In this document: positions 1 to 36,469 of the stretch, in pieces | How the letters are laid out: every line of letters starts with the position of its first letter | How positions within the stretch are numbered: the stretch's first letter is position 1 | DNA from: a virus | Taxonomy: Duplodnaviria > Heunggongvirae > Uroviricota > Caudoviricetes | DNA: 36,469 bases | Virus record (IMG/VR): IMGVR_UViG_2724679138_000003 | Direction: 5' to 3' (one strand) | Position numbers and translations under genes: made by a program | Notes under the pieces: generated by a model | Seen by the model: the letters and a program-made list of their open reading frames with translations, nothing else | Database searches by the model: none | Told to the model about the DNA's origin: nothing

Positions 1-387
1 CTAGGAGAAAGTCGAAAAACGGCGGTAGTCCACAACCGACACCGCATACGCGCTGAACCATTCATTCACGCGCACAGACGGCCCCGCCATTACGCTGAAC
101 CAGCGGTTACGAACGGAATCTTCATGCCAGCTGGTATCGCTGTAATGCGTTTTTTGCTCATCTCCAGCGTTGGCATAACTGAATGACGTAATCAGCCCCA
201 GCGTGTCCGTAAACTCATAACGGTATTTCACGTTAATCCCGTTCAGATTATCGCTGCCGGGAGCGTTCGTACGGGCATGAAGATACCCTGCGCTCAGTGT
301 GGCCTGCTGCTCAGACGCCCATGCAGGCGCACCGGATACGGCCAGACAGATGGCTGCGGACAAAATGGCTGCACAAACTTTACGCAT
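1..387 (-). CDS. lom: Lom outer-membrane protein (Ail/Lom family), C-terminally truncated by window edge
   Basis: ORF starts at ATG 387 and begins MRKVCAAILSAAICLAVSGAPAWA (signal peptide), followed by ...LSAGYLHA...GINVKYRYEFTD..., matching lambda Lom as recalled. It lies just past J as in lambda. Confidence 0.85.
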   Translation of the reverse strand: MRKVCAAILSAAICLAVSGAPAWASEQQATLSAGYLHARTNAPGSDNLNGINVKYRYEFTDTLGLITSFSYANAGDEQKTHYSDTSWHEDSVRNRWFSVMAGPSVRVNEWFSAYAVSVVDYRRFSTFS

Positions 388-410
388 AATTACCTCTCGC
401 TTTTCTGCAA

Positions 411-436
411 TAAAAAAGGCGCCATTTCTGGCGCCC
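411..436 (-). terminator. Rho-independent terminator between J and lom
   Basis: Minus-strand reading GGCGCC-agaaat-GGCGCC followed by TTTTTTATT: 6-bp GC stem, 6-nt loop, U-run, 19 nt past the J stop. Confidence 0.6.
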
Positions 437-454
437 GTATATGGGTTATAAAAT

Positions 455-3400
455 TCAGCTGATACTGATGCCTGCGGTGGCTTTCTTCATCACCACAACC
501 AGCAAATCGCTGATACTTGCTGTGGGATACCAGTCATTTACCAGCCATGATGACACCGAAAACTCCAGCGTCATGTGGCCGCGACCAGCTGGCATATCAA
601 TAACACCACTGTAAATCAGCGTATTATCCAGCGCGGTACGGTTATAAATTTCAGCACCGTTTTTCCGTACTATCAGGCGGCATGACGAATAAATATCGTT
701 ATTCTCCCTCTCATGTTTAGCGCCGCTGAATGCCACCGCCGGAATAACAATCTGCCGGTCAAACGGCTGATCGTCATAAACCCTGACGGTGATGGTCCCT
801 GATGGCCACCGTTCCGGTGCACGGGAGTCCCGGGGGAAAGCTTTGCCCACTGTTTTAACGAGATCGCCTTCAATCTGGTTGGCGGACAGTTTTCCCAGAA
901 CCCGACAGTTCTCGTTAATCGTGACGTTGTTGAGCGTCCCGGAGTTCGCATTCACGTTACCGCTGATATCGGCATTTTTCGCCGTCAGCCGCCCGTCCGG
1001 TGTCAGGGAAAATACCGGAGGATTACCGCCGCTGGTAATGGTGGGAGCCGTCAGGCGTTTCAGGAACACGTCGTTCATGAATATCTGATCGCCCTGCCCA
1101 ACAAACATCGGCTTTGTGTTGCCATTCGCAGGATTAATCATCGCAATCCTGTCTGCCGCCAGCAGCACCTGACTCTGCATGCCGTCAGGGGTGTTCTCAA
1201 TACCGGCACCAATACCCGCGATATAAAGGCGTCCGTCCTGCATCTGCTGCAGCTTCACAGCCCACATGCTGTTCAGGTTATTATTTGTATCAACCTGAAC
1301 CTTCTGTATCTGCTGAATTGCCGCACTCTGGTCTTCCAGTTTCTTATTGACGGTCTGCGTGATTTCATTGCTGACATCCGTAATGGACGTCCTGATTTCA
1401 GCCAGGTCAGGCGCAAGCTGACCGTTATCAATCTGCGTCCACAGCTCCTGAGCCAGATGGGTTTTCCCTATCTCGCCTTTGAAAAAATCCAGATAGCCGG
1501 ATGCGTCATCACTCGGCTGACCAACAGCCTCCACGAATGCCGATTTGCCAACGGTGTTCACACTGCGAACGTAAAAATAATAATTATGGCCCGGCCTGAT
1601 ATTGATACTGGCGGCTATCCAGTACAGCGCCGTGCCAAGATAGCGTGCTGTGGTTTCAACCTGCCTGATATCCGCAATCCGCTTTTCCGAGAACCAGAAC
1701 TCAAACTGTACCGTCGGATCATAAACCGCAAGATGCGGCGTGGCGGTTATCTGAAAATAGCCCGGCGTCAGCTCAATCCGCGACGGCGCTGCCGGTGCGG
1801 CAATCCGGAACGATACCGACGCCGGATCGCCCTGCTGCCCCCACGCATTTACTGCCCGGACTGTCAGCCTGTAGTTCCCCAGCGCCAGTTGTGTGAAGCA
1901 GTAAGTGGTTTCCGTCGTCCGGGCCGTGCTGACCAGCCGCTCACTGCCGTCATCCGCTGCCACGGTCAGGCGAAGCAGGAAGCTCACGCCCTTCACCACC
2001 TTCGGCGTGTCCCAGCGCGCCAGCACCTGATATTCCCCGCTGTCTGCGGTGACTTCTGCGGTCAGGTGCTGCACCGCTGGCGGCGTGACACCGTTCACCG
2101 TGCCACTCTGTTCGCCGTCAAAGTGCGCCCCGTTATCCACGATGGCTTCTTTTTCCGGTACATGCTGCACGGCGGTGATGGCATACGTGCCGCCGTCGTT
2201 CTCACGGATACTCACGCAGCGGAACAGGCGCTGGCGCAGCGTCGGCAGCTTCAGCCCCCACACGCTGTATTCAGCAACACCGTCAGGAACACGGCTCACT
2301 TTCACCTTCACGCCGTCGGTGACGGACTGAACCTCCACGCTGACCGGATTGCCACTTCCGTCAACCAGGCTTATCAGCGTGGTACCGGAGGATGGCAGCG
2401 TGATTTCACGGTCGAGCGTCAGCGTCCGGGTCTGGCTGTTTACCGCCAGCACGCGCCCGCCGGTGCTGATACCGGCATAGTCATCATCGCAGATTTCAAT
2501 GACATCGCCCGGTACATGGCGAAGCCCTTCTGCGCCGACGCTGAAATCCACGGTCTGCGTTTCCAGCAGTTCTGTTTTAATCAGCCACAGCCCGGCGCGG
2601 TGCGCCTGCCCCCGGCTGGTACAGCCAAAGGCATCCATCTTCGTGACGTTACGACCGTAACGGGCAATGGCCTGCGTATCTTCAACAAGCTCTGTCGCCG
2701 TCTCCCAGCCGTTGTTCGGGTCAATCCAGTTCACCTCAACGGCATTATGGCGGTCCTTCAGGGCGCTGAAGCTGTAGCGGAACGGCGCGCCATCATCCGG
2801 CATCACCACATTACTGCGGTTATAGGTCCACACCTTATCTGATGGTCGGTCCTGCACGAACGTCAGCGTCTGCCCGTTCCATACCGGCATACAGCGCATC
2901 GCCGAGCAGAAATCACTGAGCACATCCCACGCCTTACGCTGCGTGGTCAGGTAGGCATTACAGGTGATGCGCGGCTCCGTGCCGCCAAAACCGTCCGGCA
3001 CCGACTGGTCGCAGTACTGGCCGATGACATACAGCGCCCATTTATCCACATCTGCCGCACCAAGACGTTTCCCCATGCCGTAGCGCGGATGGGTCAGCAT
3101 ATCCCACAGACACCAGGCCATGTTGTTGCTGTATGCTGGCTTAAACGTTCCGTCCCAGATACCGCTGTATTGCCGCGTCTGCGGGTTATAGTTCGACGGC
3201 ACCTGCAGAATGCGCCCGCGCAGATGATAATTACGGCTCACCTGCTGGCTGCCGAACTGCTCCGAGTCCACCTGCACGCCGACCAGTGCCGTGTTCGGGT
3301 AGCACTGTTTCACATCGATAATTTCGGTGTATGACGACCAGAGCGTTTTGTTCTGCAGCTGGTCTGTGGTGCTGTCCGGCGTCATCCTGCGCATCCGGAT

Positions 3401-3934
3401 ATTAAACGGGCGCGGCGGCAGGTTATCCACCACCACCGAGGCCAGATACTGTGAAGTGGTTTTGCCCTTAATGGTGATGTCTTTTTCTGTCACCCAGCCA
3501 CCGTTACGTTGTATCTGAACCAGCAGGCGGACTTCCGACGGATTCCTGTCCCCCTTTGAGGTGGTTTCCACCAGTGCCTGCACACCGAAGGTAAAGCGCA
3601 GACGGTCGATATTTGCAGACGTGATGGTCCGGGTGATCGGCGTGTCATATTTCACTTCCGTACCCAGCACCGTCTCGGAGCCGGAGGATTCAAATCCCTC
3701 CGGCGGAGTCTGCTCCTGCTCACCTGCCCGGAACACCACCGTGACACCGGAGATGTTGGTATTCCCCTCAGTGTCCAGCACCGGCGTACTGTTCAGCAGC
3801 ACGCTTTTTAATCCATCCACCGGACCTTCAATCGGCCCTTCACTGATGGCATCAATCACACTCAGCAACTGCGTGGATTTCAGGTTGTCCTTCGCTTCGC
3901 GCGGGGTATGCCCCTTACTGCTGCCTTTACCCAT
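455..3934 (-). CDS. J: Tail tip / host-specificity protein J
   Basis: 1159-aa ORF. N-terminus [58 protein letters not shown]... matches lambda J as recalled; fibronectin-like central region; position after I. Confidence 0.92.
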
Positions 3935-3994
3935 TCGTCATGCTCCATAAACGACAAAACCGCCCGGAGGCGGTTTCACATAAAACATTTTGCA

Positions 3995-4642
3995 TCAGCG
4001 ACCAATCACCACAACCTGACCACCGTCCCCTTCGTCTGCCGTGCTGATCTCCTGAGAAACCACCCGCGACCCCACACGCATTTCACCGTACAGAACAGGC
4101 AAAACATTGCCCTGAGCAACCATGTTATCCAGTGAGGAAAAATAGGTGTTCTGTTTGCCGTTATCTGTACTGGCTGCCGTGGACGTCCTGGCTTTCGGTG
4201 CCAGCATCTGCGCCACACCGCCCAGGATCATACTGGCCCCTGCCGCATACATGCCCGATACAGCCGCGGCACCCAGCCAGCCCACAGGGTTCCACCATGC
4301 CACCGCAATCAACGCCGCCCCCAGCACCACCTGAAACACACCGCCACTTTTAGCTCCCGCCAGACGCGGCACGATATGGATCACGGCACCATTTGCCAGC
4401 GGCTCATTAAGACGGGCAGATAATTCGGTTTCACCTGCATCACGCCCGGCAATGCGCACCTGATACCAGCCGTCATTCAGTTTCTGACGAAACGCCGGGA
4501 GCTGTGTGGCCAGCGCCCGGATGGCTTCGGCCCCCGTTTTCACACGAAGGTCGATGCGGCGGCCAAATCGTTGCAAATCCCCGTAAAGGCAGATGCGTGC
4601 CATGCCCGGTGACGCCAGAGGGAGTGTGTGCGTCGCTGCCAT
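3995..4642 (-). CDS. I: Tail assembly protein I
   Basis: 215 aa, MAATHTLPLASPGMARICLYGDLQRFGRRIDLRVKTGAEAIRALATQLPAF... matches lambda I as recalled; overlaps the 3' end of K as in lambda. Confidence 0.88.
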   Translation of the reverse strand: MAATHTLPLASPGMARICLYGDLQRFGRRIDLRVKTGAEAIRALATQLPAFRQKLNDGWYQVRIAGRDAGETELSARLNEPLANGAVIHIVPRLAGAKSGGVFQVVLGAALIAVAWWNPVGWLGAAAVSGMYAAGASMILGGVAQMLAPKARTSTAASTDNGKQNTYFSSLDNMVAQGNVLPVLYGEMRVGSRVVSQEISTADEGDGGQVVVIGR

Positions 4643-5283
4643 TTGTCGGTATACCTCTCTCGTTTGCTCAGTTGTTCAGGAATATGGTGCAGCAGCTCGC
4701 CGTCGCCGCAGTAAATAGCGGCATGATTCGGCACCGATGAACCAAAACAGCACAGCAGCACATCGCCCGGCTGCGCCGCTGACAACGGCACCTGATACAG
4801 CCCTGTGGCCTCCAGATTATCCAGATAGAGATTCTGACCGTTACGCCACCAGTCATCCCCGCGATGAAAATCCGGCATCTCAATCCCCGCCAGATGGTAA
4901 GCATCCCGGAACAGCGTGTAACAGTCCGTCACCCCGTGCTCAAAGCGCCGCCCGGTGAGATGCGGCACACAGCGGAATTTATGAATCTCACCCCGGCAGA
5001 CCAGCCACCACGGCAAATCACTCTGCACCTGCAGCCGCCGGTCAGCCTCACTCAGCCAGGGCAGACCACCGGGGTGGCTGTGGACCAGCGCCACAATCTC
5101 ACCCTGCATTTCTGCCCGCAGCCAGTCTTCCGGCGACATACGGAAATACGCCTCCGGCTCACCGGAGATATTCACGCAGGGGAAATATCTTTCCCCCTCC
5201 GGCGTGCTTACCACGAAGCCGCACGACTCCGCTGGCGCACATCGCCGGGCGTGCGCCAGAATCGCTGATTCTGTCTGTGTCAT
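4540..5283 (-). CDS. K: Tail assembly protein K (JAB/MPN plus NlpC/P60 domains)
   Basis: 247 aa, MTQTESAILAHARRCAPAESCGFVVSTPEGERYFPCVNISGEPE...; HSHPGG JAMM-like motif; lambda K-like. Confidence 0.88.
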   Translation of the reverse strand: MTQTESAILAHARRCAPAESCGFVVSTPEGERYFPCVNISGEPEAYFRMSPEDWLRAEMQGEIVALVHSHPGGLPWLSEADRRLQVQSDLPWWLVCRGEIHKFRCVPHLTGRRFEHGVTDCYTLFRDAYHLAGIEMPDFHRGDDWWRNGQNLYLDNLEATGLYQVPLSAAQPGDVLLCCFGSSVPNHAAIYCGDGELLHHIPEQLSKRERYTDKWQRRTHSLWRHRAWHASAFTGICNDLAAASTFV

Positions 5284-5288
5284 GGGAT

Positions 5289-5987
5289 TTACTGCGAAAG
5301 TTTGTTAATGGAAAGGAAGCCGCCAAAGTTGCCGACATTATTGCGAAACTTACAGCCACTCAGGCATTTGCTGCATTTATCCTTCGTGATATCGGACGTC
5401 GGCTGGTCATATTCATCCGCGACCGCCGGACCGTTATAACCGCACTCATCACCGCGATAGGTCCAGGTGCAGGTATTAGCCAGCATGATGCGCCCCGGAA
5501 AAACGGCACCATCCGTTTCAGTCGGCGTGGACAGTACAAAGGAGGCACTGACCGCGCTCAATTCGCTGCACTGCTCGATGCGCCAGCGGCTAATCACCTC
5601 CTGCTCCGGATCGGCGTCGCTGTTTCCGTTGACGAAGTTCACCGCATCCAGAAAACGGGCGTAAACCTTACGCCGGACCACCGTTCCGCCGACCAGACTC
5701 TGCAGATCTTCCGCCATCCCGGTGACCATACCGTGCAGGTTAGAAACCGTCAGTGTCGGACGGGCAGCACTGCCCTTGCCGTTCAGTTCAAATCCTGTCC
5801 CCTGAATGGGGTATGCCTGATACTGCCGCCCCTGCCAGGTAACCGGCTCACCTTTTTCGTTCTGCTCATTACAGAAAAAATAACGTTCACCACCGACCTC
5901 TGTCAGATCGATTTCCCAGAGCACCACCTGGGCTGACTGAGTGAGGCGTGTCGTCTCATGATGTGTTTCCTGTGGAATATCCTGCAT
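5289..5987 (-). CDS. L: Minor tail protein L
   Basis: 232 aa, ...VVLWEIDLTEVGGERYFFCNEQNEKGEPVTWQGRQYQ... lambda L-like; C-terminal Cys cluster CSKCLSGCKF. Confidence 0.88.
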   Translation of the reverse strand: MQDIPQETHHETTRLTQSAQVVLWEIDLTEVGGERYFFCNEQNEKGEPVTWQGRQYQAYPIQGTGFELNGKGSAARPTLTVSNLHGMVTGMAEDLQSLVGGTVVRRKVYARFLDAVNFVNGNSDADPEQEVISRWRIEQCSELSAVSASFVLSTPTETDGAVFPGRIMLANTCTWTYRGDECGYNGPAVADEYDQPTSDITKDKCSKCLSGCKFRNNVGNFGGFLSINKLSQ

Positions 5988-5996
5988 CAGAGCCTC

Positions 5997-6326
5997 CTAT
6001 GCCACGACCTGTTCAAAATCTGCCGTTATGGTTACCCACAGCGCCCCCACGCTTGCCGACCATTTACGACAAACCACCCTGATCGGTTTCCAGTCATAAG
6101 GTGGCGTCCACTGAAATGCACGGACGCCACCGTGCCGTTCCAGAAAGGCTTTTAAAGATGGGTGTTCACATTTACGAACACGTATCGTCACGCTGTAAGT
6201 CGACAACTGGTTATTCAGTCCCGCCGCACGACGCTGTTCATAACCATCGCCCAGCTTCACTGTCACCACTTTCGGCTCTGATACCACATTCATATCCGGG
6301 CGCACTTTCCAGTGAAACGTCTCCAT
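5997..6326 (-). CDS. M: Minor tail protein M
   Basis: 109 aa lambda M-like (..KVRPDMNVVSEPKVVTVKLGDGYEQRRAAGLN..); start codon shares a base with the H stop. Confidence 0.85.
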   Translation of the reverse strand: METFHWKVRPDMNVVSEPKVVTVKLGDGYEQRRAAGLNNQLSTYSVTIRVRKCEHPSLKAFLERHGGVRAFQWTPPYDWKPIRVVCRKWSASVGALWVTITADFEQVVA

Positions 6327-9300
6327 TACCGATATGCTCCACTTAACCGACCACCATCACGGGCCTGCTGTTGCATAAAGTCCGCTGCCGCTTTTTTCCC
6401 GAGGTCATAAACCGCCTTCAGGGCAGCCGGACCTATCTGCCCGTTCGTGCCATCGTTATTGATCTCGATGTTGTACTGCGGGGAAAACATCGCCATACCT
6501 GAACCCCCAATATCCGCCACAACCCCCAGCTTACCGTCAGCACCACGACGCAATGGCAGAATGGCTTCAGGTCCCGCTTCCCCCATCACACCCGCGCCTT
6601 TTGCAAAAGCAAAAAACGTCGGACGGTTAACCACCGTGCCACTGTAACGACTCAAATCAGCAGACTGATAAATCCCCCCATTGGCATTCAGGGAAAGGCT
6701 GCTGAGATCAAATCCCAGTACACTGCCAATCCCTTTTATCGATTTCATCATGGTTGCCTGCGCCAGGATTTTCGCCATATCTGACAGCACAGAAGAGGTG
6801 AAGGATTTGAAATTGAGTTTGCCGGTAGTGACAAAAGTTGCCAGGCCATTTCCCATGTTGCTGAAGGCTGACGAGAACACCTGTTCTGCTGTTTCTGCCG
6901 TATTATCTGCATCCACGGTAAAATCCTGAAATGCACGCAGGACTCCGTTTTTCCAGTTACCCTGCACAACTTCAAGCTGTTGCCAGTAACGGCGATTCTC
7001 ATTCAGTTGTCGGTTCAGGCTCTCCGTCAGCGCCTGCTCGGCCTTTCTGTAGTCATCCGTGTTATATGTCCCTTTCTGCTCACTATCCCGCCTCAACTGC
7101 TCCAGCTGTTGCTGGTATTTCTGGCGAAGACTCAGTTGTACCTGATATCGCTGTCGCTGCTGATCACCCATACCCACCGTGGCGATATCCAGGTCATGTT
7201 GCTGACGCTGAGCGCGCTCTTCTTCAGCCAGTTGACTGGTCAGCTGAATTGTTTTTTTCTTCAGCTCGTTGAGTGCCGTCTGTTTCTGAAGCTCCTGCTG
7301 TTTTACATCCAGCAGCGTCAGTGCCTGAATCAGTTCATCTTTACGGGCCAGCACACTCTTTTCATCTGCCGTCAGTTTTTTCCCGTCCAGGTCGCTGATG
7401 CGCTGCTGCAGAGCCAGAAGCTGTTTATGCGCTTCTGTCATCCTTTCCGTGGCAATGCCTGCTGACTGTCTGGCAGCAGCAATCTGTCCTTCCACCTGTG
7501 CCTGTTGCTGACTGTACTGCAGCAATAACCGGGTGGCCTCATCATTACGGGTTTCGCGTGTTTTTTTCTTACCGGATGCCAGGGCTTTCTCGTAACGTTC
7601 ATTTTCACGTTGTATCGCCGCATCCCTGACAGCCTGATCGGCGTACTGCATGGCATTAATACGCGCAATTTCACGCTGATGTCGTGCAGCTTCCGTTTCA
7701 TTCATCCGGTTCAGTGCAGCATTTTCAGCATTACGGCGTTTCTGTTGCTCCTGATAATTCCGCTCTGCCTGCTCTTTTGCATCCTGCAAATCCTTCTGGC
7801 GTTTTTTCTCCTGAAGATCGTTAAGACGCTGCTGATCGTATTCAACCTGAGAAGATGATGCCGTCCAGGGGAGTCTTTTCGCCCGCGACACTTTCTCCTG
7901 TAAAGCGGCAATCTGTTCATCCAGCGAGTCTTCACGACCAATATTCATGGCCGCATCCCAGAAACGACTCCATAAATCAGACAGATACTTCAGCGTACTG
8001 CCCAGCGCATTGAGGTTATTATCAATATCCGCAGTACGCCGACCGGTTTCCTCTGCCAGTGCAGACATGGCTATCCGTGCAGCATCACTGGACCGCCCCT
8101 GATCCCCAAGGACGCGTATCTGCTCAAGCTGAGTGGCAGTAAGAAAATGCAGCTCATTGTCCAGAGCCTTCGCGGCATTTACAGGATCATCCTTCAGCCG
8201 CTTAAACTGATTTATGGTATCGCTGACCGACTGGCCAACCGATCGCTCCATCTGTGCGGCAGCTCTCGCCACCATACCGATATCGTTTCCACGAAATGCA
8301 CCACTCCCCACCACCTGAGCCAGCGCACCGGCTGCAGCATGTTGCGTAATACCATTCCCGGAAATAGCACGACTGAGCGTCCACAGCTGCCCGGCAGTGA
8401 CTCCGGCATAATGCCCCGTCAGCGACAACTGGCGGTTAAATTCTTCCCCCTCCTTCTGACCATCATACCAGGCTTTACCCAGACCATAGACGGCCGCGGC
8501 AATACCGCCAATAACCCCGCCCAGCATCATGCCTTTCGGTGACATCAGTGTGTCTATCCATCCGGCACGGTTAGCCAGCGTTATCCCGGATCCCCTCAGC
8601 GCACCTAAATTGCCGCGGGCCAGTTCACCTATCAGAACGCCTATCTCCTGGCGGGCCGCTGCACTTTTCAGACCCAGCGAATGCGTGGCTTTTCCTGCCT
8701 GCTCCATTTTGCGGATATACACTTCTGCAGCACTGCTTACCCCCAGCTGGGCAGCCTTAGCACGAAGCAACTCAGAAGAAGAAAGATTCTGGCGGGTTGC
8801 CTGCTCTTTAAGCTGACGGATAAACGCCACTTTCTGTCGGGTAGCCTCTTCCTCAGCCTGCGTAAGAACACGGGTTTTCGCCGTAACCTCAGAAATCAGC
8901 GCCAGATAATCCTGCTGACCAATCCCGCCACTGTTTCTGGCCTGTCGGATCTGCTGCTGAATACGCTGTAATTCCTGCAGCCCCGCACTGGCCTGTTTCA
9001 CACTGTCAATCTGACGATAAAACGCGGCAGCCGCTTTATCCTGAGCCTCCGCCAGAGCCATGGCCTGCGCCTGTTCCTCGCGCATTTTCTGGCTCAGTGC
9101 CTCCATACGCTGGCGGGTTTGCTCCACCTCGCGGGCCATGCGTTCATGAGCCTGTGCGCTCTTCTCCACCGTCTGCGCATGGACGGATGCGGCTGTTGCA
9201 GCCGAAGAAGCCGCCTGCATTGTCTGCCGGGCGGCCTGAGTCTGACGCTCCATAAAACGCTGCATACGGGCAGAAGACCGTTCTGCATCGCTGGCTGCAC

Positions 9301-9391
9301 CATTCAGAAGGTTTTTGATACGGGGAATTTCATTTTTAAACTCTGCCGCATCAATCCCCAAATCAATGACCAGGTTGGCTATCTGGTCCAT
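6326..9391 (-). CDS. H: Tail tape measure protein H
   Basis: First ATG at 9391, preceded by GGAGG. N-terminus MDQIANLVIDLGIDAAEFKN and C-terminus INNDGTNGQIGPAALKAVYD... resemble lambda H as recalled; long Q/R/E-rich coiled-coil centre; about 1021 aa. Confidence 0.85.
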   Translation of the reverse strand: MDQIANLVIDLGIDAAEFKNEIPRIKNLLNGAASDAERSSARMQRFMERQTQAARQTMQAASSAATAASVHAQTVEKSAQAHERMAREVEQTRQRMEALSQKMREEQAQAMALAEAQDKAAAAFYRQIDSVKQASAGLQELQRIQQQIRQARNSGGIGQQDYLALISEVTAKTRVLTQAEEEATRQKVAFIRQLKEQATRQNLSSSELLRAKAAQLGVSSAAEVYIRKMEQAGKATHSLGLKSAAARQEIGVLIGELARGNLGALRGSGITLANRAGWIDTLMSPKGMMLGGVIGGIAAAVYGLGKAWYDGQKEGEEFNRQLSLTGHYAGVTAGQLWTLSRAISGNGITQHAAAGALAQVVGSGAFRGNDIGMVARAAAQMERSVGQSVSDTINQFKRLKDDPVNAAKALDNELHFLTATQLEQIRVLGDQGRSSDAARIAMSALAEETGRRTADIDNNLNALGSTLKYLSDLWSRFWDAAMNIGREDSLDEQIAALQEKVSRAKRLPWTASSSQVEYDQQRLNDLQEKKRQKDLQDAKEQAERNYQEQQKRRNAENAALNRMNETEAARHQREIARINAMQYADQAVRDAAIQRENERYEKALASGKKKTRETRNDEATRLLLQYSQQQAQVEGQIAAARQSAGIATERMTEAHKQLLALQQRISDLDGKKLTADEKSVLARKDELIQALTLLDVKQQELQKQTALNELKKKTIQLTSQLAEEERAQRQQHDLDIATVGMGDQQRQRYQVQLSLRQKYQQQLEQLRRDSEQKGTYNTDDYRKAEQALTESLNRQLNENRRYWQQLEVVQGNWKNGVLRAFQDFTVDADNTAETAEQVFSSAFSNMGNGLATFVTTGKLNFKSFTSSVLSDMAKILAQATMMKSIKGIGSVLGFDLSSLSLNANGGIYQSADLSRYSGTVVNRPTFFAFAKGAGVMGEAGPEAILPLRRGADGKLGVVADIGGSGMAMFSPQYNIEINNDGTNGQIGPAALKAVYDLGKKAAADFMQQQARDGGRLSGAYR

Positions 9392-9725
9392 AACGCACAC
9401 CTCCGGAAATACCTTCCCCAAGATGCATCAGTTCTTCGTCCGTTCGCTCCGGTATCCCGTTCTCTTCCGGTAAAAGGCTGAAATCAGCCACCGCAGCATC
9501 ACTGCTACCGGACACCATTCTCACGATCAATGCCTTCAGCGAGGCAAACTGCGCATCCATCCACACATCACTGAAGCTCTGCATCCGGAAATAATCGCCC
9601 CACTCACCAAGCTCAGTGGCCGACATTTCCGACAGCATCCGCCGCCAGTCTGCCCGCCGGAACTCCCGGGCAAGCCGCATGACAAACTGCATTTCCCGCG
9701 TCAGGACTTTTCCGGCGTCAGCACC
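9363..9725 (-). CDS. T: Tail assembly chaperone GT, T segment reached by -1 frameshift from G
   Basis: ORF 9363-9692 sits in the -1 frame relative to G. The -1 frame is open upstream to a TGA at 9726-9728, giving a 25-nt overlap with the G 3' end that contains CCGGAAAAG. Confidence 0.7.
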   Translation of the reverse strand, partial: GADAGKVLTREMQFVMRLAREFRRADWRRMLSEMSATELGEWGDYFRMQSFSDVWMDAQFASLKALIVRMVSGSSDAAVADFSLLPEENGIPERTDEELMHLGEGISGGVRYGPDSQPGH

Positions 9726-10087
9726 TCATGCTCCAAATCCCCGGCATTCTCAATGACTCCCATACCGCTCAGCGACAGAACCATCTCCGCCCCCGCTCCC
9801 AGGGCATCATACGACCATGTTGTAATAACGGATGCGCAAAGCGTCTCAACATCCTGAGACTGTTCCGCATTCCACAGTGAGCGGGAAACCAGCCAGGCAT
9901 TGATATCCATCCCCATCCGCAGAAAAGCAATCTGTCGTTCAGCCTCCGGCAGTTCTCCCTCTTCGGCATCAAACTTTGCCGTTCGCTGCTGAACAAACGC
10001 CAGATATTCAATTCTCTGCAGCCCGGACAGCTCACTGAGCACCACGGACTGCTTTTCATAATTAAACGTGCCCTGTTTCAGAAACAT
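9701..10087 (-). CDS. G: Tail assembly chaperone G
   Basis: Start MFLKQGTFNYEKQ... at ATG 10087 with GGAG 6 nt upstream; ends ...LTPEKS; lambda G-like position between V and T/H. Confidence 0.8.
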   Translation of the reverse strand: MFLKQGTFNYEKQSVVLSELSGLQRIEYLAFVQQRTAKFDAEEGELPEAERQIAFLRMGMDINAWLVSRSLWNAEQSQDVETLCASVITTWSYDALGAGAEMVLSLSGMGVIENAGDLEHEVLTPEKS

Positions 10088-10103
10088 CATGTTCTCCACC
10101 TGC

Positions 10104-10127
10104 AAAAAAGCCCCGGATAACCGGGGC
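10104..10127 (-). terminator. Hairpin plus U-run between V and G (attenuator/terminator)
   Basis: Minus-strand GCCCCGG-ttat-CCGGGGC followed by TTTTTT, immediately after the V stop and before the G SD. Confidence 0.55.
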
Positions 10128-10147
10128 AAATGATGAGTATCGTCCTG

Positions 10148-10891
10148 TTAACCTGCGGCGCTGACAGCCACCGCAGCCACTGCCACAAAATCGCCGTCAG
10201 AAGTCATGCCCACAATGCTGACACTGCCCTGCTTCACGCCTTTCACCGTGGCCACAAGCCCGTTCAGGGTCACCGTGGCAGTCTGTGGATCTGTCGAATG
10301 CACACTGATCGCTTTGTCACTGGCTCCGTCAGGTTTTACTGTAAAGGTCAGCGTGGTGGTTGCTCCCACTTTTACACTGGCAGATGCCGGTGCCACCGTC
10401 AGCCCGGTAACGCTCACTGTTTCAGTGCCTTCCTCTGCCAGATACGGACGCCCCACACCGCTGATTTTCACTGTGCGGGTCATCACGTCTTTTGAGGCAA
10501 TGGTTTTACCCAGTGAGCTCAGCCAGCCACGGAAAACATCAACAGTGCCGTTGGGATATTTGATACGAAACGCGCAGACTTCACCGGAGTCGAACAACTG
10601 AACCAGTTTTTTCTGCCCGCTGTCACCCGGACGCCAGGCCAGCGTCGCCGAAGTATCACCGACGGATTTCTGCCCCTGGGTTGTCGTTTTCCAGTCTGCA
10701 TCTTCATCATCGAGATAAGTGTCATCTTCTGCATCAGCGGTCATTTCGCCAGGTTGCAGATCCTTCACCATCGCAAGACGCAGCCAGTCAGTGTCCGATA
10801 AAGGGTTCGCAAACGCATCGCCCTTGCCGGTGTACATCCAGAACGTCGTTCCCGCACCTTTCGTTTTTGCCAGTGGATTTGGTGTGGTCAT
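10148..10891 (-). CDS. V: Major tail protein V with C-terminal Ig-like domain
   Basis: ATG 10891 preceded by AGGAGG. MTTPNPLAKTKGAGTTFWMYTGKGDAFANPLSD... resembles lambda V as recalled; C-terminal TVxP/Ig-like repeats. Confidence 0.88.
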   Translation of the reverse strand: MTTPNPLAKTKGAGTTFWMYTGKGDAFANPLSDTDWLRLAMVKDLQPGEMTADAEDDTYLDDEDADWKTTTQGQKSVGDTSATLAWRPGDSGQKKLVQLFDSGEVCAFRIKYPNGTVDVFRGWLSSLGKTIASKDVMTRTVKISGVGRPYLAEEGTETVSVTGLTVAPASASVKVGATTTLTFTVKPDGASDKAISVHSTDPQTATVTLNGLVATVKGVKQGSVSIVGMTSDGDFVAVAAVAVSAAG

Positions 10892-10902
10892 TGCCACCTC
10901 CT

Positions 10903-11316
10903 TTAATTCGTGTACGTGATCTGGTACGTGATTTCCGCCATCGCCCAGGTGGCCATCTCATTATCACGTTGATAGTTAAAACCGAGAGGGATCAGGGTGT
11001 CGATGAGTCCGGAAAGTGCCGGTATATCATTCAGGGCCGGGAAAATGGTGCTCTCCATCCACATATCCAGCTCTGAATCCGGTGCCTGTGCCCGGATGAA
11101 GACAGCAATATGCAGAACAGCTTGCCAGTCATCTTCATCCGTCATTTTTCCGGTGTACTGAGCATCACTCAGCCACACCGCCACGGCAGGCAGTTCCTGC
11201 GCATCAATAAATGCCGGAAGCCCGTCAAAAAACGTGGCGCTGTCTCCACACTGTTCCCGAAGGCGTGCCAGTACGGCCTGGCGGATTTGTGTATGTCGGT
11301 TCATCGGGTCAGCCAT
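10903..11316 (-). CDS. U: Tail terminator protein U
   Basis: 137 aa; ...ATFFDGLPAFIDAQELPAVAVWLSDAQYTG... resembles lambda U as recalled. Confidence 0.85.
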   Translation of the reverse strand: MADPMNRHTQIRQAVLARLREQCGDSATFFDGLPAFIDAQELPAVAVWLSDAQYTGKMTDEDDWQAVLHIAVFIRAQAPDSELDMWMESTIFPALNDIPALSGLIDTLIPLGFNYQRDNEMATWAMAEITYQITYTN

Positions 11317-11879
11317 AACCTCAGTTGTTGTTTCAGTGCATACCCCAGCTCTTTCGGCATTTCCGCAGCAATAATGCGGTCGCGGGCATCTTCAAATGCC
11401 TGTGTCAGCGGTCCGGACAGCGGGACTTTCACCACATCAATGGGGTAACGATTTTTGCCATCAATACGCCGCATCACATGCCAGCGACCATTCGCCAGTT
11501 GCTGAATAAACGCATCCCGGAAAAGATATTTACCCACCTTCAGCACACTGCCACGGTACTGCAGTTTTCCACCACGCCGGGCCAGTCTGACCCGGGCTGT
11601 CCCCAGCTTAATAGCGGGCAGATTGCCCCGGTTAACGCGGATCCTGGCCGTCATTTTTCCTGACGGACTGGCTTTAAACACCCGGACACGCTGACGTACC
11701 AGTTTCAGGGGGATCCCTTTCACCTGGTTATCTCCCGCAACGGTATTCCCGGCAACCTGCCGGGTGGCGACCGAGACCGCTTTCTGTGCCACACGGTTTA
11801 TCGCCCATGCGCTGGCCTGTGGCACCATACGGGTATCAAGGCTGTTCAGATTACGGATGGCATTCTCAAGCCCCTTCAT
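11301..11879 (-). CDS. Z: Tail completion protein Z
   Basis: 192 aa, MKGLENAIRNLNSL...NGRWHVMRRIDGKNRYPIDVVKVPL...PKELGYALKQQLR resembles lambda Z as recalled. Confidence 0.85.
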   Translation of the reverse strand: MKGLENAIRNLNSLDTRMVPQASAWAINRVAQKAVSVATRQVAGNTVAGDNQVKGIPLKLVRQRVRVFKASPSGKMTARIRVNRGNLPAIKLGTARVRLARRGGKLQYRGSVLKVGKYLFRDAFIQQLANGRWHVMRRIDGKNRYPIDVVKVPLSGPLTQAFEDARDRIIAAEMPKELGYALKQQLRLWLTR

Positions 11880-11890
11880 CCCACACCTCT

Positions 11891-12166
11891 TTACTCAATA
11901 AAGATCATTGGCTTATCGTTAAAACGTTCATGCCGTGTGACCGTCCATTGTTGTCCGTCATAAACAACGCGATCCCCGCGCCGTGGGCGGTATCCCGAAG
12001 AAAACACCACCAGAGAGACCGCAGGTCCGGACAGAGCATTCAGCTCTGCCAGTGTTTCTCCCGGGATCACAGTCATATCGACATCATTAATCGAGGCTGT
12101 CTTTCCCATCTTTCTGACCGTGATAGCATCCATACGCGCTGCCAGCCGGGAAAAGGGATCAGACAT
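11891..12166 (-). CDS. Head-tail joining protein (FII-like)
   Basis: 91 aa; position between head decoration gene and Z; ...RGDRVVYDGQQWTVTRHE... resembles the lambda FII C-terminal motif as recalled. Confidence 0.6.
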   Translation of the reverse strand: MSDPFSRLAARMDAITVRKMGKTASINDVDMTVIPGETLAELNALSGPAVSLVVFSSGYRPRRGDRVVYDGQQWTVTRHERFNDKPMIFIE

Positions 12167-12482
12167 TGAGTTTTACCGGCACTTCTTCTGCACTGGTTCC
12201 GGCATCTGCCCAGACAACCCCGACCAGCGGATCAGAGCCGCTGTTAGTCAGCTGAACTTTTCCGGACTTCAGATAAACCTTCTTACCCGTTTTCATGTCA
12301 TCCGTTTTCAGCTTAGGCAGCATAAACACACCTTCGGTCATGCCGTCGCCTGTTTCACCCTGTGGAATATCGGTCAGCGCCACCGCAAAAACATCGCCCA
12401 CCTGCACCAGATCTCCGCTGCTGATGGCTGCACTGGCAACAATCGCCACCGTTTTTCCTTCTTCTACAAAATTCTTTGCCAT
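12159..12482 (-). CDS. Head decoration / capsid-associated protein (DUF2190-like)
   Basis: ATG 12482 with GGAG upstream; 107 aa, MAKNFVEEGKTVAIVASAAISSGDLVQVGDVFAVAL...; small Gly/Val-rich protein directly after the capsid gene. Confidence 0.6.
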   Translation of the reverse strand: MAKNFVEEGKTVAIVASAAISSGDLVQVGDVFAVALTDIPQGETGDGMTEGVFMLPKLKTDDMKTGKKVYLKSGKVQLTNSGSDPLVGVVWADAGTSAEEVPVKLNV

Positions 12483-12525
12483 AACTGTCTCCGCACAGCC
12501 CCGTTCAGGGGCTGATTTCAGGTAC

Positions 12526-12548
12526 AAAAAAAGCCCTTACGGGCCATC
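12526..12548 (-). terminator. Hairpin plus U-run just past the capsid gene, followed by a second 7-bp hairpin (12496-12514)
   Basis: Minus-strand GGCCC-gtaa-GGGCT followed by TTTTTTT; then CAGCCCC-tgaac-GGGGCTG directly before the SD of the next gene. Confidence 0.5.
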
Positions 12549-12568
12549 AGAGTTGTTGTCTGCGACGT

Positions 12569-14527
12569 TTACGCCGTACATTTCACCAGACCGCGGTGAT
12601 CAACTGGCGCGACACCGGCGTCAATACGCACTTTCGTTGTCACGCCATCCACACTGAAGCCCTCCATCTGATCAATATATGGCGTATCCACACCGTTGAG
12701 ATAAGCCACTTCAATCGTATCGGAGCCTTTTGACGCAGCCAGGTAGAAGGTGGTCTGGCTGTTATCATCAAGACGAGGCTCTGCAATAACGGTCGCAAAA
12801 TCTTTCACCGGGTTAATAATACCGGCGTTAATGTCAGCCCCCTTGACACTTGAGGAGCGAATGACCTGGTTAGCAACAGATTCCATCGCCGTCGGTACCA
12901 GTACGAACGCAGGACGAATATTCAGATGACGCTCCCCCTCTTTCTGAACGCGCATCAACTGGCGGGCTTTATCCAGCGATGCCACGTCCATTGCAGCGCT
13001 CTCCAGTACGTTTGCATGTTTCGCTTTATCGAACAGGCTTACATTATCTGTGGAGATTTTCGGGTTAGACGTCAGAATGGCATAAACCAGATCGGCAATA
13101 GTGGATTTCGCCGCACGGCCCAGCTTCATCGGGACATCGGTCAGCATATTCAGATCATCATTGATAATGGCCTGACGGGTGATACTGAACAGCTCGCCAT
13201 AGGTCGCCAGTGCAATAGTGGCCTGTTTATCTCCGGTGGTGACGTATTTATATTCCGCCCCTTCACGCACCTGACGCAGAGCACTGAAGCCCCCCATACC
13301 CACACGATGGGCAATTTTAAAATCAGACAACTGGCCTTTCCGCGTCCACTGTTCATAGGTTTCAGGGGCATCTTCCCAGCCCTGCAGAATGGCTTTGTTC
13401 GCAACATCCAGCAGAATATTACCGAAGTCAGACGTACTGTGTGTGAACGCCGCACCGACCATCTGCATCGGGTTATAACTGGAAACCCCAATACCCCGTT
13501 CAGTCAGTGACATACGGGCATATTCACGCAGGGTCATCCCGTTGTAGACATTATCACGTTCGGTTTTTTCAAATCCGGCACGCGCCATCAGCGCCTGGCG
13601 GATCCCGTCCCCCACAAAATTACCGTTACCGGCATAAATATGAGCCGGGGTATTTTTATTGGATGGCGTGGACTCTCGCCCCATCTCGTTCAACAGCTTC
13701 TCGCGGGCCTGCTCCAGCGAACACTCAGGATCGGCAAGGCACTGAGCCTGCAGCGCCTGATAACGCCCGCCAAACATGGCAAACAGATCATTAATACCGT
13801 TTACACGCGCTTTTTGCTCTGCCAGTACCTGCGCACGGATGCTGTTTTCATCCACCACGGGTGCTGCTGCCTGCACTGGCGTCCGGGGGGCTGCTGGTTC
13901 ATCATCCGGTACGCGTGGAGCACTGTTGCGTGGCGGAGTAATCATGTTTCGAATAGATTCCGGCATCTTTTTAAATTCCTCTGTACGTTTTGACTGAATA
14001 CATGCCATTGCCTTAACGGCTGGCGTCACCTGGTCAGCAAATCCATGAGCCAGACATTCGGCTCCGGACATCCAGGTCTCATCCGCCAGCATGGCAGCAA
14101 TTTCATCGGTGGTTTTCCCGGTTTTCTGTGCATAAGCGGGTAAGAGAACCGCCTCAACTTTATCGAGCAGGTCGGCATAGGTGCGCATGTCCTCCGCATC
14201 ACCGCCCGTAAAGCCAAATGGTTTATGAATCATCATGAAAGTGTTTTCCGGCATAATGACCGGGTTTCCCACCATCGCAATGACCGACGCCATTGATGCC
14301 GCCACTCCGTCGACATAAACGGTAATGGACGCACCATGTGTTTTCAGTGCATTAAAAATGGCGATGCCTTCAAAGACATCGCCACCCGGTGAATTGATAT
14401 GGAGATTAATGTGGGTGATATCGCCCAGTGCATTCAGATCACTGATAAACTGCTTCGCCGTAACACCCCAGAAACCAATCTCGTCATAAATATAAATATC
14501 CGCGTCACTCTGATGACCAGCCTGCAT
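12569..14527 (-). CDS. Prohead protease (ClpP/S49-like) - scaffold - major capsid protein fusion
   Basis: ATG 14527 lies 13 nt past the portal stop. N-terminal domain DADIYIYDEIGFWGVTAKQF...INSPGGDVFEGIAIFNALK is ClpP-like; central Pro/Ala-rich linker; C-terminal ~300 aa is capsid-like. The track ORF is extended upstream by read-through into the portal gene. Confidence 0.75.
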   Translation of the reverse strand: MQAGHQSDADIYIYDEIGFWGVTAKQFISDLNALGDITHINLHINSPGGDVFEGIAIFNALKTHGASITVYVDGVAASMASVIAMVGNPVIMPENTFMMIHKPFGFTGGDAEDMRTYADLLDKVEAVLLPAYAQKTGKTTDEIAAMLADETWMSGAECLAHGFADQVTPAVKAMACIQSKRTEEFKKMPESIRNMITPPRNSAPRVPDDEPAAPRTPVQAAAPVVDENSIRAQVLAEQKARVNGINDLFAMFGGRYQALQAQCLADPECSLEQAREKLLNEMGRESTPSNKNTPAHIYAGNGNFVGDGIRQALMARAGFEKTERDNVYNGMTLREYARMSLTERGIGVSSYNPMQMVGAAFTHSTSDFGNILLDVANKAILQGWEDAPETYEQWTRKGQLSDFKIAHRVGMGGFSALRQVREGAEYKYVTTGDKQATIALATYGELFSITRQAIINDDLNMLTDVPMKLGRAAKSTIADLVYAILTSNPKISTDNVSLFDKAKHANVLESAAMDVASLDKARQLMRVQKEGERHLNIRPAFVLVPTAMESVANQVIRSSSVKGADINAGIINPVKDFATVIAEPRLDDNSQTTFYLAASKGSDTIEVAYLNGVDTPYIDQMEGFSVDGVTTKVRIDAGVAPVDHRGLVKCTA

Positions 14528-14540
14528 CCTGAACCAGGAA

Positions 14541-16049
14541 TTATTCTTCGGACTGGTTGTTGGTGTGCTGCGGCTCCTGTCGTTTCGTTGCGGCACTGCT
14601 ACCTCCTTTATCACTGGCCGGATCGGTATCAAATACCAGATCCAGCTTGCGGTTTTCATCAATTTCGGCCTTGCGCCGACGTTTGACATCATCCGGATTA
14701 CGACCACCAGCACGTACCCAGTCTGATTCTGTCGCCGCTCCACCACGAATCTGGATTTTCCAGGCCTCAGCCTCCTTAACAGGGTCAATCCACGGCATCA
14801 CCGGTCCGGAATACACCGCGGTATACAGTGAAGAACGGTCAAGATCGCGGGGTAGCCTGATAACACCGGATGCCACAGCCTGTTTCAGCCAGGCACGGTA
14901 CATCGGGCGGGTGACGGCACCAATAAACCAGTCCTGCAGGATCAGGTAGCCATCAGTGGATTCAACCAGCTCCTGACGCTGGGCGCTGTAAGTGCCGTTA
15001 TAGTTGCGCGCAGTACTGGAAAAACTCAGACGACTGCCAGCCGCCACTGCACGCAACTGACCATTACGAAAAGTTTCAAGATTAGGATTGGGGCGATCCG
15101 ACTTCACCATTCCGATTTCTTCGCCGGGTTTCAGATCGTCGTAAATAATGCCTGGCTGAATGGTAAGCTCGCGTTCCTTATCCTTGCTGCCATTACCATC
15201 CGGTTCATAGCTCTGCCCGTCGCCTTTGCGGATGTACATCCCCAGAGCAGCGGCGATCCTTGCTGCAGTCAGCTCAGAATCTTCATACTCTTTCAGGGCA
15301 CTGAGGCGGATCAACACACCGGACAACAAAGACGTCCCGCGCATCTGGTGCAGACGGCGAACAAATTTAAGATGCAGCATTCGCTCTGCATCCACTTCTT
15401 TGGTTTCCATCTGCCGTCCGGATACGGGACGGCTTTTATACACCAGATATTTTTCGGGACGCCCCCAGTCATCAACAAACACGCCCTGATTCAGCCTGTT
15501 GCTCTCATCACTGGTCATGGGAATAAAGTCCGGCTCGAGCGCCTCCAGCCAGAAATGAACACCGGCAGAAGGCGTCAGGCTGTTTATGCGCCCGGAAACC
15601 ATCTGGGCAAACACCTCACCATCGCGCAGCCAGGTACGCAGCATCAGACGTTCCAGCATCGGACGGGTAAACTGCCCGGTGACTTCCGGGCTGACAGACC
15701 ATTCACTCCATCGGGTGCGAATCTCCGCAGCCAGGTCACGGGCAATGGCTCCATTGCGTAATACCGGATGTGGCTCGACAATAATTCCGTTTTTCCCCAC
15801 CACCCGTTCTTCCAGCTTGTCAAATACACCAATAACCAGATCGTGGTTGTTATCAAGGTAACGGGCCTGCTCACGTAACGACACGGCCCCGTACTGGCTT
15901 AACTGGTCGGCAGTTCGGTTTTCCCGCCGGGCTTTGTGTGTCCGCGTCGTTTTTACGGCCTCATAAGCCTGGATCACCGCACGGGAACGCAGCCTTGCCG
16001 CTTTCCATCCTGGTGAAAAAACGCCAATCACATCATCAAGAATTGCCAT
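14541..16049 (-). CDS. Portal protein (lambda gpB-like)
   Basis: About 502 aa; ATG 16049 overlaps the W stop (TGATG); position between W and protease/capsid. Confidence 0.8.
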   Translation of the reverse strand: MAILDDVIGVFSPGWKAARLRSRAVIQAYEAVKTTRTHKARRENRTADQLSQYGAVSLREQARYLDNNHDLVIGVFDKLEERVVGKNGIIVEPHPVLRNGAIARDLAAEIRTRWSEWSVSPEVTGQFTRPMLERLMLRTWLRDGEVFAQMVSGRINSLTPSAGVHFWLEALEPDFIPMTSDESNRLNQGVFVDDWGRPEKYLVYKSRPVSGRQMETKEVDAERMLHLKFVRRLHQMRGTSLLSGVLIRLSALKEYEDSELTAARIAAALGMYIRKGDGQSYEPDGNGSKDKERELTIQPGIIYDDLKPGEEIGMVKSDRPNPNLETFRNGQLRAVAAGSRLSFSSTARNYNGTYSAQRQELVESTDGYLILQDWFIGAVTRPMYRAWLKQAVASGVIRLPRDLDRSSLYTAVYSGPVMPWIDPVKEAEAWKIQIRGGAATESDWVRAGGRNPDDVKRRRKAEIDENRKLDLVFDTDPASDKGGSSAATKRQEPQHTNNQSEE

Positions 16050-16261
16050 CAGAACCTCGCCAGCCGGTACCCGGGATGCCCCCGTCGTCGTGTAATCAGA
16101 GCCGCAAGGCGGCGCTCCCACTCCTGCCGTCCCTGCCGGATCTCAGATAAGTTTTCCATGGTCATCTGCTGACCATTAAAGGTGACGGATTTTCCGTCCA
16201 GCACCGCCATTTCAGCTTCCGTATAACGCTGAATCATGGCTTCGATATCATTCTGGTTCAT
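16049..16261 (-). CDS. W: Head-tail joining protein W
   Basis: About 70 aa, MNQNDIEAMIQRYTEAEMAVLDGKSVTFNGQQMTM...; GGAGG 6 nt upstream of ATG 16261; lambda gpW-like position and size. Confidence 0.75.
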   Translation of the reverse strand: MNQNDIEAMIQRYTEAEMAVLDGKSVTFNGQQMTMENLSEIRQGRQEWERRLAALITRRRGHPGYRLARF

Positions 16262-18360
16262 AACCATCCTCCGGAAGTCAGCCAGGGGTTAACATCGTCA
16301 GTTACTGTTTTCTTCCGTTTTTGTTTTTTAACAGGCGTGGATACCGGTTCCGGTGTGGGTGACGGTTCGGTACTGTCCGGGACACACTCCAGCCAGGTTT
16401 CCCGGCTCGCCCACTCCGGTGCATCCGGCCAGCGGATCTTTTCGTATCCATGCAGAATGACCAGAGCCTCGGCATACACCATCAGGTCAAAAGCTTCGTT
16501 GGCACCGCGACCCGGCTTACTCCATTTCCCGTCACTGCTCCGCTCTTCATACGTCAGTTCGTCGTAAAACCAGCTCCCCAGCCAGTCAGGGAAATGCACA
16601 TAGCCTGGACCTGGCGAGTCACGCCATAACGCGTTATTCACCCGGTCTTTCAGGGCATCCGTCTGAAGAAGCCAGAGCGGCACATCACCTGCGGCCTGCG
16701 CCCGGCGGCCCGTTCGTCCGGTGTTATCAGGGAATGTACGGCTGATCAGTTTTGCGCGCCGGATGCTGTCACCCTTAAACAGGTAAATACGTTTACCAAG
16801 GCCATCACGACGGCAACGACGCCAGAATTTATAGGCATTATCAGTGACCCCGTCTTCACCGCCGGAGTCCACCGCCATTGCCATCAGTCGCATTTGTTGA
16901 GAAGGATCGGAGGCCAGCGGCCAGCTTTTATGAAAAACATCCGTCAGCAGGACATCCCAGTCTTCCGGATAGCTGGCCGGATCAATTCGCTGGCTCTCCC
17001 CGTCGCTGTCACCGCGCAATGACTGCGTGATGTTGTAACGATCAATAATCCAGCGTTCGCCACGGCTGCCATAGCCCGTTACCTGAACCACAAAACGGCG
17101 ATGACGTCCCGCCTGCACATCCACTGTCGCCACAAGGAAATTAACGCCATCCGGCACACTGCGGGAAGGAACTGGCTCTGCCCGCTGCTCAAGCAGTTCA
17201 CTTTTTCGTTGCTCCATGCTGGCGCGGGGAAGATAAGGTAATCCCCAGTCGGTATTGATAACCGTCTTGAGTGTTTCTTCACTTCCGGTTGTCTCGTATT
17301 CCTGTTCTGCAGTAAGCAGTTTGTAAACGAGTTGCGAGAGTGTCTGATAAGCAGCTGCCGGACCCTCCATCCAGAATGACGCAATACGTGAACGCCGGGG
17401 ATCACCATAACGACTGCCATCTGCATTGATGGATTCACCATCCCGTAACCAGACCCCACGTCCGTTCAGCTCGCGTTTTTGTTCAGGCAAAATCCGTCCT
17501 GAACAGGAAGGACACTGAATATAAGCCGCCTCACTTGCCAGCACAGGATCGGCAATATCACGGAAACCAGCAACCACATCGCCGCAGGGCTGAAAATACT
17601 CACCACAGTGTGGACAGGGCCAGTACCAGCGACGGCGATCGCCACGGTTATAGAGCGACAGGATCCCCGTGGTTGGTGGAGCCTCATGCGGTGAAGTCCG
17701 TCGCCATTTCACATCCTTCACATCCCTGCCGGGGGAACTCTCCACCAGCGTCATACCACTGGACATAAATGTGGTGGTACGTTTTGAGGCAAGAGAGAAG
17801 GCATCCCCCTCACCATCAATATCTTCCGGAAAACGGTCATAATCCGTCAGCGCCACGCATTTATAATCTGATGAAGACATGATATTGACTGACGGCCAGC
17901 CGATTTTCAGGTAGTTGCCAGCAAGGAATGTTCTGTCATAAACGTTGTTGTCATTTTTGTTCGGACTCAGGCGACTGACCACTTCCGGGCTGACGCGAAA
18001 CGTTCTGGCGAGTCGTTTTTTGGAGTGTTCGCGGGCTTTTTCCTCCGTCATCTGAATGATCAGCATATCAGCAGGATCGCAAATCACGTTGTAAATCACC
18101 CAGCCGTCAATCAGGCCGATAGTCTTGCCGGTTCGTGCCGGGCCAACAAATATCACTGCGTCGTATTCACGCGAGGCCAGGCAGTTCATAGGCTCAATAA
18201 CATACGGTGCCACCAGCGGATCCCACGGGACTGAGTTCCCTGCCCCCATAGGCACCCGCATATACTGAGCAACGGCATCAGCAACCCGCATTCGTCTCGG
18301 TGCGCGAAGGATATAACCTGAATCGGTTCGTGCTGCCTTTGCGGTTTCCTGATTCAGCAT
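16258..18360 (-). CDS. Terminase large subunit (lambda gpA family)
   Basis: 700 aa; Walker A-like VGPARTGKT; CPHCGE motif as in lambda A (recalled); AGGAGG upstream; start overlaps the small-subunit stop (TAATG). Confidence 0.88.
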   Translation of the reverse strand: MLNQETAKAARTDSGYILRAPRRMRVADAVAQYMRVPMGAGNSVPWDPLVAPYVIEPMNCLASREYDAVIFVGPARTGKTIGLIDGWVIYNVICDPADMLIIQMTEEKAREHSKKRLARTFRVSPEVVSRLSPNKNDNNVYDRTFLAGNYLKIGWPSVNIMSSSDYKCVALTDYDRFPEDIDGEGDAFSLASKRTTTFMSSGMTLVESSPGRDVKDVKWRRTSPHEAPPTTGILSLYNRGDRRRWYWPCPHCGEYFQPCGDVVAGFRDIADPVLASEAAYIQCPSCSGRILPEQKRELNGRGVWLRDGESINADGSRYGDPRRSRIASFWMEGPAAAYQTLSQLVYKLLTAEQEYETTGSEETLKTVINTDWGLPYLPRASMEQRKSELLEQRAEPVPSRSVPDGVNFLVATVDVQAGRHRRFVVQVTGYGSRGERWIIDRYNITQSLRGDSDGESQRIDPASYPEDWDVLLTDVFHKSWPLASDPSQQMRLMAMAVDSGGEDGVTDNAYKFWRRCRRDGLGKRIYLFKGDSIRRAKLISRTFPDNTGRTGRRAQAAGDVPLWLLQTDALKDRVNNALWRDSPGPGYVHFPDWLGSWFYDELTYEERSSDGKWSKPGRGANEAFDLMVYAEALVILHGYEKIRWPDAPEWASRETWLECVPDSTEPSPTPEPVSTPVKKQKRKKTVTDDVNPWLTSGGWL

Positions 18361-18854
18361 TACTCCTCCTGCTGTAATTCCTCCTCATCATCCGCACCTG
18401 CTTCAGTCACCCGCAGGGCTATCTGATCGCGCAGATCATCAATAATGGACTGAACACGGCTCACAGCGGCAGGCTGCAGACCGCAGTCACGTTCAAGAAT
18501 ATCCGGTAATGTCTCCAGCACCTGCACGACCGCTTTTGCCCAGATGGCAAACTCCCGTCTGACATCACTGGCCGGAATGAGTTGTGCCGTTTCCTGTTCG
18601 AACTTAAGACGCTCACGTTCAGACTGATACCAGGCTTTGCGCTCATGCGCGTCCATTTCGCCTTCTGCAACCGGCGGTGGTAATGCCAGAAATGCCGACA
18701 CAATATCAACCACCCGATAAAGCTTGAGGTTGCTTTCATGCCCCCCTGCAACGGGTAGATTTTGCAGCCTTGCCGCAGCAGTCTGGCGATGTACACCTGA
18801 CAATGCCGCCAGTTGACTGATATTCAGCGTCAGATTTTTTAACTCTCGATCCAT
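18360..18854 (-). CDS. Terminase small subunit (Nu1-like, N-terminal HTH)
   Basis: 164 aa, MDRELKNLTLNISQLAALSGVHRQTAAARL... (HTH), acidic C-terminus; directly upstream of terminase large subunit and downstream of cos-like region. Confidence 0.8.
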   Translation of the reverse strand: MDRELKNLTLNISQLAALSGVHRQTAAARLQNLPVAGGHESNLKLYRVVDIVSAFLALPPPVAEGEMDAHERKAWYQSERERLKFEQETAQLIPASDVRREFAIWAKAVVQVLETLPDILERDCGLQPAAVSRVQSIIDDLRDQIALRVTEAGADDEEELQQEE

Positions 18855-18989
18855 ACCCGCTCCAGAATGTTTTAAACATGCATCTTGCGAACAACTTTAG
18901 GCAAACGGTGTTAGTGATGAACAAAAAACAATCAGAATCGACACCATAAAAATAAAACCACTGTAATATCAATCAATTACAGTGGTGGT

Positions 18990-19060
18990 GATGACGAATA
19001 AAATTTCAAAAACTAGCCTTTTTCCGCGCCGCTCCCGCCCCGTGGCAGGCCACCCCACCG
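18990..19060. other. Candidate cos site (cosN/cosB)
   Basis: Minus-strand ACGGGGCGGGAGCGGCGCGG followed by an AT-rich tract (AAAAAGGCTAGTTTTTGAAATTTTATT), about 180 nt upstream of the Nu1-like start. Resembles the lambda left-end arrangement (GGGCGGCGACCT...TTTATGAAAATTTT) as recalled. Confidence 0.4.
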
Positions 19061-19669
19061 GGAGGACCCGTCAGCCTGACAGCCATGACGAACGTCTGAT
19101 ACAGCACCCTGCATGAATGGCATCGGGATAATCCAGAAAGGAATAGCATCGTACCCACAAGAATCTGTGTGAGTGTCCTGTTTCTTCCACCCCCGCACAG
19201 GACTGGCGAGCATGAGGGACAAACCCGCGAATCATTAGCGCGGTAAAAACCCGGTGTGCATCGTTTTTGATTATTCCCGCACACTCTCGCAGAAGGAGTT
19301 CCCCGTCGGGCTACGGTCTCTGTTAATACGGGAATACGGCGACGATACAGCGCATGATGTGTCAGGCTTGAATACCTTTATCCGTTAAAAGGGATATCAG
19401 TTAAGTTATCCCGTGTAGGGTATAAACCATTATCAAAGCCACTCTGTAGGGAGTGGCTTTTGTAATGACAATAAAAAGCCCCGCGAATACGAGGCTAAAT
19501 CCTGGTATTTGTAATGACTGGCTCTTATCTCAACGCAGCCCCTTACCGCGCGCAAGATGCTCAATATCAAGCATCAGCAATGAGATATTTAATCTGCATT
19601 CACTCCAGAAGTGATCACCACCCTGTCTACAGAGCCAGATGTGAAGGATGATGAGTAAAATTATCGCTA

Positions 19670-20131
19670 TCATCGAAGGCATTGCGTCCTGATGTATTCC
19701 TGCAGATAGTTAACCTGCGCGGTTATCTTGTCGATTCCACTTCGGAGACGGTAATAATTGAGTTCAGCATCTGCTGTAAGTCCTGGGCTTTCTCCATCGC
19801 CCATGCTGCTGGCTCCGGTCGTTGACTTTGCACAGGTGGCGGCGACTTGCAGGCGCTTACGCCCAGCAGAAACATCAGCACGGAGACTTTCGATAGTCGC
19901 GTTAGCATCAGCAAGCTCCTTTGTATATCTGGCATCGAGTTCTGCTACGTCACGTTGACGCTTCTGCATATCAGAGATCGTCGCCATAGCCGAATCTAAT
20001 GCCATAGCGTTTTCGTCGCGCTGTTTTTTGTATTCAATGGCTTTATTGTGGTAATGATTAGCTGACCAGACAAGACCACCAGCGACACAAGCAATAAACG
20101 TTAAAATGAGCGCCCAATAACTCATCTTCAT
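19670..20131 (-). CDS. Spanin inner-membrane subunit (Rz-like)
   Basis: 153 aa, N-terminal TM segment (YWALILTFIACVAGGLVW) then coiled-coil; start overlaps the endolysin stop (ATGA). Confidence 0.8.
   Translation of the reverse strand: MKMSYWALILTFIACVAGGLVWSANHYHNKAIEYKKQRDENAMALDSAMATISDMQKRQRDVAELDARYTKELADANATIESLRADVSAGRKRLQVAATCAKSTTGASSMGDGESPGLTADAELNYYRLRSGIDKITAQVNYLQEYIRTQCLR
19723..19908 (-). CDS. Spanin outer-membrane lipoprotein (Rz1-like), embedded in Rz in another frame
   Basis: MLTRLSKVSVLMFLLGVSAC: signal peptide with lipobox VSAC, then Pro-rich KSPPPVQSQRPEP; lies entirely inside the Rz ORF. Confidence 0.7.
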   Translation of the reverse strand: MLTRLSKVSVLMFLLGVSACKSPPPVQSQRPEPAAWAMEKAQDLQQMLNSIITVSEVESTR

Positions 20132-20742
20132 ACCAGCAGCGCCGCCCGCGCCTTGTTGTATCGGACCTTACGATCCTCAATACCGTTCAAACCGCCGTTA
20201 ATGATGCGCGTAACACGGTTAATATCGGCACCGTAGATCATGCAACCTTTAGAGGTGTAGAACCATGCAGCTGAGCGCGCAGCCTGTAGTTCCTGTTCCA
20301 GTTGTTCAGGTGAAGTCACCAGATCTAACTTCAGCGCCGCGCCACAGATGCGATAATTATGGAGGCCAGTGATTTGAATTAATCCTCTACCACGATATTT
20401 CCAGCCATCACCTGGTGCTTTGTTACCCAGTCGGTTGCTATACACCAGATTGGCAATAGCATCCTGACGAGCTGCATGTCCGGATGTTCTGCCAAGGGCA
20501 TCAGCCTGCTGCTGTGTGATCCTCTTTCCGAACGTCGCCACAAGCGCAGATGGTGTGTAGTTAAGATTTTCAACTACGGCGCTAAACCCCATCGACTCAT
20601 GGCCTACCTGAGCGATAAACATTGCCTGATCCGCTGGTGCTGTAATGCCGAATTCCTTCATCGCCGCATCAATGTGCGGAAACCAGCGCGCAGCCAGCCC
20701 GGCGCTAATACCAGCCGCCTTTTGAAATAATTGTTGGTTCAT
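20128..20742 (-). CDS. Endolysin, glycoside hydrolase family 19 (chitinase-like lysozyme)
   Basis: 204 aa; GH19 signature KYRGRGLIQITGLHNY; HESMGF motif; located between membrane proteins and Rz. Confidence 0.85.
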   Translation of the reverse strand: MNQQLFQKAAGISAGLAARWFPHIDAAMKEFGITAPADQAMFIAQVGHESMGFSAVVENLNYTPSALVATFGKRITQQQADALGRTSGHAARQDAIANLVYSNRLGNKAPGDGWKYRGRGLIQITGLHNYRICGAALKLDLVTSPEQLEQELQAARSAAWFYTSKGCMIYGADINRVTRIINGGLNGIEDRKVRYNKARAALLV

Positions 20743-21023
20743 TAGTGCCTCAGATGATCAACCAGACGTGCAACGTTGCCTCTGACAGCCACCAGCACGG
20801 AAAGAAAAATAGTGTTCGCCACGATAATGGGCCATGAGGAATGGGGATAAATCCCACAGAGATAGGCCAACGGAACAGCACTGTATGTAACAGTAATCAG
20901 CCAGGCTAAACGTGAAACCCAAGGACGATGCCGCGAATCACCACGACGATAAAACATCAGAGTAATAACAACACAAGCACATAACAGCGCATTTATAGTT
21001 GCTGTCGGGTCATTTAGCTCCAC
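20742..21023 (-). CDS. Small 3-TM membrane protein of the lysis cassette (possible holin/antiholin partner)
   Basis: 93 aa with three hydrophobic segments; GTG start at 21023 with GGAGG 5 nt upstream; overlaps the holin 3' end by 14 nt. Confidence 0.55.
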   Translation of the reverse strand: MELNDPTATINALLCACVVITLMFYRRGDSRHRPWVSRLAWLITVTYSAVPLAYLCGIYPHSSWPIIVANTIFLSVLVAVRGNVARLVDHLRH

Positions 21024-21396
21024 CTGAACCTCCCCGGCGCGTTATGAGCGCCACCAGCGAGCCGATATCCTGATTATTCAGGAACGTCAGGATTTTAACG
21101 GCTAAAGCAGAGACGATTACGGCACCAATAGCATCCAGAGGTTTATCACTGTATCCGGTCAAGTTCGCCAGCTTGGAGCCAACCAACCCAGAGCAAAGAA
21201 TCCCGGCAATATATGACACGATAAAATATGCCAGTCGGCGCGATGCACTCAGATCTGCAGCTGTTGCTATGTAGAATACAGCCCCTGCAAATGCGCCAAA
21301 TACAACGCCGTAATCAGTTCCGGTCAGCAGTCCATAAACACTGGCACCCGTCAGGGCACCACCAGCCAGCCCAGTACCGGAAATCGGATCGGACAT
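21010..21396 (-). CDS. Putative holin (Gly-rich multi-TM protein)
   Basis: 128 aa, Gly/Ala-rich hydrophobic segments and charged C-terminus (ITRRGGSGGAK); first gene of the lysis cluster; GAGGGGG upstream. Confidence 0.65.
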   Translation of the reverse strand: MSDPISGTGLAGGALTGASVYGLLTGTDYGVVFGAFAGAVFYIATAADLSASRRLAYFIVSYIAGILCSGLVGSKLANLTGYSDKPLDAIGAVIVSALAVKILTFLNNQDIGSLVALITRRGGSGGAK

Positions 21397-21443
21397 TTAG
21401 CCCCCTCTTAATTGCTGTTGGTCCTCTCAGAACGAGGGGAAAC

Positions 21444-21469
21444 AAAAAAGGCCGCATTAAGGCGGCCTT
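21444..21469 (-). terminator. Rho-independent terminator after the moron ORF
   Basis: Minus-strand AAGGCCGC-cttaat-GCGGCCTT followed by TTTTTTG. Confidence 0.65.
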
Positions 21470-21486
21470 GGTAAGGTATAGTTTTT

Positions 21487-22083
21487 TTAAGATAAACTTT
21501 GATTGATATACTCATGACACCCAAAAATAAAGGCGTTTTGTGCATCAATAAATGACTTTTTTTCTTCCGGAGTAAAATACCCTTTTGTAAAACATACTTT
21601 TAGCGCTTTTTGAAGATCTGCCGTCAGGGTTATCAACTTACAACCTTCCTCATCAGGCCTTATTAATAGAAGTAATTTATTTTTACTTATTTCAGCGGCC
21701 TTTATTGGAACTTGAATCTCCTCAGGGAAAACACCCTTAGCCAATATATCCATATTCTTATTTCCGACCAGATGCCATTGCTCAAATGTGCTGGCCAACA
21801 TAATTACGTCTGTCACATGCTCAGCGCCAGCAAAACGTATTTGTTGCGCCAATTCTTTATTAGTATTCAAGTGAGCCTGTAATGTGGCTAAGGCAAAATT
21901 TTCTTTGATTGCCCTGTATGCAACCCAACCAGTTATTCCTGCGGCAATAACGCCTGCAAGAGCAGTAATGAGTGTTTCAAAAGGAAAGGAAGAACTGATT
22001 TCAATTGGCGGTAATTTTTCTATTACCAAGGTCAACTCGCCAGTAGTTTTTTCGAAAGCGTACGGTACGTTTTGCCAAGTCAT
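21487..22083 (-). CDS. Moron: membrane-anchored protein of unknown function between Q and holin
   Basis: 198 aa; one predicted TM helix (TLITALAGVIAAGITGWVAY) near residue 36-57; strong SD (GGAGG); AT-rich relative to neighbours; flanked by hairpin terminators on both sides. Confidence 0.65.
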   Translation of the reverse strand: MTWQNVPYAFEKTTGELTLVIEKLPPIEISSSFPFETLITALAGVIAAGITGWVAYRAIKENFALATLQAHLNTNKELAQQIRFAGAEHVTDVIMLASTFEQWHLVGNKNMDILAKGVFPEEIQVPIKAAEISKNKLLLLIRPDEEGCKLITLTADLQKALKVCFTKGYFTPEEKKSFIDAQNAFIFGCHEYINQSLS

Positions 22084-22113
22084 GAAGCCTCCTGAGTTTC
22101 AGAGGAATCATAA

Positions 22114-22138
22114 CAAAAAAACCCGCTCAATGGCGGGC
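22114..22138 (-). terminator. tR'-like Rho-independent terminator downstream of Q
   Basis: Minus-strand CCCGC-cattga-GCGGG followed by TTTTTTTG, about 50 nt past the Q-like stop. Confidence 0.6.
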
Positions 22139-22189
22139 TCTTAATGTTGTGTTGCTCAGTTCGCTTTAACGTCCCGAGCCTACCACAAT

Positions 22190-22768
22190 TTAAGCACTTT
22201 CTTGCTCACTCTGCAACTTAAATCTGTCGCTATTTGTGCCGAATGCGTCACAAACTGGAGCGTACAGGATCGATTCTGCAAGACTTAGCCAAGTGTCAAT
22301 GCGTCGACGACAGGTGATCAGCGGCCAGTCAGGATGTTTAGCCTGCAGTTCATTGGCCATCTGCAACTTGCTCTTACGAAGACGATACCGGTCAACAATC
22401 ACGCTATAGAGCGATCGGTAGTCATCATTCATCAGTACTGAAGCAATGACACCGTCCACTAACAACCCTTCTTCATCTGAACAGAACGCCAGGCCGCTTT
22501 TATTTTTGCTGTTGAGAATTTCACGCAGGTACGCTTCAAGTTCAGGCTTGGTGATACCCGCTATCTTCATCCGGCGTAGCGCTTCATTGATAGCTGTCTT
22601 GGTGATTTTCCCGGATGCCAGAAGCTGGTTAAACATGTTTCCACCACTACCACCGCCGATATAAGACCAGCGGCCCCACATGCGCAACTTGCCTTGTATC
22701 CAGATACTTTCCAGAGTACGAAGGCGAACCATTTCACCTGATTTGCCAACTTCAGAAGGATTAATCAT
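22190..22768 (-). CDS. Putative late-gene antiterminator (Q-like)
   Basis: 192 aa; position between YdfU and the terminator/lysis genes; motif LRMWGRWS resembles the W-G-x-W motif recalled for phage antitermination Q family. No zinc finger, so not lambda-type Q. Confidence 0.5.
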   Translation of the reverse strand: MINPSEVGKSGEMVRLRTLESIWIQGKLRMWGRWSYIGGGSGGNMFNQLLASGKITKTAINEALRRMKIAGITKPELEAYLREILNSKNKSGLAFCSDEEGLLVDGVIASVLMNDDYRSLYSVIVDRYRLRKSKLQMANELQAKHPDWPLITCRRRIDTWLSLAESILYAPVCDAFGTNSDRFKLQSEQESA

Positions 22769-22782
22769 TTAGCATTCTCCAC

Positions 22783-23832
22783 TTACGCCAGTACGCCTAT
22801 TGCCAGCGCACGATCGATAAAACGAAATATCAGCTCCAGCTGGGAGCCATACTTCTCTTCAAATGCCACGGTATCCGCATGCAGCTTGTCGTGATGCTTT
22901 CTGCACAAAGGCAACACAAAGAGATCATGTGCTTTGGTTCCCATTCCGCCCTGCCCGTGACCAATCAGATGATGCGGATCGTCGGCTGGCATACCGCAGC
23001 AAGCACACGGCTGTGTCTTAACCCAGCGTGTGTATTTCTCCTTAACCCAACGGTGACGTTTAGGCAGCTTCATGAAAGATTCCGGAGACTCTGGATCAAC
23101 GGTGATGCTTACCACCGTCTTTTCCTGTGATGGGTTTTGTTGCTGGTGGGCGTGAGGCAACGGTGCAAGATTTTTTGTGCGCTGTTTCAATATGCTGGTG
23201 GCGGTCTGCTCTCCCGGTACGATGTCGCTTTCGCGGTACACCGAGCAGTTTTTTTCCGCTGGTAATCCCAGCGAGCGACGTAATACCACTTCCGGTAGCG
23301 CGTCCGCCACCTGATTGCGGACCGCCCACCAGGATAATTCAGCCAGAGATAATTCACGCTCCTGCGTACCGCTTATTGCGTGACCGATGACGTCAATCAT
23401 CCATGCTGACAGGTTTTGATGAGCAAGTTGCTCGAGTGATTCGGATGTCTGGTCACGCAGCTGGTTGTCGCAGTGCCAGCACAACACCATTGCGCCGGTA
23501 CCATAACGGTGAATAACGGTTTCGCTGTGATGATAATCGCCGTGTGGCCACTGGCAGGATTTAATATGGCGCAACAGCCAGTCAGACAATGCACCAGCAC
23601 CACCAGCAGCACGAATTACCCGTGCGTTACTGAAAAACGGCAGCAATGTTTTGTCTTCCACCAGCGGCTGGCGAACGGCAGGAACGACCCCGGACGGCAG
23701 ATTACGCATGCTTTTCGGTTCCGGCTCCACCAGTACCCGGGTATTGTGGAATACCGGCATGGATTCACGGCCCGGCTTAACGACCACCAGCCCGAGTTCC
23801 GGTACCAGAACAGGTCGAAGTAATACCCGCAC
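22783..23832 (-). CDS. ydfU: YdfU-like DUF968 protein (C-terminal CxxC / HxxGxG / HH nuclease-like module)
   Basis: 349 aa; C-terminus ...QPCACCGMPADDPHHLIGHGQGG...LPLCRKHHDKLH; GTG start with GGAGG; same size and position as Qin ydfU (recalled). Confidence 0.65.
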   Translation of the reverse strand: MRVLLRPVLVPELGLVVVKPGRESMPVFHNTRVLVEPEPKSMRNLPSGVVPAVRQPLVEDKTLLPFFSNARVIRAAGGAGALSDWLLRHIKSCQWPHGDYHHSETVIHRYGTGAMVLCWHCDNQLRDQTSESLEQLAHQNLSAWMIDVIGHAISGTQERELSLAELSWWAVRNQVADALPEVVLRRSLGLPAEKNCSVYRESDIVPGEQTATSILKQRTKNLAPLPHAHQQQNPSQEKTVVSITVDPESPESFMKLPKRHRWVKEKYTRWVKTQPCACCGMPADDPHHLIGHGQGGMGTKAHDLFVLPLCRKHHDKLHADTVAFEEKYGSQLELIFRFIDRALAIGVLA

Positions 23833-23833
23833 G

Positions 23834-24112
23834 TTACCTCCAGATGCGTTGCTGGAATGTACGGGACGGACGCGGTGGGCGTTCGGAGTAAGGCAATCTG
23901 ACTGAGATTATCCAGTGACGGTAGTCGAGACTAAGAGCTTTCTTAACCTCGTATCCGCGCCTGCGGTAACACTGAATTATCCATTCAGCCTGCTCTTCAG
24001 TGCATGGAGGGTGCTGGAACCATTCAGACTTGAATGCGTGAGAATACCGCTCGTGCGTGCAGGCAAGAACGGGCGAATTATCAGAATTGTAATATTTTAC
24101 GTTGCGTGCCAT
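23834..24112 (-). CDS. Hypothetical nin-region protein (Cys/His-containing, 92 aa)
   Basis: ATG 24112 with GGAG upstream; ...LACTHERYSHAF...HPPCTEEQAEWIIQCYRRRG; tightly packed before ydfU. Confidence 0.5.
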   Translation of the reverse strand: MARNVKYYNSDNSPVLACTHERYSHAFKSEWFQHPPCTEEQAEWIIQCYRRRGYEVKKALSLDYRHWIISVRLPYSERPPRPSRTFQQRIWR

Positions 24113-24178
24113 CGGTTTTCTCCGGTGGCACGGTGTTACTCAGCGGGAGTTCAGCCCCGCGCAAGATTGTAGATGAGT

Positions 24179-24442
24179 TTATTCTTCTGCAAAAGCTGAA
24201 AAGCCTGCTTTTATTCCGATCTCTTTCAGTGCCTGTAATGAAGTGACAAACTCACCTTCGCGCAAGATAAATCCGTCTGTCACTCGACCATCCACAAAAT
24301 TAATTAACGCAGCCCCATTCTTTCGCAAACACATAATGCGGTAATGACTAACAAGATTTCCATTTTCAACGCACACAGCATAGAGGCCATCTTCACAAAA
24401 ATTTTTACGCAGTTCTTCGATGTTCATCATCATGTTCATCAT
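24179..24442 (-). CDS. Hypothetical protein (87 aa)
   Basis: ATG with GGAAGG SD; no recognizable motif. Confidence 0.45.
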   Translation of the reverse strand: MMNMMMNIEELRKNFCEDGLYAVCVENGNLVSHYRIMCLRKNGAALINFVDGRVTDGFILREGEFVTSLQALKEIGIKAGFSAFAEE

Positions 24443-24559
24443 CAGAATCCTTCCGGATAATTAGCTCTCCCCTTTAAGGGACCATCCCTCTTCTCCCTGC
24501 GCGCTACTTAAGTATTTTTGATTCTATTCCGGCACCGTCCAGAACTTCAAACGCGTTGA

Positions 24560-24590
24560 AAATAAAAACAAAAACCCGCCGAAGCGGGTT
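24560..24590 (-). terminator. Rho-independent terminator downstream of hokD
   Basis: Minus-strand AACCCGC-ttcg-GCGGGTT followed by TTTGTTTTTATTTT; a perfect 9-bp hairpin (GGCGAGGGA-tttc-TCCCTCGCC, 24630-24651) lies between it and the hokD stop. Confidence 0.7.
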
Positions 24591-24658
24591 AAGTGCGGGT
24601 GCGTTGAGGATGCCTGCCACATCAGAGGTGGCGAGGGATTTCTCCCTCGCCGGGTCTC

Positions 24659-24814
24659 TTACTCCTCAGGTTCGTAAGCTGTGAAGACAGCGACCTCCGT
24701 CTGGCCGGTTCGGATTCGTACCTCGCAAAGGTCTTTCCTCGTTACCAGTGCCGTCACTATGACGGTTAAACAGATGACGATCAGGGCGATTAACATCGCC
24801 TTTTGCTGCTTCAT
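24659..24814 (-). CDS. hokD: Hok/Gef-family type I toxin (HokD/RelF-like)
   Basis: 51 aa, MKQQKAMLIALIVICLTVIVTALVTRKDLCEVRIRTGQTEVAVFTAYEPEE: N-terminal TM helix and conserved Hok C-terminus; matches K-12 HokD as recalled. Confidence 0.85.
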   Translation of the reverse strand: MKQQKAMLIALIVICLTVIVTALVTRKDLCEVRIRTGQTEVAVFTAYEPEE

Positions 24815-25279
24815 AGCCTGCTTCTCCTTGCCTTTCGGCACGTAAGAGGCTAACCTACATGTGTCTAGCATGAAATTGGCCTCAGATTAATGTTAAGCGT
24901 CTTGCAGGACGCGTAATGTTAACTGGGGCTTTTCTCTATCTGCCGTTGGTGTTCATGCCCGAGGCAGATAGCCTCAAGCACCCGCAGTCATTCTACTTAA
25001 CTACCGTTACCTCGCCAATGTGAAATCAGTCAGAAAGGCGATCCATAAGAACAATAGCAAGACAATAAATCGCCATTACAGCCGTAATAGCCAGCGCACA
25101 TTTGAGAACCAGCACCACAACCTCCTGTATTGGACGTACACCAGTCCTGATGAATATGAGGCTGTCTCGTCAGTGATTCAATACAACTATTGGGTATAGT
25201 TTCTCTGATTTTTTCTGTGGAAATGGGGCTCAACCACTAGTCATTTAATACGCAAAGTCCGACACAAGCTAACCTTCTA

Positions 25280-25303
25280 GTCCGCTTTGAGCGAGGAGCG
25301 GAC
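25280..25303. repeat. 24-bp hairpin element, left boundary of AT-rich island
   Basis: GTCCGCTTTGAGCGAGGAGCGGAC: 7-bp stem GTCCGCT/AGCGGAC. A 22/24-identical inverted copy lies at 27769-27792. Confidence 0.6.
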
Positions 25304-25623
25304 CTTGTGTAAAAATCCCCATACCGGTTGATCGCGCTGAATGTTAGGTTCATAAACGACACAGGGTACATCGTAATGCTGCTCTATTGCTTCGTAAGTG
25401 ATTCCCAATCGCTGCATCACTCGCTGAGAAGGAGTTCGACAACAGCCACTAAATAGTTGTGCATAGAGAACGACTGGAAAAGGCCGTAGGAACTTACAAA
25501 TCTCAATTCACGGTAGAGTATGATATGGGTATTCAATATAAATACAGCCCTCAAAGGTTTAAATATGAACGGAAGTGTTAAAAACAATCTATCGTCAAAA
25601 AAGTACAAGCTAAAAGAAAAATT

Positions 25624-25911
25624 TTGAATTTGAATCGCGAGCTTTCTAATGGAAAGATCACTCAGGCTGATTATTGTCTATACAAAAAACTGTTTGAAGA
25701 CTACATTCAGGTATTAACATTTCAACACACAAGAATTTTTGTGGAAAAAGATTTAATAGAACTATCAAATCATCGAAGTGGAGTATTCATTACAACTCAG
25801 CATGATACATTAGTAAATAGACTTGACAAAATTGATTATGAAATTGACAGATTAAAAAACTGTTTAAATAAAAAAATTATCGATTACACAAAATTCACAT
25901 CCCTATATTAG
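25624..25911 (+). CDS. Questionable AT-rich ORF (95 codons, no in-frame ATG)
   Basis: Track ORF starts at TTG with no SD. A 20-codon ATG ORF with SD (25565-25627) sits upstream in another frame and ends in A-runs. May be a frameshifted gene or non-coding. Confidence 0.25.
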   Translation: MNLNRELSNGKITQADYCLYKKLFEDYIQVLTFQHTRIFVEKDLIELSNHRSGVFITTQHDTLVNRLDKIDYEIDRLKNCLNKKIIDYTKFTSLY

Positions 25912-26004
25912 GATTTTCTAAGAGTACGACACCGTCACATTTAAATATTATTTGTAGAGGTAAAATGACAGCCTGACGGCGGTATTTCATTGCGAAATGC
26001 TATT

Positions 26005-26027
26005 TAAAAGACCGCATTGAGCGGTCT
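26005..26027 (-). terminator. Hairpin terminator downstream of the island ORF pair
   Basis: Minus-strand AGACCGC-tcaat-GCGGTCT followed by TTTAAAT; about 40 nt past the TAG stop at 26064. Confidence 0.5.
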
Positions 26028-26063
26028 TATGTATCTCACAACATATTACAGAATGACTTTAAA

Positions 26064-26819
26064 CTATTGTTTTAATAACATTTCAAAATCCTCATTCCAG
26101 TGCGTGTTTTGTGAAATACGGGTATCAATTTCATCAAGCAGCATATCATGAGAAAGTATGCTTAAAGGGTCATTCCCATTTTTACCAAAACGCATCGTAG
26201 TTTCTGCTATTTCCCAATCTTCTGCGCTGATTGATGGCTGTATTGCATGGCAGTAGATAGCCTTCACATCCTTTTCATGACAGTCAAAATTATTGATGCT
26301 TTCTGCAATTTTACGAGCTCTTTCAATTTCGACAACTGGACCATGTAAAGTTTCATATGATATATGCACAATTGTAGGGGTATTATCTGGAACCTGTCGT
26401 ACCGCTTTGCTTAAGTGCGTTTTAATATCTTTTGCTTTTTTATTAATCGATTCCTCTGCTATACATTCCCAACGAGCACAGTAACCAGAGTGTATTCCAG
26501 TGCAAAAAATGTTAAGTATATCAACACCGTCGTCCGGACCTACTCGTACAAGTCCTTTTGGGGCACAAAGATGAGTGTAATTTTCGCTGCTGCTAAAACT
26601 TCCGGCCAACAACGAAACCATCTGTGGAGAGTTCCATTTAACCATGTATTTATCAAAATGCTCATTGATATTTTTCATATCTATTCTATTAATCAGTATT
26701 ATAATTTCATCATTTTCTATTCTCAGTGACTTTCTCGTCGAGATATTAGACTTTATTTCATTGAAGATTTTTGCTAAAATATATTCATCTGTATCTTTTA
26801 CTTCAACCTTGAAAAGCAC
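26064..26819 (-). CDS. Island ORF B (251 codons), unknown function; possibly the C-terminal part of a gene split by a TAA
   Basis: Same frame as ORF A with only one TAA (26886-26888) and 22 sense codons between them; no ATG or SD of its own (track start is GTG 26819); AT-rich codon usage. Confidence 0.5.
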   Translation of the reverse strand: MLFKVEVKDTDEYILAKIFNEIKSNISTRKSLRIENDEIIILINRIDMKNINEHFDKYMVKWNSPQMVSLLAGSFSSSENYTHLCAPKGLVRVGPDDGVDILNIFCTGIHSGYCARWECIAEESINKKAKDIKTHLSKAVRQVPDNTPTIVHISYETLHGPVVEIERARKIAESINNFDCHEKDVKAIYCHAIQPSISAEDWEIAETTMRFGKNGNDPLSILSHDMLLDEIDTRISQNTHWNEDFEMLLKQ

Positions 26820-26885
26820 GTCTAAAAATATGTTTTGTCTAGACTGAGTTAGAATAGGTACTAAATTGAGCCATCTTTGCCTCCA

Positions 26886-27518
26886 TTATCGACGCTCATT
26901 TTCAGAATATTCAGTCACTTTAGATAAACGCTTACATTCCACAAAAAAGCTTTCTTCACCTTTAGTAACTTTTAAATCAGGAGTTTTATTTAATGCTGTT
27001 TCTGGAATAAATTCTACTCTATAACCATTGCGCGCATACATAATCGCAACAACTAATTCAAACAATGTTGAATCAGGTTGATTTATTTTACCGTTAAGAA
27101 ATTCCGAAAGTTTTTCATCAATCCCAACAATTTTTTTTGCAAGCTCAATATGTCTTCCAACAGCCGCAAAAAAGGGAAATACTCGGGCTGATTGCGCTAA
27201 CTCGCTAACTAAAGGCCGTTCATGTAAGCATTCTACAAGAAAAAGATACCATGCAACCCAATCCTCATGAAATGCCACCCTATTTTTTGGCTCTTCCATA
27301 CTCTTCATTGCTTGGTCAAAATTCTTATAGGTGTTATCTTCCTGTTCTCTGAAGTACTTGACTACATTTTTTTTGCGAGTCTCCCAAGTATCCTTTTCCA
27401 GATAAGATAAAAACCAGTCCAATGCAATTTTCGTATGATGATGCCAGGGACTGGTATCCGTTGCTGCAAAAATCTCTTGTAGTTCTTTTGAATATTCCAA
27501 TGTCTGTGTGTTAGCCAT
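26886..27518 (-). CDS. Island ORF A (210 aa), unknown function with C-terminal PD-(D/E)xK-like motif
   Basis: ATG 27518 with GAGG 6 nt upstream; C-terminal ...LFELVVAIMYARNGYRVEFIPETALNKTPDLKVTKGEESFFVECKRL has helix-E, PD, and hydrophobic-ExK spacing typical of the restriction-endonuclease fold. Confidence 0.6.
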   Translation of the reverse strand: MANTQTLEYSKELQEIFAATDTSPWHHHTKIALDWFLSYLEKDTWETRKKNVVKYFREQEDNTYKNFDQAMKSMEEPKNRVAFHEDWVAWYLFLVECLHERPLVSELAQSARVFPFFAAVGRHIELAKKIVGIDEKLSEFLNGKINQPDSTLFELVVAIMYARNGYRVEFIPETALNKTPDLKVTKGEESFFVECKRLSKVTEYSENERR

Positions 27519-27768
27519 TTTGACCTCATCATTGTTAATTTATGAGATTTTACAACTTATAATGCATCTTCCAGATCGAGCCTCCAAGTAAGAAATCAGG
27601 CTAAATCAGACAGATATGTAATATATCCCTAGTCAATTAGGCAGTCCACCCATAAATCCTAACAGTACGAAAATGGTTGGAACGTTATCCTAGGTTACTG
27701 CTCATCGTTTCCTTATGACCTCAATATATAAATATCCCAGCTCTTGCGGTTCGATTGTATGATTGACA

Positions 27769-27792
27769 GTCCGCTCCTGGCACAAAGCGGAC
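27769..27792. repeat. 24-bp hairpin element, right boundary of AT-rich island (inverted copy)
   Basis: GTCCGCTCCTGGCACAAAGCGGAC; its reverse complement GTCCGCTTTGTGCCAGGAGCGGAC matches 25280-25303 at 22 of 24 positions. Confidence 0.6.
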
Positions 27793-27889
27793 AACCACGC
27801 CAGATCTACCCTGTGCCATGAAAAATGAGAATGTCAATTCACTCCTGAACTAATGCTTTTTAATCTAGTAACGTCTAAAATACCTAACA

Positions 27890-28291
27890 TTATCCCTGAT
27901 AAAATGCCAGTATGCGCTGCATAACTTCACTCATCCGGCACTCGCGACAGATTATGTTTAGGCGACTGTCGTAGCGACGTATTTCTCCATCAGGTAACGA
28001 CCAGATAAGGTCCGGATCAACCACAGCTGTTTTCTTCACCTTTGCCCTCGATAGTTTTTTGCGGGCGTTTTGCCAGTCCTTACGCGCCTGTTCAGACGGG
28101 AATAACCCGTAGCCGGAGTTGTATACATCGCCACTGGCTACCAGCTCTCTGGCAAGAACGCTCATCAGATATCTAGTCGCACCTGTTTTAGCTTCCAGTT
28201 GCCGTAACGTCTCACGACCACTCTGGCGCACGAGTTCCACCACCTGCCCTTTAATTTTTTCCCGCTCTTCTTGTGTAAAAACTTTTGCCAC
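27890..28291 (-). CDS. Hypothetical protein downstream of replication initiator (133 aa)
   Basis: GTG start at 28291 with GGGGG upstream; occupies the slot where lambda P (helicase loader) would sit but is far too small to be P or DnaC. Confidence 0.45.
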   Translation of the reverse strand: MAKVFTQEEREKIKGQVVELVRQSGRETLRQLEAKTGATRYLMSVLARELVASGDVYNSGYGLFPSEQARKDWQNARKKLSRAKVKKTAVVDPDLIWSLPDGEIRRYDSRLNIICRECRMSEVMQRILAFYQG

Positions 28292-28331
28292 AAGTCCCCC
28301 TTAAAATTACCTCATGACCTGAAATCAAAAC

Positions 28332-29297
28332 TTATCCTCTGAAACCAGGCGGAATTTCTGTATCCGGTTCAGAAATATGATTCACACAACGCTGTACAGG
28401 TGAACGTCCCAGGCGGATGACCAGTTCGTCCCATTTTTCGCGGAGTTTTGACGGGCTCATGATGTTTTTTACCCAGAATGGATCCCGCTGTACCCGACCA
28501 AACATTTCGCAAATTTGTCTGTGGCTTCTGCCATCCAGCATCCGCATTGTGCGCACGTCATTGGCCCAGGCTGTCCAGTTAGGCTCTTTTGGTCGCATGA
28601 TCTCTCCATCGTCGCTGGCAGCCTGTTCGTAAAGGTTCACGATCCGCCCCCAAATCCACTGCGCACACGCCAAATCCTCCCTGCTACCCCACTGGCGTTT
28701 TTTCACACTAAACACAACCGCGTCGGGGTTCCGAGTTAAAAAATCCTGTTCAGTCGTCTGCGGGTCCGGTTGCGAAGCTTCCGGACGAAAAGTGTTTTTA
28801 TTCTCTGTAGTAATCTCTGTTGTATTCTCTGTAAGATCATCAGGCCATTTTGACCCGATGACATTGGGTCGTTTTGAACCAATGGAGCGTTTCATTTTGA
28901 CCTCTTCCATCGTGTCATTTTGACCTGATGGAGCGGCGCATTTTGAACCGATGGATTCGTTCAATTTGCCACCATCTAAAAGCTCGCTCCCATAGTTGAT
29001 CGTGTAGAAATTGGTCATATCGCGCTTTGATTTATTGAGCTTTTCACAACGCAAAAGCCCCAGCGTTTTCAGACTTGCAAACGCGCGCTTTAACGTTGAC
29101 TCTGACCAGAATGGGAACTGTTCCAGCCATTGTTCCGTTGTGTTGTAAATCCAGCGAACACCATCACATTCCATGCCGGAATTGGTATCTCTCAACCAGT
29201 AATGCAACTGCTGCAACACAATGGCTTCATTTAAGCCAATCTTCATCGCAAGCTGTGTGTTTATAACCAGTGGGCGTTCAGCAAAAAGAAGGCTCAT
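28332..29297 (-). CDS. Replication initiator protein (lambda O-like) with internal origin iterons
   Basis: N-terminal helix-turn-helix-like region; six ~23-bp direct repeats inside the coding sequence, as in ori-lambda within gene O. Start is uncertain (ATG 29297 or TTG 29351). Confidence 0.7.
   Translation of the reverse strand: MSLLFAERPLVINTQLAMKIGLNEAIVLQQLHYWLRDTNSGMECDGVRWIYNTTEQWLEQFPFWSESTLKRAFASLKTLGLLRCEKLNKSKRDMTNFYTINYGSELLDGGKLNESIGSKCAAPSGQNDTMEEVKMKRSIGSKRPNVIGSKWPDDLTENTTEITTENKNTFRPEASQPDPQTTEQDFLTRNPDAVVFSVKKRQWGSREDLACAQWIWGRIVNLYEQAASDDGEIMRPKEPNWTAWANDVRTMRMLDGRSHRQICEMFGRVQRDPFWVKNIMSPSKLREKWDELVIRLGRSPVQRCVNHISEPDTEIPPGFRG
28846..28984. repeat. Origin of replication iterons: six tandem ~23-bp repeats (consensus CATTTTGACC-N-GATGGAGCG)
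   Basis: Repeat cores at 28846, 28870, 28893, 28916, 28939 and 28962 (CATTTTGACC / CGTTTTGAACC / CAATTTGCC), adjoined by TTCTCTGT repeats at 28801-28835. Confidence 0.65.
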
Positions 29298-29799
29298 AAT
29301 TCCATCCAGCTTTTTGTTGGTATTGCTGTCGATACGCAAGTTTGAAAGCAATTGCTTTTTCTATAAGTTCGTCAGTTTCACGATCCACTACGGCAGGATC
29401 AGCAAAAAGCAGTCCGGACTCCACCACATCGCCATATTCTTTGTTTAACCCGGCGATCATGTACGTGATGCTTTTTCCGTCACTAATTTCACGATACAAC
29501 CTGAAATCATTAATCCGGATAGCCTCCATAATTGCAGGCACTAGCGCCGTGAACTTTTCACGCTTATCCCTAGTGTCGATAGCCTTCCAGCGTTCGAATA
29601 TCTTCACTCGATTAACGCCAAGCGCTCGCTGATCAACCGCGCCACCTTCATCTGTGACACGCTGAACATCGATGTTCGGGCGCTCTTTCAAAGCCCAGAA
29701 TGCTTCAGTGATTAATATCGTCGCCTGCTCCTGTGTCATTCCTGGTCGACATATCCAGGCATCCAGAGCCTCACGAGCCTGTTCAGGAGTGATTTTCAT
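29278..29799 (-). CDS. Early-region protein between Cro-like gene and replication initiator (possible CII/YdaT-like regulator)
   Basis: 173-aa ORF overlapping the DicC-like 3' end by 17 nt; function not recognizable from sequence. Confidence 0.45.
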   Translation of the reverse strand: MKITPEQAREALDAWICRPGMTQEQATILITEAFWALKERPNIDVQRVTDEGGAVDQRALGVNRVKIFERWKAIDTRDKREKFTALVPAIMEAIRINDFRLYREISDGKSITYMIAGLNKEYGDVVESGLLFADPAVVDRETDELIEKAIAFKLAYRQQYQQKAGWNYEPSFC

Positions 29800-30010
29800 T
29801 GTTCAACCGCCCCGCCCGCTTCGTCTTACGATATTCGTCATAAACCTTGGGATCATACAGAAGCTCGCCGCCAGATGCCTCCTGTAGACGCATCGCGCGA
29901 CCTTCAGGAACCAGCTCTTGCCATTGAGAAACAGCAGATGGGTCAACGCCAGCAGCTTTCGCTACTTTGGCTTTCGTACCGTAAAAATTAATTACGTCTG
30001 ATTTAAACAT
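29783..30010 (-). CDS. dicC: Cro-like regulator (DicC-like)
   Basis: About 75 aa from ATG 30010 (GGAGG 4 nt upstream): MFKSDVINFYGTKAKVAKAAGVDPSAVSQW... (HTH); divergent from the DicA-like repressor. Confidence 0.65.
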   Translation of the reverse strand: MFKSDVINFYGTKAKVAKAAGVDPSAVSQWQELVPEGRAMRLQEASGGELLYDPKVYDEYRKTKRAGRLNNENHS

Positions 30011-30087
30011 CGCACCTCCAATATTGAGTTTTCTCAATGCTAATCACTCAAGGAATCTCAAGTCAAGGGTTATTAAGATATCTAAAT
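30011..30087. promoter_or_regulatory. Divergent promoter/operator region between dicC-like and dicA-like genes
   Basis: 77-bp intergenic spacer containing the palindrome TTGAGTTTTCTCAA (30024-30037) and CTCAAGGAATCTCAAG. Confidence 0.5.
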
Positions 30088-30495
30088 ATGAACGAGAAAA
30101 CTTTAGGTCAACGCATTAGAGAAAGACGTAAGCAGGTAGGCTTAAGTCAAAACGGTTTAAGCAAAGCTGCTGGCGTATCTGGCTCATCAATTTCATTATG
30201 GGAAAGTGACCATACAGCCCCGCGCGGGCAAAATTTGCATCGCCTCGCCGAGGTATTGCAATGTTCACCAACCTGGATACTGTTTGGCGACGAGGACAAA
30301 ACACCAGCTCCCCCTGTTTCACTCGATAGTGCCTTAGACTTATCGGAAGATGAGTTAGAGATGCTGCGTTTGTATCGCGCACTTCCTAAATCAGAGCAAC
30401 AAGCACAACTCAGCGAACTCCGCGCCCGCGTTGAGAATTTTAATCGCCTGTTCACCGAGCTATTAGAGGCTCGCAAACGCAACAAGCATCAATAA
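30088..30495 (+). CDS. dicA: Prophage repressor (DicA-like, HTH_XRE)
   Basis: 135 aa, MNEKTLGQRIRERRKQVGLSQNGLSKAAGVSGSSISLWE... (XRE HTH); gene order dicC-dicA-ydfA...dicF-dicB as in K-12 Qin. Confidence 0.75.
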   Translation: MNEKTLGQRIRERRKQVGLSQNGLSKAAGVSGSSISLWESDHTAPRGQNLHRLAEVLQCSPTWILFGDEDKTPAPPVSLDSALDLSEDELEMLRLYRALPKSEQQAQLSELRARVENFNRLFTELLEARKRNKHQ

Positions 30496-30554
30496 TCATC
30501 CCTTCACAAAATTTTAAAGCCTTACATTTCAATGTATTGGCTTTATCTTGCGCC

Positions 30555-30615
30555 AATACTTGAGTTTTCTCATCAAAAAACCTTGACGAAAAATAATGAG
30601 AAAACTAAATTACTT
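30555..30615 (+). promoter_or_regulatory. Promoter and operators of the ydfA-dicF-dicB operon
   Basis: TTGACG (30583-30588), 17-bp spacer, TAAATT (30606-30611); operator-like TGAGTTTTCTCA at 30561-30572 and inverted copy TGAGAAAACTAA at 30597-30608. Confidence 0.5.
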
Positions 30616-30687
30616 CCATCAAGACACCGCACGGTGTTCTCAGCAAACAGTTCCGCTACCCCGGCGTTAAGGGGAAATGAGGTCAGC

Positions 30688-30840
30688 ATGGATACTATCG
30701 ATCTTGGCAACAGCGAATCTCTGGTATGTGGCGTGTTCCCCAACCAGGACGGTACGTTCACCGCGATGACATATACCAAAAGCAAAACGTTTAAAACCGA
30801 ATCTGGCGCGCGTTGCTGGTTAGCCAGAAACACTGACTGA
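30688..30840 (+). CDS. ydfA: YdfA-like small protein (DUF1391)
   Basis: 50 aa, MDTIDLGNSESLVCGVFPNQDGTFTAMTYTKSKTFKTESGARCWLARNTD; GAGG SD; first gene of dicB operon. Confidence 0.65.
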   Translation: MDTIDLGNSESLVCGVFPNQDGTFTAMTYTKSKTFKTESGARCWLARNTD

Positions 30841-30851
30841 TGAGGCTGACG

Positions 30852-31217
30852 ATGGAATTTAAAGATTTACCGTCTGATGTACAGAAAACAGCAGCTCATA
30901 CATTGCATTCTGTGCTGCGAGAAATCGGGAAAGATATTGCAAGCGAGCCAGCAAAAGATCTGGCCCGGAAAATCAAGACCGCTTTCGTTGAGCTTTATAA
31001 TGTTGGCACTGACTCTGAAACTGTCGAGACCAAGACCGTAAGTTCACCAATATTCTCACTTGAGCCAGGCGTATTATCAGGTGAAATATGCACCGAGATT
31101 TCCAGCGAACTGCTTCCGGTAATACGAGAAGCAATTTGCCGTCGCGGTTTGGATGGAAGTTACGATCATGACGTCCTGCAAGTTCTCAGGACAATGGTGA
31201 CTTCACTGGGGATTTGA
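30852..31217 (+). CDS. Hypothetical protein in ydfB/ydfC position
   Basis: 121 aa from ATG 30852 (GAGG upstream), MEFKDLPSDVQKTAAHTLHSVLREIGKD... Confidence 0.55.
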   Translation: MEFKDLPSDVQKTAAHTLHSVLREIGKDIASEPAKDLARKIKTAFVELYNVGTDSETVETKTVSSPIFSLEPGVLSGEICTEISSELLPVIREAICRRGLDGSYDHDVLQVLRTMVTSLGI

Positions 31218-31386
31218 TCCCTGCGTCCTCTAACCTTTTGATATAGCGGTCCTCCAAGAAGCGGTAAATTTTGTCGAAATCATCTTTCCCCTCTGGTTTA
31301 TTCAGAGGATTACAGGACCCGTAAGTAGCGGCATACATTTCAACCGTTTTATCAAAAATATAAGAGACAAATTCTTCTTTAGTCAT
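31186..31386 (-). CDS. Small convergent ORF (66 aa), unknown function
   Basis: ATG 31386 with AAGGAA SD, MTKEEFVSYIFDKTVEMYAATYGSCNPLNKPEGKDDFDKIYRFLEDRYIKRL...; overlaps the 3' end of the preceding plus-strand gene by 32 nt. Confidence 0.45.
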   Translation of the reverse strand: MTKEEFVSYIFDKTVEMYAATYGSCNPLNKPEGKDDFDKIYRFLEDRYIKRLEDAGIKSPVKSPLS

Positions 31387-31661
31387 ATAGATTTCCTTCT
31401 TGGTTATTCTGGATAAGAAGGATACCACCTCGCCTGACGTGGTTAAAAGCAGGCACACAACACGAAAGCGCACGGCGAAGTTCGTCTCACTGTACGGTGT
31501 CGTTAAATTTAATTCGACCGTGCGCTTCCGGTTGTGGCAACCCGCGAAATGGCGCGGCGGTAAGTATGGCGGGGTTATTCCTTCCCCGTTGAGGACACCG
31601 AGTTGTCAGGTTGACCATACGCTTAAGTGACAACCCCGCTGCAACGCCCTCTGTTATCAAT

Positions 31662-31719
31662 TTTCTGGTGACGTTTGGCGGTATCAGTTTTACTCCGTGA
31701 CTGCTCTGCCGCCGTTTTT
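31662..31719 (+). ncRNA. dicF: DicF small regulatory RNA
   Basis: TTTCTGGTGACGTTTGGCGGTATCAGTTTTACTCCGTGACTGCTCTGCCGCCG followed by TTTTT; matches the K-12 DicF sequence as recalled (one mismatch at the 3' end); sits between ydfC-position gene and dicB. Confidence 0.8.
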
Positions 31720-31888
31720 AAAGTGAATTTTGTGATGCGGTGAATGCGGCTAAGCGCACGCGGAACAGTTAAAACCAAAAACAGTGTTATGGGTGGATTC
31801 TCTGTATCCGGCGTTAATTGTTAACTGGTTAACGTCACCTGGAGGCACCAGGCACTGCATCACAAAATTCATTGTTGAGGACGCGATA

Positions 31889-32077
31889 ATGAAAACGTTA
31901 TTACCAAACGTTAATACGTCTGAAGGTTGTTTTGAAATTGGTGTCACTATCAGTAACCCTGTATTTACTGAAGATGCCATTAACAAGAGAAAACAAGAAC
32001 GGGAGCTATTAAATAAAATATGCATTGTTTCAATGCTGGCTCGTTTACGTCTGATGCCAAAAGGATGTACACAATGA
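31889..32077 (+). CDS. dicB: Cell division inhibitor DicB
   Basis: 62 aa, MKTLLPNVNTSEGCFEIGVTISNPVFTEDAINKRKQERELLNKICIVSMLARLRLMPKGCTQ; GAGGA SD. Confidence 0.85.
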   Translation: MKTLLPNVNTSEGCFEIGVTISNPVFTEDAINKRKQERELLNKICIVSMLARLRLMPKGCTQ

Positions 32078-32265
32078 ATTCAGCATTTGCGCTTGTTCTG
32101 ACAGTTTTTCTTGTTTCCGGAGAGCCAGTTGATATTGCAGACAGTGTTCACAGGACAATGCAGGAGTGTATGACTGCAGCAACCGAACAGAAAATTCCCG
32201 GTAACTGTTACCCGGTCGATAAAGTTATTCACCAGGATAATATCGAAATCCCGGCAGGTCTTTAA
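32074..32265 (+). CDS. ydfD: YdfD-like small membrane protein
   Basis: 63 aa, MNSAFALVLTVFLVSGEPVDIADSVHRTMQECMTAATEQKIPGNCYPVDKVIHQDNIEIPAGL; start overlaps the dicB stop (ATGA). Confidence 0.75.
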   Translation: MNSAFALVLTVFLVSGEPVDIADSVHRTMQECMTAATEQKIPGNCYPVDKVIHQDNIEIPAGL

Positions 32266-32358
32266 AACAGTTCCGTAATAAATATCCGGTTTCATTCTTA
32301 TATGCCAGCAATGGCAGGGATTTGTTCATCCTTAAATCTGTCATGAGGTTAAAACAAA

Positions 32359-34830
32359 ATGAGTAAAGTCTTTATTTGCGCCGCTATTCCTGACGAACTG
32401 GCAACAAGGGAAGAAGGCGCTGTGGCTGTAGCCACAGCCATTGAAGCTGGCGACGAACGCCGTGCTCGAGCAAAATTTCACTGGCAGTTCCTGGAACATT
32501 ATCCGGCTGCTCAGGACTGCGCTTATAAATTTATTGTCTGCGAGGATAAACCTGGCATACCCCGCCCTGCCCTCGATTCATGGGATGCTGAATATATGCA
32601 GGAAAACCGCTGGGATGAGGAGTCAGCTTCTTTTGTCCCGGTTGAGACTGAATCCGATCCGATGAACGTCACTTTTGACAAGCTGGCCCCTGAAGTACAG
32701 AACGCTGTCATGGTTAAGTTCGACACATGTGAAAACATCACCGTTGATATGGTTATTAGCGCACAGGAATTGTTGCAGGAAGACATGGCAACATTCGACG
32801 GACATATCGTTGAAGCGTTGATGAAAATGCCAGAAGTTAACGCCATGTATCCGGAGCTTAAGTTGCACGCCATTGGGTGGGTTAAGCATAAATGTATTCC
32901 TGGTGCTAAATGGCCCGAAATTCAGGCAGAGATGCGCATCTGGAAAAAACGTCGCGAAGGTGAACGCAAGGAAACCGGAAAATACACGTCTGTTGTTGAT
33001 CTCGCCCGCGCCAGAGCCAATCAACAGTACACTGAAAATTCAACAGGAAAAATCAGCCCGGTCATTGCTGCCATTCATCGCGAATACAAGCAGACATGGA
33101 AAACACTGGATGACGAACTGGCCTACGCTCTCTGGCCTGGTGATGTGGATGCCGGAAACATTGACGGCAGCATCCATCGCTGGGCAAAAAAAGAAGTTAT
33201 CGACAACGACCGCGAAGACTGGAAGCGTATCTCGGCATCAATGCGCAAACAGCCTGATGCCCTTCGCTACGACCGCCAAACTATTTTTGGCCTTGTCCGT
33301 GAGCGTCCGATCGACATTCACAAAGATCCCGTAGCACTGAACAAATATATCTGCGAATACCTGACGACAAAGGGCGTGTTTGAGAATGAAGAAACAGACC
33401 TGGGCACTGTTGATGTTCTCCAGTCATCAGAAACACAAACTGATGCAGTGGAAACTGAGGTATCTGATATCCCAAAAAATGAAACCGCGCCGGAAGCTGA
33501 ACCATCTGTAGAGCGTGAGGGGCCGTTCTATTTCCTCTTCGCAGATAAGGACGGAGAAAAATACGGTCGCGCAAACAAACTTTCTGGTCTGGATAAGGCA
33601 CTGGCTGCTGGCGCCACTGAAATCACAAAAGAAGAATATTTTGCCCGAAAAAATGGCACATACACGGGCTTACCGCAAAATGTAGATACCGCTGAAGATT
33701 CAGAACAACCAGAGCCGATAAAAGTTACCGCTGACGAAGTAAACAAAATTATGCAGGCAGCCAATATCAGCCAGCCTGACGCCGATAAGTTGCTTGCTGC
33801 ATCACATGGTGAATTTGTTGAAGGGATTAGTGACCCGAATGATCCGAAATGGGTTAAGGGGATCCAGACCCGCGATTCTGTGAACCAGAACCAGCATGAA
33901 TCGGAACGGAACTACCAAAAAGCGGAACAAAACAGCCCAAATGCGTTACAAAACGAGCCAGAAACGAAACAGCCTGAACCAGTGGCGCAACAGGAAGTGG
34001 AAAAAGTCTGCACCGCCTGCGGTCAGACTGGCGGCGGCAACTGCCCTGATTGTGGCGCGGTGATGGGCGACGCAACATACCAAGAAACATTCGATGAAGA
34101 GTATCAGGTTGAAGTTCAGGAAGATGATCCGGAGGAAATGGAAGGCGCTGAACATCCACACAAGGAGAACACTGGCGGCAATCAGCATCACAATAGCGAT
34201 AATGAAACTGGCGAGACGGCAGATCACTCAATTAAGGTGAACGGTCATCACGAAATCACATCCACCAGCAGGACGTGTGACCATCTAATGATCGACCTTG
34301 AAACCATGGGAAAAAATCCTGATGCACCGATCATCTCAATAGGTGCAATATTTTTCGATCCGCAAACCGGAGATATAGGACCGGAATTTAGTAAGACTAT
34401 CGATCTGGAAACTGCTGGCGGAGTCATTGATCGGGACACCATTAAATGGTGGCTTAAGCAATCACGCGAAGCACAATCTGCCATTATGACCGATGAAATC
34501 CCGTTAGATGATGCACTGTTACAATTGCGGGAATTTATCGACGAAAACTCCGGTGAATTATTTGTTCAGGTTTGGGGAAATGGAGCCAACTTCGACAACA
34601 CGATTTTGCGCCGTTCATACGAACGGCAGGGGATCCCCTGCCCGTGGCGTTACTACAACGATCGCGATGTACGCACAATCGTTGAGCTGGGGAAAGCCAT
34701 AGATTTCGATGCCAGAACGGCTATTCCATTCGAAGGTGAGCGCCATAATGCACTTGATGACGCCCGTTACCAGGCAAAATACGTTTCAGTTATCTGGCAA
34801 AAACTGATCCCGAGTCAGGCTGATTCTTAA
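32359..34830 (+). CDS. Exodeoxyribonuclease VIII-like protein with C-terminal DnaQ-like (DEDDh) 3'-5' exonuclease domain
   Basis: 823 aa; C-terminal HLMIDLETMG...WGNGANFDNTIL...HNALDDARY (DEDDh motifs); central CTACGQTGGGNCPDCG zinc-ribbon; acidic linker; position next to xis-int as for prophage exoVIII genes. Confidence 0.75.
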   Translation: MSKVFICAAIPDELATREEGAVAVATAIEAGDERRARAKFHWQFLEHYPAAQDCAYKFIVCEDKPGIPRPALDSWDAEYMQENRWDEESASFVPVETESDPMNVTFDKLAPEVQNAVMVKFDTCENITVDMVISAQELLQEDMATFDGHIVEALMKMPEVNAMYPELKLHAIGWVKHKCIPGAKWPEIQAEMRIWKKRREGERKETGKYTSVVDLARARANQQYTENSTGKISPVIAAIHREYKQTWKTLDDELAYALWPGDVDAGNIDGSIHRWAKKEVIDNDREDWKRISASMRKQPDALRYDRQTIFGLVRERPIDIHKDPVALNKYICEYLTTKGVFENEETDLGTVDVLQSSETQTDAVETEVSDIPKNETAPEAEPSVEREGPFYFLFADKDGEKYGRANKLSGLDKALAAGATEITKEEYFARKNGTYTGLPQNVDTAEDSEQPEPIKVTADEVNKIMQAANISQPDADKLLAASHGEFVEGISDPNDPKWVKGIQTRDSVNQNQHESERNYQKAEQNSPNALQNEPETKQPEPVAQQEVEKVCTACGQTGGGNCPDCGAVMGDATYQETFDEEYQVEVQEDDPEEMEGAEHPHKENTGGNQHHNSDNETGETADHSIKVNGHHEITSTSRTCDHLMIDLETMGKNPDAPIISIGAIFFDPQTGDIGPEFSKTIDLETAGGVIDRDTIKWWLKQSREAQSAIMTDEIPLDDALLQLREFIDENSGELFVQVWGNGANFDNTILRRSYERQGIPCPWRYYNDRDVRTIVELGKAIDFDARTAIPFEGERHNALDDARYQAKYVSVIWQKLIPSQADS

Positions 34831-34902
34831 TGTTCAACTGTCGCCGGTTGTGACTGGTATTCTGCAACCGGCGCTCGTCTGATGTAAGAGATAAAGAAAT
34901 CG

Positions 34903-35154
34903 ATGAGCGAAGTAATCATGATTGTCTCTCCCGGCAAATGGGTATCCGAAGAGCAGTTAATTGCGCTGAAAGGAATAAAAAAAGGTACGTTAAAAAAGGC
35001 CCGGGAAAAATCGTTTATGGAAGGAAGGGAATATAAGCATGTCGCTCATGACGGTATGCCATGGGATAACAGTCCATGCTTTTACAACCTGGAAGAAATT
35101 GATCGCTGGATTGAGCGCCAGGCATCAGCGAGACCAAGACGTCATCTTACTTGA
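34903..35154 (+). CDS. xis: Excisionase (Xis-like)
   Basis: 83 aa immediately upstream of the integrase; ...MIVSPGKWVSEEQLIALKGIKKGTLKKAREKSFMEGREYKHV... Alternative start at ATG 34918. Confidence 0.7.
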   Translation: MSEVIMIVSPGKWVSEEQLIALKGIKKGTLKKAREKSFMEGREYKHVAHDGMPWDNSPCFYNLEEIDRWIERQASARPRRHLT

Positions 35155-35188
35155 CTAAAAGCCACACTAACTAATGAGAGAAGTTGAA

Positions 35189-36469
35189 ATGAAATATCCG
35201 ACAGGCGTGGAAAACCATGGAGGGAAATTACGTATCTGGTTTGTTTATAAAGGCGTAAGAGTCAGGGAAAATCTGGGGGTTCCTGACACAGCAAAAAACA
35301 GGCGCGTTGCAGGTGAACTACGCGCCTCTGTTTGTTACGCAATAAAAACTGGTGTTTTCGACTATGCAAAACAGTTTCCCTCCTCACGCAATCTGGAAAA
35401 ATTTGGTGAGGCCCGACAAGATTTAACCATAAAAGAACTGGCTGAAAAATTTCTGGCACTGAAAGAAACTGAAGTCGCCAAAACATCACTCAACACATAC
35501 CGTGCCGTCATCAAAAATATCCTGAGCATAATCGGTGAAAAAAATCTTGCCTCATCGATTAATAAAGAAAAATTACTGGAGGTTCGTAAAGAGCTACTGA
35601 CTGGATACCAGATCCCTAAAAGTAACTATATTGTTACACAACCAGGGAGATCGGCTGTAACTGTAAATAATTACATGACAAATCTTAACGCCGTGTTCCA
35701 GTTTGGTGTTGATAACGGTTACCTGGCAGATAATCCGTTTAAGGGGATCTCGCCATTAAAGGAATCAAGAACCATTCCGGATCCTCTTTCGCGGGAGGAA
35801 TTTATCCGTCTTATCGATGCGTGCAGAAATCAGCAAGCAAAAAATTTATGGTGTGTTTCTGTTTATACTGGCGTTCGCCCTGGTGAGCTGTGTGCACTTG
35901 GATGGGAGGACATAGATCTGAAAAATGGAACAATGATGATCAGGAGAAATTTAGCAAAAGACCGTTTCACGGTACCAAAAACACAGGCGGGAACCAATCG
36001 GGTCATTCATCTTATTAAGCCAGCAATCGACGCTCTCCGGAGTCAGATGACATTAACGAGACTGAGCAAAGAGCATATCATTGATGTTCACCTCAGAGAG
36101 TATGGCAGAACAGAAAAACAAAAATGCACCTTTGTTTTTCAACCTGAAGTGTCAGCGAGAGTAAAAAATTATGGTGACCATTTTACCGTTGACTCAATAA
36201 GGCAGATGTGGGACGCAGCGATAAAACGAGCCGGACTCCGCCATCGAAAATCATATCAGTCGAGACATACTTATGCCTGCTGGTCGCTGACAGCTGGTGC
36301 TAACCCGGCATTTATAGCAAACCAGATGGGCCATGCAGATGCGCAAATGGTATTTCAGGTATACGGAAAATGGATGTCTGAAAACAATAATGCACAGGTA
36401 GCTTTGTTAAATACACAGTTAAGTGAGTTTGCCCCAACCATGCCCCATAACGAAGCAATGAAAAATTAA
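35189..36469 (+). CDS. Tyrosine recombinase / phage integrase (Rac IntR-like)
   Basis: MKYPTGVENHGGKLRIWFVYKG...; catalytic-domain motifs including ...HRKSYQSRHTYACW... (R-H-R-Y family); stop codon at the window end. Confidence 0.88.
   Translation: MKYPTGVENHGGKLRIWFVYKGVRVRENLGVPDTAKNRRVAGELRASVCYAIKTGVFDYAKQFPSSRNLEKFGEARQDLTIKELAEKFLALKETEVAKTSLNTYRAVIKNILSIIGEKNLASSINKEKLLEVRKELLTGYQIPKSNYIVTQPGRSAVTVNNYMTNLNAVFQFGVDNGYLADNPFKGISPLKESRTIPDPLSREEFIRLIDACRNQQAKNLWCVSVYTGVRPGELCALGWEDIDLKNGTMMIRRNLAKDRFTVPKTQAGTNRVIHLIKPAIDALRSQMTLTRLSKEHIIDVHLREYGRTEKQKCTFVFQPEVSARVKNYGDHFTVDSIRQMWDAAIKRAGLRHRKSYQSRHTYACWSLTAGANPAFIANQMGHADAQMVFQVYGKWMSENNNAQVALLNTQLSEFAPTMPHNEAMKN

What the first reader, a model, noticed from the sequence alone, without database searches (positions are those of the whole stretch)
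9692..9728. G-T programmed frameshift window with a non-lambda slippery sequence
The T ORF is in the -1 frame and is open for only 25 nt before the G stop, so the shift must occur there. The only Lys-codon slip site is G-GAA-AAG (CCGGAAAAG), one base different from lambda's G-GGA-AAG (established knowledge). This is a variant slippery heptamer.
Basis: partly seen in the sequence, partly recalled or inferred. Interest (0 to 1): 0.4.

Follow-up and report, generated by a model that had tools for sequence, protein, structure and literature searches.

The report
Known GGAAAAG frameshift site, tail-chaperone genes
This is the ordinary ribosomal frameshift site that lets a lambda-like E. coli prophage make its G and G-T tail-assembly chaperones; its GGAAAAG slip sequence differs from lambda's by one base, but it is already annotated in phages N15 and LLS and is the commonest form in this gene family.

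Summary
On the minus strand, gene G (Pfam Phage_TAC_2) ends at TGA 9703-9701. The T frame (Pfam Phage_tail_T) is the -1 frame and is open only from 9725, giving a 25-nt overlap. The only slip-capable sequence in that overlap is G-GAA-AAG (9713-9707). It sits at exactly the position of lambda's G-GGA-AAG. The conceptual 242-aa GT fusion aligns as one segment with lambda and N15 GT.

The heptamer is not new. GenBank records of N15 and LLS label GGAAAAG as the -1 frameshift site. Gifsy-2 has the identical ACGCCGGAAAAGTCCTGA, with T annotated as part of a frameshift hybrid. phi80, HK225 and Fels-1 share the heptamer.

Sixteen of 23 representative lineages carry GGAAAAG, and 49 of 71 family representatives end in Glu-Lys. 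Lambda's Gly-Lys form is the minority (4 of 71). The region occurs in 1849 of 5426 complete E. coli genomes, where G and T are annotated as separate genes.

Most likely mechanism: tandem -1 slippage of tRNA-Glu (GAA to GGA, central G.U) and tRNA-Lys (AAG to AAA). No downstream structure was found. An upstream GAGGTG is a possible, lineage-specific enhancer.

Low interest; the practical point is that most records omit the G-T join.

The parts
9701..10090 (-). Gene G, the tail assembly chaperone. It is 129 aa from ATG 10090 (128 aa from ATG 10087, the PGAP start), with stop TGA at 9703-9701.
   Evidence: Pfam PF06894 Phage_TAC_2, E 7.4e-40. ORF list and sequence. PGAP names it 'phage tail assembly chaperone G'.
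9707..9713 (-). Slippery heptamer G-GAA-AAG. The 0 frame reads Glu-Lys; after the -1 shift the tRNAs face GGA-AAA.
   Evidence: Sequence. Homologous position to lambda GGGAAAG. Conserved in 16 of 23 lineages and in all loci of this clade. The same heptamer is annotated as the frameshift site in N15 and LLS.
9701..9725 (-). The 25-nt stretch where the G frame and the open -1 (T) frame overlap. The shift must happen here.
   Evidence: Computed. The same overlap is 19-85 nt in relatives and always contains the heptamer.
9726..9728 (-). TGA stop codon in the -1 frame that closes the T frame upstream.
9363..9707 (-). T-frame coding part of GT: 114 codons starting with GTC at 9707-9705, with stop at 9365-9363. 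Base 9707 is read twice. The conceptual GT is join(10090..9707, 9707..9363), 242 aa.
   Evidence: Pfam PF06223 Phage_tail_T, E 5.1e-15. The conceptual fusion aligns as a single segment with lambda GT (34% identity, E 1.5e-42) and N15 GT.
9690..9692 (-). ATG that database records use as the start of a stand-alone T gene. It is probably not a real initiation site.
   Evidence: PGAP and mEp460 records start T here. There is no Shine-Dalgarno pairing: -1.1 kcal/mol, against -7.0 for G and -13.3 for H. The ATG is not conserved; the first T-frame ATG lies 2-23 codons after the Lys in relatives.
9722..9727 (-). Shine-Dalgarno-like GAGGTG, 8 nt 5' of the heptamer. It is a possible lineage-specific stimulator (hypothesis only).
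   Evidence: Anti-SD duplex -9.2 kcal/mol; only 2.3% of the window's 15-mers are as strong. It lies within the 6-17 nt range searched for such stimulators in E. coli (PMC4066793). It is absent from N15, phi80, HK225 and LLS.
10148..10897 (-). Upstream neighbour: the major tail tube protein (V-like), with a C-terminal Ig-like domain.
   Evidence: Pfam Phage_TTP_12, E 6.4e-67, and Big_2, E 2e-11.
6326..9391 (-). Downstream neighbour: the tape measure protein (H-like). Its ATG at 9391 overlaps the end of T by 29 nt.
   Evidence: Pfam TMP_2, Tape_meas_lam_C and TMP_4. Strong SD GGAGGTG, -13.3 kcal/mol.

Best explanation
This is the G/GT programmed -1 ribosomal frameshift site of a lambda-like (mEp460/cdtI/Ayreon-type) E. 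coli prophage. Most ribosomes translate G to its TGA and make the 129-aa chaperone. A small fraction slip back one base on G-GAA-AAG, when GAA (tRNA-Glu) is in the P site and AAG (tRNA-Lys) is in the A site. After the slip, tRNA-Lys pairs perfectly with AAA. tRNA-Glu pairs with GGA through its first and third positions, with a G.U in the middle. Translation then continues with GTC CTG ACG... in the T frame, giving a 242-aa G-T fusion (...LTPEK-VLTREMQF...). By homology with lambda, the G part binds the tape measure protein and the T part recruits the tail tube protein. Shown here: the gene order, the homology, the frame relation, the single slip-capable site, and its conservation. Inferred: that slippage occurs, that both tRNAs slip together, and the G:GT ratio.
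For: - **Family and gene order:** V-like, G, T and H-like genes lie in lambda order with Pfam hits to each.
- **Frame geometry:** T is in the -1 frame with a 25-nt overlap. In Salmonella relatives the overlap shrinks to 19 nt and still contains the heptamer.
- **Positional homology:** in all 23 representative lineages the slip Lys is followed by 11 T-frame codons and then LAREF. The conceptual GT gives one end-to-end alignment with lambda and N15 GT.
- **Conservation at the RNA level:** the motif is GG-N-AAA-R, with positions 0, 1, 3, 4 and 5 invariant, while the G tail just upstream is hypervariable. Position 0 is the wobble base of four different codons (CCG, GCG, GTG, CTG).
- **T is translated from the slip site:** T-frame residues directly after the Lys ([VA][LF]xxE.xF) are conserved, although the first ATG lies 2-23 codons downstream depending on lineage. 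ATG 9692 lacks an SD.
- **Prior annotation of the same heptamer:** N15 and LLS records label it as the -1 frameshift site, and Gifsy-2 has the identical junction.
- **Biophysics:** A-AAG is the most shift-prone tetramer in E. coli (PMC4066793). The AAG-to-AAA change in the A site is energetically favourable, and a single G.U mismatch costs only about 5 kJ/mol (PMC6787027).
- **Lambda needs little GT:** about 4% frameshifting, a 30:1 ratio (PMC3296357; PMC5009743).
Against: - No experimental measurement for this phage or, in the literature I could reach, for GGAAAAG in any G/T gene.
- In a reconstituted E. coli system without stimulators, AUG GAA AAG gave mainly 0-frame product and was described as unfavourable because of the second-position mismatch (PMC6924986).
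- The A-AAG tetramer alone is barely above background without a stimulator.
- No significant downstream RNA structure was found here: z = -0.18 and +0.38.
- All close database records annotate T as a separate gene starting at ATG 9692.
- Part of the G at position 0 can be explained by E. coli's preference for G-ending Pro, Ala, Leu and Val codons.
Confidence: 0.85

Rival explanations
1. The product is the same but the mechanism is single-tRNA slippage. Only tRNA-Lys slips on A-AAG, either in the A site without P-site re-pairing or in the P site after translocation. The preceding G-GA plays no pairing role.
For: The P-site codon varies among lineages (GAA, GGA, GCA), and GCA to GGC cannot re-pair in the middle. 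A-AAG is by far the best tetramer in E. coli, and C_AA.G still gave 0.93% with a pseudoknot. [quoted passage not shown]
Against: Positions 0 and 1 (GG) are invariant in 23 lineages, although position 0 is a synonymous site of four different codons. This is expected if the P-site tRNA must re-pair at its first position. All three P-site codons keep first- and third-position pairing after the shift. Tetramers without stimulators are barely shifty, and no stimulator structure is present.
Confidence: 0.2
2. T is made as an independent 109-aa protein from ATG 9692, as the records annotate it. This could be ordinary initiation or termination-reinitiation, since the ATG lies 8 nt after the G stop. 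No frameshift is needed.
For: An ATG lies 8 nt downstream of the G stop in the T frame. PGAP, mEp460 and cdtI records annotate T this way.
Against: SD pairing is essentially nil at -1.1 kcal/mol. The ATG is not conserved: in Gifsy-2, phi80, LLS and others the first T-frame ATG is 23 codons in, inside the conserved LAREFRRPDWRRM motif. T-frame residues upstream of the ATG are conserved. The -1 frame is always open back to the heptamer. In lambda the G part of GT is what binds the tape measure protein (PMC5009743), so free T would lack that function.
Confidence: 0.05
3. The fusion arises by transcriptional slippage of RNA polymerase on the A run, not by ribosomal slippage.
For: The heptamer contains a run of four A.
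Against: Four A is far shorter than the homopolymer runs known to cause productive transcriptional slippage (established knowledge; reviewed in PMC5009743). The conserved feature is GG-N-AAA-R in a fixed codon phase, not run length.
Confidence: 0.01

Closest known systems
Bacteriophage lambda G / GT (-1 PRF at G-GGA-AAG; Levin, Hendrix & Casjens 1993, as cited in PMC5009743 and PMC3296357)
   Same: Same gene order (V-G-T-H), the same Pfam families for G and T, a -1 shift near the end of G, and the slip Lys at the identical position relative to the T domain. No required downstream structure is evident.
   Different: The heptamer differs by one base (GAA instead of GGA in the P site). P-site re-pairing therefore has a central G.U, and the fusion reads Glu-Lys rather than Gly-Lys. 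The G stop is 3 nt after the heptamer instead of 15 nt. G is only 35% identical. An SD-like GAGGTG lies upstream here and not in lambda.
Phage N15 genes 14/15, phage LLS genes 11/12, and phi80, HK225, Gifsy-2 and Fels-1 (GGAAAAG G/T junctions)
   Same: Identical heptamer GGAAAAG at the homologous position. It is explicitly annotated as the -1 frameshift site in N15 (NC_001901 10027..10033) and LLS (PQ299149 9222..9228, with a joined CDS). Gifsy-2 has the identical 18-nt junction ACGCCGGAAAAGTCCTGA.
   Different: N15, phi80, HK225 and LLS have GCG or GTG before the heptamer, a stop 15 nt downstream, and no upstream SD-like element. Their G proteins are about 35% identical to this one. The close relatives of the window (mEp460, cdtI, Ayreon and RefSeq E. 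coli prophages) do not annotate the frameshift.
E. coli dnaX (A-AAA-AAG with an upstream SD-like element and a downstream hairpin)
   Same: The A-site AAG-to-AAA slip uses the single E. coli tRNA-Lys. An SD-like sequence lies upstream at a comparable aligned distance: GAGGTG plus 8 nt here, AGGGAG plus 10 nt in dnaX (spacing from the mRNA printed in PMC6924986).
   Different: dnaX has a fully slippery P-site codon and a strong downstream stem-loop, giving 50-80% frameshifting. Here the P-site codon mismatches and no hairpin is detectable. [quoted passage not shown]
Non-canonical bacterial -1 sites with only the A-site codon slippery (B. subtilis cdd CGA-AAG, Mejlhede et al. 1999, and the A_AAG tetramer class of Sharma et al. 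2014)
   Same: The A-AAG core with a P-site codon that cannot fully re-pair. A-AAG is the most efficient tetramer in E. coli. The cdd reference is listed in PMC5009743.
   Different: Here the P-site tRNA keeps two of three pairs plus a G.U, so the site is intermediate between a tetramer and a canonical heptamer. The cdd details rest on the cited title and my own knowledge and were not re-read.

Membership tests
Lambda-type G/GT tail assembly chaperone with -1 programmed frameshift | Two overlapping ORFs lie between the major tail tube gene and the tape measure gene. | tested here: met
   V-like gene (Phage_TTP_12) at 10148-10897, G at 9701-10090, T frame at 9363-9725, H-like gene (TMP_2, Tape_meas_lam_C) at 6326-9391, all on the minus strand.
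Lambda-type G/GT tail assembly chaperone with -1 programmed frameshift | The upstream ORF is homologous to gpG. | tested here: met
   PF06894 Phage_TAC_2, E 7.4e-40, covering profile positions 1-119 of 126. It is 35% identical to lambda G.
Lambda-type G/GT tail assembly chaperone with -1 programmed frameshift | The downstream ORF is homologous to gpT and lies in the -1 frame relative to G. | tested here: met
   PF06223 Phage_tail_T, E 5.1e-15, full profile. The -1 frame relation was computed.
Lambda-type G/GT tail assembly chaperone with -1 programmed frameshift | A slip-prone sequence lies in the overlap, at the position homologous to lambda's. | tested here: met
   G-GAA-AAG at 9713-9707. 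There are 11 codons between the Lys and LAREF in all 23 lineages, including lambda.
Lambda-type G/GT tail assembly chaperone with -1 programmed frameshift | The downstream ORF lacks its own conserved start and ribosome-binding site. | tested here: met
   ATG 9692 has no SD (-1.1 kcal/mol) and is not conserved across lineages.
Lambda-type G/GT tail assembly chaperone with -1 programmed frameshift | A G-T fusion protein is made at a few percent of G and is required for tail assembly. | not testable with these tools
   This needs protein detection or genetics. Only the conceptual 242-aa fusion and its colinearity with lambda and N15 GT could be shown.
Canonical X-XXY-YYZ tandem-slippage heptamer | Both P-site and A-site tRNAs can re-pair in the -1 frame with mismatches only at wobble positions. 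| tested here: not met
   The A site meets it (AAG to AAA). The P site does not: GAA to GGA puts a G.U at the second codon position (sequence). The same point is made for AUG GAA AAG in PMC6924986. The site fits the 'twofour' (XXYYYY) class listed by PRFect (PMC10885494).
dnaX-type stimulated -1 frameshift signal | There is an upstream SD-like element at a stimulatory distance. | tested here: inconclusive
   GAGGTG lies 8 nt upstream at -9.2 kcal/mol. Similar elements occur in several GGAAAAG lineages, but not in N15, phi80, HK225, LLS, L115 or Fels-1.
dnaX-type stimulated -1 frameshift signal | There is a downstream stem-loop or pseudoknot 5-9 nt after the heptamer. | tested here: not met
   The 50-nt and 80-nt downstream segments fold no better than shuffles: z = +0.38 and -0.18.

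The most novel reading that the evidence does not exclude
Across the gpG family the slip motif is GG-N-AAA-R. The P-site codon's middle base is free (A, G or C), while the wobble G of the preceding codon is fixed. This would mean the family uses a relaxed rule in which the P-site tRNA needs only first- and third-position pairing. Lineages with the weaker GGAAAAG or GGCAAAA forms may tune GT output with accessory signals, such as the dnaX-like upstream GAGGTG seen here or an adjacent stop codon. With GAA-AAG, both slipping tRNAs carry mnm5s2U34. GT output, and hence prophage tail assembly, could then be more sensitive to host tRNA thiolation than in lambda.
Probability: 0.25. Interest if true: 0.3.

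Novelty: already known. Interest (0 to 1): 0.12.

Why it matters
Mechanistically it adds little. The same heptamer at the same junction is already labelled as the frameshift site in the N15 and LLS records, and it is the family's commonest form.

The practical point is annotation. This prophage region is in about a third of complete E. coli genomes (1849 of 5426). In RefSeq and in most phage records, G and T are annotated as separate genes and T is given an unsupported ATG start. The true GT product is therefore missing from protein databases.

A minor scientific point concerns a sequence that reconstituted translation systems treat as poorly slippery (PMC6924986). Natural selection has kept it as the preferred site in a family that needs only a few percent frameshifting. 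That makes it a convenient natural test case for P-site mismatch tolerance.

Tried and rejected
- **Downstream stimulatory RNA structure:** the 50-nt and 80-nt segments after the heptamer fold no better than shuffles. Rejected.
- **Upstream SD-like element as a general compensator for the weaker heptamer:** it is strong in this clade and a few others but absent from N15, phi80, HK225 and LLS, which also use GGAAAAG. It is kept only as a lineage-specific hypothesis.
- **Other slip sites in the 25-nt overlap:** every P/A codon pair was checked by eye. None other than GAA-AAG (or AAG alone) can re-pair.
- **Slippage at the TCC-TGA stop:** rejected, because N15-type and lambda-type lineages have the stop 15 nt further on while the heptamer stays at the same place relative to T.
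- **Literature:**
  - Xu, Hendrix & Duda 2004 (DOI and PubMed id) is not held. I could not confirm whether GGAAAAG is tabulated or tested there.
  - Full-text searches for GGAAAAG or 'GAA AAG' with phage and tail terms found only the EF-G study.
- **Uninformative scans:**
  - The IMG/VR scan with lambda G returned only 99-100% identical copies.
  - The first IMG/VR scan with the alignment returned only copies 99-100% identical to the window.
- **tRNA genes in the window:** none.

Full report
**1. What is in the sequence**

The relevant genes are on the minus strand. An ORF with a strong match to Pfam PF06894 (Phage_TAC_2, lambda gpG; E 7.4e-40) runs from ATG 10090 or 10087 to TGA 9703-9701. 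The next reading frame matches PF06223 (Phage_tail_T; E 5.1e-15).

That second frame is the -1 frame of G. It is closed by TGA at 9728-9726 and open from 9725, so the two frames overlap for exactly 25 nt, 9725-9701.

The flanking genes are a lambda-V-like tail tube gene (Phage_TTP_12 plus Big_2) upstream and a lambda-H-like tape measure gene downstream.

**2. The slip site**

In the overlap the G-frame codons are (G)GTG CTG ACG CCG GAA AAG TCC TGA. I went through each adjacent codon pair. Only G-GAA-AAG (9713-9707) lets the A-site tRNA re-pair perfectly after a -1 shift (AAG to AAA). There the P-site tRNA also keeps two pairs plus a central G.U (GAA to GGA).

Lambda has GCG GGA AAG, one base different.

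The heptamer alone is not statistically remarkable: 9 copies in the window against 5.6 +/- 2.3 expected. Its weight comes from frame, position and conservation.

**3. Homology of position**

After the slip Lys, lambda reads VFDGELSFALKLARE and the window reads VLTREMQFVMRLARE, in the same register. In all 23 representative lineages I collected, exactly 11 T-frame codons separate the Lys from the conserved LAREF motif. These lineages came from GTDB genomes, IMG/VR contigs and named phages.

The conceptual fusion join(10090..9707, 9707..9363) is 242 aa. It aligns as a single segment across the junction with lambda GT (34% identity, E 1.5e-42) and with N15 GT (35%).

**4. Conservation**

About 190 loci of the window's own clade all carry CCGGAAAAG, while the sequence just upstream varies. 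These loci are from E. coli, Shigella, E. ruysiae and Salmonella, with G proteins 55-100% identical.

The overlap length varies from 19 to 85 nt among relatives and always contains the heptamer.

Over the 23 representatives the motif is GG-N-AAA-R. Positions 0, 1, 3, 4 and 5 are invariant. Position 2 is A in 16 lineages, G in 4 and C in 3. The G tail immediately upstream is hypervariable.

Position 0 is the wobble base of four different codons (CCG, GCG, GTG, CTG). This suggests an RNA-level constraint consistent with first-position re-pairing of the P-site tRNA. Part of it could instead reflect E. coli's preference for G-ending codons, and the lineages are not independent.

**5. T is not independently initiated**

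The ATG at 9692 that PGAP and several phage records use as the T start has essentially no Shine-Dalgarno pairing. Its value is -1.1 kcal/mol, against -7.0 for G and -13.3 for H.

In relatives the first T-frame ATG lies anywhere from 2 to 23 codons after the Lys. In Gifsy-2, phi80, LLS and others it falls inside the conserved LAREFRRPDWRRM motif. The T-frame residues right after the Lys ([VA][LF]xxE.xF) are nevertheless conserved. This is what one expects if they are translated as part of a fusion that begins at the slip site.

**6. Stimulators**

No downstream structure stands out. The 50-nt and 80-nt segments fold no better than shuffles, with z = +0.38 and -0.18.

Upstream, GAGGTG (9727-9722) lies 8 nt before the heptamer. 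It pairs with the anti-SD at -9.2 kcal/mol, a strength reached by 2.3% of the window's 15-mers.

When both are aligned on the full SD consensus, its distance to the heptamer is within one base of the dnaX arrangement (dnaX mRNA printed in PMC6924986). It also falls in the 6-17 nt range used to search for such stimulators (PMC4066793).

Comparable elements occur in several GGAAAAG lineages:
- L099 and L108, at -10.0 kcal/mol;
- L011, at -11.1 kcal/mol;
- L097 and Gifsy-2.

N15, phi80, HK225 and LLS have the same heptamer and nothing of the kind. None of the four GGGAAAG lineages has one either. I therefore treat it as a possible lineage-specific enhancer, not as part of the defining signal.

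**7. Mechanism**

The most likely mechanism is tandem -1 slippage with tRNA-Glu on GAA in the P site and tRNA-Lys on AAG in the A site. Published work bears on it as follows.

- In E. coli, A-AAG is by far the most shift-prone tetramer, and G_GGA_AAG is among the three best heptamers (PMC4066793).
- The AAG-to-AAA change in the A site is energetically favourable, and a single G.U mismatch costs only about 5 kJ/mol (PMC6787027).
- Against high efficiency: in a reconstituted system without stimulators, AUG GAA AAG gave mainly 0-frame product and was called unfavourable because of the second-position mismatch (PMC6924986).
- Lambda needs only about 4% frameshifting, a 30:1 ratio (PMC3296357; PMC5009743). 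A weakly slippery site is therefore compatible with function.
- Both tRNA-Glu and tRNA-Lys carry the 2-thiouridine-34 modification that modulates lambda G/GT frameshifting. This site may be at least as sensitive to host thiolation.

A single-tRNA (Lys-only) slip is a live mechanistic variant. Independent initiation of T and transcriptional slippage are unlikely.

**8. Comparison with what is known**

The heptamer is not new.
- **N15:** GenBank NC_001901 carries a misc_feature 'slippery sequence for -1 translational frameshift' at 10027..10033, which reads GGAAAAG.
- **Gifsy-2:** it has the identical ACG CCG GAA AAG TCC TGA junction, and its T homologue is annotated as 'part of G+G' frameshift hybrid protein'.
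- **phi80, HK225 and Fels-1:** they share the heptamer.
- **PRFect:** the paper lists a 'twofour' (XXYYYY) motif class among tail-chaperone frameshift sites (PMC10885494).

A profile search of 1.84 billion cluster representatives found 71 near-full-length gpG-family proteins. Of these, 49 end in Glu-Lys followed by 0-8 residues, and only 4 have lambda's Gly-Lys. Lambda's heptamer is thus the minority form, and the 'non-lambda' one is the norm.

**9. Verdict**

The feature is an already known kind and an already annotated sequence variant.

The window's prophage occurs in 1849 of 5426 complete E. coli genomes. Its records, like those of its close phage relatives (mEp460, cdtI, Ayreon), annotate G and T separately and omit the GT join. 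The useful outcome is therefore an annotation correction rather than a discovery.

No experiment on this phage was found, and the key 2004 survey could not be read. The existence and level of GT here therefore remain inferred.

Noticed in passing
window 10110-10127 (minus strand): A strong intrinsic-terminator hairpin, GCCCCGG-TTAT-CCGGGGC followed by TTTTTT, sits in the 57-nt gap between the tail tube gene V and G. The same spot is annotated as a terminator or stem-loop in the mEp460, Ayreon, N15 and HK225 records. It would lower G/GT/H transcription relative to V.
   Followed up: partly
L013 (Ewingella americana) and L109-L112 (IMG/VR), G/T junction: A third slip variant occurs at the homologous position: CTG GCA AAA TAG. 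This is GGCAAAA with the G stop codon immediately after the Lys codon. P-site GCA to GGC cannot pair in the middle, so it may be an A-AAA slip helped by the adjacent stop.
   Followed up: partly
23 representative G/T junctions (window, L003, L011-L016, L097-L129, L274-L279): The family-wide motif is GG-N-AAA-R, with the middle base of the P-site codon free (A 16, G 4, C 3). The wobble G of the preceding codon is invariant across four different codons.
   Followed up: partly
window 9363-9391 (minus strand): The tape measure gene starts at ATG 9391, with a strong SD GGAGGTG at -13.3 kcal/mol. This lies inside the last 29 nt of the T frame, so GT termination and H initiation overlap.
   Followed up: no
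window 12569-14788 (minus strand): A 739-aa ORF appears from its translation to join a ClpP/S49-type prohead protease region (NSPGGDVFEG...) to a major capsid protein in one reading frame. It was not tested with Pfam.
   Followed up: no
proteins P0031 (215 aa) and P0046 (212 aa): Two database proteins carry both the G and T Pfam domains in one frame, through internal deletions that remove the G tail. P0046 reads ...WSYDAGKVLTREM, that is, the T-frame Gly-Lys. They are probably from decayed prophages making only a GT-like fusion.
   Followed up: no
window 9300-10200 compared with the E. coli genome collection: The G-T region is present at 95% identity or more in 1849 of 5426 complete E. coli genomes, with up to 6 copies per genome. 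It is one of the commonest prophage tail modules in the species.
   Followed up: no
window 8689-8695 and 12257-12263 (minus strand): Further GGAAAAG copies lie on the coding strand, inside the tape measure gene and inside the 122-aa ORF 12159-12527. Their frame and any -1 ORF were not examined.
   Followed up: no

Follow-up and report, generated by a model that had tools for sequence, protein, structure and literature searches.

The Salmonella phage Gifsy-2 is said to have been the subject of a cryo-EM study by Effantin et al. 2010 (Virology 402:355) that deals with a "tripartite capsid gene", and its capsid reportedly has T=7 geometry, with a mature shell built from the C-terminal fragment of the gene product and a trimeric decoration protein at the three-fold positions. 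In that genome (NC_010393) the gene (CDS 22471–24561) specifies a protein with 70% full-length identity to the product of the gene examined here, which lies in a DNA stretch of 36,469 nucleotides (the window; IMG/VR virus record IMGVR_UViG_2724679138_000003). The two genes share the same order of a ClpP-like protease, a central domain and a capsid protein, and their neighbors match as well, with a lambda-family portal gene upstream and, downstream, a small protein followed by a head–tail joining gene; the small Gifsy-2 protein in the position of the decoration gene is 61% identical to its counterpart in the window and is annotated there as a conserved hypothetical protein. Gifsy-2 differs in its host and in the sequence and length of the linker. 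Passages in two papers describe the protease and coat genes of Gifsy-2 as fused (PMC12315714) and its decoration protein as trimeric (PMC8538268). In the Pseudomonas phage MD8, gp5 combines protease, scaffold and capsid in one 693-residue product (PMC8508860); the paper on this phage contains no virion proteomics for it, does not consider an internal start, and cites Shaw and Murialdo 1980 for the C/Nu3 genes of lambda. MD8 resembles the present case in its lambdoid genome and three-in-one gene and is more distant in sequence, and the Pseudomonas phage CF165a, which is related to MD8, encodes a protein with 57% identity to the window protein over its full length.

In the lambda C/Nu3, Mu I/Z and herpesvirus UL26/UL26.5 genes, an in-frame internal start gives rise to a scaffold protein that lacks the protease but has the same C-terminus as the protease-bearing long form. 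The first-pass annotation of the window had set its single ORF against separate C and Nu3 genes in lambda, a contrast that is smaller than claimed, because C and Nu3 are nested rather than separate. With a protease that is ClpP/S14-like rather than of the S49 type found in lambda, the window gene is not a member of the C/Nu3 family; a Shine-Dalgarno (SD) sequence and ATG at codon 211 suggest that the same principle might nevertheless apply, with the difference that the C-terminal portion common to both forms would here comprise the capsid protein. The likeness to HK97 lies in an HK97-fold shell protein preceded by an N-terminal helical scaffold-like domain, and the extension carried by the predicted short product of the window gene would be ~115 residues long, versus 102 for the HK97 delta domain (PMC8508860). 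HK97 differs in that its protease is the product of a separate gene of another family and in that its shell is stabilized by covalent cross-links and not by a decoration protein; the cement gene of the window suggests stabilization by means other than Lys–Asn chainmail cross-links.

The window gene is a head-assembly gene of an E. coli lambdoid prophage of the Gifsy-2/mEp460 type that occupies the Qin site, and the fusion is already catalogued: it is an ordinary member of NCBIfam NF045540 ([quoted passage not shown]), which it matches over model positions 2–651 of 652 with 986.7 bits, the curated cutoff being 475 bits. Phages mEp460, cdtI, Ayreon and Tritos carry the gene with 98–99% DNA identity, the copy in E. 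coli EC93 is 100% identical (PGAP gives it as a 2028-nt CDS bearing the NF045540 family name), and of 5426 complete E. coli genomes examined, 2003 contain the gene. In mEp460, EC93 and other such records the flanking genes and the terminator that they annotate are as in the window, and the records differ only in the start codon (652 vs 675 codons). There is no stop codon between the protease and capsid domains, and the ORF is unbroken in 77/83 and 78/80 related loci that span 41–100% identity, the exceptions examined being contig ends or decayed copies; because of this continuity the protease–capsid fusion is, as judged by comparison, kept under selection. The first-pass description of one ~652-codon ORF carrying protease, linker and capsid is thus upheld, and two of the checks that it had proposed, domain annotation and comparison with related prophages, confirmed the fused architecture. 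Three N-terminally truncated copies (L040, L042 and L045) were considered as natural protease-less variants and were rejected as such, since they represent an internal deletion and rearranged prophage remnants. A PADLOC scan of the low-GC ORFs gave no significant match.

The reading frame is open on the minus strand from 14788 to a TAA at 12571–12569 and would comprise 652 codons from ATG 14527, the start implied by the span (12569-14527) first assigned to the gene. The 3' end of that span stands, but the true start is probably GTG 14596, 69 nt farther upstream, which overlaps the 3' end of the portal gene by 56 nt, has a predicted anti-SD duplex of -12.9 kcal/mol and is found with an identical SD in phage Eeyore (Table 1). 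Several observations led us to reject ATG 14527 as the start: its SD duplex amounts to only -2.6 kcal/mol and is not usable; Trp21, upstream of this codon, is nearly invariant in the alignments of relatives; residue 24, which the ATG specifies, is Ile in most distant relatives and is not Met in the Gifsy-2 protein; and the AlphaFold model confidently assigns residues 22–26 to a beta-strand. The conflict among public records over the start is thus one in which the comparison favors the longer form.

Table 1. Coordinates of the fusion gene, its predicted parts and its neighbors in the window
Feature	Coordinates	Strand	Basis or remark
Lambda-family portal gene	14541..16049	-	PF05136, E = 6.4e-82; immediately upstream of fusion gene
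Shine-Dalgarno AAGGAGGT	14601..14608	-	ends 4 nt ahead of GTG 14596
Full-length ORF, protease–linker–scaffold–capsid	12569..14596	-	675 codons + TAA, 73.5 kDa
ATG of 652-codon form, probably internal Met24	14525..14527	-	start in mEp460 GenBank record
ClpP-like (S14) protease domain, residues ~20–192 of 675 form	14021..14539	-	Pfam CLP_protease, NF045542
Predicted catalytic Ser101	14294–14296	-	alignment
Predicted catalytic His124	14225–14227	-	alignment
Predicted catalytic Asp188	14033–14035	-	alignment
Internal Shine-Dalgarno-like core AGGA (in gAGGAa)	13977..13980	-	10 nt upstream of internal ATG
Conserved in-frame ATG, Met211 (675 form) / Met188 (652 form)	13964..13966	-	putative second initiation site
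Putative nested linker–scaffold–capsid product without protease	12569..13966	-	465 residues, 50.6 kDa
Pro/Ala-rich hypervariable disordered linker, residues ~220–248 of 675 form	13853..13939	-	composition, alignment, pLDDT
Three-helix scaffold-like domain, residues ~250–310	13667..13849	-	AlphaFold model
Disordered junction, residues 312–324	13625..13663	-	pLDDT <50
HK97-fold major capsid domain, residues ~327–675	12572..13618	-	Pfam, Foldseek
Intrinsic-terminator-like hairpin GGCCC-GTAA-GGGCT then T7	12525..12545	-	24 nt after stop
Second hairpin CAGCCCC-TGAAC-GGGGCTG	12496..12514	-	ends 3 nt before decoration-gene SD
Decoration-gene Shine-Dalgarno GGAG	12489–12492	-	just after second hairpin
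Head decoration (cement) protein gene, 107 aa	12159..12482	-	PF09956, PHROG 122

By alignment and model, the N-terminal part is a serine protease of the ClpP fold in which the Ser-His-Asp triad is conserved. Pfam CLP_protease matches residues 23–168 (652 numbering) with E = 4.5e-36, and Foldseek aligns the AlphaFold model of the whole protein to solved ClpP structures with TM scores of 0.70–0.81, normalized to the target. The predicted catalytic Ser101 and His124 are invariant both in an alignment of 15 sequences (A1), where Asp188 is nearly so, and in one of 75 sequences (A3), where Asp188 is absent from the list of conserved columns. The domain had at first been called "ClpP/S49-like", and only the ClpP half of that label survives, since the best models are ClpP/S14 and SppA_dom (S49), whose cutoff is 155 bits, scores 22.4. 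The Pro/Ala-rich linker, also proposed in the first reading, is borne out by a Pro+Ala content of 37–40% in 30-residue segments over ~residues 191–240 (652 numbering), as compared with 7–20% in most segments elsewhere and never more than 27% there; the linker is the hypervariable, indel-rich stretch of the family alignment, and its residues 221–247 (675 numbering) have a pLDDT below 50 in the AlphaFold model.

Beyond the linker the model places three helices (residues 250–273, 280–288 and 294–308), with mean pLDDT values of 76–93 for 10-residue blocks across residues 251–310, and Arg264, Phe272 and Pro311 are invariant in the alignments. By analogy with the delta domain of HK97, we infer that this three-helix domain may serve as a scaffold, and maturation cleavage is likely in the junction region that follows, at predicted residues 312–326. 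The assignment of a capsid-like domain to the C-terminus was confirmed by Pfam Phage_capsid_4 (residues 354–649 in the 652 numbering, E = 1.2e-54). When the PDB was searched by sequence, the capsid part had no more than distant Mu gpT-like matches (E ~3e-4) and the decoration protein had none; for this reason AlphaFold models were used to test the folds. Since Foldseek returned nothing but ClpP matches for the whole-protein model, a second model was built, of the predicted short product (pLDDT 85.9, pTM 0.71), and this one matched phage capsid proteins, among them those of HK97 (Head II, 2ft1), D3 and phiXacJX1, as well as encapsulins with a Foldseek probability of 1.00.

The best explanation of the locus, to which we would give a probability of roughly 0.65 on comparative grounds, is that the catalogued fusion gene is translated from two starts, GTG 14596 and ATG 13966. 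The internal ATG is present in all 77 loci of the first set that was compared and in 149 of 151 distinct ORFs, and in each of those 149 an AGGA or GGAG core lies 5–12 nt upstream of it, whereas an SD-like core in the 77-locus set has a mean per-column frequency of 4.5%, and one of 58% at the next best site. The two relatives that lack this Met have an SD and ATG 20–31 codons downstream, in the linker. The internal SD and ATG are kept in relatives down to 41% protein identity, and the same ATG is shared by Gifsy-2 ("EEFEH-MPQSIK", with gag gag upstream). Synonymous variability at the internal start falls to 0.49, compared to a mean of 0.82 (sd 0.07); this is the minimum for the gene and is as low as in the stretch that overlaps the portal gene. 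The 60-nt mRNA segment at the internal ATG lies, at the median, within the least structured 1.6% of the segments of its own ORF, and within the lowest 10% of structure in 144 of 149 ORFs. The predicted duplex of the internal SD (-6.0 kcal/mol) is similar to those for the decoration (-6.6) and portal (-7.1) genes, but the 10-nt spacing of its core is at the long end of the normal range. From the conserved SD and ATG, the low synonymous variation and the unstructured mRNA we infer a nested product of 465 residues, and it seems reasonably probable that internal initiation at ATG 13966 is real and yields a protease-less scaffold–capsid protein.

The most serious competitor, which we regard as unlikely, is that there is strictly a single polypeptide, that every subunit is the full fusion, and that the AGGA and ATG reflect a constraint on the protein or another role, such as a translational pause giving the protease domain time to fold. 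The uninterrupted ORF throughout the family agrees with this, as does the presence of only one product in public annotations: no nested product is listed in the GenBank/RefSeq annotations inspected or in PMC8508860, which treats the MD8 gene as having a single product (Effantin et al. 2010 is outside this comparison). By a rough volume estimate, moreover, all 415 protease-bearing subunits would fit into a T=7 procapsid, so that a shorter product is not physically required. The internal SD core is partly encoded by conserved acidic residues; a constraint at the level of the protein nevertheless leaves the usage of codon -5 unexplained, as this codon is fixed as xAG (GAG 43 and GAA 0, AAG 12 and AAA 0, CAG 13 and CAA 0) even though the residue that it encodes may be E, Q or K. 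A pause site, for its part, would need neither an invariant ATG at a fixed spacing nor locally unstructured mRNA, and neither version accounts for the replacement of a lost ATG by another SD and ATG nearby in the linker.

Much less probable is the idea that the internal SD and ATG are the disused relic of a separate scaffold–capsid gene that became fused to an upstream protease gene. In many phages, ClpP-like protease and capsid proteins are encoded by adjacent separate genes, as most of 1660 tblastn hits extend over the protease part only, and it is therefore plausible that a lost stop codon joined them. A relic would decay, however, whereas this element is kept in 149 of 149 ORFs down to 41% identity, with synonymous change suppressed, and has been re-created at a shifted position in both exceptions. 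We give practically no weight to the view that the long ORF is an artefact, a decayed gene or the product of a programmed frameshift, which could appeal to truncated copies and to 1159-residue "portal plus fusion" proteins in the databases, because the truncated copies arose by deletion or are what rearrangement has left, the fusion is intact in viable sequenced phages and in the 2003 complete E. coli genomes, the 1159-residue proteins change frame at differing positions and are therefore errors or decay rather than a programmed event, and the codons of the candidate slippery run (T AAA AAG) beside the internal SD vary among relatives.

The preferred reading of two starts modifies what the first-pass annotation meant by a "single polypeptide": there is a single ORF, but the comparative data favor an added start at codon 211 over a sole product. 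That annotation had named an internal start or frameshift dividing the ORF into separate protease and capsid genes as evidence against its claim; the comparison points to an internal start that does not split the ORF, because the protease would be made only as the full-length fusion, and the frameshift was rejected. The element may extend beyond this family. In a second fusion family, whose protease domain is unrelated, an SD and ATG ("MP…") are often found at the same junction, and some ten (~10) of its distant members, which could be cited in favor of the single polypeptide, have no obvious SD and ATG there. Residues 197–649 of the window protein match NF045541 ("prohead protease/major capsid protein fusion protein") with 401 bits; since the cutoff is 525, the window protein is not a member, but its scaffold–capsid part is homologous to that of NF045541. 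Gp8 of the Stenotrophomonas phage S1 and the Synechococcus phage MinM1 protein are NF045541-like in architecture. They resemble the window in having a decoration gene after the fusion gene and an SD and ATG ("M(P)…") right after the protease domain, and differ in that their N-terminal protease domains are unrelated to the ClpP-like one of the window.

Downstream of the stop codon, the first hairpin combines the sequence features of an intrinsic terminator, namely a G+C-rich hairpin, a U-run and a location downstream of a stop, and it is annotated as a rho-independent terminator in the mEp460 record. All 29 enterobacterial relatives that were aligned keep its GCCC-N4-GGGC-T7 pattern unchanged, and of 151 relatives 84 have a terminator-like hairpin after the stop, as opposed to 105 of 3540 control segments. 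It had been called a "strong hairpin terminator"; the terminator-like hairpin is there, but its stem of four G-C pairs and one G-U does not warrant "strong", and the likeliest role for it and the T-run is partial termination, or stabilization of an mRNA 3' end, within the late operon. Of 47 distinct relatives, 46 have a hairpin of at least 5 bp at the position of the second hairpin, and their stems come in 28 different sequences, as counted by a scan of each sequence (RNAalifold on the intergenic alignment had misaligned it). The next gene encodes, as had been suggested, a DUF2190-like decoration protein: PF09956 Phage_cement_2 (the former DUF2190) matches residues 21–120 with 74 bits (gathering threshold 24 bits), and PHROG 122 ("head decoration") with E = 3e-47. 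Its start is ATG 12482 rather than the TTG of the longest ORF, which gives it the length of mEp460 gp06. The head module had also been described as mosaic relative to a lambda-like tail. The tail genes are indeed of the lambda-type families Z, U, V, G, T, H, M and J, but the break is narrower than was supposed, as the large terminase, with GpA domains, and the portal, with Phage_portal_2 (a 1509-nt CDS in the mEp460 and EC93 records), are lambda-type too.

A scheme for assembly can be drawn by analogy with HK97, lambda and the Gifsy-2 study. GTG 14596 would give rise to the 73.5-kDa protease–scaffold–capsid fusion and ATG 13966 to the 50.6-kDa scaffold–capsid protein; the short form would be the main shell subunit, and the full-length form would deliver a limited number of proteases into the procapsid. 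Starting at the portal, the capsid domains would assemble into a T=7 procapsid for which the helical domain would provide an internal scaffold in the manner of HK97 delta, and the tethered protease would thereby be carried inside. The majority of shell subunits would in that case be HK97 gp5-like, and a protease would come in with only some of them. After assembly, the protease would remove itself along with the linker and scaffold, probably by cutting near residues 312–326, leaving a mature shell protein of roughly 38–40 kDa, and after expansion trimers of the downstream DUF2190 decoration protein might cement the shell.

As it stands, the finding is one of routine annotation, given the curated NCBI model, the 2010 Gifsy-2 study and the presence of the gene in over one third of the complete E. 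coli genomes. If the internal start is used, it would explain how a single ORF can provide ~415 shell subunits and far fewer proteases. A nested CDS would in that case be missing from the annotations of thousands of prophages, and the principle known from C/Nu3 and UL26/UL26.5 would be extended to the capsid protein itself in this family and in many members of the second one.

In the window's minus strand, a frame without stops runs from position 14788 to the TAA at 12571–12569, and in it the first-pass annotation had placed a single ORF for a protease, a Pro/Ala-rich linker and a capsid domain, with 652 codons if counted from the ATG at 14527. The Pfam matches, CLP_protease at residues 23–168 (E = 4.5e-36) and Phage_capsid_4 at residues 354–649 (E = 1.2e-54; both in the numbering of the 652-residue form), agree with that description, as does the composition of the stretch between the two domains, where 30-residue windows contain 37–40% Pro plus Ala against 7–20% in most others. 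The same stretch is the hypervariable, indel-rich section of the family alignment. The protein scores 986.7 bits (cutoff 475) against NCBIfam NF045540, [quoted passage not shown], and PHROG 133 aligns with it end to end. The gene is thus a catalogued member of a known family, and the finding, correct as it is, is ordinary for that reason.

Phages mEp460, cdtI, Ayreon, Tritos and others share 98–99% DNA identity with the window over a 2.8-kb region, and 2003 of 5426 complete E. coli genomes carry the gene at a coverage of at least 80%. The copy in E. coli EC93, to which PGAP applies the NF045540 name, is 100% identical and belongs to a prophage at the Qin locus (ydfJ, ydfK, dicB, hokD). The Gifsy-2 protein is 70% identical over its full length, and the "tripartite capsid gene" of that phage was reportedly examined by cryo-EM by Effantin et al. 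in 2010. Two papers that cite this work mention fused prohead protease and coat genes in Gifsy-2 (PMC12315714) and a trimeric decoration protein at its three-fold axes (PMC8538268); Pseudomonas MD8-like phages have a three-in-one gene of the same kind (PMC8508860). An exhaustive HMMER search at E ≤ 1e-30 yielded 7061 cluster representatives; among the best 150, full-length fusions of 640–740 residues predominate. Of 83 genome loci and 80 viral-contig loci from Enterobacterales, Pseudomonas, Pasteurellaceae, Shewanella and others, 77 and 78, respectively, have the single ORF intact; the exceptions examined are contig ends, one deletion and rearranged prophage remnants. At three related loci (L040, L042 and L045) the protease is missing its N-terminal 100–120 residues; one copy has an internal deletion, and the other two adjoin unrelated tail-gene fragments and are therefore rearranged remnants.

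An AlphaFold model built from a 75-sequence alignment (pLDDT 83) divides the protein into the segments listed in the table. Superposition of its protease part on solved ClpP structures gave target-normalised TM scores of 0.70–0.81. Neither Ser101 nor His124 varies in the two protein alignments (15 and 75 sequences); Asp188 is nearly invariant in the smaller and absent from the conserved columns of the larger. Of the initial label "ClpP/S49-like", the ClpP half holds and the S49 half is dropped. A second model, of residues 211–675 (pLDDT 85.9, pTM 0.71), matched HK97-fold capsid proteins and encapsulins with a Foldseek probability of 1.00, HK97 Head II, phage D3 and phiXacJX1 among them. By sequence, a PDB search with the capsid part found only remote Mu gpT-like relatives, and one with the decoration protein found no relative.

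Features of the window and of related loci
Feature	Position	Strand	Remarks
Portal 3' end/fusion gene 5' end overlap	14541-14596	minus	56 nt, different frames
Internal ATG	13966–13964	minus	codon 211 of 675 form; Met188 of 652 form
Terminator-like hairpin	24 nt 3' of fusion stop	minus	GGCCC-GTAA-GGGCT then T7; from sequence
Second hairpin	12496-12514	minus	CAGCCCC-TGAAC-GGGGCTG; between terminator-like hairpin and decoration gene
Decoration gene	12482–12159	minus	107 aa; PF09956 Phage_cement_2 (former DUF2190); PHROG 122 "head decoration"
Small gene 3' of decoration gene	11891-12166	minus	Pfam PF13856 "Gifsy-2"
DUF1133 protein gene	22190-22768	minus	weak Q-antiterminator match
DUF968/HNH-like protein gene	22783-23832	minus	ydfU type
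ORF in low-G+C island	26064-26819	minus	C-terminal half of phrog_37220
Adjacent ORF in low-G+C island	26886-27518	minus	N-terminal half of phrog_37220
Disordered N-terminus	residues 1–19 of 675 form		AlphaFold model
Folded protease	residues about 20–192 of 675 form		AlphaFold model
Pair of short helices	residues 203–219 of 675 form		AlphaFold model
Disordered linker	residues 221–247 of 675 form		AlphaFold model
Three helices	residues 250–308 of 675 form		AlphaFold model
Second disordered segment	residues 312–324 of 675 form		AlphaFold model
Capsid domain	residues 327–675 of 675 form		AlphaFold model
Stenotrophomonas phage S1 gp8	L167:2002-3984		second fusion family
Synechococcus phage MinM1	L166:2380-4446		second fusion family
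Further viral-contig members	loci L197-L243		second fusion family

The 652-codon frame and its 3' end stand as first described, and the 5' end is moved by a 69-nt extension to the GTG at 14596 (675 codons), the start chosen by PGAP and most database clusters; the ATG at 14527 is also the start in the mEp460 GenBank record. The evidence favours the GTG. Upstream of it lies AAGGAGGT, for which the predicted anti-SD duplex energy is -12.9 kcal/mol; the value for the ATG is only -2.6 kcal/mol. At the ATG position Met is absent from Gifsy-2 and Pseudomonas CF165a, which share an SW[FY] motif upstream of it. In a set of 126 representatives with 36–60% identity, about 77 have a residue at position 21, and in 55 of them it is Trp; at position 24, Ile (49 sequences) far outnumbers Met (13). 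In the modelled protease fold, residues 22–26 make up a confident beta-strand. With this start the ORF overlaps the last 56 nt of the portal gene. Portal–protease–capsid chimeras of 1159 residues exist in public databases (P0006-P0017), but their frame shifts lie at differing positions, so that we regard them as sequencing errors or decayed prophages and reject programmed frameshifting from the portal gene into the fusion gene.

A search for an internal start that might divide the gene found an ORF that is still uninterrupted and, within it, a conserved start signature at codon 211. When 77 aligned ORFs were scanned for in-frame start codons with an SD-like sequence upstream, this ATG and its SD-like core were present in all 77, and the runner-up internal column in 37. 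Gene-wide, an AGGA/GGAG/GAGG core 5–12 nt upstream occurs at a mean of 4.5% per column (99th percentile 44%); at the next best site the figure is 58%. Five codons 5' of the ATG the residue is Glu, Gln or Lys and the codon always xAG (GAG 43, GAA 0; AAG 12, AAA 0; CAG 13, CAA 0), whereas the ORF-wide fractions are 0.43 for GAG, 0.37 for AAG and 0.69 for CAG. A non-synonymous first position that is free and a synonymous third position that is fixed are the reverse of a protein-level constraint. When the set was extended to 151 distinct ORFs of 41–100% identity, Met stood in this column in 149, always with an SD core, and the other two had an SD and ATG 20–31 codons deeper in the linker. Synonymous variability is lowest at codons 200–208, where the ratio drops to 0.49 (mean 0.82, sd 0.07), and the only comparable dip, at codons 4–13, overlaps the portal gene and serves as a positive control. 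The 60-nt mRNA window at the internal ATG lies, in the median, among the least-structured 1.6% of its own ORF's windows; for 144 of the 149 ORFs it is within the bottom 10%. The SD duplex energy in the window (-6.0 kcal/mol) is comparable with those of the decoration gene (-6.6) and the portal gene (-7.1). A slippery site near this position is rejected because the downstream codons vary among relatives. Judging from these sequence signals, we put the probability that the conserved start is used for translation at roughly 0.6; its product would be a nested linker–scaffold–capsid protein of 465 residues (50.6 kDa). The GenBank and RefSeq annotations inspected and PMC8508860 make no mention of such a start, the primary Gifsy-2 paper lying outside this comparison.

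A second family of fusions joins a non-ClpP prohead protease, unrelated to the protease domain of the window protein, to a homologous scaffold–capsid part, again with a DUF2190 decoration gene 3' of it. GGAG or AGGAGG followed by ATG ("MP…") is frequent at the domain junction of this family, the same junction as in the window gene, and about ten distant members lack it.

The hairpin first noted as a terminator 3' of the fusion gene is present as a stem with T7, and the mEp460 record labels hairpin and T-run as a terminator. GCCC-N4-GGGC-T7 is unchanged in 29 aligned enterobacterial relatives, and 84 of 151 relatives have a terminator-like hairpin no more than 90 nt past the stop, compared with 105 of 3540 control windows; the stem/loop combinations number 54. 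The second hairpin ends 3 nt ahead of the decoration gene Shine-Dalgarno; 46 of 47 distinct relatives have a hairpin of at least 5 bp at this place with 28 different stems, and it is therefore conserved in structure rather than in sequence. It might stabilise the mRNA or keep that Shine-Dalgarno exposed. Genes for a DUF1133 and a DUF968/HNH-like protein precede the lysis genes; with a Q-like antiterminator, late transcription would be able to pass the hairpin 3' of the capsid gene.

The DUF2190-like decoration gene was likewise recognised by its PF09956 and PHROG 122 matches. Its stop codon is overlapped by the ATG of the PF13856 gene (ATGTCTGA), whose position and weak Phage_attach match fit a putative head–tail joining protein; the Pfam description, "ATP-binding sugar transporter from pro-phage", is seemingly a misnomer. 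The tail genes (Z, U, V with a Big_2 domain, G, T, tape measure, M, I, J) are of lambda type. The small terminase (DUF1441), the protease–scaffold–capsid gene, the decoration protein and the head–tail joining protein are not. The head module is accordingly mosaic, as had been proposed, but the break is narrower than one between head and tail, since the portal and both large terminase domains are also lambda-type. Gifsy-2 was counted by the ChaoS9 authors among phages with head and tail modules from different virus types (PMC6471424). Elsewhere, two adjacent ORFs in an island of 35–39% G+C match the two halves of phrog_37220 (461 positions, unknown function), where the related prophage of EC93 carries one gene of 1455 nt; in the window that gene therefore appears to have been broken in two, whether by frameshift, stop codon or sequencing error. 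Neither ORF has a Pfam match or a significant PADLOC match.

Drawing on established knowledge of HK97 and lambda and on what the citing papers say of Gifsy-2, we can propose how the head might assemble. Capsid domains would come together on the portal to form a T=7 procapsid, with the helical domain acting as internal scaffold in the manner of the HK97 delta domain; the N-terminal extension would be about 115 residues in the predicted short product, compared with 102 in the delta domain. Co-assembly of full-length molecules would bring the protease inside, where it would cleave off the N-terminal parts, probably within disordered residues 312–326, and trimers of the DUF2190 cement protein would bind the shell after expansion. 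The conserved internal start is the single lead here that deserves a test at the bench.

Follow-up and report, generated by a model that had tools for sequence, protein, structure and literature searches.

A probable lambda-like cos site with a predicted right-half variant of the lambda cohesive end in an E. coli prophage of the mEp460/cdtI group

The minus strand of positions 18913 to 19069 in the window (that is, the whole 36,469-nucleotide stretch of viral DNA analysed here) is very probably where an E. coli lambdoid prophage, one of the mEp460/cdtI group, has its cos site, lambda-like in its working and with GGGCGGGAGCGG as its predicted 5′ cohesive end. We consider this the best explanation because the core matches lambda base for base, a composite lambda-frame pattern recovers it, it lies where cos lies in lambda, the large terminase subunit (TerL) belongs to the gpA family, the records of several relatives are split at homologous positions, and the downstream repeats are laid out in the manner of cosB. 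As far as sequence can tell, cosQ, the CG flanks of the nicks, the order of elements in cosB and the location are all those of a lambda-like cos. The features of the region are listed below, with + positions counted from the first base of the predicted overhang (19040).

19063 to 19069, minus strand: cosQ equivalent GGGTCCT, an exact match to the 7-bp cosQ of lambda

19041 to 19062, minus strand: spacer between cosQ and cosN with a conserved CCGGTG and the ...CCACG left flank of the nick, from the 18-phage alignment and the pairwise alignment with lambda

19029 to 19040, minus strand: predicted 12-nt 5′ cohesive end GGGCGGGAGCGG, from the base-for-base alignment with GGGCGGCGACCT of lambda

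19008 to 19028, minus strand: conserved right flank CGCGGAAAAAGGCTAGTTTTT (right half-site of cosN and the cosN-to-cosB spacer), from the alignment

18984 to 18997, minus strand: R3-like repeat TCGTCATCACCACC, with its core TCATCACC at 18987 to 18994 (+47, direct), a putative binding site of the small terminase subunit (TerS)

18967 to 18979, minus strand: IHF-consensus core TAATTGATTGATA (reverse complement of WATCAANNNNTTR) at +62, followed by an A/T tract; an exact consensus match and the putative equivalent of I1

18957 to 18986, minus strand: perfect 11-bp inverted repeat ACCACTGTAAT-N8-ATTACAGTGGT that encloses the IHF core and is followed by a run of T

18938 to 18945, minus strand: putative R2-like repeat, inverted, GGTGTCGA (TCGACACC on the other strand), at +96

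18913 to 18920, minus strand: putative R1-like repeat, direct, TCATCACT, at +121

18360 to 18854, minus strand: TerS, 164 aa, DUF1441, with an N-terminal helix-turn-helix-like segment (Pfam PF07278, E = 2.7e-41)

16258 to 18360, minus strand: TerL, 700 aa, gpA family (ATPase and endonuclease), from Pfam

The site is placed between the lysis genes upstream and the terminase genes downstream, which is its position in lambda. A preliminary description had pointed to a GC-rich block followed by an AT-rich tract on the minus strand, about 180 nt upstream of the small terminase gene and in a layout parallel to the left end of lambda, and in these respects it is borne out. The 20-mer ACGGGGCGGGAGCGGCGCGG at 19024-19043 (minus strand) occurs once in the window and is followed by an AT-rich tract; the strand around the block reads ...GACGGGTCCTCCCGGTGGGGTGGCCTGCCACGGGGCGGGAGCGGCGCGGAAAAAGGCTAGTTTTTGAAATTTTATTCGTCATCACC... 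and, at greater length, ...CTGACGGGTCCTCCCGGTGGGGTGGCCTGCCACGGGGCGGGAGCGGCGCGGAAAAAGGCTAGTTTTTGAAATTTTATTCGTCATCACCACC.... The ATG of TerS (18854) lies 186 nt past the first G of GGGCGGGAGCGG and 170 nt past the end of the GC block, compared with 190 nt from the first overhang base to the start of TerS in lambda, and the parallel in layout extends to cosQ, the frame of ACG, 12-mer and CG, the right flank and the position in the gene order. The interval originally proposed, 18990-19060, takes in cosN, its conserved flank on the right and the first of the repeats; on the present reading the complete cos would cover roughly 18913-19069 on the minus strand.

For the pairwise comparison the right and left ends of lambda were joined and the core was then aligned, a long global alignment having drifted in the AT-rich parts. 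The aligned core reads ACGGGTCCTTTCCGGTGATCCGACAGGTTACG/GGGCGGCGACCT/CGCGGGTTTTCGCTATTTATGAAAATTT in lambda and ACGGGTCCT-CCCGGTGGGGTGGCCTGCCACG/GGGCGGGAGCGG/CGCGGAAAAAGGCTAGTTTTTGAAATTTT in the window (slashes stand for the nicks, which are predicted ones in the window). Common to both are GGGTCCT and CCGGTG, then ACG on the left of the first nick, GGGCGG, and CGCGG on the right of the second nick; the alignment with lambda cos suggested in the preliminary description as a check brings an exact cosQ, CCGGTG, ACG/GGGCGG and /CGCGG into register. At the position of the right flank lambda has CGCGGGTTTTCGCTATTTATG and the window CGCGGAAAAAGGCTAGTTTTT. When 18 cos regions were aligned, lambda among them, CGCGG was found to be invariant in all 18 sequences and GGCT.GTTTTT nearly invariant, while cosQ is invariant or nearly so in 14 of the 18 phages. 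In lambda, cosQ is the signal at which packaging terminates. It is highly conserved among lambda-like phages (PMC4669245). From cosQ to the predicted N1 nick there are 22 nt in the window as against 23 nt in lambda, and the spacing between cosQ and GGTG is 1 base shorter than that of lambda. The composite lambda-frame pattern GGGTCCT-N3-4-GGTG-N12-ACGGGGCGG-N6-CGCGG, built solely from elements shared with lambda, has a single match in the window and none in 100 dinucleotide-preserving shuffles, and the resemblance therefore exceeds chance; given lambda's own spacing, the pattern has no match in the window.

By homology with lambda, the N1 nick is predicted on the minus strand between 19041 and 19040 and the N2 nick on the opposite strand between 19029 and 19028. 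The frame is then ...CCACG/GGGCGGGAGCGG/CGCGG..., in which CG dinucleotides flank both predicted nicks, and it can be set beside lambda as ACG/GGGCGGGAGCGG/CGCGG against ACG/GGGCGGCGACCT/CGCGG. The two 12-mers are identical at 7 of 12 positions: positions 1-6 (GGGCGG) are the same, and the differences fall at 7, 8, 9, 11 and 12. The cohesive end had been described beforehand as a different, non-lambda one, which holds for the right half with its five differences and fails for the left half, which is that of lambda. The 20-nt block of the preliminary description also has to be trimmed, as its central 12 nt would be the overhang while ACG and CGCGG are conserved flanks.

Variation of this type has been documented. 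In lambda-like cosN, positions 7-12 vary while cosQ, the left half and the nick-flanking CG are conserved; N15 and phiD326 differ from lambda at positions 9 and 12, and Gifsy-1 at 8, 9 and 11, and changes in the right half are tolerated by lambda TerL (PMC4669245). The window has five differences from lambda where these phages have two to three, and it follows the same rule of varying at positions 7-12 only. Where the 12-nt frame of a relative is clear, the 12-mers fall into seven distinct sequences, with positions 1-3 invariant, 4-6 nearly so and 7-12 freely variable. The 12-nt spacing from ACG/ to /CGCGG is found in 13 of the 18 aligned sequences, among which are lambda and all of the closest relatives except mEp460_4F5. 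The predicted end departs from that of lambda in its right half and stays within the variation on record for lambda-like phages; right-half variation of the sticky end is an ordinary, already recognised kind. The two-fold symmetry of cosN amounts to 8 of 16 bp (10 of 16 in lambda) or 12 of 22 (10 of 22 in lambda) and is unremarkable, given that 3.6% of random 22-mers from the window reach 12. Searching the full-text literature with the 12-mer, with its reverse complement and with the form found in cdtI brought up nothing but papers on G-quadruplexes, primers and other unrelated subjects. Reading the block as a G-quadruplex was also considered and was rejected on inspection of the sequence, in which only three G3+ runs lie within normal loop lengths.

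The ends of deposited records agree with the predicted nicks in several relatives. Those of cdtI (AB285204/NC_009514) and Tritos (OV696610) begin at the base homologous to 19040, with GGGCGGGAGCGT-CGCGGAAAAAGGCTAGTTTTT, and end in ...GGGTCCT.CCGGTGGGG...CTGCCACG, that is, at ...CCACG. Their 12-mer, GGGCGGGAGCGT, is identical to GGGCGGGAGCGG at 11 of 12 positions and has T at position 12 where the window has G, and the cosN block and right flank of cdtI are together identical to the window at 32 of 33 positions. The record of Hafnia phage yong2 begins with CGCGGG and ends with its own 12-mer, which means that it was opened at the homologous N2; a literature search found no paper dedicated to yong2 or Tritos. 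In the record of LLS, bases 1-12 (GGGCGGCGCGCT) are annotated as a 5′-extended cohesive site, an end that its authors inferred from the TerL type and from a putative cos in mEp213; the nanopore reads of LLS virions had no coverage of the ends around cos (PMC12315714). This putative LLS/mEp213 cos has the frame of cosQ and cosN in common with the window, as well as the right flank and the positions of the three repeats, and the TerS proteins are of the same family as the window's at 57-58% identity. The differences are in the 12-mer's right half and in R1, which overlaps the start of TerS in LLS and mEp213 because these lack about 70 nt that the window has.

The closest isolated phages are mEp460 and Ayreon, whose TerS is 99-100% identical to that of the window. 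The 12-mer of mEp460 is identical to GGGCGGGAGCGG, and its cosQ, flank and repeats are identical or nearly so. Both records are opened at the TerS gene and leave cos unannotated; the authors of the Ayreon genome did not locate it and just expected it somewhere upstream (PMC5764929). The core GGGCGGGAGCGK-CGCGGAAAAAGGCTAG is carried by at least 120 IMG/VR contigs, mostly prophages, and among the core-bearing contigs sampled position 12 is G, the form seen in the window, in about 19 and T in the rest. Among the IMG/VR matches listed, almost all are prophages in isolate genomes, and none starts at the cos site.

A few records depart from the common arrangement. That of mEp460_4F5 (LR595868) is opened 5 nt to the left of the predicted nick and has a cosN shorter by 3 nt (ACG-GGGCGGGAG-CGCGG). 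This 9-nt form has no other occurrence among 2.9 million IMG/VR viral contigs, compared with at least 120 for the 12-nt form, and it is probably either an artefact of assembling the end or a private mutation; a real variant with a 9-nt overhang, as reported for Cr-LKS3, is possible. In CP-1639 and VT1-Sakai the distance from cosQ to CGCGG is kept (41-42 nt), while the left frame's ACG has moved by 1-2 nt inside a run of GGGCGGGCGG(G), which makes the nick frame ambiguous; these two may be impaired for cos cleavage. The contig IMGVR_UViG_2574179916_000005 (11,983 bp) contains two complete modules of cosQ, cosN, cosB and TerS start, at 91-123 and 10762-10794 and thus 10.67 kb apart, one in the ...GCGT form and the other in the ...GCGG form. 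Its first module is followed by a TerS ORF and by a 331-aa ORF, possibly a truncated TerL. The two modules may belong to prophages, in tandem or as remnants, or else to a prophage with a cos-bearing satellite beside it.

The terminase genes next to the site encode a pair of mixed resemblance to that of lambda. TerL matches GpA_ATPase (PF05876, E = 1.6e-71) and GpA_nuclease (PF20454, E = 1.1e-85) in Pfam and shares 25% identity with lambda gpA across 623 aa (E = 3e-19). TerS shows 100% identity to the protein annotated as TerS in 569R4, phi458 and Ayreon, and its helix-turn-helix-like motif QLAA..G.HRQT...R is nearly invariant among close types. By BLASTP it has no detectable similarity to lambda Nu1 (best E = 20), DUF1441 is its sole Pfam match, and a sequence search of the PDB gave no relevant match, that is, no solved relative by sequence. 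At the level of sequence, the pair thus has the gpA-family large subunit of a lambda-type terminase and not a Nu1-homologous small one. The relation to cdtI is uneven: its TerL is 88% identical to that of the window whereas its TerS is just 42% identical, and its cosB, with a different set of repeats (GGCGGCGGCA...), is unrelated to that of the window. This amounts to a natural swap, in which TerL and the cosN block are alike and TerS and cosB differ, and it supports a division of labour. Aligned with the TerL of cdtI (733-2832), the window's TerL is a mosaic in which the C-terminal ~320 aa are almost identical and the N-terminal part has diverged far more. The pattern suggests a recombination joint within TerL, by which the part that interacts with TerS stays with its TerS and cosB.

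Downstream of cosN, we infer a lambda-style cosB of three octamers (direct, inverted, direct) around an IHF consensus; the repeat motif was defined after seeing the three sites in the window, which inflates the statistic for its local enrichment. In lambda-like phages, the order of cosB is R3-I1-R2-R1 with R2 inverted, and R3 of lambda is at bp 50-65 (PMC9026076). The window agrees with lambda in the order R3, IHF, inverted R2 and R1 and in having R3 near +50 and R2 near +100. It differs in that its repeats are unrelated to the 16-bp R sequences of lambda and in the distance from R2 to R1, about 25 nt where lambda has about 52. The layout recurs among relatives: those with a close DUF1441 TerS type all have a direct octamer at +44 to +52 and another at +119 to +124, and most of them have an inverted octamer at +95 to +99, so the three positions and orientations are found again in phages whose TerS is from ~48 to 100% identical to that of the window. 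The octamers are TCATCACC, TCGACACC and TCATCACT in the window group, TCATCATC, TCGACATC and TCACCATC in LLS, mEp213 and yong2, and TCATCATC three times in Fels-1; their seventh base co-varies across the three sites, with CAC in the window group and CAT in the LLS group. In Gifsy-2 the equivalents of R2 and R1 form a perfect 12-bp inverted repeat (TTCAGTGTCGAA and TTCGACACTGAA). The putative IHF core sits between the R3-like and R2-like repeats, and a consensus is present at +62 to +64 in 9 of the 18 aligned phages, with the TTGAT columns largely conserved; taken alone, the consensus occurs at chance frequency (2 matches in the window against 1.5 expected). It may be that DUF1441 TerS proteins use a lambda-style tripartite cosB (R3-IHF-inverted R2-R1) whose repeat unit of 8 bp is TC(R)(W)CA(Y)(Y) and whose specificity varies by group (CAC vs CAT), and we see the chances for and against this as evenly balanced.

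The perfect inverted repeat around the IHF core calls for a comment. A terminator scan flags 18957-18986 as a coding-strand hairpin of 11 pairs, with a loop of 8 nt and a T-rich tail, and it could accordingly be an intrinsic terminator before TerS, instead of or besides an IHF site. We find this doubtful. Just 4 of the 11 pairs are G-C, a terminator right before the packaging genes would be unexpected unless late transcription is antiterminated, and it is an IHF site that lambda-like cosB has at the position of the hairpin (PMC9026076). The stem is moreover disrupted in the close relatives 569R4 and mEp460, in which the embedded IHF core TTGATA is kept, so that the inverted repeat is probably incidental to the IHF site.

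From this layout a lambda-like course of events can be proposed, in which the binding of TerS and IHF, the nick positions and the overhang length are all deduced. TerS (DUF1441) would bind the R3-like (+47, direct), R2-like (+96, inverted) and R1-like (+121, direct) repeats, and IHF would bend the DNA at the consensus site between the first two. The resulting complex would anchor a pair of gpA-type TerL subunits on cosN, which is partly symmetric, and these would nick the two strands 12 bp apart in ACG/GGGCGGGAGCGG/CG and leave 5′ overhangs of GGGCGGGAGCGG. From there, packaging would move in the direction of falling window coordinates, toward the terminase and head genes, until the next cos brings it to a stop, a step for which the exact cosQ GGGTCCT would be required.

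Three other readings of the site have to be weighed against this one. The site may be a real cos at which the cuts are shorter, longer or shifted relative to the lambda-homologous pair, so that the end is not exactly GGGCGGGAGCGG. Cr-LKS3, a distant relative with a homologous TerS, is reported to carry lambda-type flanks around a 5′ end of 9 nt (PMC9303873), the spacing between the left and right conserved frames is 9-11 nt in mEp460_4F5, CP-1639 and VT1-Sakai, and TerL has an identity to lambda gpA of only 25%. Such a shift is nevertheless unlikely, in view of the 12-nt frame in 13 of the 18 aligned sequences, of the cdtI, Tritos and yong2 records, which are split exactly at the lambda-homologous positions, and of the isolated occurrence of the 9-nt mEp460_4F5 form when searched for in IMG/VR. 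It is also conceivable that the sequence descends from a cos site and is no longer used, the prophage being defective. Many E. coli lambdoid prophages are defective, and the window is a chromosomal prophage, 99.9% identical to that of E. coli EC93. We regard such a relic as very improbable, since every sub-element of cos is intact, the 12-mer and its flanks are identical to those of the plaque-forming mEp460, TerS is 100% identical to that of Ayreon and phi458, and 19 kb of head and tail genes are made up of long intact ORFs, collinear and 96-98% identical with the isolated phages PhiR55_1, 569R4, Ayreon and mEp460.

The remaining reading takes the GC-rich block as part of a protein-coding gene, since a 92-aa ORF (19006-19284, minus strand) spans it and ORFs over the block, among them gp59 of mEp460 and others in 569R4 and PhiR47_1, are annotated as 'hypothetical protein'. 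The product of the 92-aa ORF has no Pfam match, however, and similarity to phi458, cdtI and LLS breaks off immediately upstream of cosQ, so that what is conserved is the non-coding motifs and not the ORF. With relatives' records opened inside this ORF and the conserved elements matching a well-defined cis-acting site, we find a coding role for the block scarcely credible. A lambda-like cos with the predicted end GGGCGGGAGCGG is the reading that we retain.

The DNA around the site is that of an E. coli prophage. The identity of 99.9% to the EC93 prophage extends over 4 kb, and the RefSeq annotation of that identical region places holin, endolysin and Rz-type lysis genes upstream of cos. A terminator-like hairpin (AGCCTCGTATTCGCGGGGCT followed by a run of T, 19477-19496, minus strand) is seen downstream of the lysis genes and ~400 nt before cosQ, and LLS and Chris1 have similar GC hairpins with T-runs shortly upstream of cosQ. 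Closer to the site, a segment of ~225 nt upstream of cos (19175-19400, minus strand) recurs, at 87-96% identity, as unannotated DNA in many Stx-converting and lambda-like phages that otherwise differ in their packaging modules; it has the look of a mosaic segment shared by many phages, placed between the lysis genes and cos.

The site leaves the current understanding of packaging unchanged. Its use is that, if read correctly, it fixes the true ends and the orientation of a widespread E. coli prophage family, of which published genomes such as mEp460 and Ayreon have been opened arbitrarily. It also predicts which sticky ends would be compatible, this one being mismatched to lambda at five bases and to the cdtI type at one; a cohesive-end mismatch of two bases has been found to cost about four-fold in yield (PMC4669245). 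For cosmid, transduction and satellite-hijacking studies it would offer a defined target with a non-Nu1 small terminase. If DUF1441 TerS does use a tripartite cosB of the lambda style, the architecture of cos would be a conserved scaffold on which recognition subunits, unrelated or very divergent, are swapped as modules along with their sites, and these phages would be a natural panel for reading the code by which TerS recognizes DNA.

Follow-up and report, generated by a model that had tools for sequence, protein, structure and literature searches.

We propose that hokD, in the window analysed here (the whole stretch of DNA, 36,469 nt), is the toxin gene of a hok/mok/sok type I toxin-antitoxin module that is both complete and self-contained and belongs to the hokW/hokD lineage, a reading to which we give a probability of about 90% on the basis of alignments, profile searches and predicted folds. 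All the elements of such a module are present, ordered as in the known loci and conserved among related ones (Table 1), and nothing in the sequence contradicts this assignment. A sequence-only reading of the same DNA had described a Hok-family toxin that lacks an upstream relBE and whose transcription and control were unclear. The lack of relBE stands, as detailed below, but the control is no longer obscure: the alignment with hok/sok loci, which that reading had suggested as a way to look for mok and sok, revealed a complete hok/mok/sok leader upstream of hokD, with its promoter, mok, the Sok gene and the tac, ucb, dcb and fbi set. Thus, hokD can stand without relBE because it has retained a promoter of its own, the mok frame of the leader and the gene for Sok, and the toxin looked naked in the annotation because RefSeq/PGAP leaves mok and sok unannotated here; none among the 25 leader matches listed overlaps an annotated feature. 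More generally, standard annotation omits mok and sok, so that intact type I toxin-antitoxin modules resemble orphan toxins. The finding itself is already known in kind: the module is of an ordinary, well-described type and its difference from E. coli K-12 has a published explanation.

The hokD toxin gene, the mok frame and the hok leader

The hokD gene is intact, as had been read from the sequence. Its 51-codon frame encodes a product annotated as WP_000813254.1 in both E. coli EC93 and the K-12 derivative W3110-P, and therefore identical to K-12 HokD, which scores 81.6 bits against Pfam HOK_GEF (PF01848, cut-off 22). It is a membrane toxin of the Hok/Gef type, of about 50 amino acids, and in another study HokD was included as a control of established toxicity (bioRxiv 10.1101/2025.08.07.668861). 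Downstream of the gene, a 3' hairpin and an intrinsic terminator (Table 1) are also present, as had been read.

Likewise, the in-frame ATG noticed 19 codons upstream, at 24871, does lengthen the hokD frame to 70 codons, and the ORF 24871..24659 on the minus strand translates as MLDTCRLASYVPKGKEKQA followed by MKQQKAMLIALIVICLTVIVTALVTRKDLCEVRIRTGQTEVAVFTAYEPEE. Since the start of K-12 mokC maps exactly there through the alignment, and that of mokW of phage 933W maps there too, this ATG is the mok start codon, while the start of hokC maps to the hokD ATG at 24814. The mok ATG and its frame are retained in 7/7 aligned loci and the mok ORF matches PHROG 251 ('MokW-like host killing') with 113 bits. 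At the sequence level, mok has its own Shine-Dalgarno motif, an upstream start codon and an overlap with hok; translational coupling of the two frames would be expected by homology.

The leader is recognized by the Rfam family 'sok' (RF01794), a model built on the hok mRNA leader, which matches the hok strand at 24983..24809 over the full model length, with 115.3 bits (gathering score 59, E = 9e-26). Judged by this homology, hokD is preceded by 170 nt of canonical hok leader. The predicted transcription start, at about 24983, coincides with position 1 of the RF01794 match. The predicted hok promoter agrees with the consensus at 9/12 positions, and its -10 box and the +1 region are kept in 933W and in other aligned loci. 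A three-locus alignment of the window, hokC and the R1-type plasmid hok/sok, whose reference sequence was confirmed at 100% identity on many IncF plasmids, displays the same ordered blocks with a mean column identity of 66%: from the 5' end, GGGTGCTTGAGGCT, GGCAGATAGAGAAAAGCCCC, a GAGG Shine-Dalgarno motif followed by ATG, and AAGGAGAAG followed by the hok ATG.

Table 1. Position of the hok/mok/sok elements and of adjacent features in the window
Feature	Position	Strand	Remarks
Predicted hok promoter	24990..25018	-	TTGGCG (25018..25013), 17-nt spacer, TAGAAT (24995..24990); sigma-70-like, consensus scan
Full-length hok mRNA, ~419 nt	24565..24983	-	Predicted +1 to intrinsic terminator; putative ends
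tac	24972..24983	-	GGGUGCUUGAGG; mRNA 5' end; identical in hokC and hokW
ucb (anti-SD element)	24925..24933	-	AAAAGCCCC; pairing agrees with Rfam consensus structure
mok Shine-Dalgarno	24879..24883	-	GAGGC, 8 nt upstream of mok AUG; aligns with GAGGC in R1 and hokC
mok frame, 70 codons	24659..24871	-	19-codon in-frame N-terminal extension; stop codon common with hok
dcb	24846..24851	-	AGCCUC; partner of mok SD in truncated-mRNA centroid
hok Shine-Dalgarno region	24823..24829	-	AAGGAGA; alignment with K-12 relE-hokD
hokD toxin ORF	24659..24814	-	51 aa, MKQQKAMLIALIVICLTVIVTALVTRKDLCEVRIRTGQTEVAVFTAYEPEE; ATG at 24814
fbi	24597..24609	-	CCUCAACGCACCC; 3' UTR; tac pairing at 12/13 positions
Intrinsic terminator of hok mRNA	24563..24590	-	Stem 24590..24573 then T-run; terminator scan and fold
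Predicted sok promoter	24828..24856	+	TTGCCT (24828-24833), 17-nt spacer, TAACCT (24851-24856)
Sok antisense RNA, ~71 nt	24863..24933	+	By homology; annotated sokW of 933W maps here
29-codon hydrophobic ORF	25026..25115	-	MLVLKCALAITAVMAIYCLAIVLMDRLSD; unannotated; adjoins the toxin-antitoxin module, not part of it
Hairpin-forming 24-mer	25280..25303		GTCCGCTTTGAGCGAGGAGCGGAC; right edge of variable cargo slot

The predicted Sok antisense RNA

On the opposite strand, K-12 sokC maps by alignment to 24863..24939. The predicted Sok folds at -30.5 kcal/mol (z = -5.25) into a long terminator hairpin, preceded by a free 5' tail that lies over the region of the mok start codon. At the sequence level it is thus a cis-antisense RNA with its own promoter, a terminator hairpin and complementarity to the mok initiation region, and the layout of its promoter agrees with that of R1 (TTGCGC-17-TATCCT). 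In the hokW-sokW study, which reports a promoter-less mutant in which the -10 element of sokW was mutated and lists the primers in its Table 2 (PMC8621323), the stretch replaced with primers YO-421/422 probably corresponds to the hexamer region of the sok promoter described here, identical in the window, with the -10 hexamer TAACCT (24851-24856). Two further oligonucleotides of the same table are identical to the window, YO-351 (first 50 nt) to 24985..24936 and YO-597 to 24826..24855.

Comparison of 12 distinct alleles showed that divergence peaks at 24880..24861, a stretch comprising the 5' tail of Sok and the region where mok translation starts, with 20-27% of the sequences differing per position, against 0-8% in the flanking leader and the hok ORF. 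Complementarity between Sok and the mRNA is preserved automatically within each locus because Sok is encoded on the opposite strand, and the diversification of this stretch may keep paralogous copies in one genome from cross-regulating.

Predicted mRNA conformations and proposed mechanism

The full-length hok mRNA (419 nt, 24983..24565) folds with a minimum free energy (MFE) of -170.6 kcal/mol (z = -7.6 against shuffled sequences). In this fold tac pairs with fbi with a probability of at least 0.97 at every position and ucb (GCCCC) pairs with the mok Shine-Dalgarno motif GAGGC, which is therefore sequestered. When 3' processing was mimicked by removing the last ~48 nt, tac folded in the MFE structure onto the sequence directly downstream, as a metastable 5' hairpin, and the centroid structure contained the tac/ucb and mok-SD/dcb (AGCCUC) pairs. 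Such a disagreement between MFE and centroid is expected for a switch, and these folds lend support to the model but are no proof of it. The predicted structures match the closed, metastable and open conformations described for the R1 hok mRNA, as summarised in PMC9841398. The leader is therefore recognized both by RF01794 and by its predicted alternative tac/fbi and tac/ucb pairings. The tac and fbi elements are invariant among the E. coli alleles, and the alignment with R1 carries an indel at the informative position, so that the Rfam score and the fold, rather than covariation, support this pair.

By homology with hok/sok of plasmid R1 and hokW-sokW of prophage Sp5, the locus would work as follows, and it is on this basis that we infer its transcript ends, expression, native toxicity and biological role. 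A weak promoter (25018..24990) would give rise to the hok mRNA, which would be locked by the pairing of its 5' and 3' ends (tac/fbi), with ucb sequestering the mok Shine-Dalgarno motif. Slow trimming of the 3' end would remove fbi and allow the mRNA to refold (tac/ucb, mok-SD/dcb) into a form that is translatable and also a target for Sok. The unstable Sok would then pair with the translation-initiation region of mok, blocking the translation of mok, and hence the coupled translation of hok, and triggering cleavage by RNase III. Once Sok is depleted, Mok and Hok would be translated and Hok would damage the inner membrane.

Prophage context and the variable cargo slot

The window is a Qin-like lambdoid prophage and the hok module lies in its early-right (nin) region. 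A 1001-bp query is 100% identical to E. coli EC93, from which the window as a whole is distinct, and the annotation of this near-identical region places Cro/CI-type, YdaT and DUF977 genes upstream and rem, ydfU (DUF968), DUF1133, holin and lysis genes downstream of the module; the DicF RNA (RF00039, 72.5 bits) is found at 31663-31714.

On its upstream side, the hok module is directly adjoined by a cargo slot of variable content. The island boundary that the sequence-only reading had placed near 25279 was recovered in two ways, by the low GC content (0.30-0.37) from ~25500 to 27500 and by the homology between prophages with different cargo, which starts at the hairpin 25280-25303. The slot is occupied by a low-GC 484-codon gene, with no function assigned, in the window and in EC93, by a DUF262 gene and its partner in strain 13P477T, by the paa adhesin gene in O157:H7, by flxA-ydfV in K-12, and in other strains by a Zeta-toxin gene or a dATP/dGTP pyrophosphohydrolase gene. 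The 484-codon gene has an in-frame TAA at codon 211 in the window and is intact in EC93. A near-complement of GTCCGCTTTGAGCGAGGAGCGGAC is located at 27769-27792 and forms with it an inverted hairpin pair, for which zero matches are expected by chance. The same pair also encloses cargo of other kinds in further loci, among them those of mEp460_ev081, E. ruysiae and S. flexneri; in K-12 it flanks flxA-ydfV, while relBE is situated past the right hairpin and before the hok Shine-Dalgarno motif. Neither the hairpin pair nor a 47-aa ORF at 25277..25420 had a match in the family libraries searched. This hairpin-bracketed slot may explain how relBE and candidate defence genes are swapped into this position of lambdoid prophages.

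A small ORF beside the hok promoter

Between the slot and the module lies a hydrophobic ORF of 29 codons, which ends 8 nt before the -35 box of hok. It is preceded by an AGGAGG Shine-Dalgarno motif and by a putative promoter, TTGAAT (25181..25176)-17-CATATT (25158..25153), whose hexamers are kept, together with the Shine-Dalgarno motif, in two divergent loci with changed spacers. The ORF is intact in 14/14 loci, with about 10 synonymous and 9 conservative non-synonymous changes (hand count); 9/17 variable sites fall at third codon positions, which is suggestive only (p estimated at ~0.07). Its DNA occurs in 1692/5426 complete E. coli genomes (~31%) and is never annotated. No match was obtained in Pfam, NCBIfam and PHROG. 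A phmmer search of 1.8 billion representative proteins with the 30-aa GTG-extended form returned 9 matches and no distant relatives; the 9 matches are read as the same small ORF with different called starts, given the 83-100% identity of their C-terminal alignments. A scan of 185,579 species genomes with a back-translated pattern restricted the ORF to Escherichia ruysiae and Shigella flexneri, plus three MAG contigs assigned to Collinsella, Scatousia and Haemophilus, which we regard as Escherichia phage DNA placed in the wrong bins.

A second type I toxin-antitoxin system was considered for this ORF and rejected, as no antisense promoter was seen opposite it, either by eye or by promoter scan. 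The ORF is dispensable for hok/sok because it is absent from 933W-type loci. Tentatively, and with less than even confidence, one may imagine that it is an expressed small membrane protein forming a composite with hok/sok, and that the module is the fixed right border of the hairpin-bracketed slot, in which unrelated genes are exchanged, relBE having entered K-12 at this very hairpin. Neither the small ORF nor the slot is mentioned in the hok/relBE papers cited here; they are the only items of this analysis with forward-looking value.

The direction of change and the alternative explanations

In K-12, relB, relE and hokD are contiguous and hokD is indeed the third gene of relBEF, as had been stated in the sequence-only reading. 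The window does not have this organization, in which relB and relE are directly upstream of and co-transcribed with hokD. The homology with K-12 starts at 24828 (blastn breakpoint), 14 nt before the hokD ATG and on the first base of the sok -35 box; from there identity is 96.5% over the aligned 712 bp, and ~96-99% through the 3' UTR, rem and ydfU. The fbi element is unchanged in K-12 and its 5' partner tac is absent: because K-12 keeps fbi with nothing to pair with, it is K-12 that represents the truncated form. From these alignments, the K-12 relB-relE-hokD arrangement is best described as the derived state, as already published: the ancestral hokD ORF was of ~70 codons and has 51 in K-12 owing to the integration of relBE (Ramisetty and Sudhakari, PMC6379469). 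In K-12, the relBE cassette seems to have replaced the ~450 bp that separate the hok Shine-Dalgarno motif from the cargo-slot hairpin, the apparent limits of the replacement being this hairpin and the sok -35 box. Among 5426 complete E. coli genomes, 4287 contain 80% or more of the 176-nt leader (median of 2 places per genome, up to 9) and 1166 contain the K-12 relE-hokD junction, so that the leader arrangement is ~3.7 times commoner. The anomaly implied by the missing relBE thus disappears: the form without relBE is both ancestral and that of the majority, and the exception is the K-12 reference.

The opposite direction of change, a simple deletion of relBE from a K-12-like relBEF ancestor that would have left an orphan hokD without dedicated control, is extremely improbable. 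The sole argument for it is the identity with K-12 of HokD and of the DNA that follows (rem, ydfU). The sequence-only reading had named relBE remnants in a nucleotide alignment as the mark of such a deletion, but blastn (word size 7) and tblastn with K-12 RelB and RelE over the whole window produced chance-level matches only; with a K-12 ydfV-relB-relE-hokD query, the exceptions were the hokD-rem block and a match of ~21-28 nt to the cargo-slot hairpins. In addition, the DNA upstream of hokD is homologous to the hokC, hokW and R1 leaders, and not to K-12, and both the unpaired fbi of K-12 and the greater frequency of the leader arrangement, as well as the published reverse direction, argue against a deletion. 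Descent from a K-12-like relBEF by deletion is therefore ruled out by alignment. With the hok/mok/sok module retained as the preferred reading, two further explanations bear on its activity. That the module is structurally complete and yet a physiologically silent relic, with Hok never reaching meaningful levels, appears quite unlikely to us, although the hok promoter is a weak match to the consensus and although, in earlier tests summarised in bioRxiv 10.1101/2025.08.07.668861, native chromosomal hokA, hokB and hokC gave neither post-segregational killing nor activation by rifampicin. Because these three loci lacked post-segregational killing in such earlier tests, the physiological output of the present module could be weak. 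However, no IS insertion, frameshift or loss of an element affects it, the 12 distinct alleles conserve all the regulatory elements and vary mostly in the stretch recognized by Sok, and the same module is present in viable phages; moreover, the near-identical hokW-sokW is toxic, repressed by Sok and an aid to phage release in Sp5 (PMC8621323). It is also rather unlikely that Hok is mainly produced from read-through transcripts which, lacking a proper tac 5' end, would escape the fold-back lock, and which would be initiated not at hok's own promoter but in the early-right operon of the induced prophage or at the promoter that precedes the 29-codon ORF. The gene order would allow it: hok follows the replication genes, the cargo and the small ORF on one strand, no terminator is predicted to separate the hok promoter from the small ORF, the sole other terminator-like match being inside that ORF itself, and HokW rises in a RecA-dependent manner after mitomycin C (PMC8621323). 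Yet strict conservation of the -10 box, the +1 and tac extends to loci with unrelated upstream DNA (933W and another locus), which argues that the transcript from hok's own promoter is the selected product; read-through would supplement the canonical control and not replace it.

Comparison with known hok/sok systems

The mechanistic archetype is hok/sok (parB) of plasmid R1. The R1-type locus shares with the window a 5'-terminal tac (GGCGCUUGAGG in R1, GGGUGCUUGAGG in the window), the GAGG Shine-Dalgarno motif of mok, the AAGGAGAAG motif of hok and an fbi element with a terminator hairpin behind it, and its antisense Sok promoter occupies an equivalent position. The Hok sequences differ; the close relative HokW is reported to be 44% identical to R1 Hok (PMC8621323). 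R1 hok/sok is plasmid-borne and its post-segregational killing is proven, whereas the role of the prophage copies is less clear.

The chromosomal hokC/mokC/sokC locus of K-12 (gef) has the same order of elements, with mokC in frame with hokC and a common stop codon, and sokC starting 8 nt inside mokC on the other strand (MG1655). The leader blocks GGGTGCTTGAGGCT and GGCAGATAGAGAAAAGCCCC are identical in hokC and in the window. Unlike the present module, hokC is a locus of the chromosomal backbone and not of a prophage, its 3' UTR is interrupted in K-12 by IS186 20 nt past the stop codon, and the Sok hairpin of the window is 18 nt longer than that of sokC.

K-12 hokD (relF), in the Qin prophage, shares with the window HokD, the hok Shine-Dalgarno motif, the 3' UTR with fbi, the terminator, rem and ydfU, all identical or nearly so. 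It differs by the absence of the hok promoter, tac, ucb, the mok start, dcb and the sok promoter and gene, relB-relE and their promoter taking the place of everything 5' of 24828.

The phage collection contains the closest relatives, namely the temperate phage mEp460_ev081, with 99.5% identity to the module over 749 bp, and the Stx2 phage 933W, with 93.8% identity over 25002..24587. The 933W genome (AF125520.1) annotates mokW (70 codons), hokW (51 codons) and a 71-nt sokW, which map in the window to 24871, 24814 and 24863..24933, respectively. The differences are five bases in the Sok 5' tail and mok start region, one residue in the mok extension (N3 in MokW, D3 here) and the C-terminus of Hok (VDYESEK in HokW, TAYEPEE here), as well as the -35 region of hok, the upstream neighbour and the terminator region; the 933W module has no 29-codon ORF upstream. 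The tac, ucb, dcb and fbi elements, the -10 hexamer region of sok and the setting in a lambdoid prophage are common to both. For the hokW-sokW pair of prophage Sp5, the study by Takada et al. (2021, PMC8621323) reports that HokW is toxic and that sokW, transcribed from its own promoter, neutralises it, that this repression depends in part on RNase III and Hfq, and that hokW-sokW raises phage release after mitomycin C.

The hok module and an adjacent small ORF

The hok/mok/sok module adjoins a small, hydrophobic ORF of 29 codons, which is preceded by an AGGAGG Shine-Dalgarno sequence and a putative promoter (TTGAAT-17-CATATT), and the hok -35 box lies 8 nt beyond its end. This ORF is intact in 14 of 14 related loci, and of 5426 E. 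coli genomes 1692 carry it. No family in NCBIfam, Pfam or PHROG matched it, and a phmmer search of 1.8 billion representative proteins returned no distant homologues.

Among alleles, variation within the module peaks at 24861-24880, which encompasses the Sok 5' tail and the mok start region and has nearly invariant flanks. Paralogous hok/sok copies number up to 9 per genome, and the variation is consistent with antisense specificity diversifying between them. A survey reported a TadA-type editing effect on the hokC, hokD and hokE mRNAs, resembling the Tyr-to-Cys A-to-I recoding of hokB (bioRxiv 10.1101/2025.08.07.668861); the UACG motif is kept in the window hokD.

Features of the window discussed in the text
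Feature	Position	Strand	Remarks
hokD Tyr47 codon	24673-24676	minus	UACG context
29-codon hydrophobic ORF	within 25026-25181 (with upstream signals)	minus	MLVLKCALAITAVMAIYCLAIVLMDRLSD; without annotation
24-nt hairpin-forming sequence, inverted pair	25280-25303 and 27769-27792		GTCCGCT-N10-AGCGGAC
484-codon cargo gene	26064-27518	minus	phrog_37220 (function unknown)
DicF small RNA	31663-31714	+	Rfam RF00039, 72.5 bits

Cargo region and prophage type

The low-GC cargo region is enclosed by the inverted hairpin pair, and other prophages carry unrelated cargo between copies of the same pair. Possible roles for this sequence are as a hot spot of recombination or as a site where a protein binds. 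Within the cargo, the 484-codon gene, which shows a sub-threshold hint of Mrr_cat, has a TAA in frame at codon 211 (26886-26888) that interrupts it, unlike the intact copy of E. coli EC93 (WP_032341362.1). The presence of DicF confirms a Qin/dicB-type prophage immunity region.

Comparison with K-12

In K-12, the hairpin pair encloses flxA-ydfV, and relBE lies immediately outside the right copy. At K-12 hokC (MG1655 16300-17600), the end of IS186A lies just 20 nt 3' of the stop codon, so that the gene is without its 3' UTR and the fbi element, a route of disabling that differs from that at K-12 hokD.

What the first reader, a model, noticed from the sequence alone, without database searches (positions are those of the whole stretch)
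25280..27792. Inverted copies of a 24-bp hairpin element bracket the AT-rich island
GTCCGCTTTGAGCGAGGAGCGGAC (25280-25303) and the reverse complement of 27769-27792 (GTCCGCTTTGTGCCAGGAGCGGAC) match at 22 of 24 positions, and each forms a 7-bp-stem hairpin. They sit at the compositional boundaries of the island, 2.5 kb apart, in inverted orientation. Neither is followed by a U-run, so they are not ordinary terminators; they may be recombination sites or terminal repeats that mobilize the cassette.
Basis: seen in the sequence. Interest (0 to 1): 0.55.

Follow-up and report, generated by a model that had tools for sequence, protein, structure and literature searches.

The report
Recombination-site hairpins bounding a prophage gene cassette
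The two inverted 24-base hairpins are the end sites of a swappable gene cassette that sits in a hotspot of a lambda-like E. coli prophage; the same sites bound hundreds of different cargo genes (many anti-phage defence systems) in phages, plasmids and chromosomes of enterobacteria, and a small recombinase gene found between such sites in related loci is the likely enzyme that moves them.

Summary
The hairpins lie at 25280-25303 (+, "type A", core GAGCGA) and 27769-27792 (-, "type B", core GTGCCA). They match at 22 of 24 positions in inverted orientation, and they are the only copies in the window.

They are not terminators and not generic REP elements. They are the two ends of a discrete cassette in the DUF977-hokD hotspot of a Qin/Rac-like lambdoid prophage.

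- **Same flanks, different cargo.** Prophages with identical flanks carry many unrelated cargos, and homology breaks at the inner hairpin edge.
- **Same cargo, different flanks.** Identical cargos sit in unrelated backbones, and homology then starts and stops at the outer hairpin edges.
- **Crossover point.** Position by position, the outer hairpin half travels with the flank and the inner half with the cargo. This places the crossover in the 6-nt core.
- **Known relative.** The same sites flank fun(Z) in phage P2, where inverted repeats and site-specific recombination were proposed in 2004.
- **Arrays.** Cassettes occur in tandem, joined by conserved 14-18-nt linkers.
- **Candidate enzyme.** A ~200-aa tyrosine recombinase, absent from this window, sits between an A and a B site in related arrays, including this same hotspot in another E. 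coli strain.

The enzyme assignment is inferred, not shown. This is a new member of a known but neglected kind, with a new lead on the enzyme.

The parts
25280..25303 (+). Type A cassette-end site: 9-nt outer arm GTCCGCTTT, 6-nt core GAGCGA, 9-nt inner arm GGAGCGGAC. It is read from the hokD flank into the cargo.
   Evidence: sequence and fold; homology to other prophages ends at its inner edge; family consensus
27769..27792 (-). Type B cassette-end site: outer arm GTCCGCTTT, core GTGCCA, inner arm GGAGCGGAC. It is read on the minus strand from the DUF977 flank into the cargo.
25304..27768 (.). Cassette interior (cargo), 2465 nt, GC about 0.35. The same cassette is present in 11 of 5426 complete E. 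coli genomes.
   Evidence: cluster C03
26064..27518 (-). Cargo gene. It encodes a 484-aa protein of an uncharacterised family with a PD-(D/E)xK-like nuclease core (D181, E194, K196 invariant). In this window it is interrupted by an in-frame TAA at 26886-26888.
   Evidence: nonsense change versus EC93; no PADLOC hit; family, invariant residues; AF2 model with pLDDT 87; only a local Hjc-like match
25624..25911 (+). 95-aa ORF inside the cassette. It is not annotated in RefSeq relatives and has no family match; coding status unverified.
26008..26028 (.). Strong hairpin (AAGACCGC / GCGGTCTT) between the two convergent cargo ORFs; terminator-like on both strands.
   Evidence: z about -4 to -4.7
27793..27850 (-). 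B-side outer adaptor (contains ATGGCACAGGGTAGA). It is conserved next to the first B site in both the lambdoid and the P2 contexts. Function unknown.
25240..25279 (+). A-side outer adaptor: an 18-nt linker-like stretch plus what looks like a decayed B-type site (reverse complement GTCGGACTTTGCG...). This is a weak reading made by eye.
   Evidence: comparison with the conserved linkers
27890..28291 (-). DUF977 (YdaW-like) gene, the conserved upstream border of the hotspot.
   Evidence: upstream of the array in 56 IMG/VR loci
24659..24983 (-). hokD / sok type I toxin-antitoxin locus, the conserved downstream border of the hotspot.

Best explanation
The two hairpins are the type A and type B end sites of a mobile gene cassette.

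**Site anatomy.** Each site is a 24-bp near-palindrome with 9-6-9 anatomy (GTCCGCTYY - G[A/T]GC[G/C]A - RRAGCGGAC, usually followed by RTT on the cargo side). The cassette is always B ... cargo ... A, with both sites pointing inwards.

**Where DNA is exchanged.** Exchange happens inside the 6-bp core. The outer arm stays with the resident flank and the inner arm travels with the cargo.

**Why there are two site types.** The A and B cores differ at two positions and the sites are inverted. A therefore pairs only with A and B only with B. This keeps cargo polarity fixed and prevents inversion or deletion between the two ends. Natural exchange then resembles engineered recombinase-mediated cassette exchange.

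**How arrays grow.** Single-site events can also insert a circular unit of the form 'B - cargo - A - linker', which builds tandem arrays.

**The enzyme (inferred).** The most likely catalyst is a ~200-aa catalytic-domain-only tyrosine recombinase. Its gene sits in the linker position between an A and a B site in some arrays and would act in trans on cassettes such as this one, which has no such gene in the window.

**Shown versus inferred.** Shown by comparison: the exact boundaries, the exchange point, the arrays, the cargo diversity and the linkage between recombinase and sites. Inferred: catalysis by that recombinase and circular intermediates.
For: 1. **Same flanks, different cargo.** L001 and L002 share the window's flanks, and divergence starts at the inner edge of both hairpins. 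One DUF977 flank is followed by at least 9 different cargos and one hok flank is preceded by at least 15.
2. **Cargo diversity and polarity.** 66 complete B..A cassettes in an IMG/VR sample fall into 29 unrelated cargo clusters of 541-5779 bp. Cargo orientation relative to B and A never flips.
3. **Same cargo, different backbone.** L010 (lambdoid) and L123 (186-like phage, downstream of gpA) share only bases 1149-2637, running from the first base of B to the last of A, at 99.7% identity. 25 alignments covering at least 80% of a cassette (18 distinct locus pairs) show cassette-only homology with both ends within 12 nt of the outer hairpin edges. Among all 229 such alignments the start offsets are bimodal, mostly -400 or 0.
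4. **Position-wise signature.** With the same flank and different cargo, the hairpins differ at positions 16-24. With the same cargo and a different flank, they differ at positions 1-9.
5. **Truncated sites.** These break at the core edges. The QueH locus keeps only GTCCGCTTTG of B.
6. **P2.** fun(Z) is flanked by B(+) at 15335-15358 and A(-) at 17432-17455. A review states that fun is flanked by inverted repeats enabling site-specific recombination, citing Nilsson 2004 (PMC8987985). Yersinia phage P37 has the empty G-FI site without hairpins.
7. **Arrays.** A(-) and B(+) are joined by conserved linkers: an 18-nt class CTTCAGCTCAGTNAGCTN and a 16-nt class ATTGGCCTGCGTGTCA. L008 against L002 fits insertion of 'cargo-A-linker-B' at a resident B site.
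8. **Recombinase, downstream side.** The PF00589 protein of about 200 aa is followed 30 nt after its stop codon by ...CCCT|GTGCCA|RRAGCGGAC. This holds in 10 sites across 9 hairpin-fetched loci, in nearly all of the 14 loci fetched through the protein itself (11 exact, 3 with one core mismatch), and in all undisrupted close homologues in IMG/VR.
9. **Recombinase, upstream side.** An A(-) half-site lies at a fixed 34-43 nt upstream of the start codon.
10. **Diverged homologues.** These carry an analogous hairpin plus a GGCCA/GGGCCA half-site.
11. **Same hotspot.** In E. coli UK_Dog_Liverpool the recombinase lies inside this same DUF977-hokD hotspot, between cassettes.
12. **Cargo content.** Cargos include DarTG, Pycsar, a ThsA-like SIR2, NsnA/PD-T4-2, PD-T7-1 and PDC-S33, as expected for a defence hotspot.
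Against: - No experiment or read-level evidence (circular junctions, heterogeneity) was available.
- The window has no copy of the small recombinase. Only 772-919 of 5426 complete E. coli genomes have it, while the hotspot flanks are in about 4400-4800. Most cassettes are therefore currently without the proposed enzyme.
- Only about 10 of 239 hairpin-fetched loci contain the gene within the fetched stretch.
- The exchange point is resolved only to positions 9-16, because the core is invariant. Short-homology recombination would give a similar average pattern.
- Linker lengths vary (9-19 nt), and outer adaptors beyond the hairpins are also partly conserved. The unit that moves may therefore not always be the simple cassette.
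- No compensatory changes support or exclude hairpin formation.
- Many IMG/VR loci are near-identical prophages, so the counts are not independent.
Confidence: 0.7

Rival explanations
1. There is no dedicated enzyme. The hairpins are conserved for some other reason, such as RNA 3'-end protection or insulation of cargo transcripts. Cassette swapping is then a by-product of ordinary or phage-encoded homologous recombination (RecA, Red/RecT-type annealing) across 24-27 bp of shared sequence, much as promoter/stem-loop repeats shuffle genes in T4-type phages.
For: The conserved site plus RTT is about 27 bp, close to the minimal homology usable by E. coli recombination (own knowledge). The outer-with-flank, inner-with-cargo pattern is what any crossover inside a short shared segment would give. 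Most genomes with cassettes lack the small recombinase. Within one phage family the long flanking homologies (DUF977, hok) suffice for swaps.
Against: The sequence is extremely conserved across Enterobacterales and beyond, independently of flank and cargo. Two distinct cores are maintained, with strict B...A polarity. Truncated sites break at the core edges. The linkers are conserved. A tyrosine recombinase gene is precisely embedded between an A and a B half-site at fixed distances. No RNA role is evident: there is no U-tract and no Rfam family.
Confidence: 0.17
2. The hairpins are REP/BIME- or REPIN-like selfish palindromic elements, with doublets of inverted hairpins. They would spread through intergenic DNA with the help of an HUH (RAYT-type) enzyme and only incidentally mark gene boundaries.
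For: A(-)/B(+) doublets with short conserved linkers resemble BIMEs/REPINs. A related multi-copy hairpin family exists in high-GC metagenomic contigs. A conserved short motif (RTT) abuts the hairpin, as GTAG abuts REPs (the REP feature is from own knowledge).
Against: Copy number is low: two copies in 36 kb, both at cassette edges, and usually one to three stretches per species genome. No HUH/RAYT-like gene is enriched nearby. Single hairpins flank kilobase-sized cargos, and whole cassettes move as units. The associated gene is a tyrosine recombinase.
Confidence: 0.04
3. The hairpins are terminal inverted repeats of a non-autonomous transposon (a mobile insertion cassette) moved by a DDE transposase encoded elsewhere.
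For: The 24-bp repeats are inverted at both ends of a discrete unit that is found in unrelated contexts.
Against: There is no target-site duplication: the flanks are GGTT|B ... A|TAGA. The outer half of each repeat stays with the flank rather than moving with the element. The two ends carry different conserved cores. Cassettes stack head-to-tail with conserved linkers in fixed hotspots rather than inserting at random. No transposase is enriched nearby.
Confidence: 0.04
4. The hairpins are transcription terminators or insulators of the prophage backbone that merely delimit a region where foreign DNA is tolerated.
For: They are stable GC-rich stems placed between operons. In P2 the region lies between the V-operon terminator and the F promoter.
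Against: There is no T/U run on either strand, and the terminator scan does not call them. They travel with cassettes into unrelated backbones. They are absent from the empty P2-type site, which has its own terminator.
Confidence: 0.03

Closest known systems
Inverted repeats flanking fun(Z) in the G-FI ('TO') region of P2-like coliphages (Nilsson, Karlsson and Haggard-Ljungquist 2004, Mol Biol Evol 21:1; not readable here, cited through PMC8987985)
   Same: It is the same sequence family. P2 has B(+) GTCCACTCTGTGCCAAAAGCGGAC at 15335-15358 and A(-) at 17432-17455 around fun(Z). In both cases the sites are inverted around low-GC foreign genes and site-specific recombination has been proposed.
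   Different: The present case is in a lambdoid (Qin/Rac-like) prophage between DUF977 and hokD. This study adds several things that, as far as the held literature shows, are not described and are not mentioned in recent hotspot papers: the A/B core distinction, the exchange point inside the core, tandem arrays with conserved linkers, the spread over plasmids and chromosomal islands of many Enterobacterales, and a candidate recombinase.
Integrons (IntI integrase, attI, attC-bounded cassettes)
   Same: Both are platforms that stack promiscuous gene cassettes in arrays. Both have a tyrosine recombinase encoded next to a special site, imperfect palindromic sites, and defence genes as frequent cargo.
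   Different: Here there are two 24-bp sites per cassette, in inverted orientation and with different cores, instead of one 57-141-nt attC in direct orientation. The exchange point is inside each hairpin core, not at a GTT in an R' box. Cargo can be on either strand. The recombinase is about 200 aa, is not an IntI, and lies in a linker between an A and a B site.
pdif modules of Acinetobacter plasmids (XerC/XerD-dependent; own knowledge)
   Same: Both are discrete modules carrying accessory genes, bounded by inverted short recombination sites with arm-core-arm anatomy, and found in many unrelated contexts.
   Different: There is no sequence resemblance to dif/pdif. The arms are palindromic (one type of arm) rather than XerC and XerD halves. 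Neighbouring cassettes do not share a site but are joined by 14-18-nt linkers. A dedicated small recombinase, rather than the host Xer system, is implicated.
Engineered recombinase-mediated cassette exchange (heterospecific lox/FRT pairs; own knowledge)
   Same: Two mutually incompatible sites flank a cassette, so double reciprocal exchange swaps cargo while keeping its orientation and avoiding excision or inversion.
   Different: That is an artificial design. The natural system described here is inferred from comparative data only.
REP/BIME/REPIN elements with RAYT transposases
   Same: Both have short GC-rich hairpins, pairs in inverted orientation with short conserved linkers, and two hairpin subtypes that alternate.
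   Different: Here the copy number is low, the sites occur only at the edges of variable cargo, and the linkage is to a tyrosine recombinase rather than an HUH enzyme.
Promoter-early stem-loop (PeSL) repeats that shuffle genes in T4-type phages (own knowledge)
   Same: Both are repeated short structured elements at the borders of hyperplastic regions that promote modular exchange of accessory genes in phages.
   Different: PeSLs are direct repeats with a known expression role and act through homologous recombination. The present sites are inverted, have no evident expression role, and are linked to a recombinase.

Membership tests
P2 fun(Z)/TO-region inverted repeats | The same repeat sequence flanks fun(Z) between genes G and FI of P2 | tested here: met
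   B(+) at 15335-15358 and A(-) at 17432-17455 in AF063097. The outer adaptor is also shared with the window.
P2 fun(Z)/TO-region inverted repeats | Inverted repeats bracket foreign, low-GC genes that differ between related phages | tested here: met
P2 fun(Z)/TO-region inverted repeats | The same cargo occurs in phage and non-phage genomes, bounded by the repeats | tested here: met
   chromosomal and plasmid arrays
P2 fun(Z)/TO-region inverted repeats | Recombination at the repeats demonstrated experimentally | not testable with these tools
Tyrosine-recombinase core site (lox/FRT/dif type) | Two inverted arms around a 6-8-bp asymmetric central region | tested here: met
   consensus GTCCGCTYY / G[AT]GC[GC]A / RRAGCGGAC. 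The stem arms are nearly invariant.
Tyrosine-recombinase core site (lox/FRT/dif type) | Strand exchange inside the central region | tested here: inconclusive
   One search places the exchange between positions 9 and 16. Truncated sites break at the core edges. The invariant core prevents finer mapping, and homologous recombination is not excluded.
Tyrosine-recombinase core site (lox/FRT/dif type) | A cognate tyrosine recombinase is encoded next to a site | tested here: met
   Met in related loci, not in the window; the gene lies between an A(-) half-site 34-43 nt upstream and a B(+) half-site 30 nt downstream. It is absent from the window.
Tyrosine-recombinase core site (lox/FRT/dif type) | Binding and cleavage by the recombinase | not testable with these tools
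   This needs biochemistry.
Integron | IntI-type integrase adjacent to attI | tested here: not met
   the protein is 200 aa with a catalytic domain only, and all NCBIfam hits (including the XerA/integron-integrase model) are far below their cut-offs. There is no IntI in the window.
Integron | One attC (57-141 nt, R''-L''...L'-R', crossover at G|TT) per cassette, all in direct orientation | tested here: not met
   There are two 24-bp sites per cassette, in inverted orientation, and the exchange point is inside the hairpin. Shared sequence between contexts covers both hairpins but not the linker.
pdif modules (XerC/XerD) | Sites match the XerC-arm / 6-nt / XerD-arm consensus | tested here: not met
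   Direct comparison with E. coli dif GGTGCGCATAATGTATATTATGTTAAAT (own knowledge) shows no resemblance. The arms are identical inverted copies.
pdif modules (XerC/XerD) | Modules are bounded by inverted sites and found in unrelated contexts | tested here: met
   (an architectural analogy only)
REP/BIME with RAYT | Many dispersed intergenic copies per genome | tested here: not met
   Two copies in the 36-kb window and usually 1-3 stretches per species genome.
REP/BIME with RAYT | Association with an HUH (RAYT) gene | tested here: not met
   no such family is enriched near 239 loci.
IS/MITE/mobile insertion cassette | Target-site duplication flanking the terminal inverted repeats | tested here: not met
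   the bases adjoining the two ends are unrelated.
IS/MITE/mobile insertion cassette | Terminal repeats move intact with the element | tested here: not met
   the outer half of each repeat co-varies with the flank.
Intrinsic terminator | GC-rich stem-loop followed by a U tract | tested here: not met

The most novel reading that the evidence does not exclude
The hairpins belong to a previously uncharacterised, integron-like but mechanistically distinct cassette system of Enterobacterales and some other Gammaproteobacteria. A minimal (~200-aa) tyrosine recombinase, itself housed between an A and a B site, would insert, excise and swap cassettes bounded by two heterospecific 24-bp sites. This would give a natural form of recombinase-mediated cassette exchange. 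It would explain how defence systems and other accessory genes hop between unrelated phages, satellites, plasmids and chromosomal islands.
Probability: 0.5. Interest if true: 0.85.

Novelty: new member of a known kind. Interest (0 to 1): 0.68.

Why it matters
Hotspots of temperate phages and their satellites are now mined for anti-phage defence systems. How their cargo is swapped is still unresolved, especially between unrelated mobile elements. A 2026 survey of P2 and P4 hotspots explicitly lists transposons, homologous recombination and illegitimate recombination as unsatisfactory options (PMC13586616).

Short conserved end sites, with a candidate dedicated recombinase, would supply that mechanism and make it directly testable. 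Three practical uses would follow:
- a sequence signature to delimit cassettes, and so to find new defence genes such as the uncharacterised nuclease-like cargo here;
- a way to recognise 'orphan' arrays that depend on a recombinase supplied in trans;
- possibly a compact natural cassette-exchange tool.

For this particular window the practical message is narrower. The AT-rich island is one such cassette, and its cargo gene is inactivated by a nonsense mutation.

Tried and rejected
- **Terminator or RNA element.** The scan finds no U-tract terminator at either hairpin. Rfam at a permissive threshold gives only sok and weak chance hits.
- **Inversion switch between the inverted repeats.** No cargo was found in the opposite orientation relative to B and A in any locus.
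- **Target-site duplications.** None were found.
- **Integron-style crossover at the RTT next to the hairpin.** This is rejected because the sequence shared between contexts includes both hairpins and excludes the linker.
- **Structure covariation.** The 7-bp stem is invariant. Pairs 8-17 and 9-16 are paired no more often than their base composition predicts. An apparent T:R wobble signal turned out to be an artefact of my own search pattern.
- **Doublets folding into one long hairpin.** They fold as two separate hairpins.
- **Empty site in E. coli.** None was found among 5426 genomes for this flank pair. The shortest occupants are about 830 nt, plus a QueH cargo with half a B site. An empty P2-type site was found in Yersinia phage P37.
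- **Enrichment of recombinases by clustering neighbouring ORFs.** This did not flag the small recombinase at first, because it was present in only 7 of 239 loci. It emerged from the analysis of half-sites.
- **Full cognate hairpins next to diverged recombinase homologues.** Only the L062/L291 contig showed them.
- **Literature.** The sequence motif is not found in held papers. Nilsson 2004 and Odegrip 2006 are not held. Recent hotspot papers do not mention the hairpins.
- **Cargo protein.** There is no Pfam, PADLOC or significant PDB fold match beyond a local Hjc-like nuclease core.
- **Untested recollection.** The resemblance of the B core region (TTTGTGCCA) to the 9-bp fimS repeat TTGGGGCCA, which is acted on by the similarly small FimB/FimE recombinases, comes from memory only and was not tested.


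Full report
**1. Observation**

GTCCGCTTTGAGCGAGGAGCGGAC lies at 25280-25303 on the plus strand. GTCCGCTTTGTGCCAGGAGCGGAC is the reverse complement of 27769-27792. They match at 22 of 24 positions.
- With up to three mismatches allowed they are the only copies in 36.5 kb, and none is expected by chance.
- Each folds alone into a 7-bp GC-rich stem with a 10-nt loop. As RNA the stem reaches 9 bp with G-U pairs on the strand that reads towards the island.
- Neither is followed by a T run, and neither is called by the terminator scan.
- They enclose 2465 nt with GC about 0.30-0.37, against about 0.45-0.55 outside.

I call the left one type A (core GAGCGA) and the right one type B (core GTGCCA).

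**2. Context**

The window is a lambdoid prophage of the Qin/Rac type. Its early rightward operon is on the minus strand:
- cro-like 29783-30037
- YdaT-like 29278-29799
- O-like 28332-29351, with iterons at 28838-28968
- DUF977/YdaW-like 27890-28291
- the island
- hokD/sok 24659-24983
- rem, then DUF968 22783-23832
- Q-like 22190-22768

Tail and head genes lie further left. A lambda-type integrase is at 35174-36469.

**3. The island is one of many alternative cargos**
- The flanks occur in about 4400-4800 of 5426 complete E. coli genomes, but only 11 carry this cargo.
- Prophages with the same flanks and other cargos (L001, L002) have both hairpins, and their sequence diverges from the window at the inner edge of each hairpin.
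- A pattern scan of IMG/VR returned 119 stretches. The recurrent architecture, read from DUF977 towards hok, is B(+) - cargo - A(-).
- 66 complete cassettes fall into 29 unrelated cargo clusters of 541-5779 bp. Most are AT-rich, with genes on either strand.
- One and the same DUF977 flank precedes at least nine cargos, and one hok flank follows at least fifteen.
- Cargo proteins include DarT/DarG, a Pycsar cyclase with its membrane effector, a ThsA-like SIR2, NsnA/PD-T4-2, PD-T7-1 and the RelA/SpoT-like PDC-S33. Others are metabolic, transport or LysR-type genes.

**4. The cassette, hairpins included, is a discrete unit**
- L010 (lambdoid) and L123 (a 186-like phage, downstream of the replication gene A) share nothing except 1489 bp. 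That stretch runs from the first base of B to the last base of A, at 99.7% identity.
- An all-against-all comparison gave 25 alignments (18 distinct locus pairs, several between different species) with cassette-only homology whose ends lie within 12 nt of the outer hairpin edges, mostly at offset 0. Over all 229 alignments covering at least 80% of a cassette, the start offsets are bimodal: either the flanks are homologous too, or homology starts at the hairpin.
- No cargo was ever found inverted relative to its B and A ends.

**5. Where the exchange happens**

I compared hairpins position by position.
- Copies with the same outer flank but different cargo differ almost only at positions 16-24.
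- Copies with the same cargo but different flanks differ mainly at positions 1-9.

The outer arm therefore belongs to the flank and the inner arm to the cargo, and the exchange point lies in between. That interval is the invariant 6-nt core at positions 10-15. Truncated sites support this:
- Several keep 'outer arm + core' or 'core + inner arm'.
- In prophages with a QueH cargo, only GTCCGCTTTG of the B site remains next to the DUF977 flank.

The family consensus is GTCCGCTYY - G[A/T]GC[G/C]A - RRAGCGGAC. On the cargo side it is followed by R-T-T, with T at +2 in 85-89% of unrelated cargo ends. This 9-6-9 anatomy, with an asymmetric centre, is that of a tyrosine-recombinase core site. Two conserved, different cores in inverted orientation would make A and B mutually incompatible. 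That accounts for the fixed polarity and for the absence of inversion.

**6. Known relative**
- Phage P2 carries the same sites around fun(Z): B(+) at 15335-15358 just after gene G and A(-) at 17432-17455 before the F promoter.
[quoted passage not shown] 2004 (PMC8987985). I could not read the original paper.
- Yersinia phage P37 shows the empty G-FI site: a terminator and the F promoter, with no hairpins.
- The 40-60 nt just outside the first B site and the last A site are also partly conserved between P2 and the lambdoid site. I cannot explain this.
- Recent hotspot papers do not mention the repeats (Rousset 2022; the iLund4u preprint; the 2026 NAR survey of P2/P4 hotspots). The last of these explicitly leaves the exchange mechanism open.

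**7. Range and arrays**
These cover Erwinia, Pantoea, Klebsiella, Citrobacter, Enterobacter, Serratia, Proteus, Rahnella and others, plus Idiomarina and a Pseudomonas plasmid. There are usually one to three stretches per genome, on chromosomes and plasmids.
- Many stretches are tandem arrays, with up to four cassettes in 8 kb.
- Contexts in phages include the NinB/NinG region, P2 G-FI, the region downstream of 186-type gpA, and umuDC-yedK islands.
- Between cassettes, A(-) and B(+) are joined by short linkers that are themselves conserved: an 18-nt class CTTCAGCTCAGTNAGCTN and a 16-nt class ATTGGCCTGCGTGTCA.
- Comparing L002 (one cassette) with L008 (two) fits insertion of a unit 'cargo-A-linker-B' at the resident B site. 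The resident outer arm stays next to the DUF977 flank, and a foreign outer arm now precedes the old cargo.

**8. A candidate enzyme**

Among the half-sites one form recurred...AGGGCTGCAACAGCAGCCCT|GTGCCA|RRAGCGGAC. It lies immediately downstream of a ~200-aa ORF.
- **The protein.** It is a tyrosine recombinase consisting of little more than the catalytic domain (PF00589). Its NCBIfam hits to Xer, integron-integrase and invertase models are all far below their cut-offs.
- **The family.** It is very large (more than 8000 database clusters) and unusually conserved, at 75-96% identity across Enterobacterales, Idiomarina, Cycloclasticus and others.
- **Loci fetched through the protein.** These are independent of the hairpins. 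Nearly all of the 14 carry the B-type half-site after the stop codon: 11 have the exact form and 3 have a single mismatch in the core. The Proteus/Providencia loci also have an A(-) half-site about 43 nt before the start codon, with ordinary B ... A cassettes on both sides.
- **IMG/VR.** Every undisrupted close homologue has the B half-site exactly 30 nt after the stop codon. Most have the A half-site 34-43 nt upstream of the start codon.
- **Diverged homologues (55-66% identity).** These have an analogous small hairpin followed by a GGCCA/GGGCCA core and an arm.

The gene thus occupies the linker position of an A/B junction. In E. coli UK_Dog_Liverpool it lies inside the very hotspot studied here:

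DUF977 - B - cargo - A - 18 nt - B - cargo (PD-T7-1-like) - A* - recombinase - B* - cargo - A - hokD

It is present in 772-919 of 5426 complete E. coli genomes, usually once. It is absent from this window. The cassette here would therefore be mobilised in trans, if at all.

**9. Most likely mechanism, and its rivals**

Best supported (confidence about 0.7 for the whole statement; higher for 'cassette-end recombination sites', lower for the enzyme):
- The small tyrosine recombinase acts at the 24-bp sites and exchanges strands in the core.
- B x B or A x A events insert or excise circular 'B-cargo-A-linker' units.
- Paired B x B and A x A events swap cargo between any two elements that carry the sites.

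The main rival is exchange by general or phage-encoded homologous recombination across about 27 bp of conserved sequence.
- It would produce a similar average breakpoint pattern.
- It fits the fact that most genomes lack the recombinase.
- It does not explain the strict conservation of two cores, the breaks at core edges, the conserved linkers, or the precise embedding of the recombinase gene.

REP/RAYT-type elements, transposon ends and terminators each fail defining tests.

**10. The cargo of this window**
- The gene at 26064-27518 (-) encodes a 484-aa protein in EC93 and other strains. In the window it carries an in-frame TAA at 26886-26888.
- The family is widespread in Gammaproteobacteria and Bacteroidota and has no Pfam or PADLOC match.
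- An AlphaFold model is confident (pLDDT 87). It matches solved structures only locally, at the PD-(D/E)xK core of archaeal Hjc resolvases. This is consistent with the invariant residues D181, E194 and K196.
- A role in defence is plausible from the context but untested.

**11. Limits**
- All evidence is comparative.
- Many IMG/VR loci are near-duplicates.
- My hairpin scans required near-canonical stems, so degenerate sites are under-counted, and composition at loop-proximal positions was biased by the fetch patterns.
- Whole genomes could not be scanned.
- The key 2004 paper could not be read.

**12. Verdict**

The element is a new member of a known but largely forgotten kind. Four results here may be new and bear on an acknowledged open question: the exchange point, the heterospecific cores, the arrays, and the candidate recombinase.

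Noticed in passing
window 26886-26888 (within 26064-27518, minus strand): The cargo gene has an in-frame stop (TAA; A at 26888 where strain EC93 has C). This splits the 484-aa protein into 210-aa and 251-aa ORFs, so the cassette's gene is probably inactive in this strain.
   Followed up: yes
window 26064-27518 (-); proteins P0001-P0087: The intact cargo protein belongs to a conserved, unnamed ~480-aa family in Gammaproteobacteria and Bacteroidota. It has no Pfam or PADLOC match and a confident AF2 model. Only a local Hjc-like PD-(D/E)xK core is recognisable, which makes it a candidate new defence nuclease.
   Followed up: partly
window 28838-28968: Four to five iterons with a 23-nt period lie inside the O-like replication gene. 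This is presumably the prophage origin.
   Followed up: no
window 24573-24983 (-): A complete hok/sok module is present: hokD CDS 24659-24814, Rfam sok 24809-24983 (115 bits), and an intrinsic terminator at 24573-24590. It forms the downstream border of the hotspot.
   Followed up: partly
window 26008-26028: A strong hairpin (AAGACCGC/GCGGTCTT, z about -4) sits between the convergent 95-aa ORF (25624-25911, +) and the cargo gene. It is a likely bidirectional terminator inside the cassette.
   Followed up: no
L124 (E. coli K-12 Qin) 4982-5005 and 5973-5996: In K-12 Qin, relBE abuts hokD, and degenerate B(+) and A(-) sites flank flxA in the opposite orientation to the window. This suggests rearrangement of the hotspot in this defective prophage.
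   Followed up: partly
L128 (E. coli EC19) about 1725-1745: Prophages with a QueH (epoxyqueuosine reductase) cargo between hokD and DUF977 keep only the outer arm GTCCGCTTTG of the B site and have no A site. The breakpoint is at the core.
   Followed up: partly
L061, L062 (= L291), L066, L100, L120: These high-GC metagenomic viral contigs carry a related multi-copy hairpin family (GTCCGCTTTGGGCCA..AGCGGAC and GTCCGCTTTACCCCCRAAAGCGGAC). The hairpins are arranged as direct, not inverted, doublets spaced by a few hundred bases. One contig also encodes a 55%-identical homologue of the small recombinase.
   Followed up: partly
window 27793-27850; P2 (L125) 15275-15334: About 45 nt outside the first B site (containing GTGAAYT.ACAT...ATGGCACAGRGTARA) are conserved between P2 and the lambdoid prophage. 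The sequence outside the last A site is also weakly similar. The function is unknown; this may be part of a larger platform.
   Followed up: partly
L329 (E. coli UK_Dog_Liverpool) 3858-9268: The same DUF977-hokD hotspot holds three cassettes plus the small tyrosine recombinase gene (7078-7680), flanked by modified A and B sites.
   Followed up: yes
L255-L260 (Proteus/Providencia islands): The small recombinase sits in variable regions of P4-integrase-type islands, next to TIR, SMC-like, SIR2/DUF87 and umuDC genes. This suggests the same cassette system feeds defence islands outside phages.
   Followed up: partly
window 24420-24443: There is an exact 12-nt tandem duplication (ATGTTCATCATC x2) at the 5' end of the rem-like ORF, giving the MMNMMMN start.
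   Followed up: no

Follow-up and report, generated by a model that had tools for sequence, protein, structure and literature searches.

Introduction

The closest described counterpart of the locus studied here is the Z/fun locus of phage P2, which, together with its flanking inverted repeats, was reported by Nilsson, Karlsson and Haggard-Ljungquist (2004) and is treated in summary form in PMC8987985. The P2 cargo is AT-rich and highly variable and has been linked to superinfection exclusion or defence, and a 2026 preprint on the P2 and P4 hotspots states that the recombination processes 'still need to be elucidated'. Integron attC arrays and the pdif modules of Acinetobacter plasmids offer a second comparison, with short imperfect palindromic sites lying between promoter-poor cargo units. 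At the level of the encoded protein, the nearest relatives in design are Shedu SduA, Hachiman HamA, NucC and Mrr, which fuse non-catalytic domains to a PD-(D/E)xK core carrying the E...D...ExK arrangement; single-protein nuclease defence systems and Mrr-type enzymes also share with the present family a sporadic distribution on mobile elements.

Here we examine an island in a window of 36,469 nucleotides (IMG/VR record IMGVR_UViG_2724679138_000003; the window is the whole stretch of DNA analysed, and positions are counted from its first letter). The island resembles P2 fun(Z) in its AT-rich, variable cargo and in being bounded by the same two types of site, termed A and B, which in P2 (NC_001895) lie at 17432-17455 (A) and 15335-15358 (B). 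It is unlike P2 in its lambdoid Qin-like backbone, in the position of the slot between hokD and a DUF977 gene, and in a cargo unrelated to Fun. With integrons and pdif modules the A/B cassettes share, besides imperfect palindromic sites and promoter-poor cargo, the formation of tandem arrays and the appearance of identical cargo in replicons unrelated to one another, the junctions lying within the sites. The arms of A and B (GTCCGCT and AGCGGAC), however, are neither attC cores (RYYYAAC / GTTRRRY) nor XerC/D sites, A/B cassettes come without a linked integron integrase or other recombinase and take cargo in either orientation, and their flanking sites differ at the centre, an arrangement closer to engineered cassette exchange with incompatible spacers. 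The 484-aa protein of the island has the core and the fused domains of SduA, HamA, NucC and Mrr but no sequence-level membership of these groups (Pfam Mrr_cat, PF04471, reaches 13.1 bits, short of the gathering threshold of 21, E = 0.1, and matches weakly in only 2 of 71 family members); its nuclease lies mid-protein, its N- and C-terminal parts lack a counterpart in these systems, and it has no helicase or cyclic-nucleotide partner.

Boundaries and distribution of the cassette

A preliminary description of this DNA had pointed to a conspicuously AT-rich segment of about 2.5 kb between hokD and the replication genes, and both the composition and the placement are borne out. GC content is 0.30-0.39 over 25400-27600 as against 0.45-0.55 in the flanks, and the neighbours are hokD/sok (24659-24983) on one side and a DUF977 gene with the replication genes (27890 onward) on the other. 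Alignment to related Qin-like prophages, which had been suggested as the means of defining the insertion, gave exact ends: homology to FDAARGOS_497, a sister prophage with other cargo, is lost at 25303 and regained at 27769, delimiting a cassette of AT-rich cargo of 2,465 bp (25304..27768). Among the 5,426 complete genomes of E. coli, just 11 carry the cassette, and a search of a deposited phage collection with the cassette returned no match. Positions 25397-27788 are 88% identical to the Kosakonia plasmid pBDA62-3. Debris of other plasmid-borne genes lies at the two ends, in the form of a GNAT acetyltransferase gene fragment on the left (25315..25455; its nucleotides are approximately 80% identical to those of GNAT genes carried by Pantoea and Duffyella plasmids) and a nucleotidyltransferase-family gene fragment on the right (27672..27768; 87.6% identical to a gene from a plasmid of Klebsiella michiganensis). 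The earlier view of a variable prophage slot holding cargo gained by horizontal transfer is supported.

The most informative feature of the island is the pair of sites that define it, which had gone unmentioned before. Site A, GTCCGCTTTGAGCGAGGAGCGGAC (25280..25303, plus strand), forms the left cassette boundary and consists of the arm GTCCGCT, 2 nt, the centre GAGCGA, 2 nt and the arm AGCGGAC; site B, GTCCGCTCCTGGCACAAAGCGGAC (27769..27792, plus strand), forms the right boundary and has the same arms around the centre TGGCAC. Both sites are 24 nt long, near-palindromic and flush with the island ends, and as an inverted repeat they are complementary at 22 of 24 bases. The pattern GTCCGC-N12-GCGGAC occurs twice in the 36-kb window against an expectation of 0.11. 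Several other identities for the sites were considered and rejected. They are not called by a terminator scan, have no T-run and in P2 are accompanied by a separately annotated terminator, and comparison by eye dismissed a sigma-54 promoter, dif/Xer, hix/gix and attC. No Rfam family matches either site, and a literature search for the site sequences found none in papers.

Comparison of junctions shows where cassettes and backbones meet. Cargo variants at the E. coli slot have the outer half of each site in common and differ in the inner half, while in identical cassettes from unrelated backbones the centre and inner arm are retained and it is the outer 9 nt that change; the switch in homology between backbone and identical cassettes always falls inside the sites. 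The Kosakonia plasmid follows this pattern at site B, where the 16 inner nt are identical and the outer arm differs. Cassettes would swap between phages, prophages and plasmids via crossovers inside sites A and B, the backbone keeping the outer 9 nt and the cargo taking along the centre and inner arm. The exchange may be site-specific, with a putative enzyme behind it, or may proceed by short-homology recombination without a dedicated enzyme. No recombinase gene was found consistently adjacent to the sites: a serine recombinase gene adjoins one A/B pair on plasmid Kacie_13, and the prophage contains no integrase but its own, located at the end of the prophage.

Other cargo of the slot and of A/B cassettes

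The site pair also brackets the alternative cargos examined at the E. coli slot, although in one of them only the B-type site was recovered. These cargos are single genes of 269-495 aa at the hokD/DUF977 position and encode a RelA/SpoT protein, a DUF5677 protein, a Sll1717-type P-loop ATPase and two proteins without a family match; one sister prophage with unrelated cargo in the slot also has its own RusA gene. The RelA/SpoT protein matches the PADLOC candidate PDC-S33, which, like the other slot cargos, shares with the present gene the slot, the two site types and the single-gene layout, the proteins themselves being unrelated.

Beyond this slot, the site pair brackets at least 126 cassettes in viral contigs, at least 94 of which are distinct. 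One A and one B stand in a fixed relative orientation here, in P2 and at no fewer than 75 single-pair loci, as well as in arrays, and the cargo between them may face either way. Tandem arrays reach up to seven alternating sites among the matches listed, with a junction of about 66 bp built as B-18 nt-A. In many P2-like contigs, A/B cassettes lie between genes G and FI. Many of the cassettes in other phages hold known defence systems (Tmn, PARIS, Old, Menshen, DRT), and Septu-like, TIR, HEPN and GmrSD proteins also occur in such cassettes (protein matches to Tmn, AriA/B, Old, NsnA/B, PD-T4-2, RT-Protease, PtuA, SAVED-HNH, TIR, HEPN and GmrSD), and members of the present nuclease family only 28% identical are also found as such cargo. 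Non-defence cargo in these slots includes ArsB/ArsC, LysR regulators, dehydrogenases and MFS transporters, and many of the distinct cassettes have no assignable function.

A single gene interrupted by one stop codon

Within the cassette, a nuclease-family gene of 484 codons (26064..27518, minus strand) is present as a pseudogene whose translation equals WP_032341362.1 except at codon 211, where a premature TAA (26886..26888, minus strand) replaces GAA (Glu211) and is followed by T, giving UAAU. The two open reading frames reported previously, of 210 codons (27518..26886) and 251 codons (26819..26064), do exist on the minus strand, in frame and 66 nt apart, but they are the halves of this one gene and not two genes with a readthrough fusion. 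Over 25200-27900 the sole difference between strain EC93 and the window is base 26888, which is C on the plus strand in EC93, giving GAA, and EC93 is annotated with one CDS. A single gene is annotated in 10 of the 11 complete E. coli carriers, and three complete genomes otherwise identical to the window differ by that one base. The nonsense allele, with its 210-aa product recorded as a complete gene, is found only in the draft assembly GCA_001596855.1, whose contig LRAB01000031.1 agrees with the window in 6633 of 6633 bases. A polymorphic hotspot had been suspected from three contigs ending at codon 210, but all three carry the G allele and are best treated as an artefact of exact-product lookup. 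Other carriers are disrupted independently, one by a frameshift and one by an IS2 element in the upstream region. The broken gene here and the frameshift and IS2 carriers could reflect plain decay in a prophage.

The in-frame spacing of the two reading frames by 66 nt would suit a functional split into a 210-aa nuclease and a 251-aa partner, or a programmed readthrough fusion. We regard this as most improbable, given that every other homologue (approximately 1,015 clusters) is a single full-length protein and that the stop is one base away from the GAA of identical sister sequences. UAAU is a strong termination signal in E. coli, the GTG at 26819 that would start the 251-codon frame has no Shine-Dalgarno sequence before it, and in the full-length structure model the stop interrupts a helix predicted within the nuclease domain, past the catalytic strand. 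An error of sequencing or assembly in one draft genome, with the gene intact in the real strain, is somewhat less far-fetched, the allele occurring in only one public assembly at one base from three otherwise identical complete genomes. Base 26888 does not lie in a homopolymer run, however, nothing flags the position as error-prone, and inactivation is plausible given the independent disruptions in other carriers, so that we consider such an error unlikely. The change from GAA to TAA would inactivate the gene, leaving at most a 210-aa fragment that ends just after the catalytic strand. With a single gene cut short by a nonsense mutation private to this strain, the locus has most likely lost its function here. 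The possibility that the region is a decayed pseudogene remnant, raised at the outset, together with a lack of phenotype, as grounds for dismissing it, applies in part to this copy with its nonsense codon but not to the gene elsewhere, which is intact and under purifying selection (dN/dS 0.07-0.19).

Signals around the gene and a small convergent reading frame

The Shine-Dalgarno sequence and downstream terminator attributed to the island can both be located. The motif GAGG (27524..27527, minus strand) lies 5 nt before the ATG at 27518, and a terminator-like hairpin, AAGACCGC-UCAAU-GCGGUCUU followed by UUAAAU (26002..26028, minus strand), stands 36 nt past the nuclease stop. The hairpin has a GC-rich stem of 8 bp and a T-rich tail, with a predicted folding energy of -15.4 kcal/mol (z = -3.8), and is also kept in Kosakonia; a scan with a consensus terminator did not call it. 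For the promoter also attributed to the island, promoter-like sites numbered 14 against a chance expectation of 10.5 +/- 3.3, and predictions ahead of the gene did not rise above chance level.

A small open reading frame convergent with the nuclease gene survives as a remnant (25565..25911, plus strand; aligned to Kosakonia L010 6180-6536). It has 118 codons in Kosakonia, while here a 1-nt deletion after codon 13 causes a frameshift and 95 codons are open from a TTG at 25624. Amino-acid identity is 65% and dN/dS 0.58. No family was matched at threshold, the lone Pfam match being DUF5446 at 15 bits, below the cut-off, and the reading frame is absent beside other members of the nuclease family at the loci examined.

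The nuclease protein and its family

The intact protein has a helical N-terminal domain, a PD-(D/E)xK core mid-protein and a C-terminal alpha/beta half. The core spans residues ~148-236 (26811..27077, minus strand) and contains E154, D181 and E194-C195-K196-R197; 50 sequences show no variation at E154, P180-D181 and E194-C195-K196, and in a wider set of 71 with a mean identity of 28%, E154 and D181 remain invariant and E194, C195 and K196 are each at least 90% conserved. The defining motif of the superfamily, namely an acidic residue in helix 1 followed by (P)D and (D/E)xK on adjacent strands, is present, as is the restriction-endonuclease-like fold alpha-beta-beta-beta-alpha-beta, in a full-length structure model with pLDDT 88.9 and pTM 0.89. 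The nuclease-like end earlier noticed in the 210-codon frame is therefore real, carrying the motif PD...ECK, and judging by these residues the core appears catalytically intact in the full-length protein. Its C-terminal half (residues 234-484; 26064..26819, minus strand), which corresponds to the 251-codon frame, has conserved Q375, H385, E389 and E439 and gave no informative structural match; a sensing or gating role for it is a guess. Foldseek against the PDB returned nothing with E below 0.06.

The family has 87 close homologues and, when searched by profile, approximately 1,015 clusters, of which nearly all are full length; its members are found on plasmids, in prophages, on integrase islands and in Bacteroidota chromosomes. 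It corresponds to phrog_37220 in PHROGs (E = 2e-51, residues 29-477, profile positions 12-454 of 461), which is in the category 'unknown function'. No significant match to the nuclease protein came from Pfam, NCBIfam or PADLOC, or from PDB sequences searched by profile; it matches no named defence system, and the initial impression that it resembles no core phage function is upheld. In PADLOC-DB v2.0.0 the best of the non-significant matches were GajB (E 0.003) and AbiEi (E 0.02), both over short stretches, and across 71 members no PADLOC model was matched by more than one. A literature search for the protein accessions found none in papers. Assignment to the archaeal Hjc Holliday junction resolvases, for which we looked for a Pfam Hjc match in a compact protein of about 120-140 aa, was rejected: weak matches came from 2 of 71 members (best E 5e-4), and the protein has 484 aa with two further domains. 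A conserved partner gene was likewise rejected, as neighbours differ at every locus examined. A Gabija/OLD-type ATPase lies within three genes at 4 of 24 family loci. Some members are on conjugative and mobilisable plasmids, and one is in the leading region of a Kosakonia plasmid, among antirestriction and orphan methylase genes.

Discussion

Taken as a whole, the evidence makes it probable that positions 25304-27768 form a mobile cassette occupying a dedicated slot in a Qin-like lambdoid prophage, and that this is a defence-type cassette with a single gene of a new candidate nuclease family, broken here by the stop at codon 211. The conserved active site, the sporadic distribution of the family in mobile AT-rich DNA, purifying selection and a cassette slot rich in defence genes lead us to infer that the function is most likely that of a single-protein anti-phage defence nuclease. 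The non-nuclease parts would sense or gate and the nuclease would cut DNA, which could be that of the invader or, as in abortive infection, that of the host. Counting against defence, a recognised defence neighbour stands at a minority of family loci only, the family is without a model in PADLOC, Pfam and NCBIfam, and the same type of slot also holds non-defence cargo.

Some of these points would suit a selfish or competitive nuclease outside phage defence, such as a toxin-like addiction factor, a factor for plasmid exclusion or a restriction-like enzyme that benefits the mobile element itself, which would ride as cassette cargo simply because the slot accepts any cargo. The ars genes, LysR regulators and transporters in the slot, the members on conjugative or mobilisable plasmids (one of them in the Kosakonia leading region near antirestriction and orphan methylase genes), the lack of a matching defence model and the frequency of disrupted alleles among E. 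coli carriers are all compatible with this explanation. Set against it, no immunity or antitoxin gene is conserved beside the nuclease gene, the small convergent reading frame being weakly constrained and missing from other family loci, while slot cargo consists predominantly of recognised defence systems and Gabija/OLD-type neighbours occur at some loci; we therefore give it a minor though appreciable chance. A much slighter one attaches to a core-type phage function in recombination or repair, as a junction resolvase like the RusA and Rap proteins of lambdoid nin regions. The gene is present in 11 of 5,426 E. coli genomes though the backbone is common, lies in AT-rich foreign DNA, is replaced by unrelated cargo in the same slot of sister prophages (one of which has its own RusA), and belongs to a family that extends to plasmids and Bacteroidota chromosomes; its 484 aa and two extra domains are also unlike resolvases of 120 aa.

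A broader proposal goes beyond the defence-cassette reading, and we advance it tentatively, as somewhat less likely to be right than wrong. Sites A and B may constitute a general integron-like platform that shuttles defence genes among temperate phages with no relation to each other, lambdoid and P2-like, as well as plasmids and chromosomes, with the incompatible centres imposing paired A-with-A and B-with-B swaps by a putative trans-acting recombinase, and phrog_37220 may be a new single-protein defence system whose nuclease is controlled by the C-terminal half.

For the window itself the practical message is modest, in that this copy is broken and the intact form is the EC93-type allele. If the intact allele defends, a family of approximately 1,015 clusters across Proteobacteria and Bacteroidota would be a new single-gene nuclease defence system, and the part of the protein without a solved structural relative might act as a sensor or regulator of a new kind. 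The 24-nt sites provide a concrete, testable mechanism for the fast swapping of defence genes in phage hotspots. Finally, these sites provide a sequence handle for harvesting defence candidates, with at least 94 distinct cassettes already delimited.

An AT-rich island in a Qin-position prophage

The GC fraction falls to 0.30–0.39 over window positions 25400–27600, against 0.45–0.55 in both flanks. Alignment with a related Qin-like prophage, the sister element of E. coli FDAARGOS_497 that carries other cargo, gave homology ending at 25303 and restarting at 27769; these breaks show that the limits of 25304–27768 in the preliminary description are exact. The element hosting the island is a nearly complete lambdoid prophage in the Qin position, adjoining rspB, with genes in the order integrase, dicB, dicA/dicC-type switch, YdaT, replication gene, DUF977 gene, island, hokD, rem, ydfU, lysis genes, and head and tail genes. 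Rfam places sok at 24809–24983 with 115 bits, which confirms the hok/sok locus, and the Hfq-binding sRNA isrK is weakly matched (25.7 bits, under the gathering score of 50) just downstream of hokD (24569–24650, minus strand). The island is rare, occurring in 11 of 5,426 complete E. coli genomes, and its flanking sequence is present at least in part, mostly on the DUF977-gene side, in 4,073 of them. Comparison with E. coli EC93 also revealed approximately 690 bp without homology in the Cro/CI-repressor region (29915–30604), with >99.6% identity on either side, which suggests that an immunity module has been swapped between otherwise near-identical prophages.

One nuclease gene interrupted by a stop codon

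The 210- and in-frame 251-codon ORFs of the preliminary description both exist on the minus strand, with a 66-nt gap between them, but they are parts of a single 484-codon gene (26064–27518) whose sole TAA lies at codon 211 (26886–26888). Between 25200 and 27900, EC93 differs from the window only at base 26888, where its plus strand has C in place of A; its codon 211 is GAA (Glu) and the gene is annotated as one 484-aa protein (WP_032341362.1). Single-gene annotation is found in 10 of the 11 complete E. coli carriers. Disruption around the gene recurs, as IS3-family elements have inserted beside the cassette in two of these carriers, one of which also has a frameshift: JNE21-003 carries an IS3-family element beside boundary site A (locus L002, 1706–2919) and a frameshift that divides the nuclease gene into two annotated pieces, and 201609 carries IS2, also of the IS3 family, between the gene and site B (locus L043, 2989–4217).

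Readthrough yielding a fusion protein, as had been envisaged, or a two-protein system is very unlikely, because UAAU, formed by the premature stop and the T after it, is read as a strong stop in E. coli, and inspection of the sequence found no Shine–Dalgarno motif ahead of the GTG of the downstream ORF; the one-base difference from EC93 also counts against a fusion. The 210-aa product is recorded as a complete gene only in draft assembly GCA_001596855.1, which agrees with the window in all 6633 bases compared. Three metagenome contigs retrieved by a look-up of this product were rejected as further stop alleles, since they carry the G allele and end at that point, an artefact of selecting for the exact product. 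A sequencing error is the less likely origin of the stop codon; we conclude from the alleles compared that the gene is probably a pseudogene in the window's strain.

At the two ends of the island, fragments of a GNAT acetyltransferase gene (25315–25455, the left 140 bp) and a nucleotidyltransferase gene (27672–27768, the right 97 bp) look like debris of earlier cargo or of the donor context. A small plus-strand ORF (25565–25911), convergent with the nuclease gene, is intact at 118 codons in the Kosakonia plasmid pBDA62-3, and all E. coli copies have lost 1 nt after its codon 13, which shifts the frame; it had no family match at threshold. Because constraint on it is weak (dN/dS 0.58) and other family members lack it as a neighbour, we do not count it as a partner of the nuclease gene. 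A hairpin 3' of the nuclease gene (8-bp stem, −15.4 kcal/mol, z = −3.8) is kept in Kosakonia. We also noted a 13-nt inverted repeat, CACAGGGTACATC / GATCTACCCTGTG, with one arm in the cassette (25360–25372) and its partner 11 nt beyond site B in the backbone (27803–27815).

An uncharacterized nuclease family

In a database search the protein had 87 close homologues, 452–519 aa long, all called hypothetical and none with a Pfam domain; they come from Enterobacterales, Vibrio, Aeromonas, Shewanella, Alteromonas, Psychrobacter, Desulfuromonadales and Bacteroidota. When 1.84 billion cluster representatives were searched with a profile, 1,015 clusters matched at E ≤1e-3 and 234 did so at E ≤1e-30, almost all over the full length. 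HMM searches found no counterpart of the family in Pfam, NCBIfam or PADLOC, and its PHROGs entry, phrog_37220, is categorized as function unknown. The AlphaFold model of the 484-aa protein, which is of high confidence (pLDDT 88.9, pTM 0.89), has a helical N-terminal domain (residues ~10–145), a restriction-endonuclease-like core (148–236) and an alpha/beta C-terminal region after the core. The core residues E154, P-D181 and E194-C-K196 are invariant in 50 sequences; across 71 sequences with a mean identity of 28%, E154 and D181 remain invariant and E194, C195 and K196 are at least 90% conserved. The nuclease-like C-terminus recognized earlier in the 210-codon ORF lies in this conserved core, and the premature stop falls just past the catalytic strand of the core, within the next helix. 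Values of dN/dS of 0.19 against the Kosakonia plasmid copy and 0.07–0.10 against copies 71–73% identical indicate purifying selection.

No conserved neighbour gene was found across the family loci examined. A Vibrionaceae prophage member adjoins an OLD/Gabija-type ATPase, a DUF4145 protein and a DUF3800 protein; an Aeromonas member lies on a small integrase island, an Olivibacter member lies beside an IS element, and three enterobacterial plasmids carry members. Scanning three genes on each side of 24 loci (132 proteins) identified GajA/OLD-type ATPases in four, integrases in four, UvrD helicases in three and ArdC in two, a context that is suggestive of defence, not conclusive.

Boundary sites and exchange of cassettes

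A 24-nt inverted repeat, made up of two sites of recombination type, lies flush with both ends of the island: site A (25280–25303), GTCCGCTTTGAGCGAGGAGCGGAC, with centre GAGCGA, and site B (27769–27792), GTCCGCTCCTGGCACAAAGCGGAC, with centre TGGCAC. Each is a near-palindrome consisting of arm GTCCGCT, 2 nt, a 6-nt centre that differs between the two, 2 nt and arm AGCGGAC; the pattern GTCCGC-N12-GCGGAC occurs nowhere else in the window, where chance would give 0.11 matches. In E. coli the slot is also used by five unrelated single-gene cargos: a RelA/SpoT protein (PADLOC PDC-S33 match, E = 5e-119), a DUF5677 protein, an Sll1717-type P-loop ATPase, and proteins of 340 and 269 aa with no family match. 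Both site types are recognizable around four cargos, and only a degenerate B site was recovered for the fifth (locus L042). Among these variants the backbone-side half of the sites is conserved and the cargo-side half changes with the cargo. The preliminary description, which put relBE, ydfV and flxA in this slot in K-12, is broadly right: K-12 Qin has relE, relB, ydfV, flxA, ydfW and ydfX between hokD and dicC, without the replication and DUF977 genes. In MG1655 (NC_000913.3), a B-type site within ydfV (1645981–1646004; locus L277, 3482–3505) and an A-like site after flxA with one mismatch in the centre (1646972–1646995; L277, 4473–4496) flank flxA, in the orientation opposite to the window's cassette.

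Two pattern scans of IMG/VR together yielded at least 229 stretches (loci L045–L273, ~2.1 Mb), in which the relaxed site detector would be expected to find ~0.08 sites by chance. The matches listed include at least 75 single A...B pairs, together with arrays in which up to seven sites alternate. In them the A-to-B distance is 395–5,779 bp and 42 of the 43 B-to-A distances are 11–18 bp, with 18 the commonest value, so that neighbouring cassettes are parted by a composite B-linker-A junction of ~66 bp. Near one such array (viral locus L082) there is a strong isrK/C4 match. HokD or DUF977 homologues occur in only 47 of the 229 listed loci, and other contexts among the matches listed include P2-like phages, where the slot is flanked by the tail-fibre assembly gene G and the sheath gene FI, and positions adjoining umuDC. 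In phage P2 (NC_001895), fun(Z) lies between a B site (15335–15358) and an A site (17432–17455); the Z/fun locus and its flanking inverted repeats are reported to have been described by Nilsson et al., according to a review (PMC8987985), and how the swapping takes place is still called unresolved in a 2026 preprint on hotspots of P2 and P4.

In every instance found of identical cassettes in different backbones, the outer 9 nt of each site are the backbone's and the centre and inner arm are the cassette's. The island is likewise shared with the Kosakonia plasmid through the inner 16 nt of site B and divergent beyond. The exchange of cassettes is probably site-specific and not driven by short homology. 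No recombinase gene consistently adjoins the sites among the listed IMG/VR loci. Plasmid Kacie_13 (CP045668.1; locus L011, 3104–4117 and 4354–4995) has an A/B pair around an unrelated ~1-kb cassette, whose hypothetical gene encodes 199 aa. The cassette lies directly upstream of a gene for a small serine recombinase, which could point to the enzyme that acts on these sites.

Cassette cargo and the role of the nuclease

Among the IMG/VR matches listed, at least 126 cassettes represent at least 94 distinct ones, with GC fractions of 0.30–0.52; each has between one and five ORFs, which run in either orientation. These matches encode 149 cassette proteins of 100 aa or longer, many of which match known defence proteins at E ≤1e-10 (Tmn, AriA/AriB, Old, NsnA/B, PD-T4-2, RT-Protease, PtuA, SAVED-HNH, mad3, HEC-01, GajA and AbiLi), and Pfam adds YobI ATPase, HEPN, GmrSD and TIR domains; the listed cargo also includes ArsB/ArsC, LysR regulators, dehydrogenases and MFS transporters. 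A/B cassettes in other phages also carry family members that share only 28% identity with the window's protein (e.g. locus L177, 672–2351), and an Idiomarina contig with a member has four A/B-type sites.

As a cassette, the island occupies a slot that is bounded by the two sites and rich in defence genes, and its cargo is one gene of an uncharacterized family with a conserved nuclease active site, which partly supports the proposal of a candidate defence locus, except that the gene is broken here by a stop codon. The main alternative, a nuclease that does not act in phage defence, could draw on the non-defence cargo of other cassettes and seems unlikely beside the many defence matches. We consider it reasonably probable that the window holds a defence-slot cassette, exchanged site-specifically, with a broken nuclease gene whose intact 484-aa product would be a single-component anti-phage nuclease, the non-catalytic parts of which may sense or gate.

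Follow-up and report, generated by a model that had tools for sequence, protein, structure and literature searches.

The window, that is, the whole 36,469-nucleotide stretch of DNA analysed here, corresponds to part of an Escherichia coli draft assembly (GCA_001596855.1, contig LRAB01000031.1; window coordinate + 30 = record coordinate) and carries a Qin-like lambdoid prophage. The order of the prophage genes is dicB, ydfD, cI/cro-like genes, ydaT, replication genes, a DUF977 gene, the gene considered here, hokD/sok, rem, and ydfU. The gene in question lies on the minus strand, encodes a predicted nuclease, and is interrupted in this copy by an in-frame TAA codon. Its features are the following.

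26064..27518, minus strand: entire gene, with 484 sense codons before the stop in intact alleles (WP_032341362.1), interrupted at codon 211 in the window copy
26889..27518, minus strand: ORF A, the N-terminal fragment, starting with ATG at 27518, 210 codons (NCBI WP_251987426.1)
26931..27059, minus strand: predicted PD-(D/E)xK motif codons, with E154 at 27059-27057, P180-D181 at 26981-26976, and E194-C-K196 at 26939-26931
26886..26888, minus strand: premature stop TAA, codon 211, in the context CGA-TAA-T
26839..26886, minus strand: off-frame mini-ORF of 15 codons, MEAKMAQFSTYSNSV followed by a stop, beginning at a TAATG overlap with the new stop
26820..26885, minus strand: 22 in-frame sense codons from the stop to the GTG, equal to residues 212-233 of intact alleles and ordinary coding sequence
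26064..26819, minus strand: ORF B, the C-terminal fragment, starting with GTG at codon 234, 251 aa (NCBI WP_251987425.1), with its stop at 26066-26064

A preliminary description of this DNA placed ORF A and ORF B in one reading frame, separated by a single TAA, and the arithmetic agrees: (27518-26819) mod 3 = 0 on the minus strand, the 22 sense codons between the TAA and the GTG (26885-26820) translate as WRQRWLNLVPILTQSRQNIFLD, and the translation of the whole gene contains one internal stop only. ORF A encodes a predicted all-helical N-terminal domain and the beginning of the putative nuclease core, including the four motif residues, and is preceded by a Shine-Dalgarno sequence (GAGG, 5 nt before the ATG, at 27527-27524). 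For ORF B, as had been stated, no Shine-Dalgarno sequence is present in the 26 nt 5′ of the GTG (AGTCTAGACAAAACATATTTTTAGAC), and the next in-frame ATG occurs only at codon 281. The GGAGG...ATG noticed in the gap was likewise recovered; its ATG (26874-26872) is off-frame, opens 11 codons, and proves to be the fifth codon of the 15-codon mini-ORF, which itself starts at the ATG (26886-26884) of a TAATG stop/start overlap created by the mutation. The bases of the mini-ORF are identical in the intact allele of E. coli EC93 except for the G-to-T change described below; the mini-ORF arises from the way W-R-Q-R-W is encoded, and intact alleles have it as well.

At the composition of the gene, stop codons are expected at a frequency of 0.078 per codon. 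The 22 open codons in the same frame would thus arise by chance with p ~0.056, which is unremarkable alone, and at most one stop across 484 codons with p ~4e-16. Because of the latter value, and because the other two frames contain 30 and 59 stops, the long frame is taken to be genuine coding sequence.

To find close relatives, 5,426 complete E. coli genomes were searched with the locus by megablast. The locus was found in 11 of these, always with at least 99.5% identity, and in 10 of the 11 it is annotated as a single 1455-nt CDS encoding 484 aa (WP_032341362.1, WP_077737570.1, or WP_115203268.1). Codon 211 is GAA in EC93, L725, and eight more complete genomes. Between the EC93 allele and the window gene there is a single difference, G631T, by which GAA (Glu211) becomes TAA; the mutated base is window position 26888, a T on the minus strand where intact alleles have G. 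A 1,701-bp query (25950-27650) showed no difference from EC93 beyond G631T, and ~10 kb of the surrounding prophage showed 36 mismatches. As the gene carries no other change, the mutation must be very recent.

More distant homologues show the same single-gene organization. A word-indexed search gave 87 homologue clusters from Enterobacterales, Vibrionales, Alteromonadales, Aeromonas, and Bacteroidota, all of them single proteins, nearly all of 450-520 aa, with query coverage of 93-100%. An exhaustive profile search gave 1,008 representatives at 50% identity, 235 of them at E <= 1e-30. Among the best 150 profile matches, 139 span the break point in one matched stretch, and no conserved split homologue was found; four matches end or start near the break: one is a fragment at a contig edge, two are calls that are truncated or fragmentary, and the fourth has an internal deletion. 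The protein matches phrog_37220 over its full length (E 2e-51), with residues 29-477 aligned to positions 12-454 of the 461-position profile, and among deposited phage genomes the sole relative is a single ORF of 461 aa in a P2-like phage. The family alignment places the stop within a strongly conserved stretch, K200...E208-R-x-E-W212, in which E208 and W212 are invariant; the column of codon 211 contains E, Q, A, N, D, H, G, or L and in no case a stop. The column of the ORF B GTG (V234) is variable (V/I/T/N) in the homologues.

An AlphaFold2 (AF2) model built on the family alignment (mean pLDDT 88, pTM 0.88) predicts an alpha-beta-beta-beta-alpha-beta core consisting of a helix (148-163), three strands (167-170, 182-186, and 189-197), a second helix (203-226), and a fourth strand (230-236). 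Codon 211 is placed inside the second helix and codon 234 inside the fourth strand, with residues 212-233 covering part of both. Since both codons sit in elements of the nuclease core, the break is predicted to fall within a fold and not at a domain boundary.

Thus, the proposal that ORF A and ORF B are one ~484-codon gene with a nonsense codon is borne out by 10 of the 11 E. coli genomes with the locus, by the single-base difference from EC93, and by the single-protein homologues; the comparison with homologous loci that had been suggested as a check gave a single ORF, and a two-gene pattern with an intact ORF B start was not found. Among the causes that had been offered for the stop, recent inactivation fits best. 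Very probably, the locus is one 484-aa nuclease-family gene, carried as prophage cargo and cut by a single G-to-T nonsense change, that is, a recent pseudogene. In this scheme, a single G-to-T transversion would have converted codon 211 from GAA (Glu) into TAA, and translation would stop there to yield a 210-aa fragment. The fragment would retain E154, D181, E194, and K196 and would be without most of the second helix of the predicted core, its fourth strand, and the whole C-terminal half. Given these losses, the allele is most likely null, and the fragment is probably unstable. ORF B would be the leftover frame from the first NTG codon on rather than an evolved gene, and would hardly be expressed at any useful level.

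Other interrupted alleles of the gene exist. A second nonsense allele, W216* (G648A, TGG to TGA), lies on another haplotype (687T, 753T) and was found in two unrelated sequencing runs (SRR24724649 and SRR20591087), and a −1 frameshift in an A8 run is present in the O166:H15 strain JNE21-003 and related assemblies. W216* was identified by look-up of the exact sequence of ORF B, a procedure that detects only stops in codons 202-233; of the 228 routes that lead to a stop in a single step, 20 fall there. Since the look-up is limited to these codons, the nearness of W216* to the window allele (E211*) reflects ascertainment, and selection for a split near codon 211/216 was rejected as an explanation for it. 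The repeated null alleles could mean either that a dispensable cargo gene is lost neutrally or that selection acts against a costly nuclease. In addition, an IS2 element was observed upstream of one intact copy in E. coli.

The chief rival to a recent pseudogene is a sequencing or assembly error, in which case the true codon 211 would be GAA, the gene would be intact, and the TAA would exist only in the draft contig. The exact 210-aa product is known from a single contig, which comes from NCBI alone and has no counterpart in an independent Logan assembly; E211* was found in 0 of the 5,426 complete E. coli genomes, and it differs from the common intact allele by that base alone. However, single-base substitutions are uncommon in a consensus assembly, the site is not a homopolymer, and real null alleles of the gene are documented elsewhere (W216* in two runs, the frameshift in several assemblies), so that an error is considered unlikely. 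The one-gene conclusion holds whether the TAA is real or a base-call error.

Functional recoding or a split protein, in which readthrough, suppression, or reinitiation (for example, first at the TAATG overlap and mini-ORF and later at the GTG) keeps the locus working, is very improbable. The frame 3′ of the TAA is still fully open and undamaged, a TAATG stop/start overlap arises from the mutation, and two independent nonsense alleles lie only five codons apart (211 and 216); the open downstream frame, however, is explained by the recency of the mutation. Moreover, the stop is not conserved, the codon being a sense codon in 10 of the 11 E. coli genomes and in all other clusters. The stop is followed by T, and TAA followed by T is reportedly a strong termination context in E. 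coli. No tRNA gene was detected in the window by ARAGORN, and no Rfam match was found downstream of the stop, leaving nothing in favour of the readthrough that the preliminary description had listed among its options. Against reinitiation, the TAATG start is off-frame and its ORF terminates after 15 codons, the ORF B GTG has no Shine-Dalgarno sequence, the break is predicted to lie inside the core fold and not in a linker, and no stably split homologues were found in the profile search. Least probable of all, and refuted by the homologue comparison, is the translationally coupled two-gene operon (a nuclease subunit A with a partner B) that had also been entertained: although the NCBI pipeline annotates two proteins here (WP_251987426.1 and WP_251987425.1) and ORF A and ORF B are close together on the same strand, in different phyla the homologues consist of one protein, the 22 codons labelled 'intergenic' belong to conserved coding sequence, with the invariant W212 among them, the start codon of ORF B varies in the alignment and is not preceded by a Shine-Dalgarno sequence, and the A/B junction would cut the modelled alpha-beta-beta-beta-alpha-beta nuclease core.

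The locus therefore shows nothing out of the ordinary: the gene became a pseudogene very recently or, in the worst case, is intact and was miscalled at one base. For the question posed, the result is chiefly a clean negative, with neither recoding nor a new operon architecture and with one-base pseudogenisation in their place. WP_251987426.1 and WP_251987425.1 are two pieces of WP_032341362.1, and annotation as a single pseudogene would be appropriate. The pattern is the same as that of nonsense pseudogenes in prophage moron genes: the orthologue has a sense codon, one substitution separates the two, no further decay is seen, and the cargo is non-essential. Compared with typical moron pseudogenes, the case is notable only for its several independent E. 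coli null alleles (E211*, W216*, and the A8 frameshift).

The intact 484-aa protein belongs to an uncharacterised, stand-alone family (phrog_37220). In a first family alignment, E154, P180-D181, and E194-C-K196-R197 were invariant; at 20-41% identity, the sole invariant residues are G121, E154, D181, E194, K196, Q375, and H385. Both halves of the protein carry invariant residues, with Q375 and H385 lying in the C-terminal half. The AF2 core, preceded by an N-terminal helical domain of ~145 residues and followed by a conserved C-terminal alpha/beta region of ~250 residues (conserved residues K361, Q375, H385, E389, E397, R400, K403, H424, E439, and H473-W474), is predicted to resemble solved PD-(D/E)xK members in its alpha-beta-beta-beta-alpha-beta fold. 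The list obtained for the nuclease core, with the value for each entry, is as follows.

AF1548: 8.5
NucC: 7.3
HamA: 7.1
Can2: 7.0
CdiA-CT toxins: 6.6-7.0
Hjc: 5.7-6.4
Type II restriction enzymes: ~6

At the sequence level, the Pfam match to Mrr_cat (PF04471; residues 151-200) remains below threshold (13.2 vs 21 bits, E 0.1), with weak Mrr_cat matches in 14 of 38 relatives and weak Hjc matches in 4 of 38. NCBIfam gave no match for the protein, PADLOC-DB 2.0 gave chance-level matches only (GajB at E 0.0024 over a non-homologous stretch, AbiEi at E 0.02), a PDB sequence search with the family profile gave chance matches only (E 0.6-1.6), and Foldseek with the whole chain against PDB and BFVD gave nothing at E <= 0.001. 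No literature was found on WP_032341362 or phrog_37220, and a search of the literature on defence hotspots of lambdoid prophages and hokD turned up nothing concerning the family. The protein is therefore predicted, from its motif residues and modelled fold, to be a PD-(D/E)xK nuclease at the superfamily level, outside any curated family. PD-(D/E)xK nucleases with Mrr/Hjc-type cores are found in several defence effectors, among them HamA (Hachiman), NucC (CBASS), and Can2 (type III CRISPR). The present protein differs from these in falling below the Mrr_cat threshold, in having flanking domains without a significant sequence or structure relative, and in being encoded by a stand-alone gene with no recognisable partner helicase, cyclase, or CARF/SAVED-type sensor.

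The gene occupies, alone, a low-GC cassette (GC 0.30-0.39 vs ~0.5 in the flanks) in the slot between the DUF977 gene and hokD. The features of the cassette and its surroundings are given below.

25303..27768, no strand assigned: 2.5-kb low-GC cassette, delimited by composition and by flank alignments to three loci with other cargo
26002..26028, minus strand: terminator-like hairpin directly 3′ of the gene's stop, with an 8-bp GC-rich stem (AAGACCGC/GCGGUCUU), a 5-nt loop, and the tail UUAAAU
25624-25911, plus strand: convergent 95-aa ORF, without a PHROG match
24809-24983, minus strand: sok (Rfam)
31663-31714, plus strand: DicF (Rfam)

The flank alignments end at 27769/27765 on one side and at 25302/25294 (25062 in locus L027) on the other. 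The hairpin has a folding energy of −16.7 kcal/mol (z = −3.4 vs shuffles); a scan for consensus terminators after the gene found nothing, the hairpin having been missed because its T-run is short. The sok and DicF entries are the only Rfam matches in the window. Flanks of the cassette are present in 4,331 of the 5,426 complete E. coli genomes (~80%), and the gene is present in 11. In each of the three aligned loci, another single gene occupies the slot: one for a RelA/SpoT-domain protein matching the PADLOC candidate PDC-S33 (5e-119), one for a DUF4209 protein matching the PADLOC candidate PDC-S39 (3e-102), and one for an Sll1717-family P-loop ATPase with no PADLOC match. Further occupants of the slot include QueH and a methyltransferase together with a DUF7167 protein. 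In the Qin prophage of E. coli K-12, the genes directly upstream of hokD are relBE. The resemblance lies in the same position upstream of hokD and in accessory cargo with a stress or defence flavour; relBE is, however, a type II toxin-antitoxin pair, whereas the cargo here is a single predicted nuclease unrelated to it in sequence and mechanism. The DUF977-to-hokD interval appears as a cassette-exchange hotspot in Qin/Rac-like prophages that could be mined for more defence genes.

The neighbourhoods of homologues provide qualitative evidence on function, drawn from six neighbourhoods and one phage. In an Enterovibrio prophage, the homologue is found beside an AriA/GajA-like OLD ATPase (1.7e-28) and a PD-T7-4-like DUF4145 protein; in Olivibacter it is beside PDC-M49A (3e-303), and a further homologue is directly upstream of Hachiman HamA/HamB. 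Other homologues lie between host DNA and the integrase in a Cronobacter P2-like prophage, in an integrase mini-island in Aeromonas, and adjoining a prophage integrase in Vibrio fluvialis. In the P2-like phage 899, the relative lies between the tail-fibre-assembly and tail-sheath genes, a position that presumably corresponds to the variable Z/fun locus on the P2 map. A conserved partner or antitoxin gene was considered and rejected, because the neighbours differ in every lineage examined and the homologues always stand alone.

Hotspots in temperate phages are well known to harbour defence genes (Rousset et al., 2022, PMC9122126). Like the single-gene systems in the P2 old/tin and P4 hotspots (PMC9122126) and the PADLOC PDC candidates, the window gene is the cargo of a low-GC single-gene cassette, its homologues have known or candidate defence genes as neighbours, and alternative occupants of its slot match PDC-S33 and PDC-S39. 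It differs in that the family is absent from PADLOC-DB 2.0, has no phenotype in the literature searched, and occupies a slot in a lambdoid Qin-like prophage (DUF977 gene to hokD) rather than in a P2 or P4 hotspot; two papers on P2/P4 hotspots, PMC9122126 among them, do not name the family. Motif, fold, and genomic context together suggest that the intact protein may be a prophage-borne stand-alone anti-phage nuclease whose non-catalytic domains would sense infection and then license nucleic-acid cleavage, a proposal to which we give roughly even weight. The defence role is an argument from guilt by association, as PADLOC-DB 2.0, NCBIfam, Pfam, and Foldseek give no significant relative. As a widespread, uncharacterised nuclease family with a confidently predicted structure and no solved relative, it is nevertheless a reasonable candidate for a single-gene defence system.

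A more ambitious reading, held only tentatively and judged somewhat doubtful, is that the family constitutes an undescribed stand-alone defence family in which a PD-(D/E)xK nuclease is controlled by a novel-fold C-terminal domain, and that the null alleles in E. coli reflect cost or autoimmunity. The family numbers ~1,000 representatives (50% identity) and extends over Proteobacteria, Bacteroidota, and phages of the P2-like and lambdoid types. If this were true, E211*, W216*, the A8 frameshift, and the IS2 upstream of an intact copy would be signs of fitness cost or autoimmunity and not of neutral decay. For experiments on function, the natural E211* and W216* alleles offer ready-made isogenic null controls. 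Shortened forms of the protein are also found: a 414-aa form starting at M71 is present on nine E. coli contigs, and a 204-aa form starts at M281.

The prophage is Qin-like, because it carries both sok/hokD and DicF, and the stretch between the DUF977 gene and hokD (window 25303-27768), in which the predicted nuclease gene lies, is a hotspot of cassette exchange.

Marker genes, slot and downstream ORF in the window
24659-24871, minus strand: hokD toxin ORF, accompanying sok
24809-24983, minus strand: sok antitoxin RNA, complete (115 bits)
25303-27768: slot (cassette), with flanks at 27769-28700 and 24600-25302
25624-25911, plus strand: convergent ORF of 95 aa with a TTG start, inside 25303-26063
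31663-31714, plus strand: DicF sRNA (72.5 bits)

Among 5,426 complete E. coli genomes, 4,331 have the slot flanks, and the cargo between these varies and is single-gene.

Slot cargo in other E. coli
RelA/SpoT-domain protein (PADLOC candidate defence model PDC-S33)
DUF4209 protein (PADLOC candidate defence model PDC-S39)
Sll1717 P-loop ATPase
QueH
Methyltransferase and DUF7167
Alpha/beta hydrolase, DUF1627 and ATPase (in O157)

In the window, the approximately 760 bp of low-GC cassette lying 3′ of the nuclease gene (25303-26063) is without an annotated feature in any record, and comparison of the convergent 95-aa ORF with PHROG gave no match.

Further null alleles of the nuclease gene arose independently. 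W216* (TGG to TGA at ORF nt 648) was found in two loci from unrelated sequencing runs (SRR24724649 and SRR20591087), carried by a haplotype differing from that of the window, and a frameshift allele—that is, a −1 change in an A8 run at ORF nt ~380-388—was found in JNE21-003, of the O166:H15 lineage. Shortened forms of the nuclease also exist, one from M71 (9 contigs) and another from M281. In the window allele itself, the G-to-T change was seen to create a TAATG stop/start overlap at 26884-26888 (minus strand), opening an off-frame mini-ORF of 15 codons that ends 20 nt before the GTG of ORF B, the C-terminal fragment; a termination-reinitiation relay from this mini-ORF to that GTG is conceivable but unsupported.

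A relative of the nuclease (28.6% identical) is encoded by the P2-like Escherichia phage 899 (PV533660.1; 4968-7679), itself near-identical to Yersinia phage GMG73. The same locus contains a second gene of unknown function (348 aa, phrog_12991), both genes being placed between the tail-fibre-assembly and tail-sheath genes, and is likely to be an accessory or defence locus. Another homologue, P0038, was found directly upstream of a Hachiman HamA/HamB pair with an adjoining transposase (L021, 6001-11204), and this region is a compact defence island.

In other strains, the nuclease gene is flanked by insertion sequences. In E. coli strain 201609, an intact copy has an IS2 ~170 bp upstream (L008, 571-1799), which may have separated the gene from its promoter or replaced that promoter, and an IS3-family element occupies 5532-6745 of the JNE21-003 locus (L002), within the ~1.2-kb interval between the nuclease gene and hokD.
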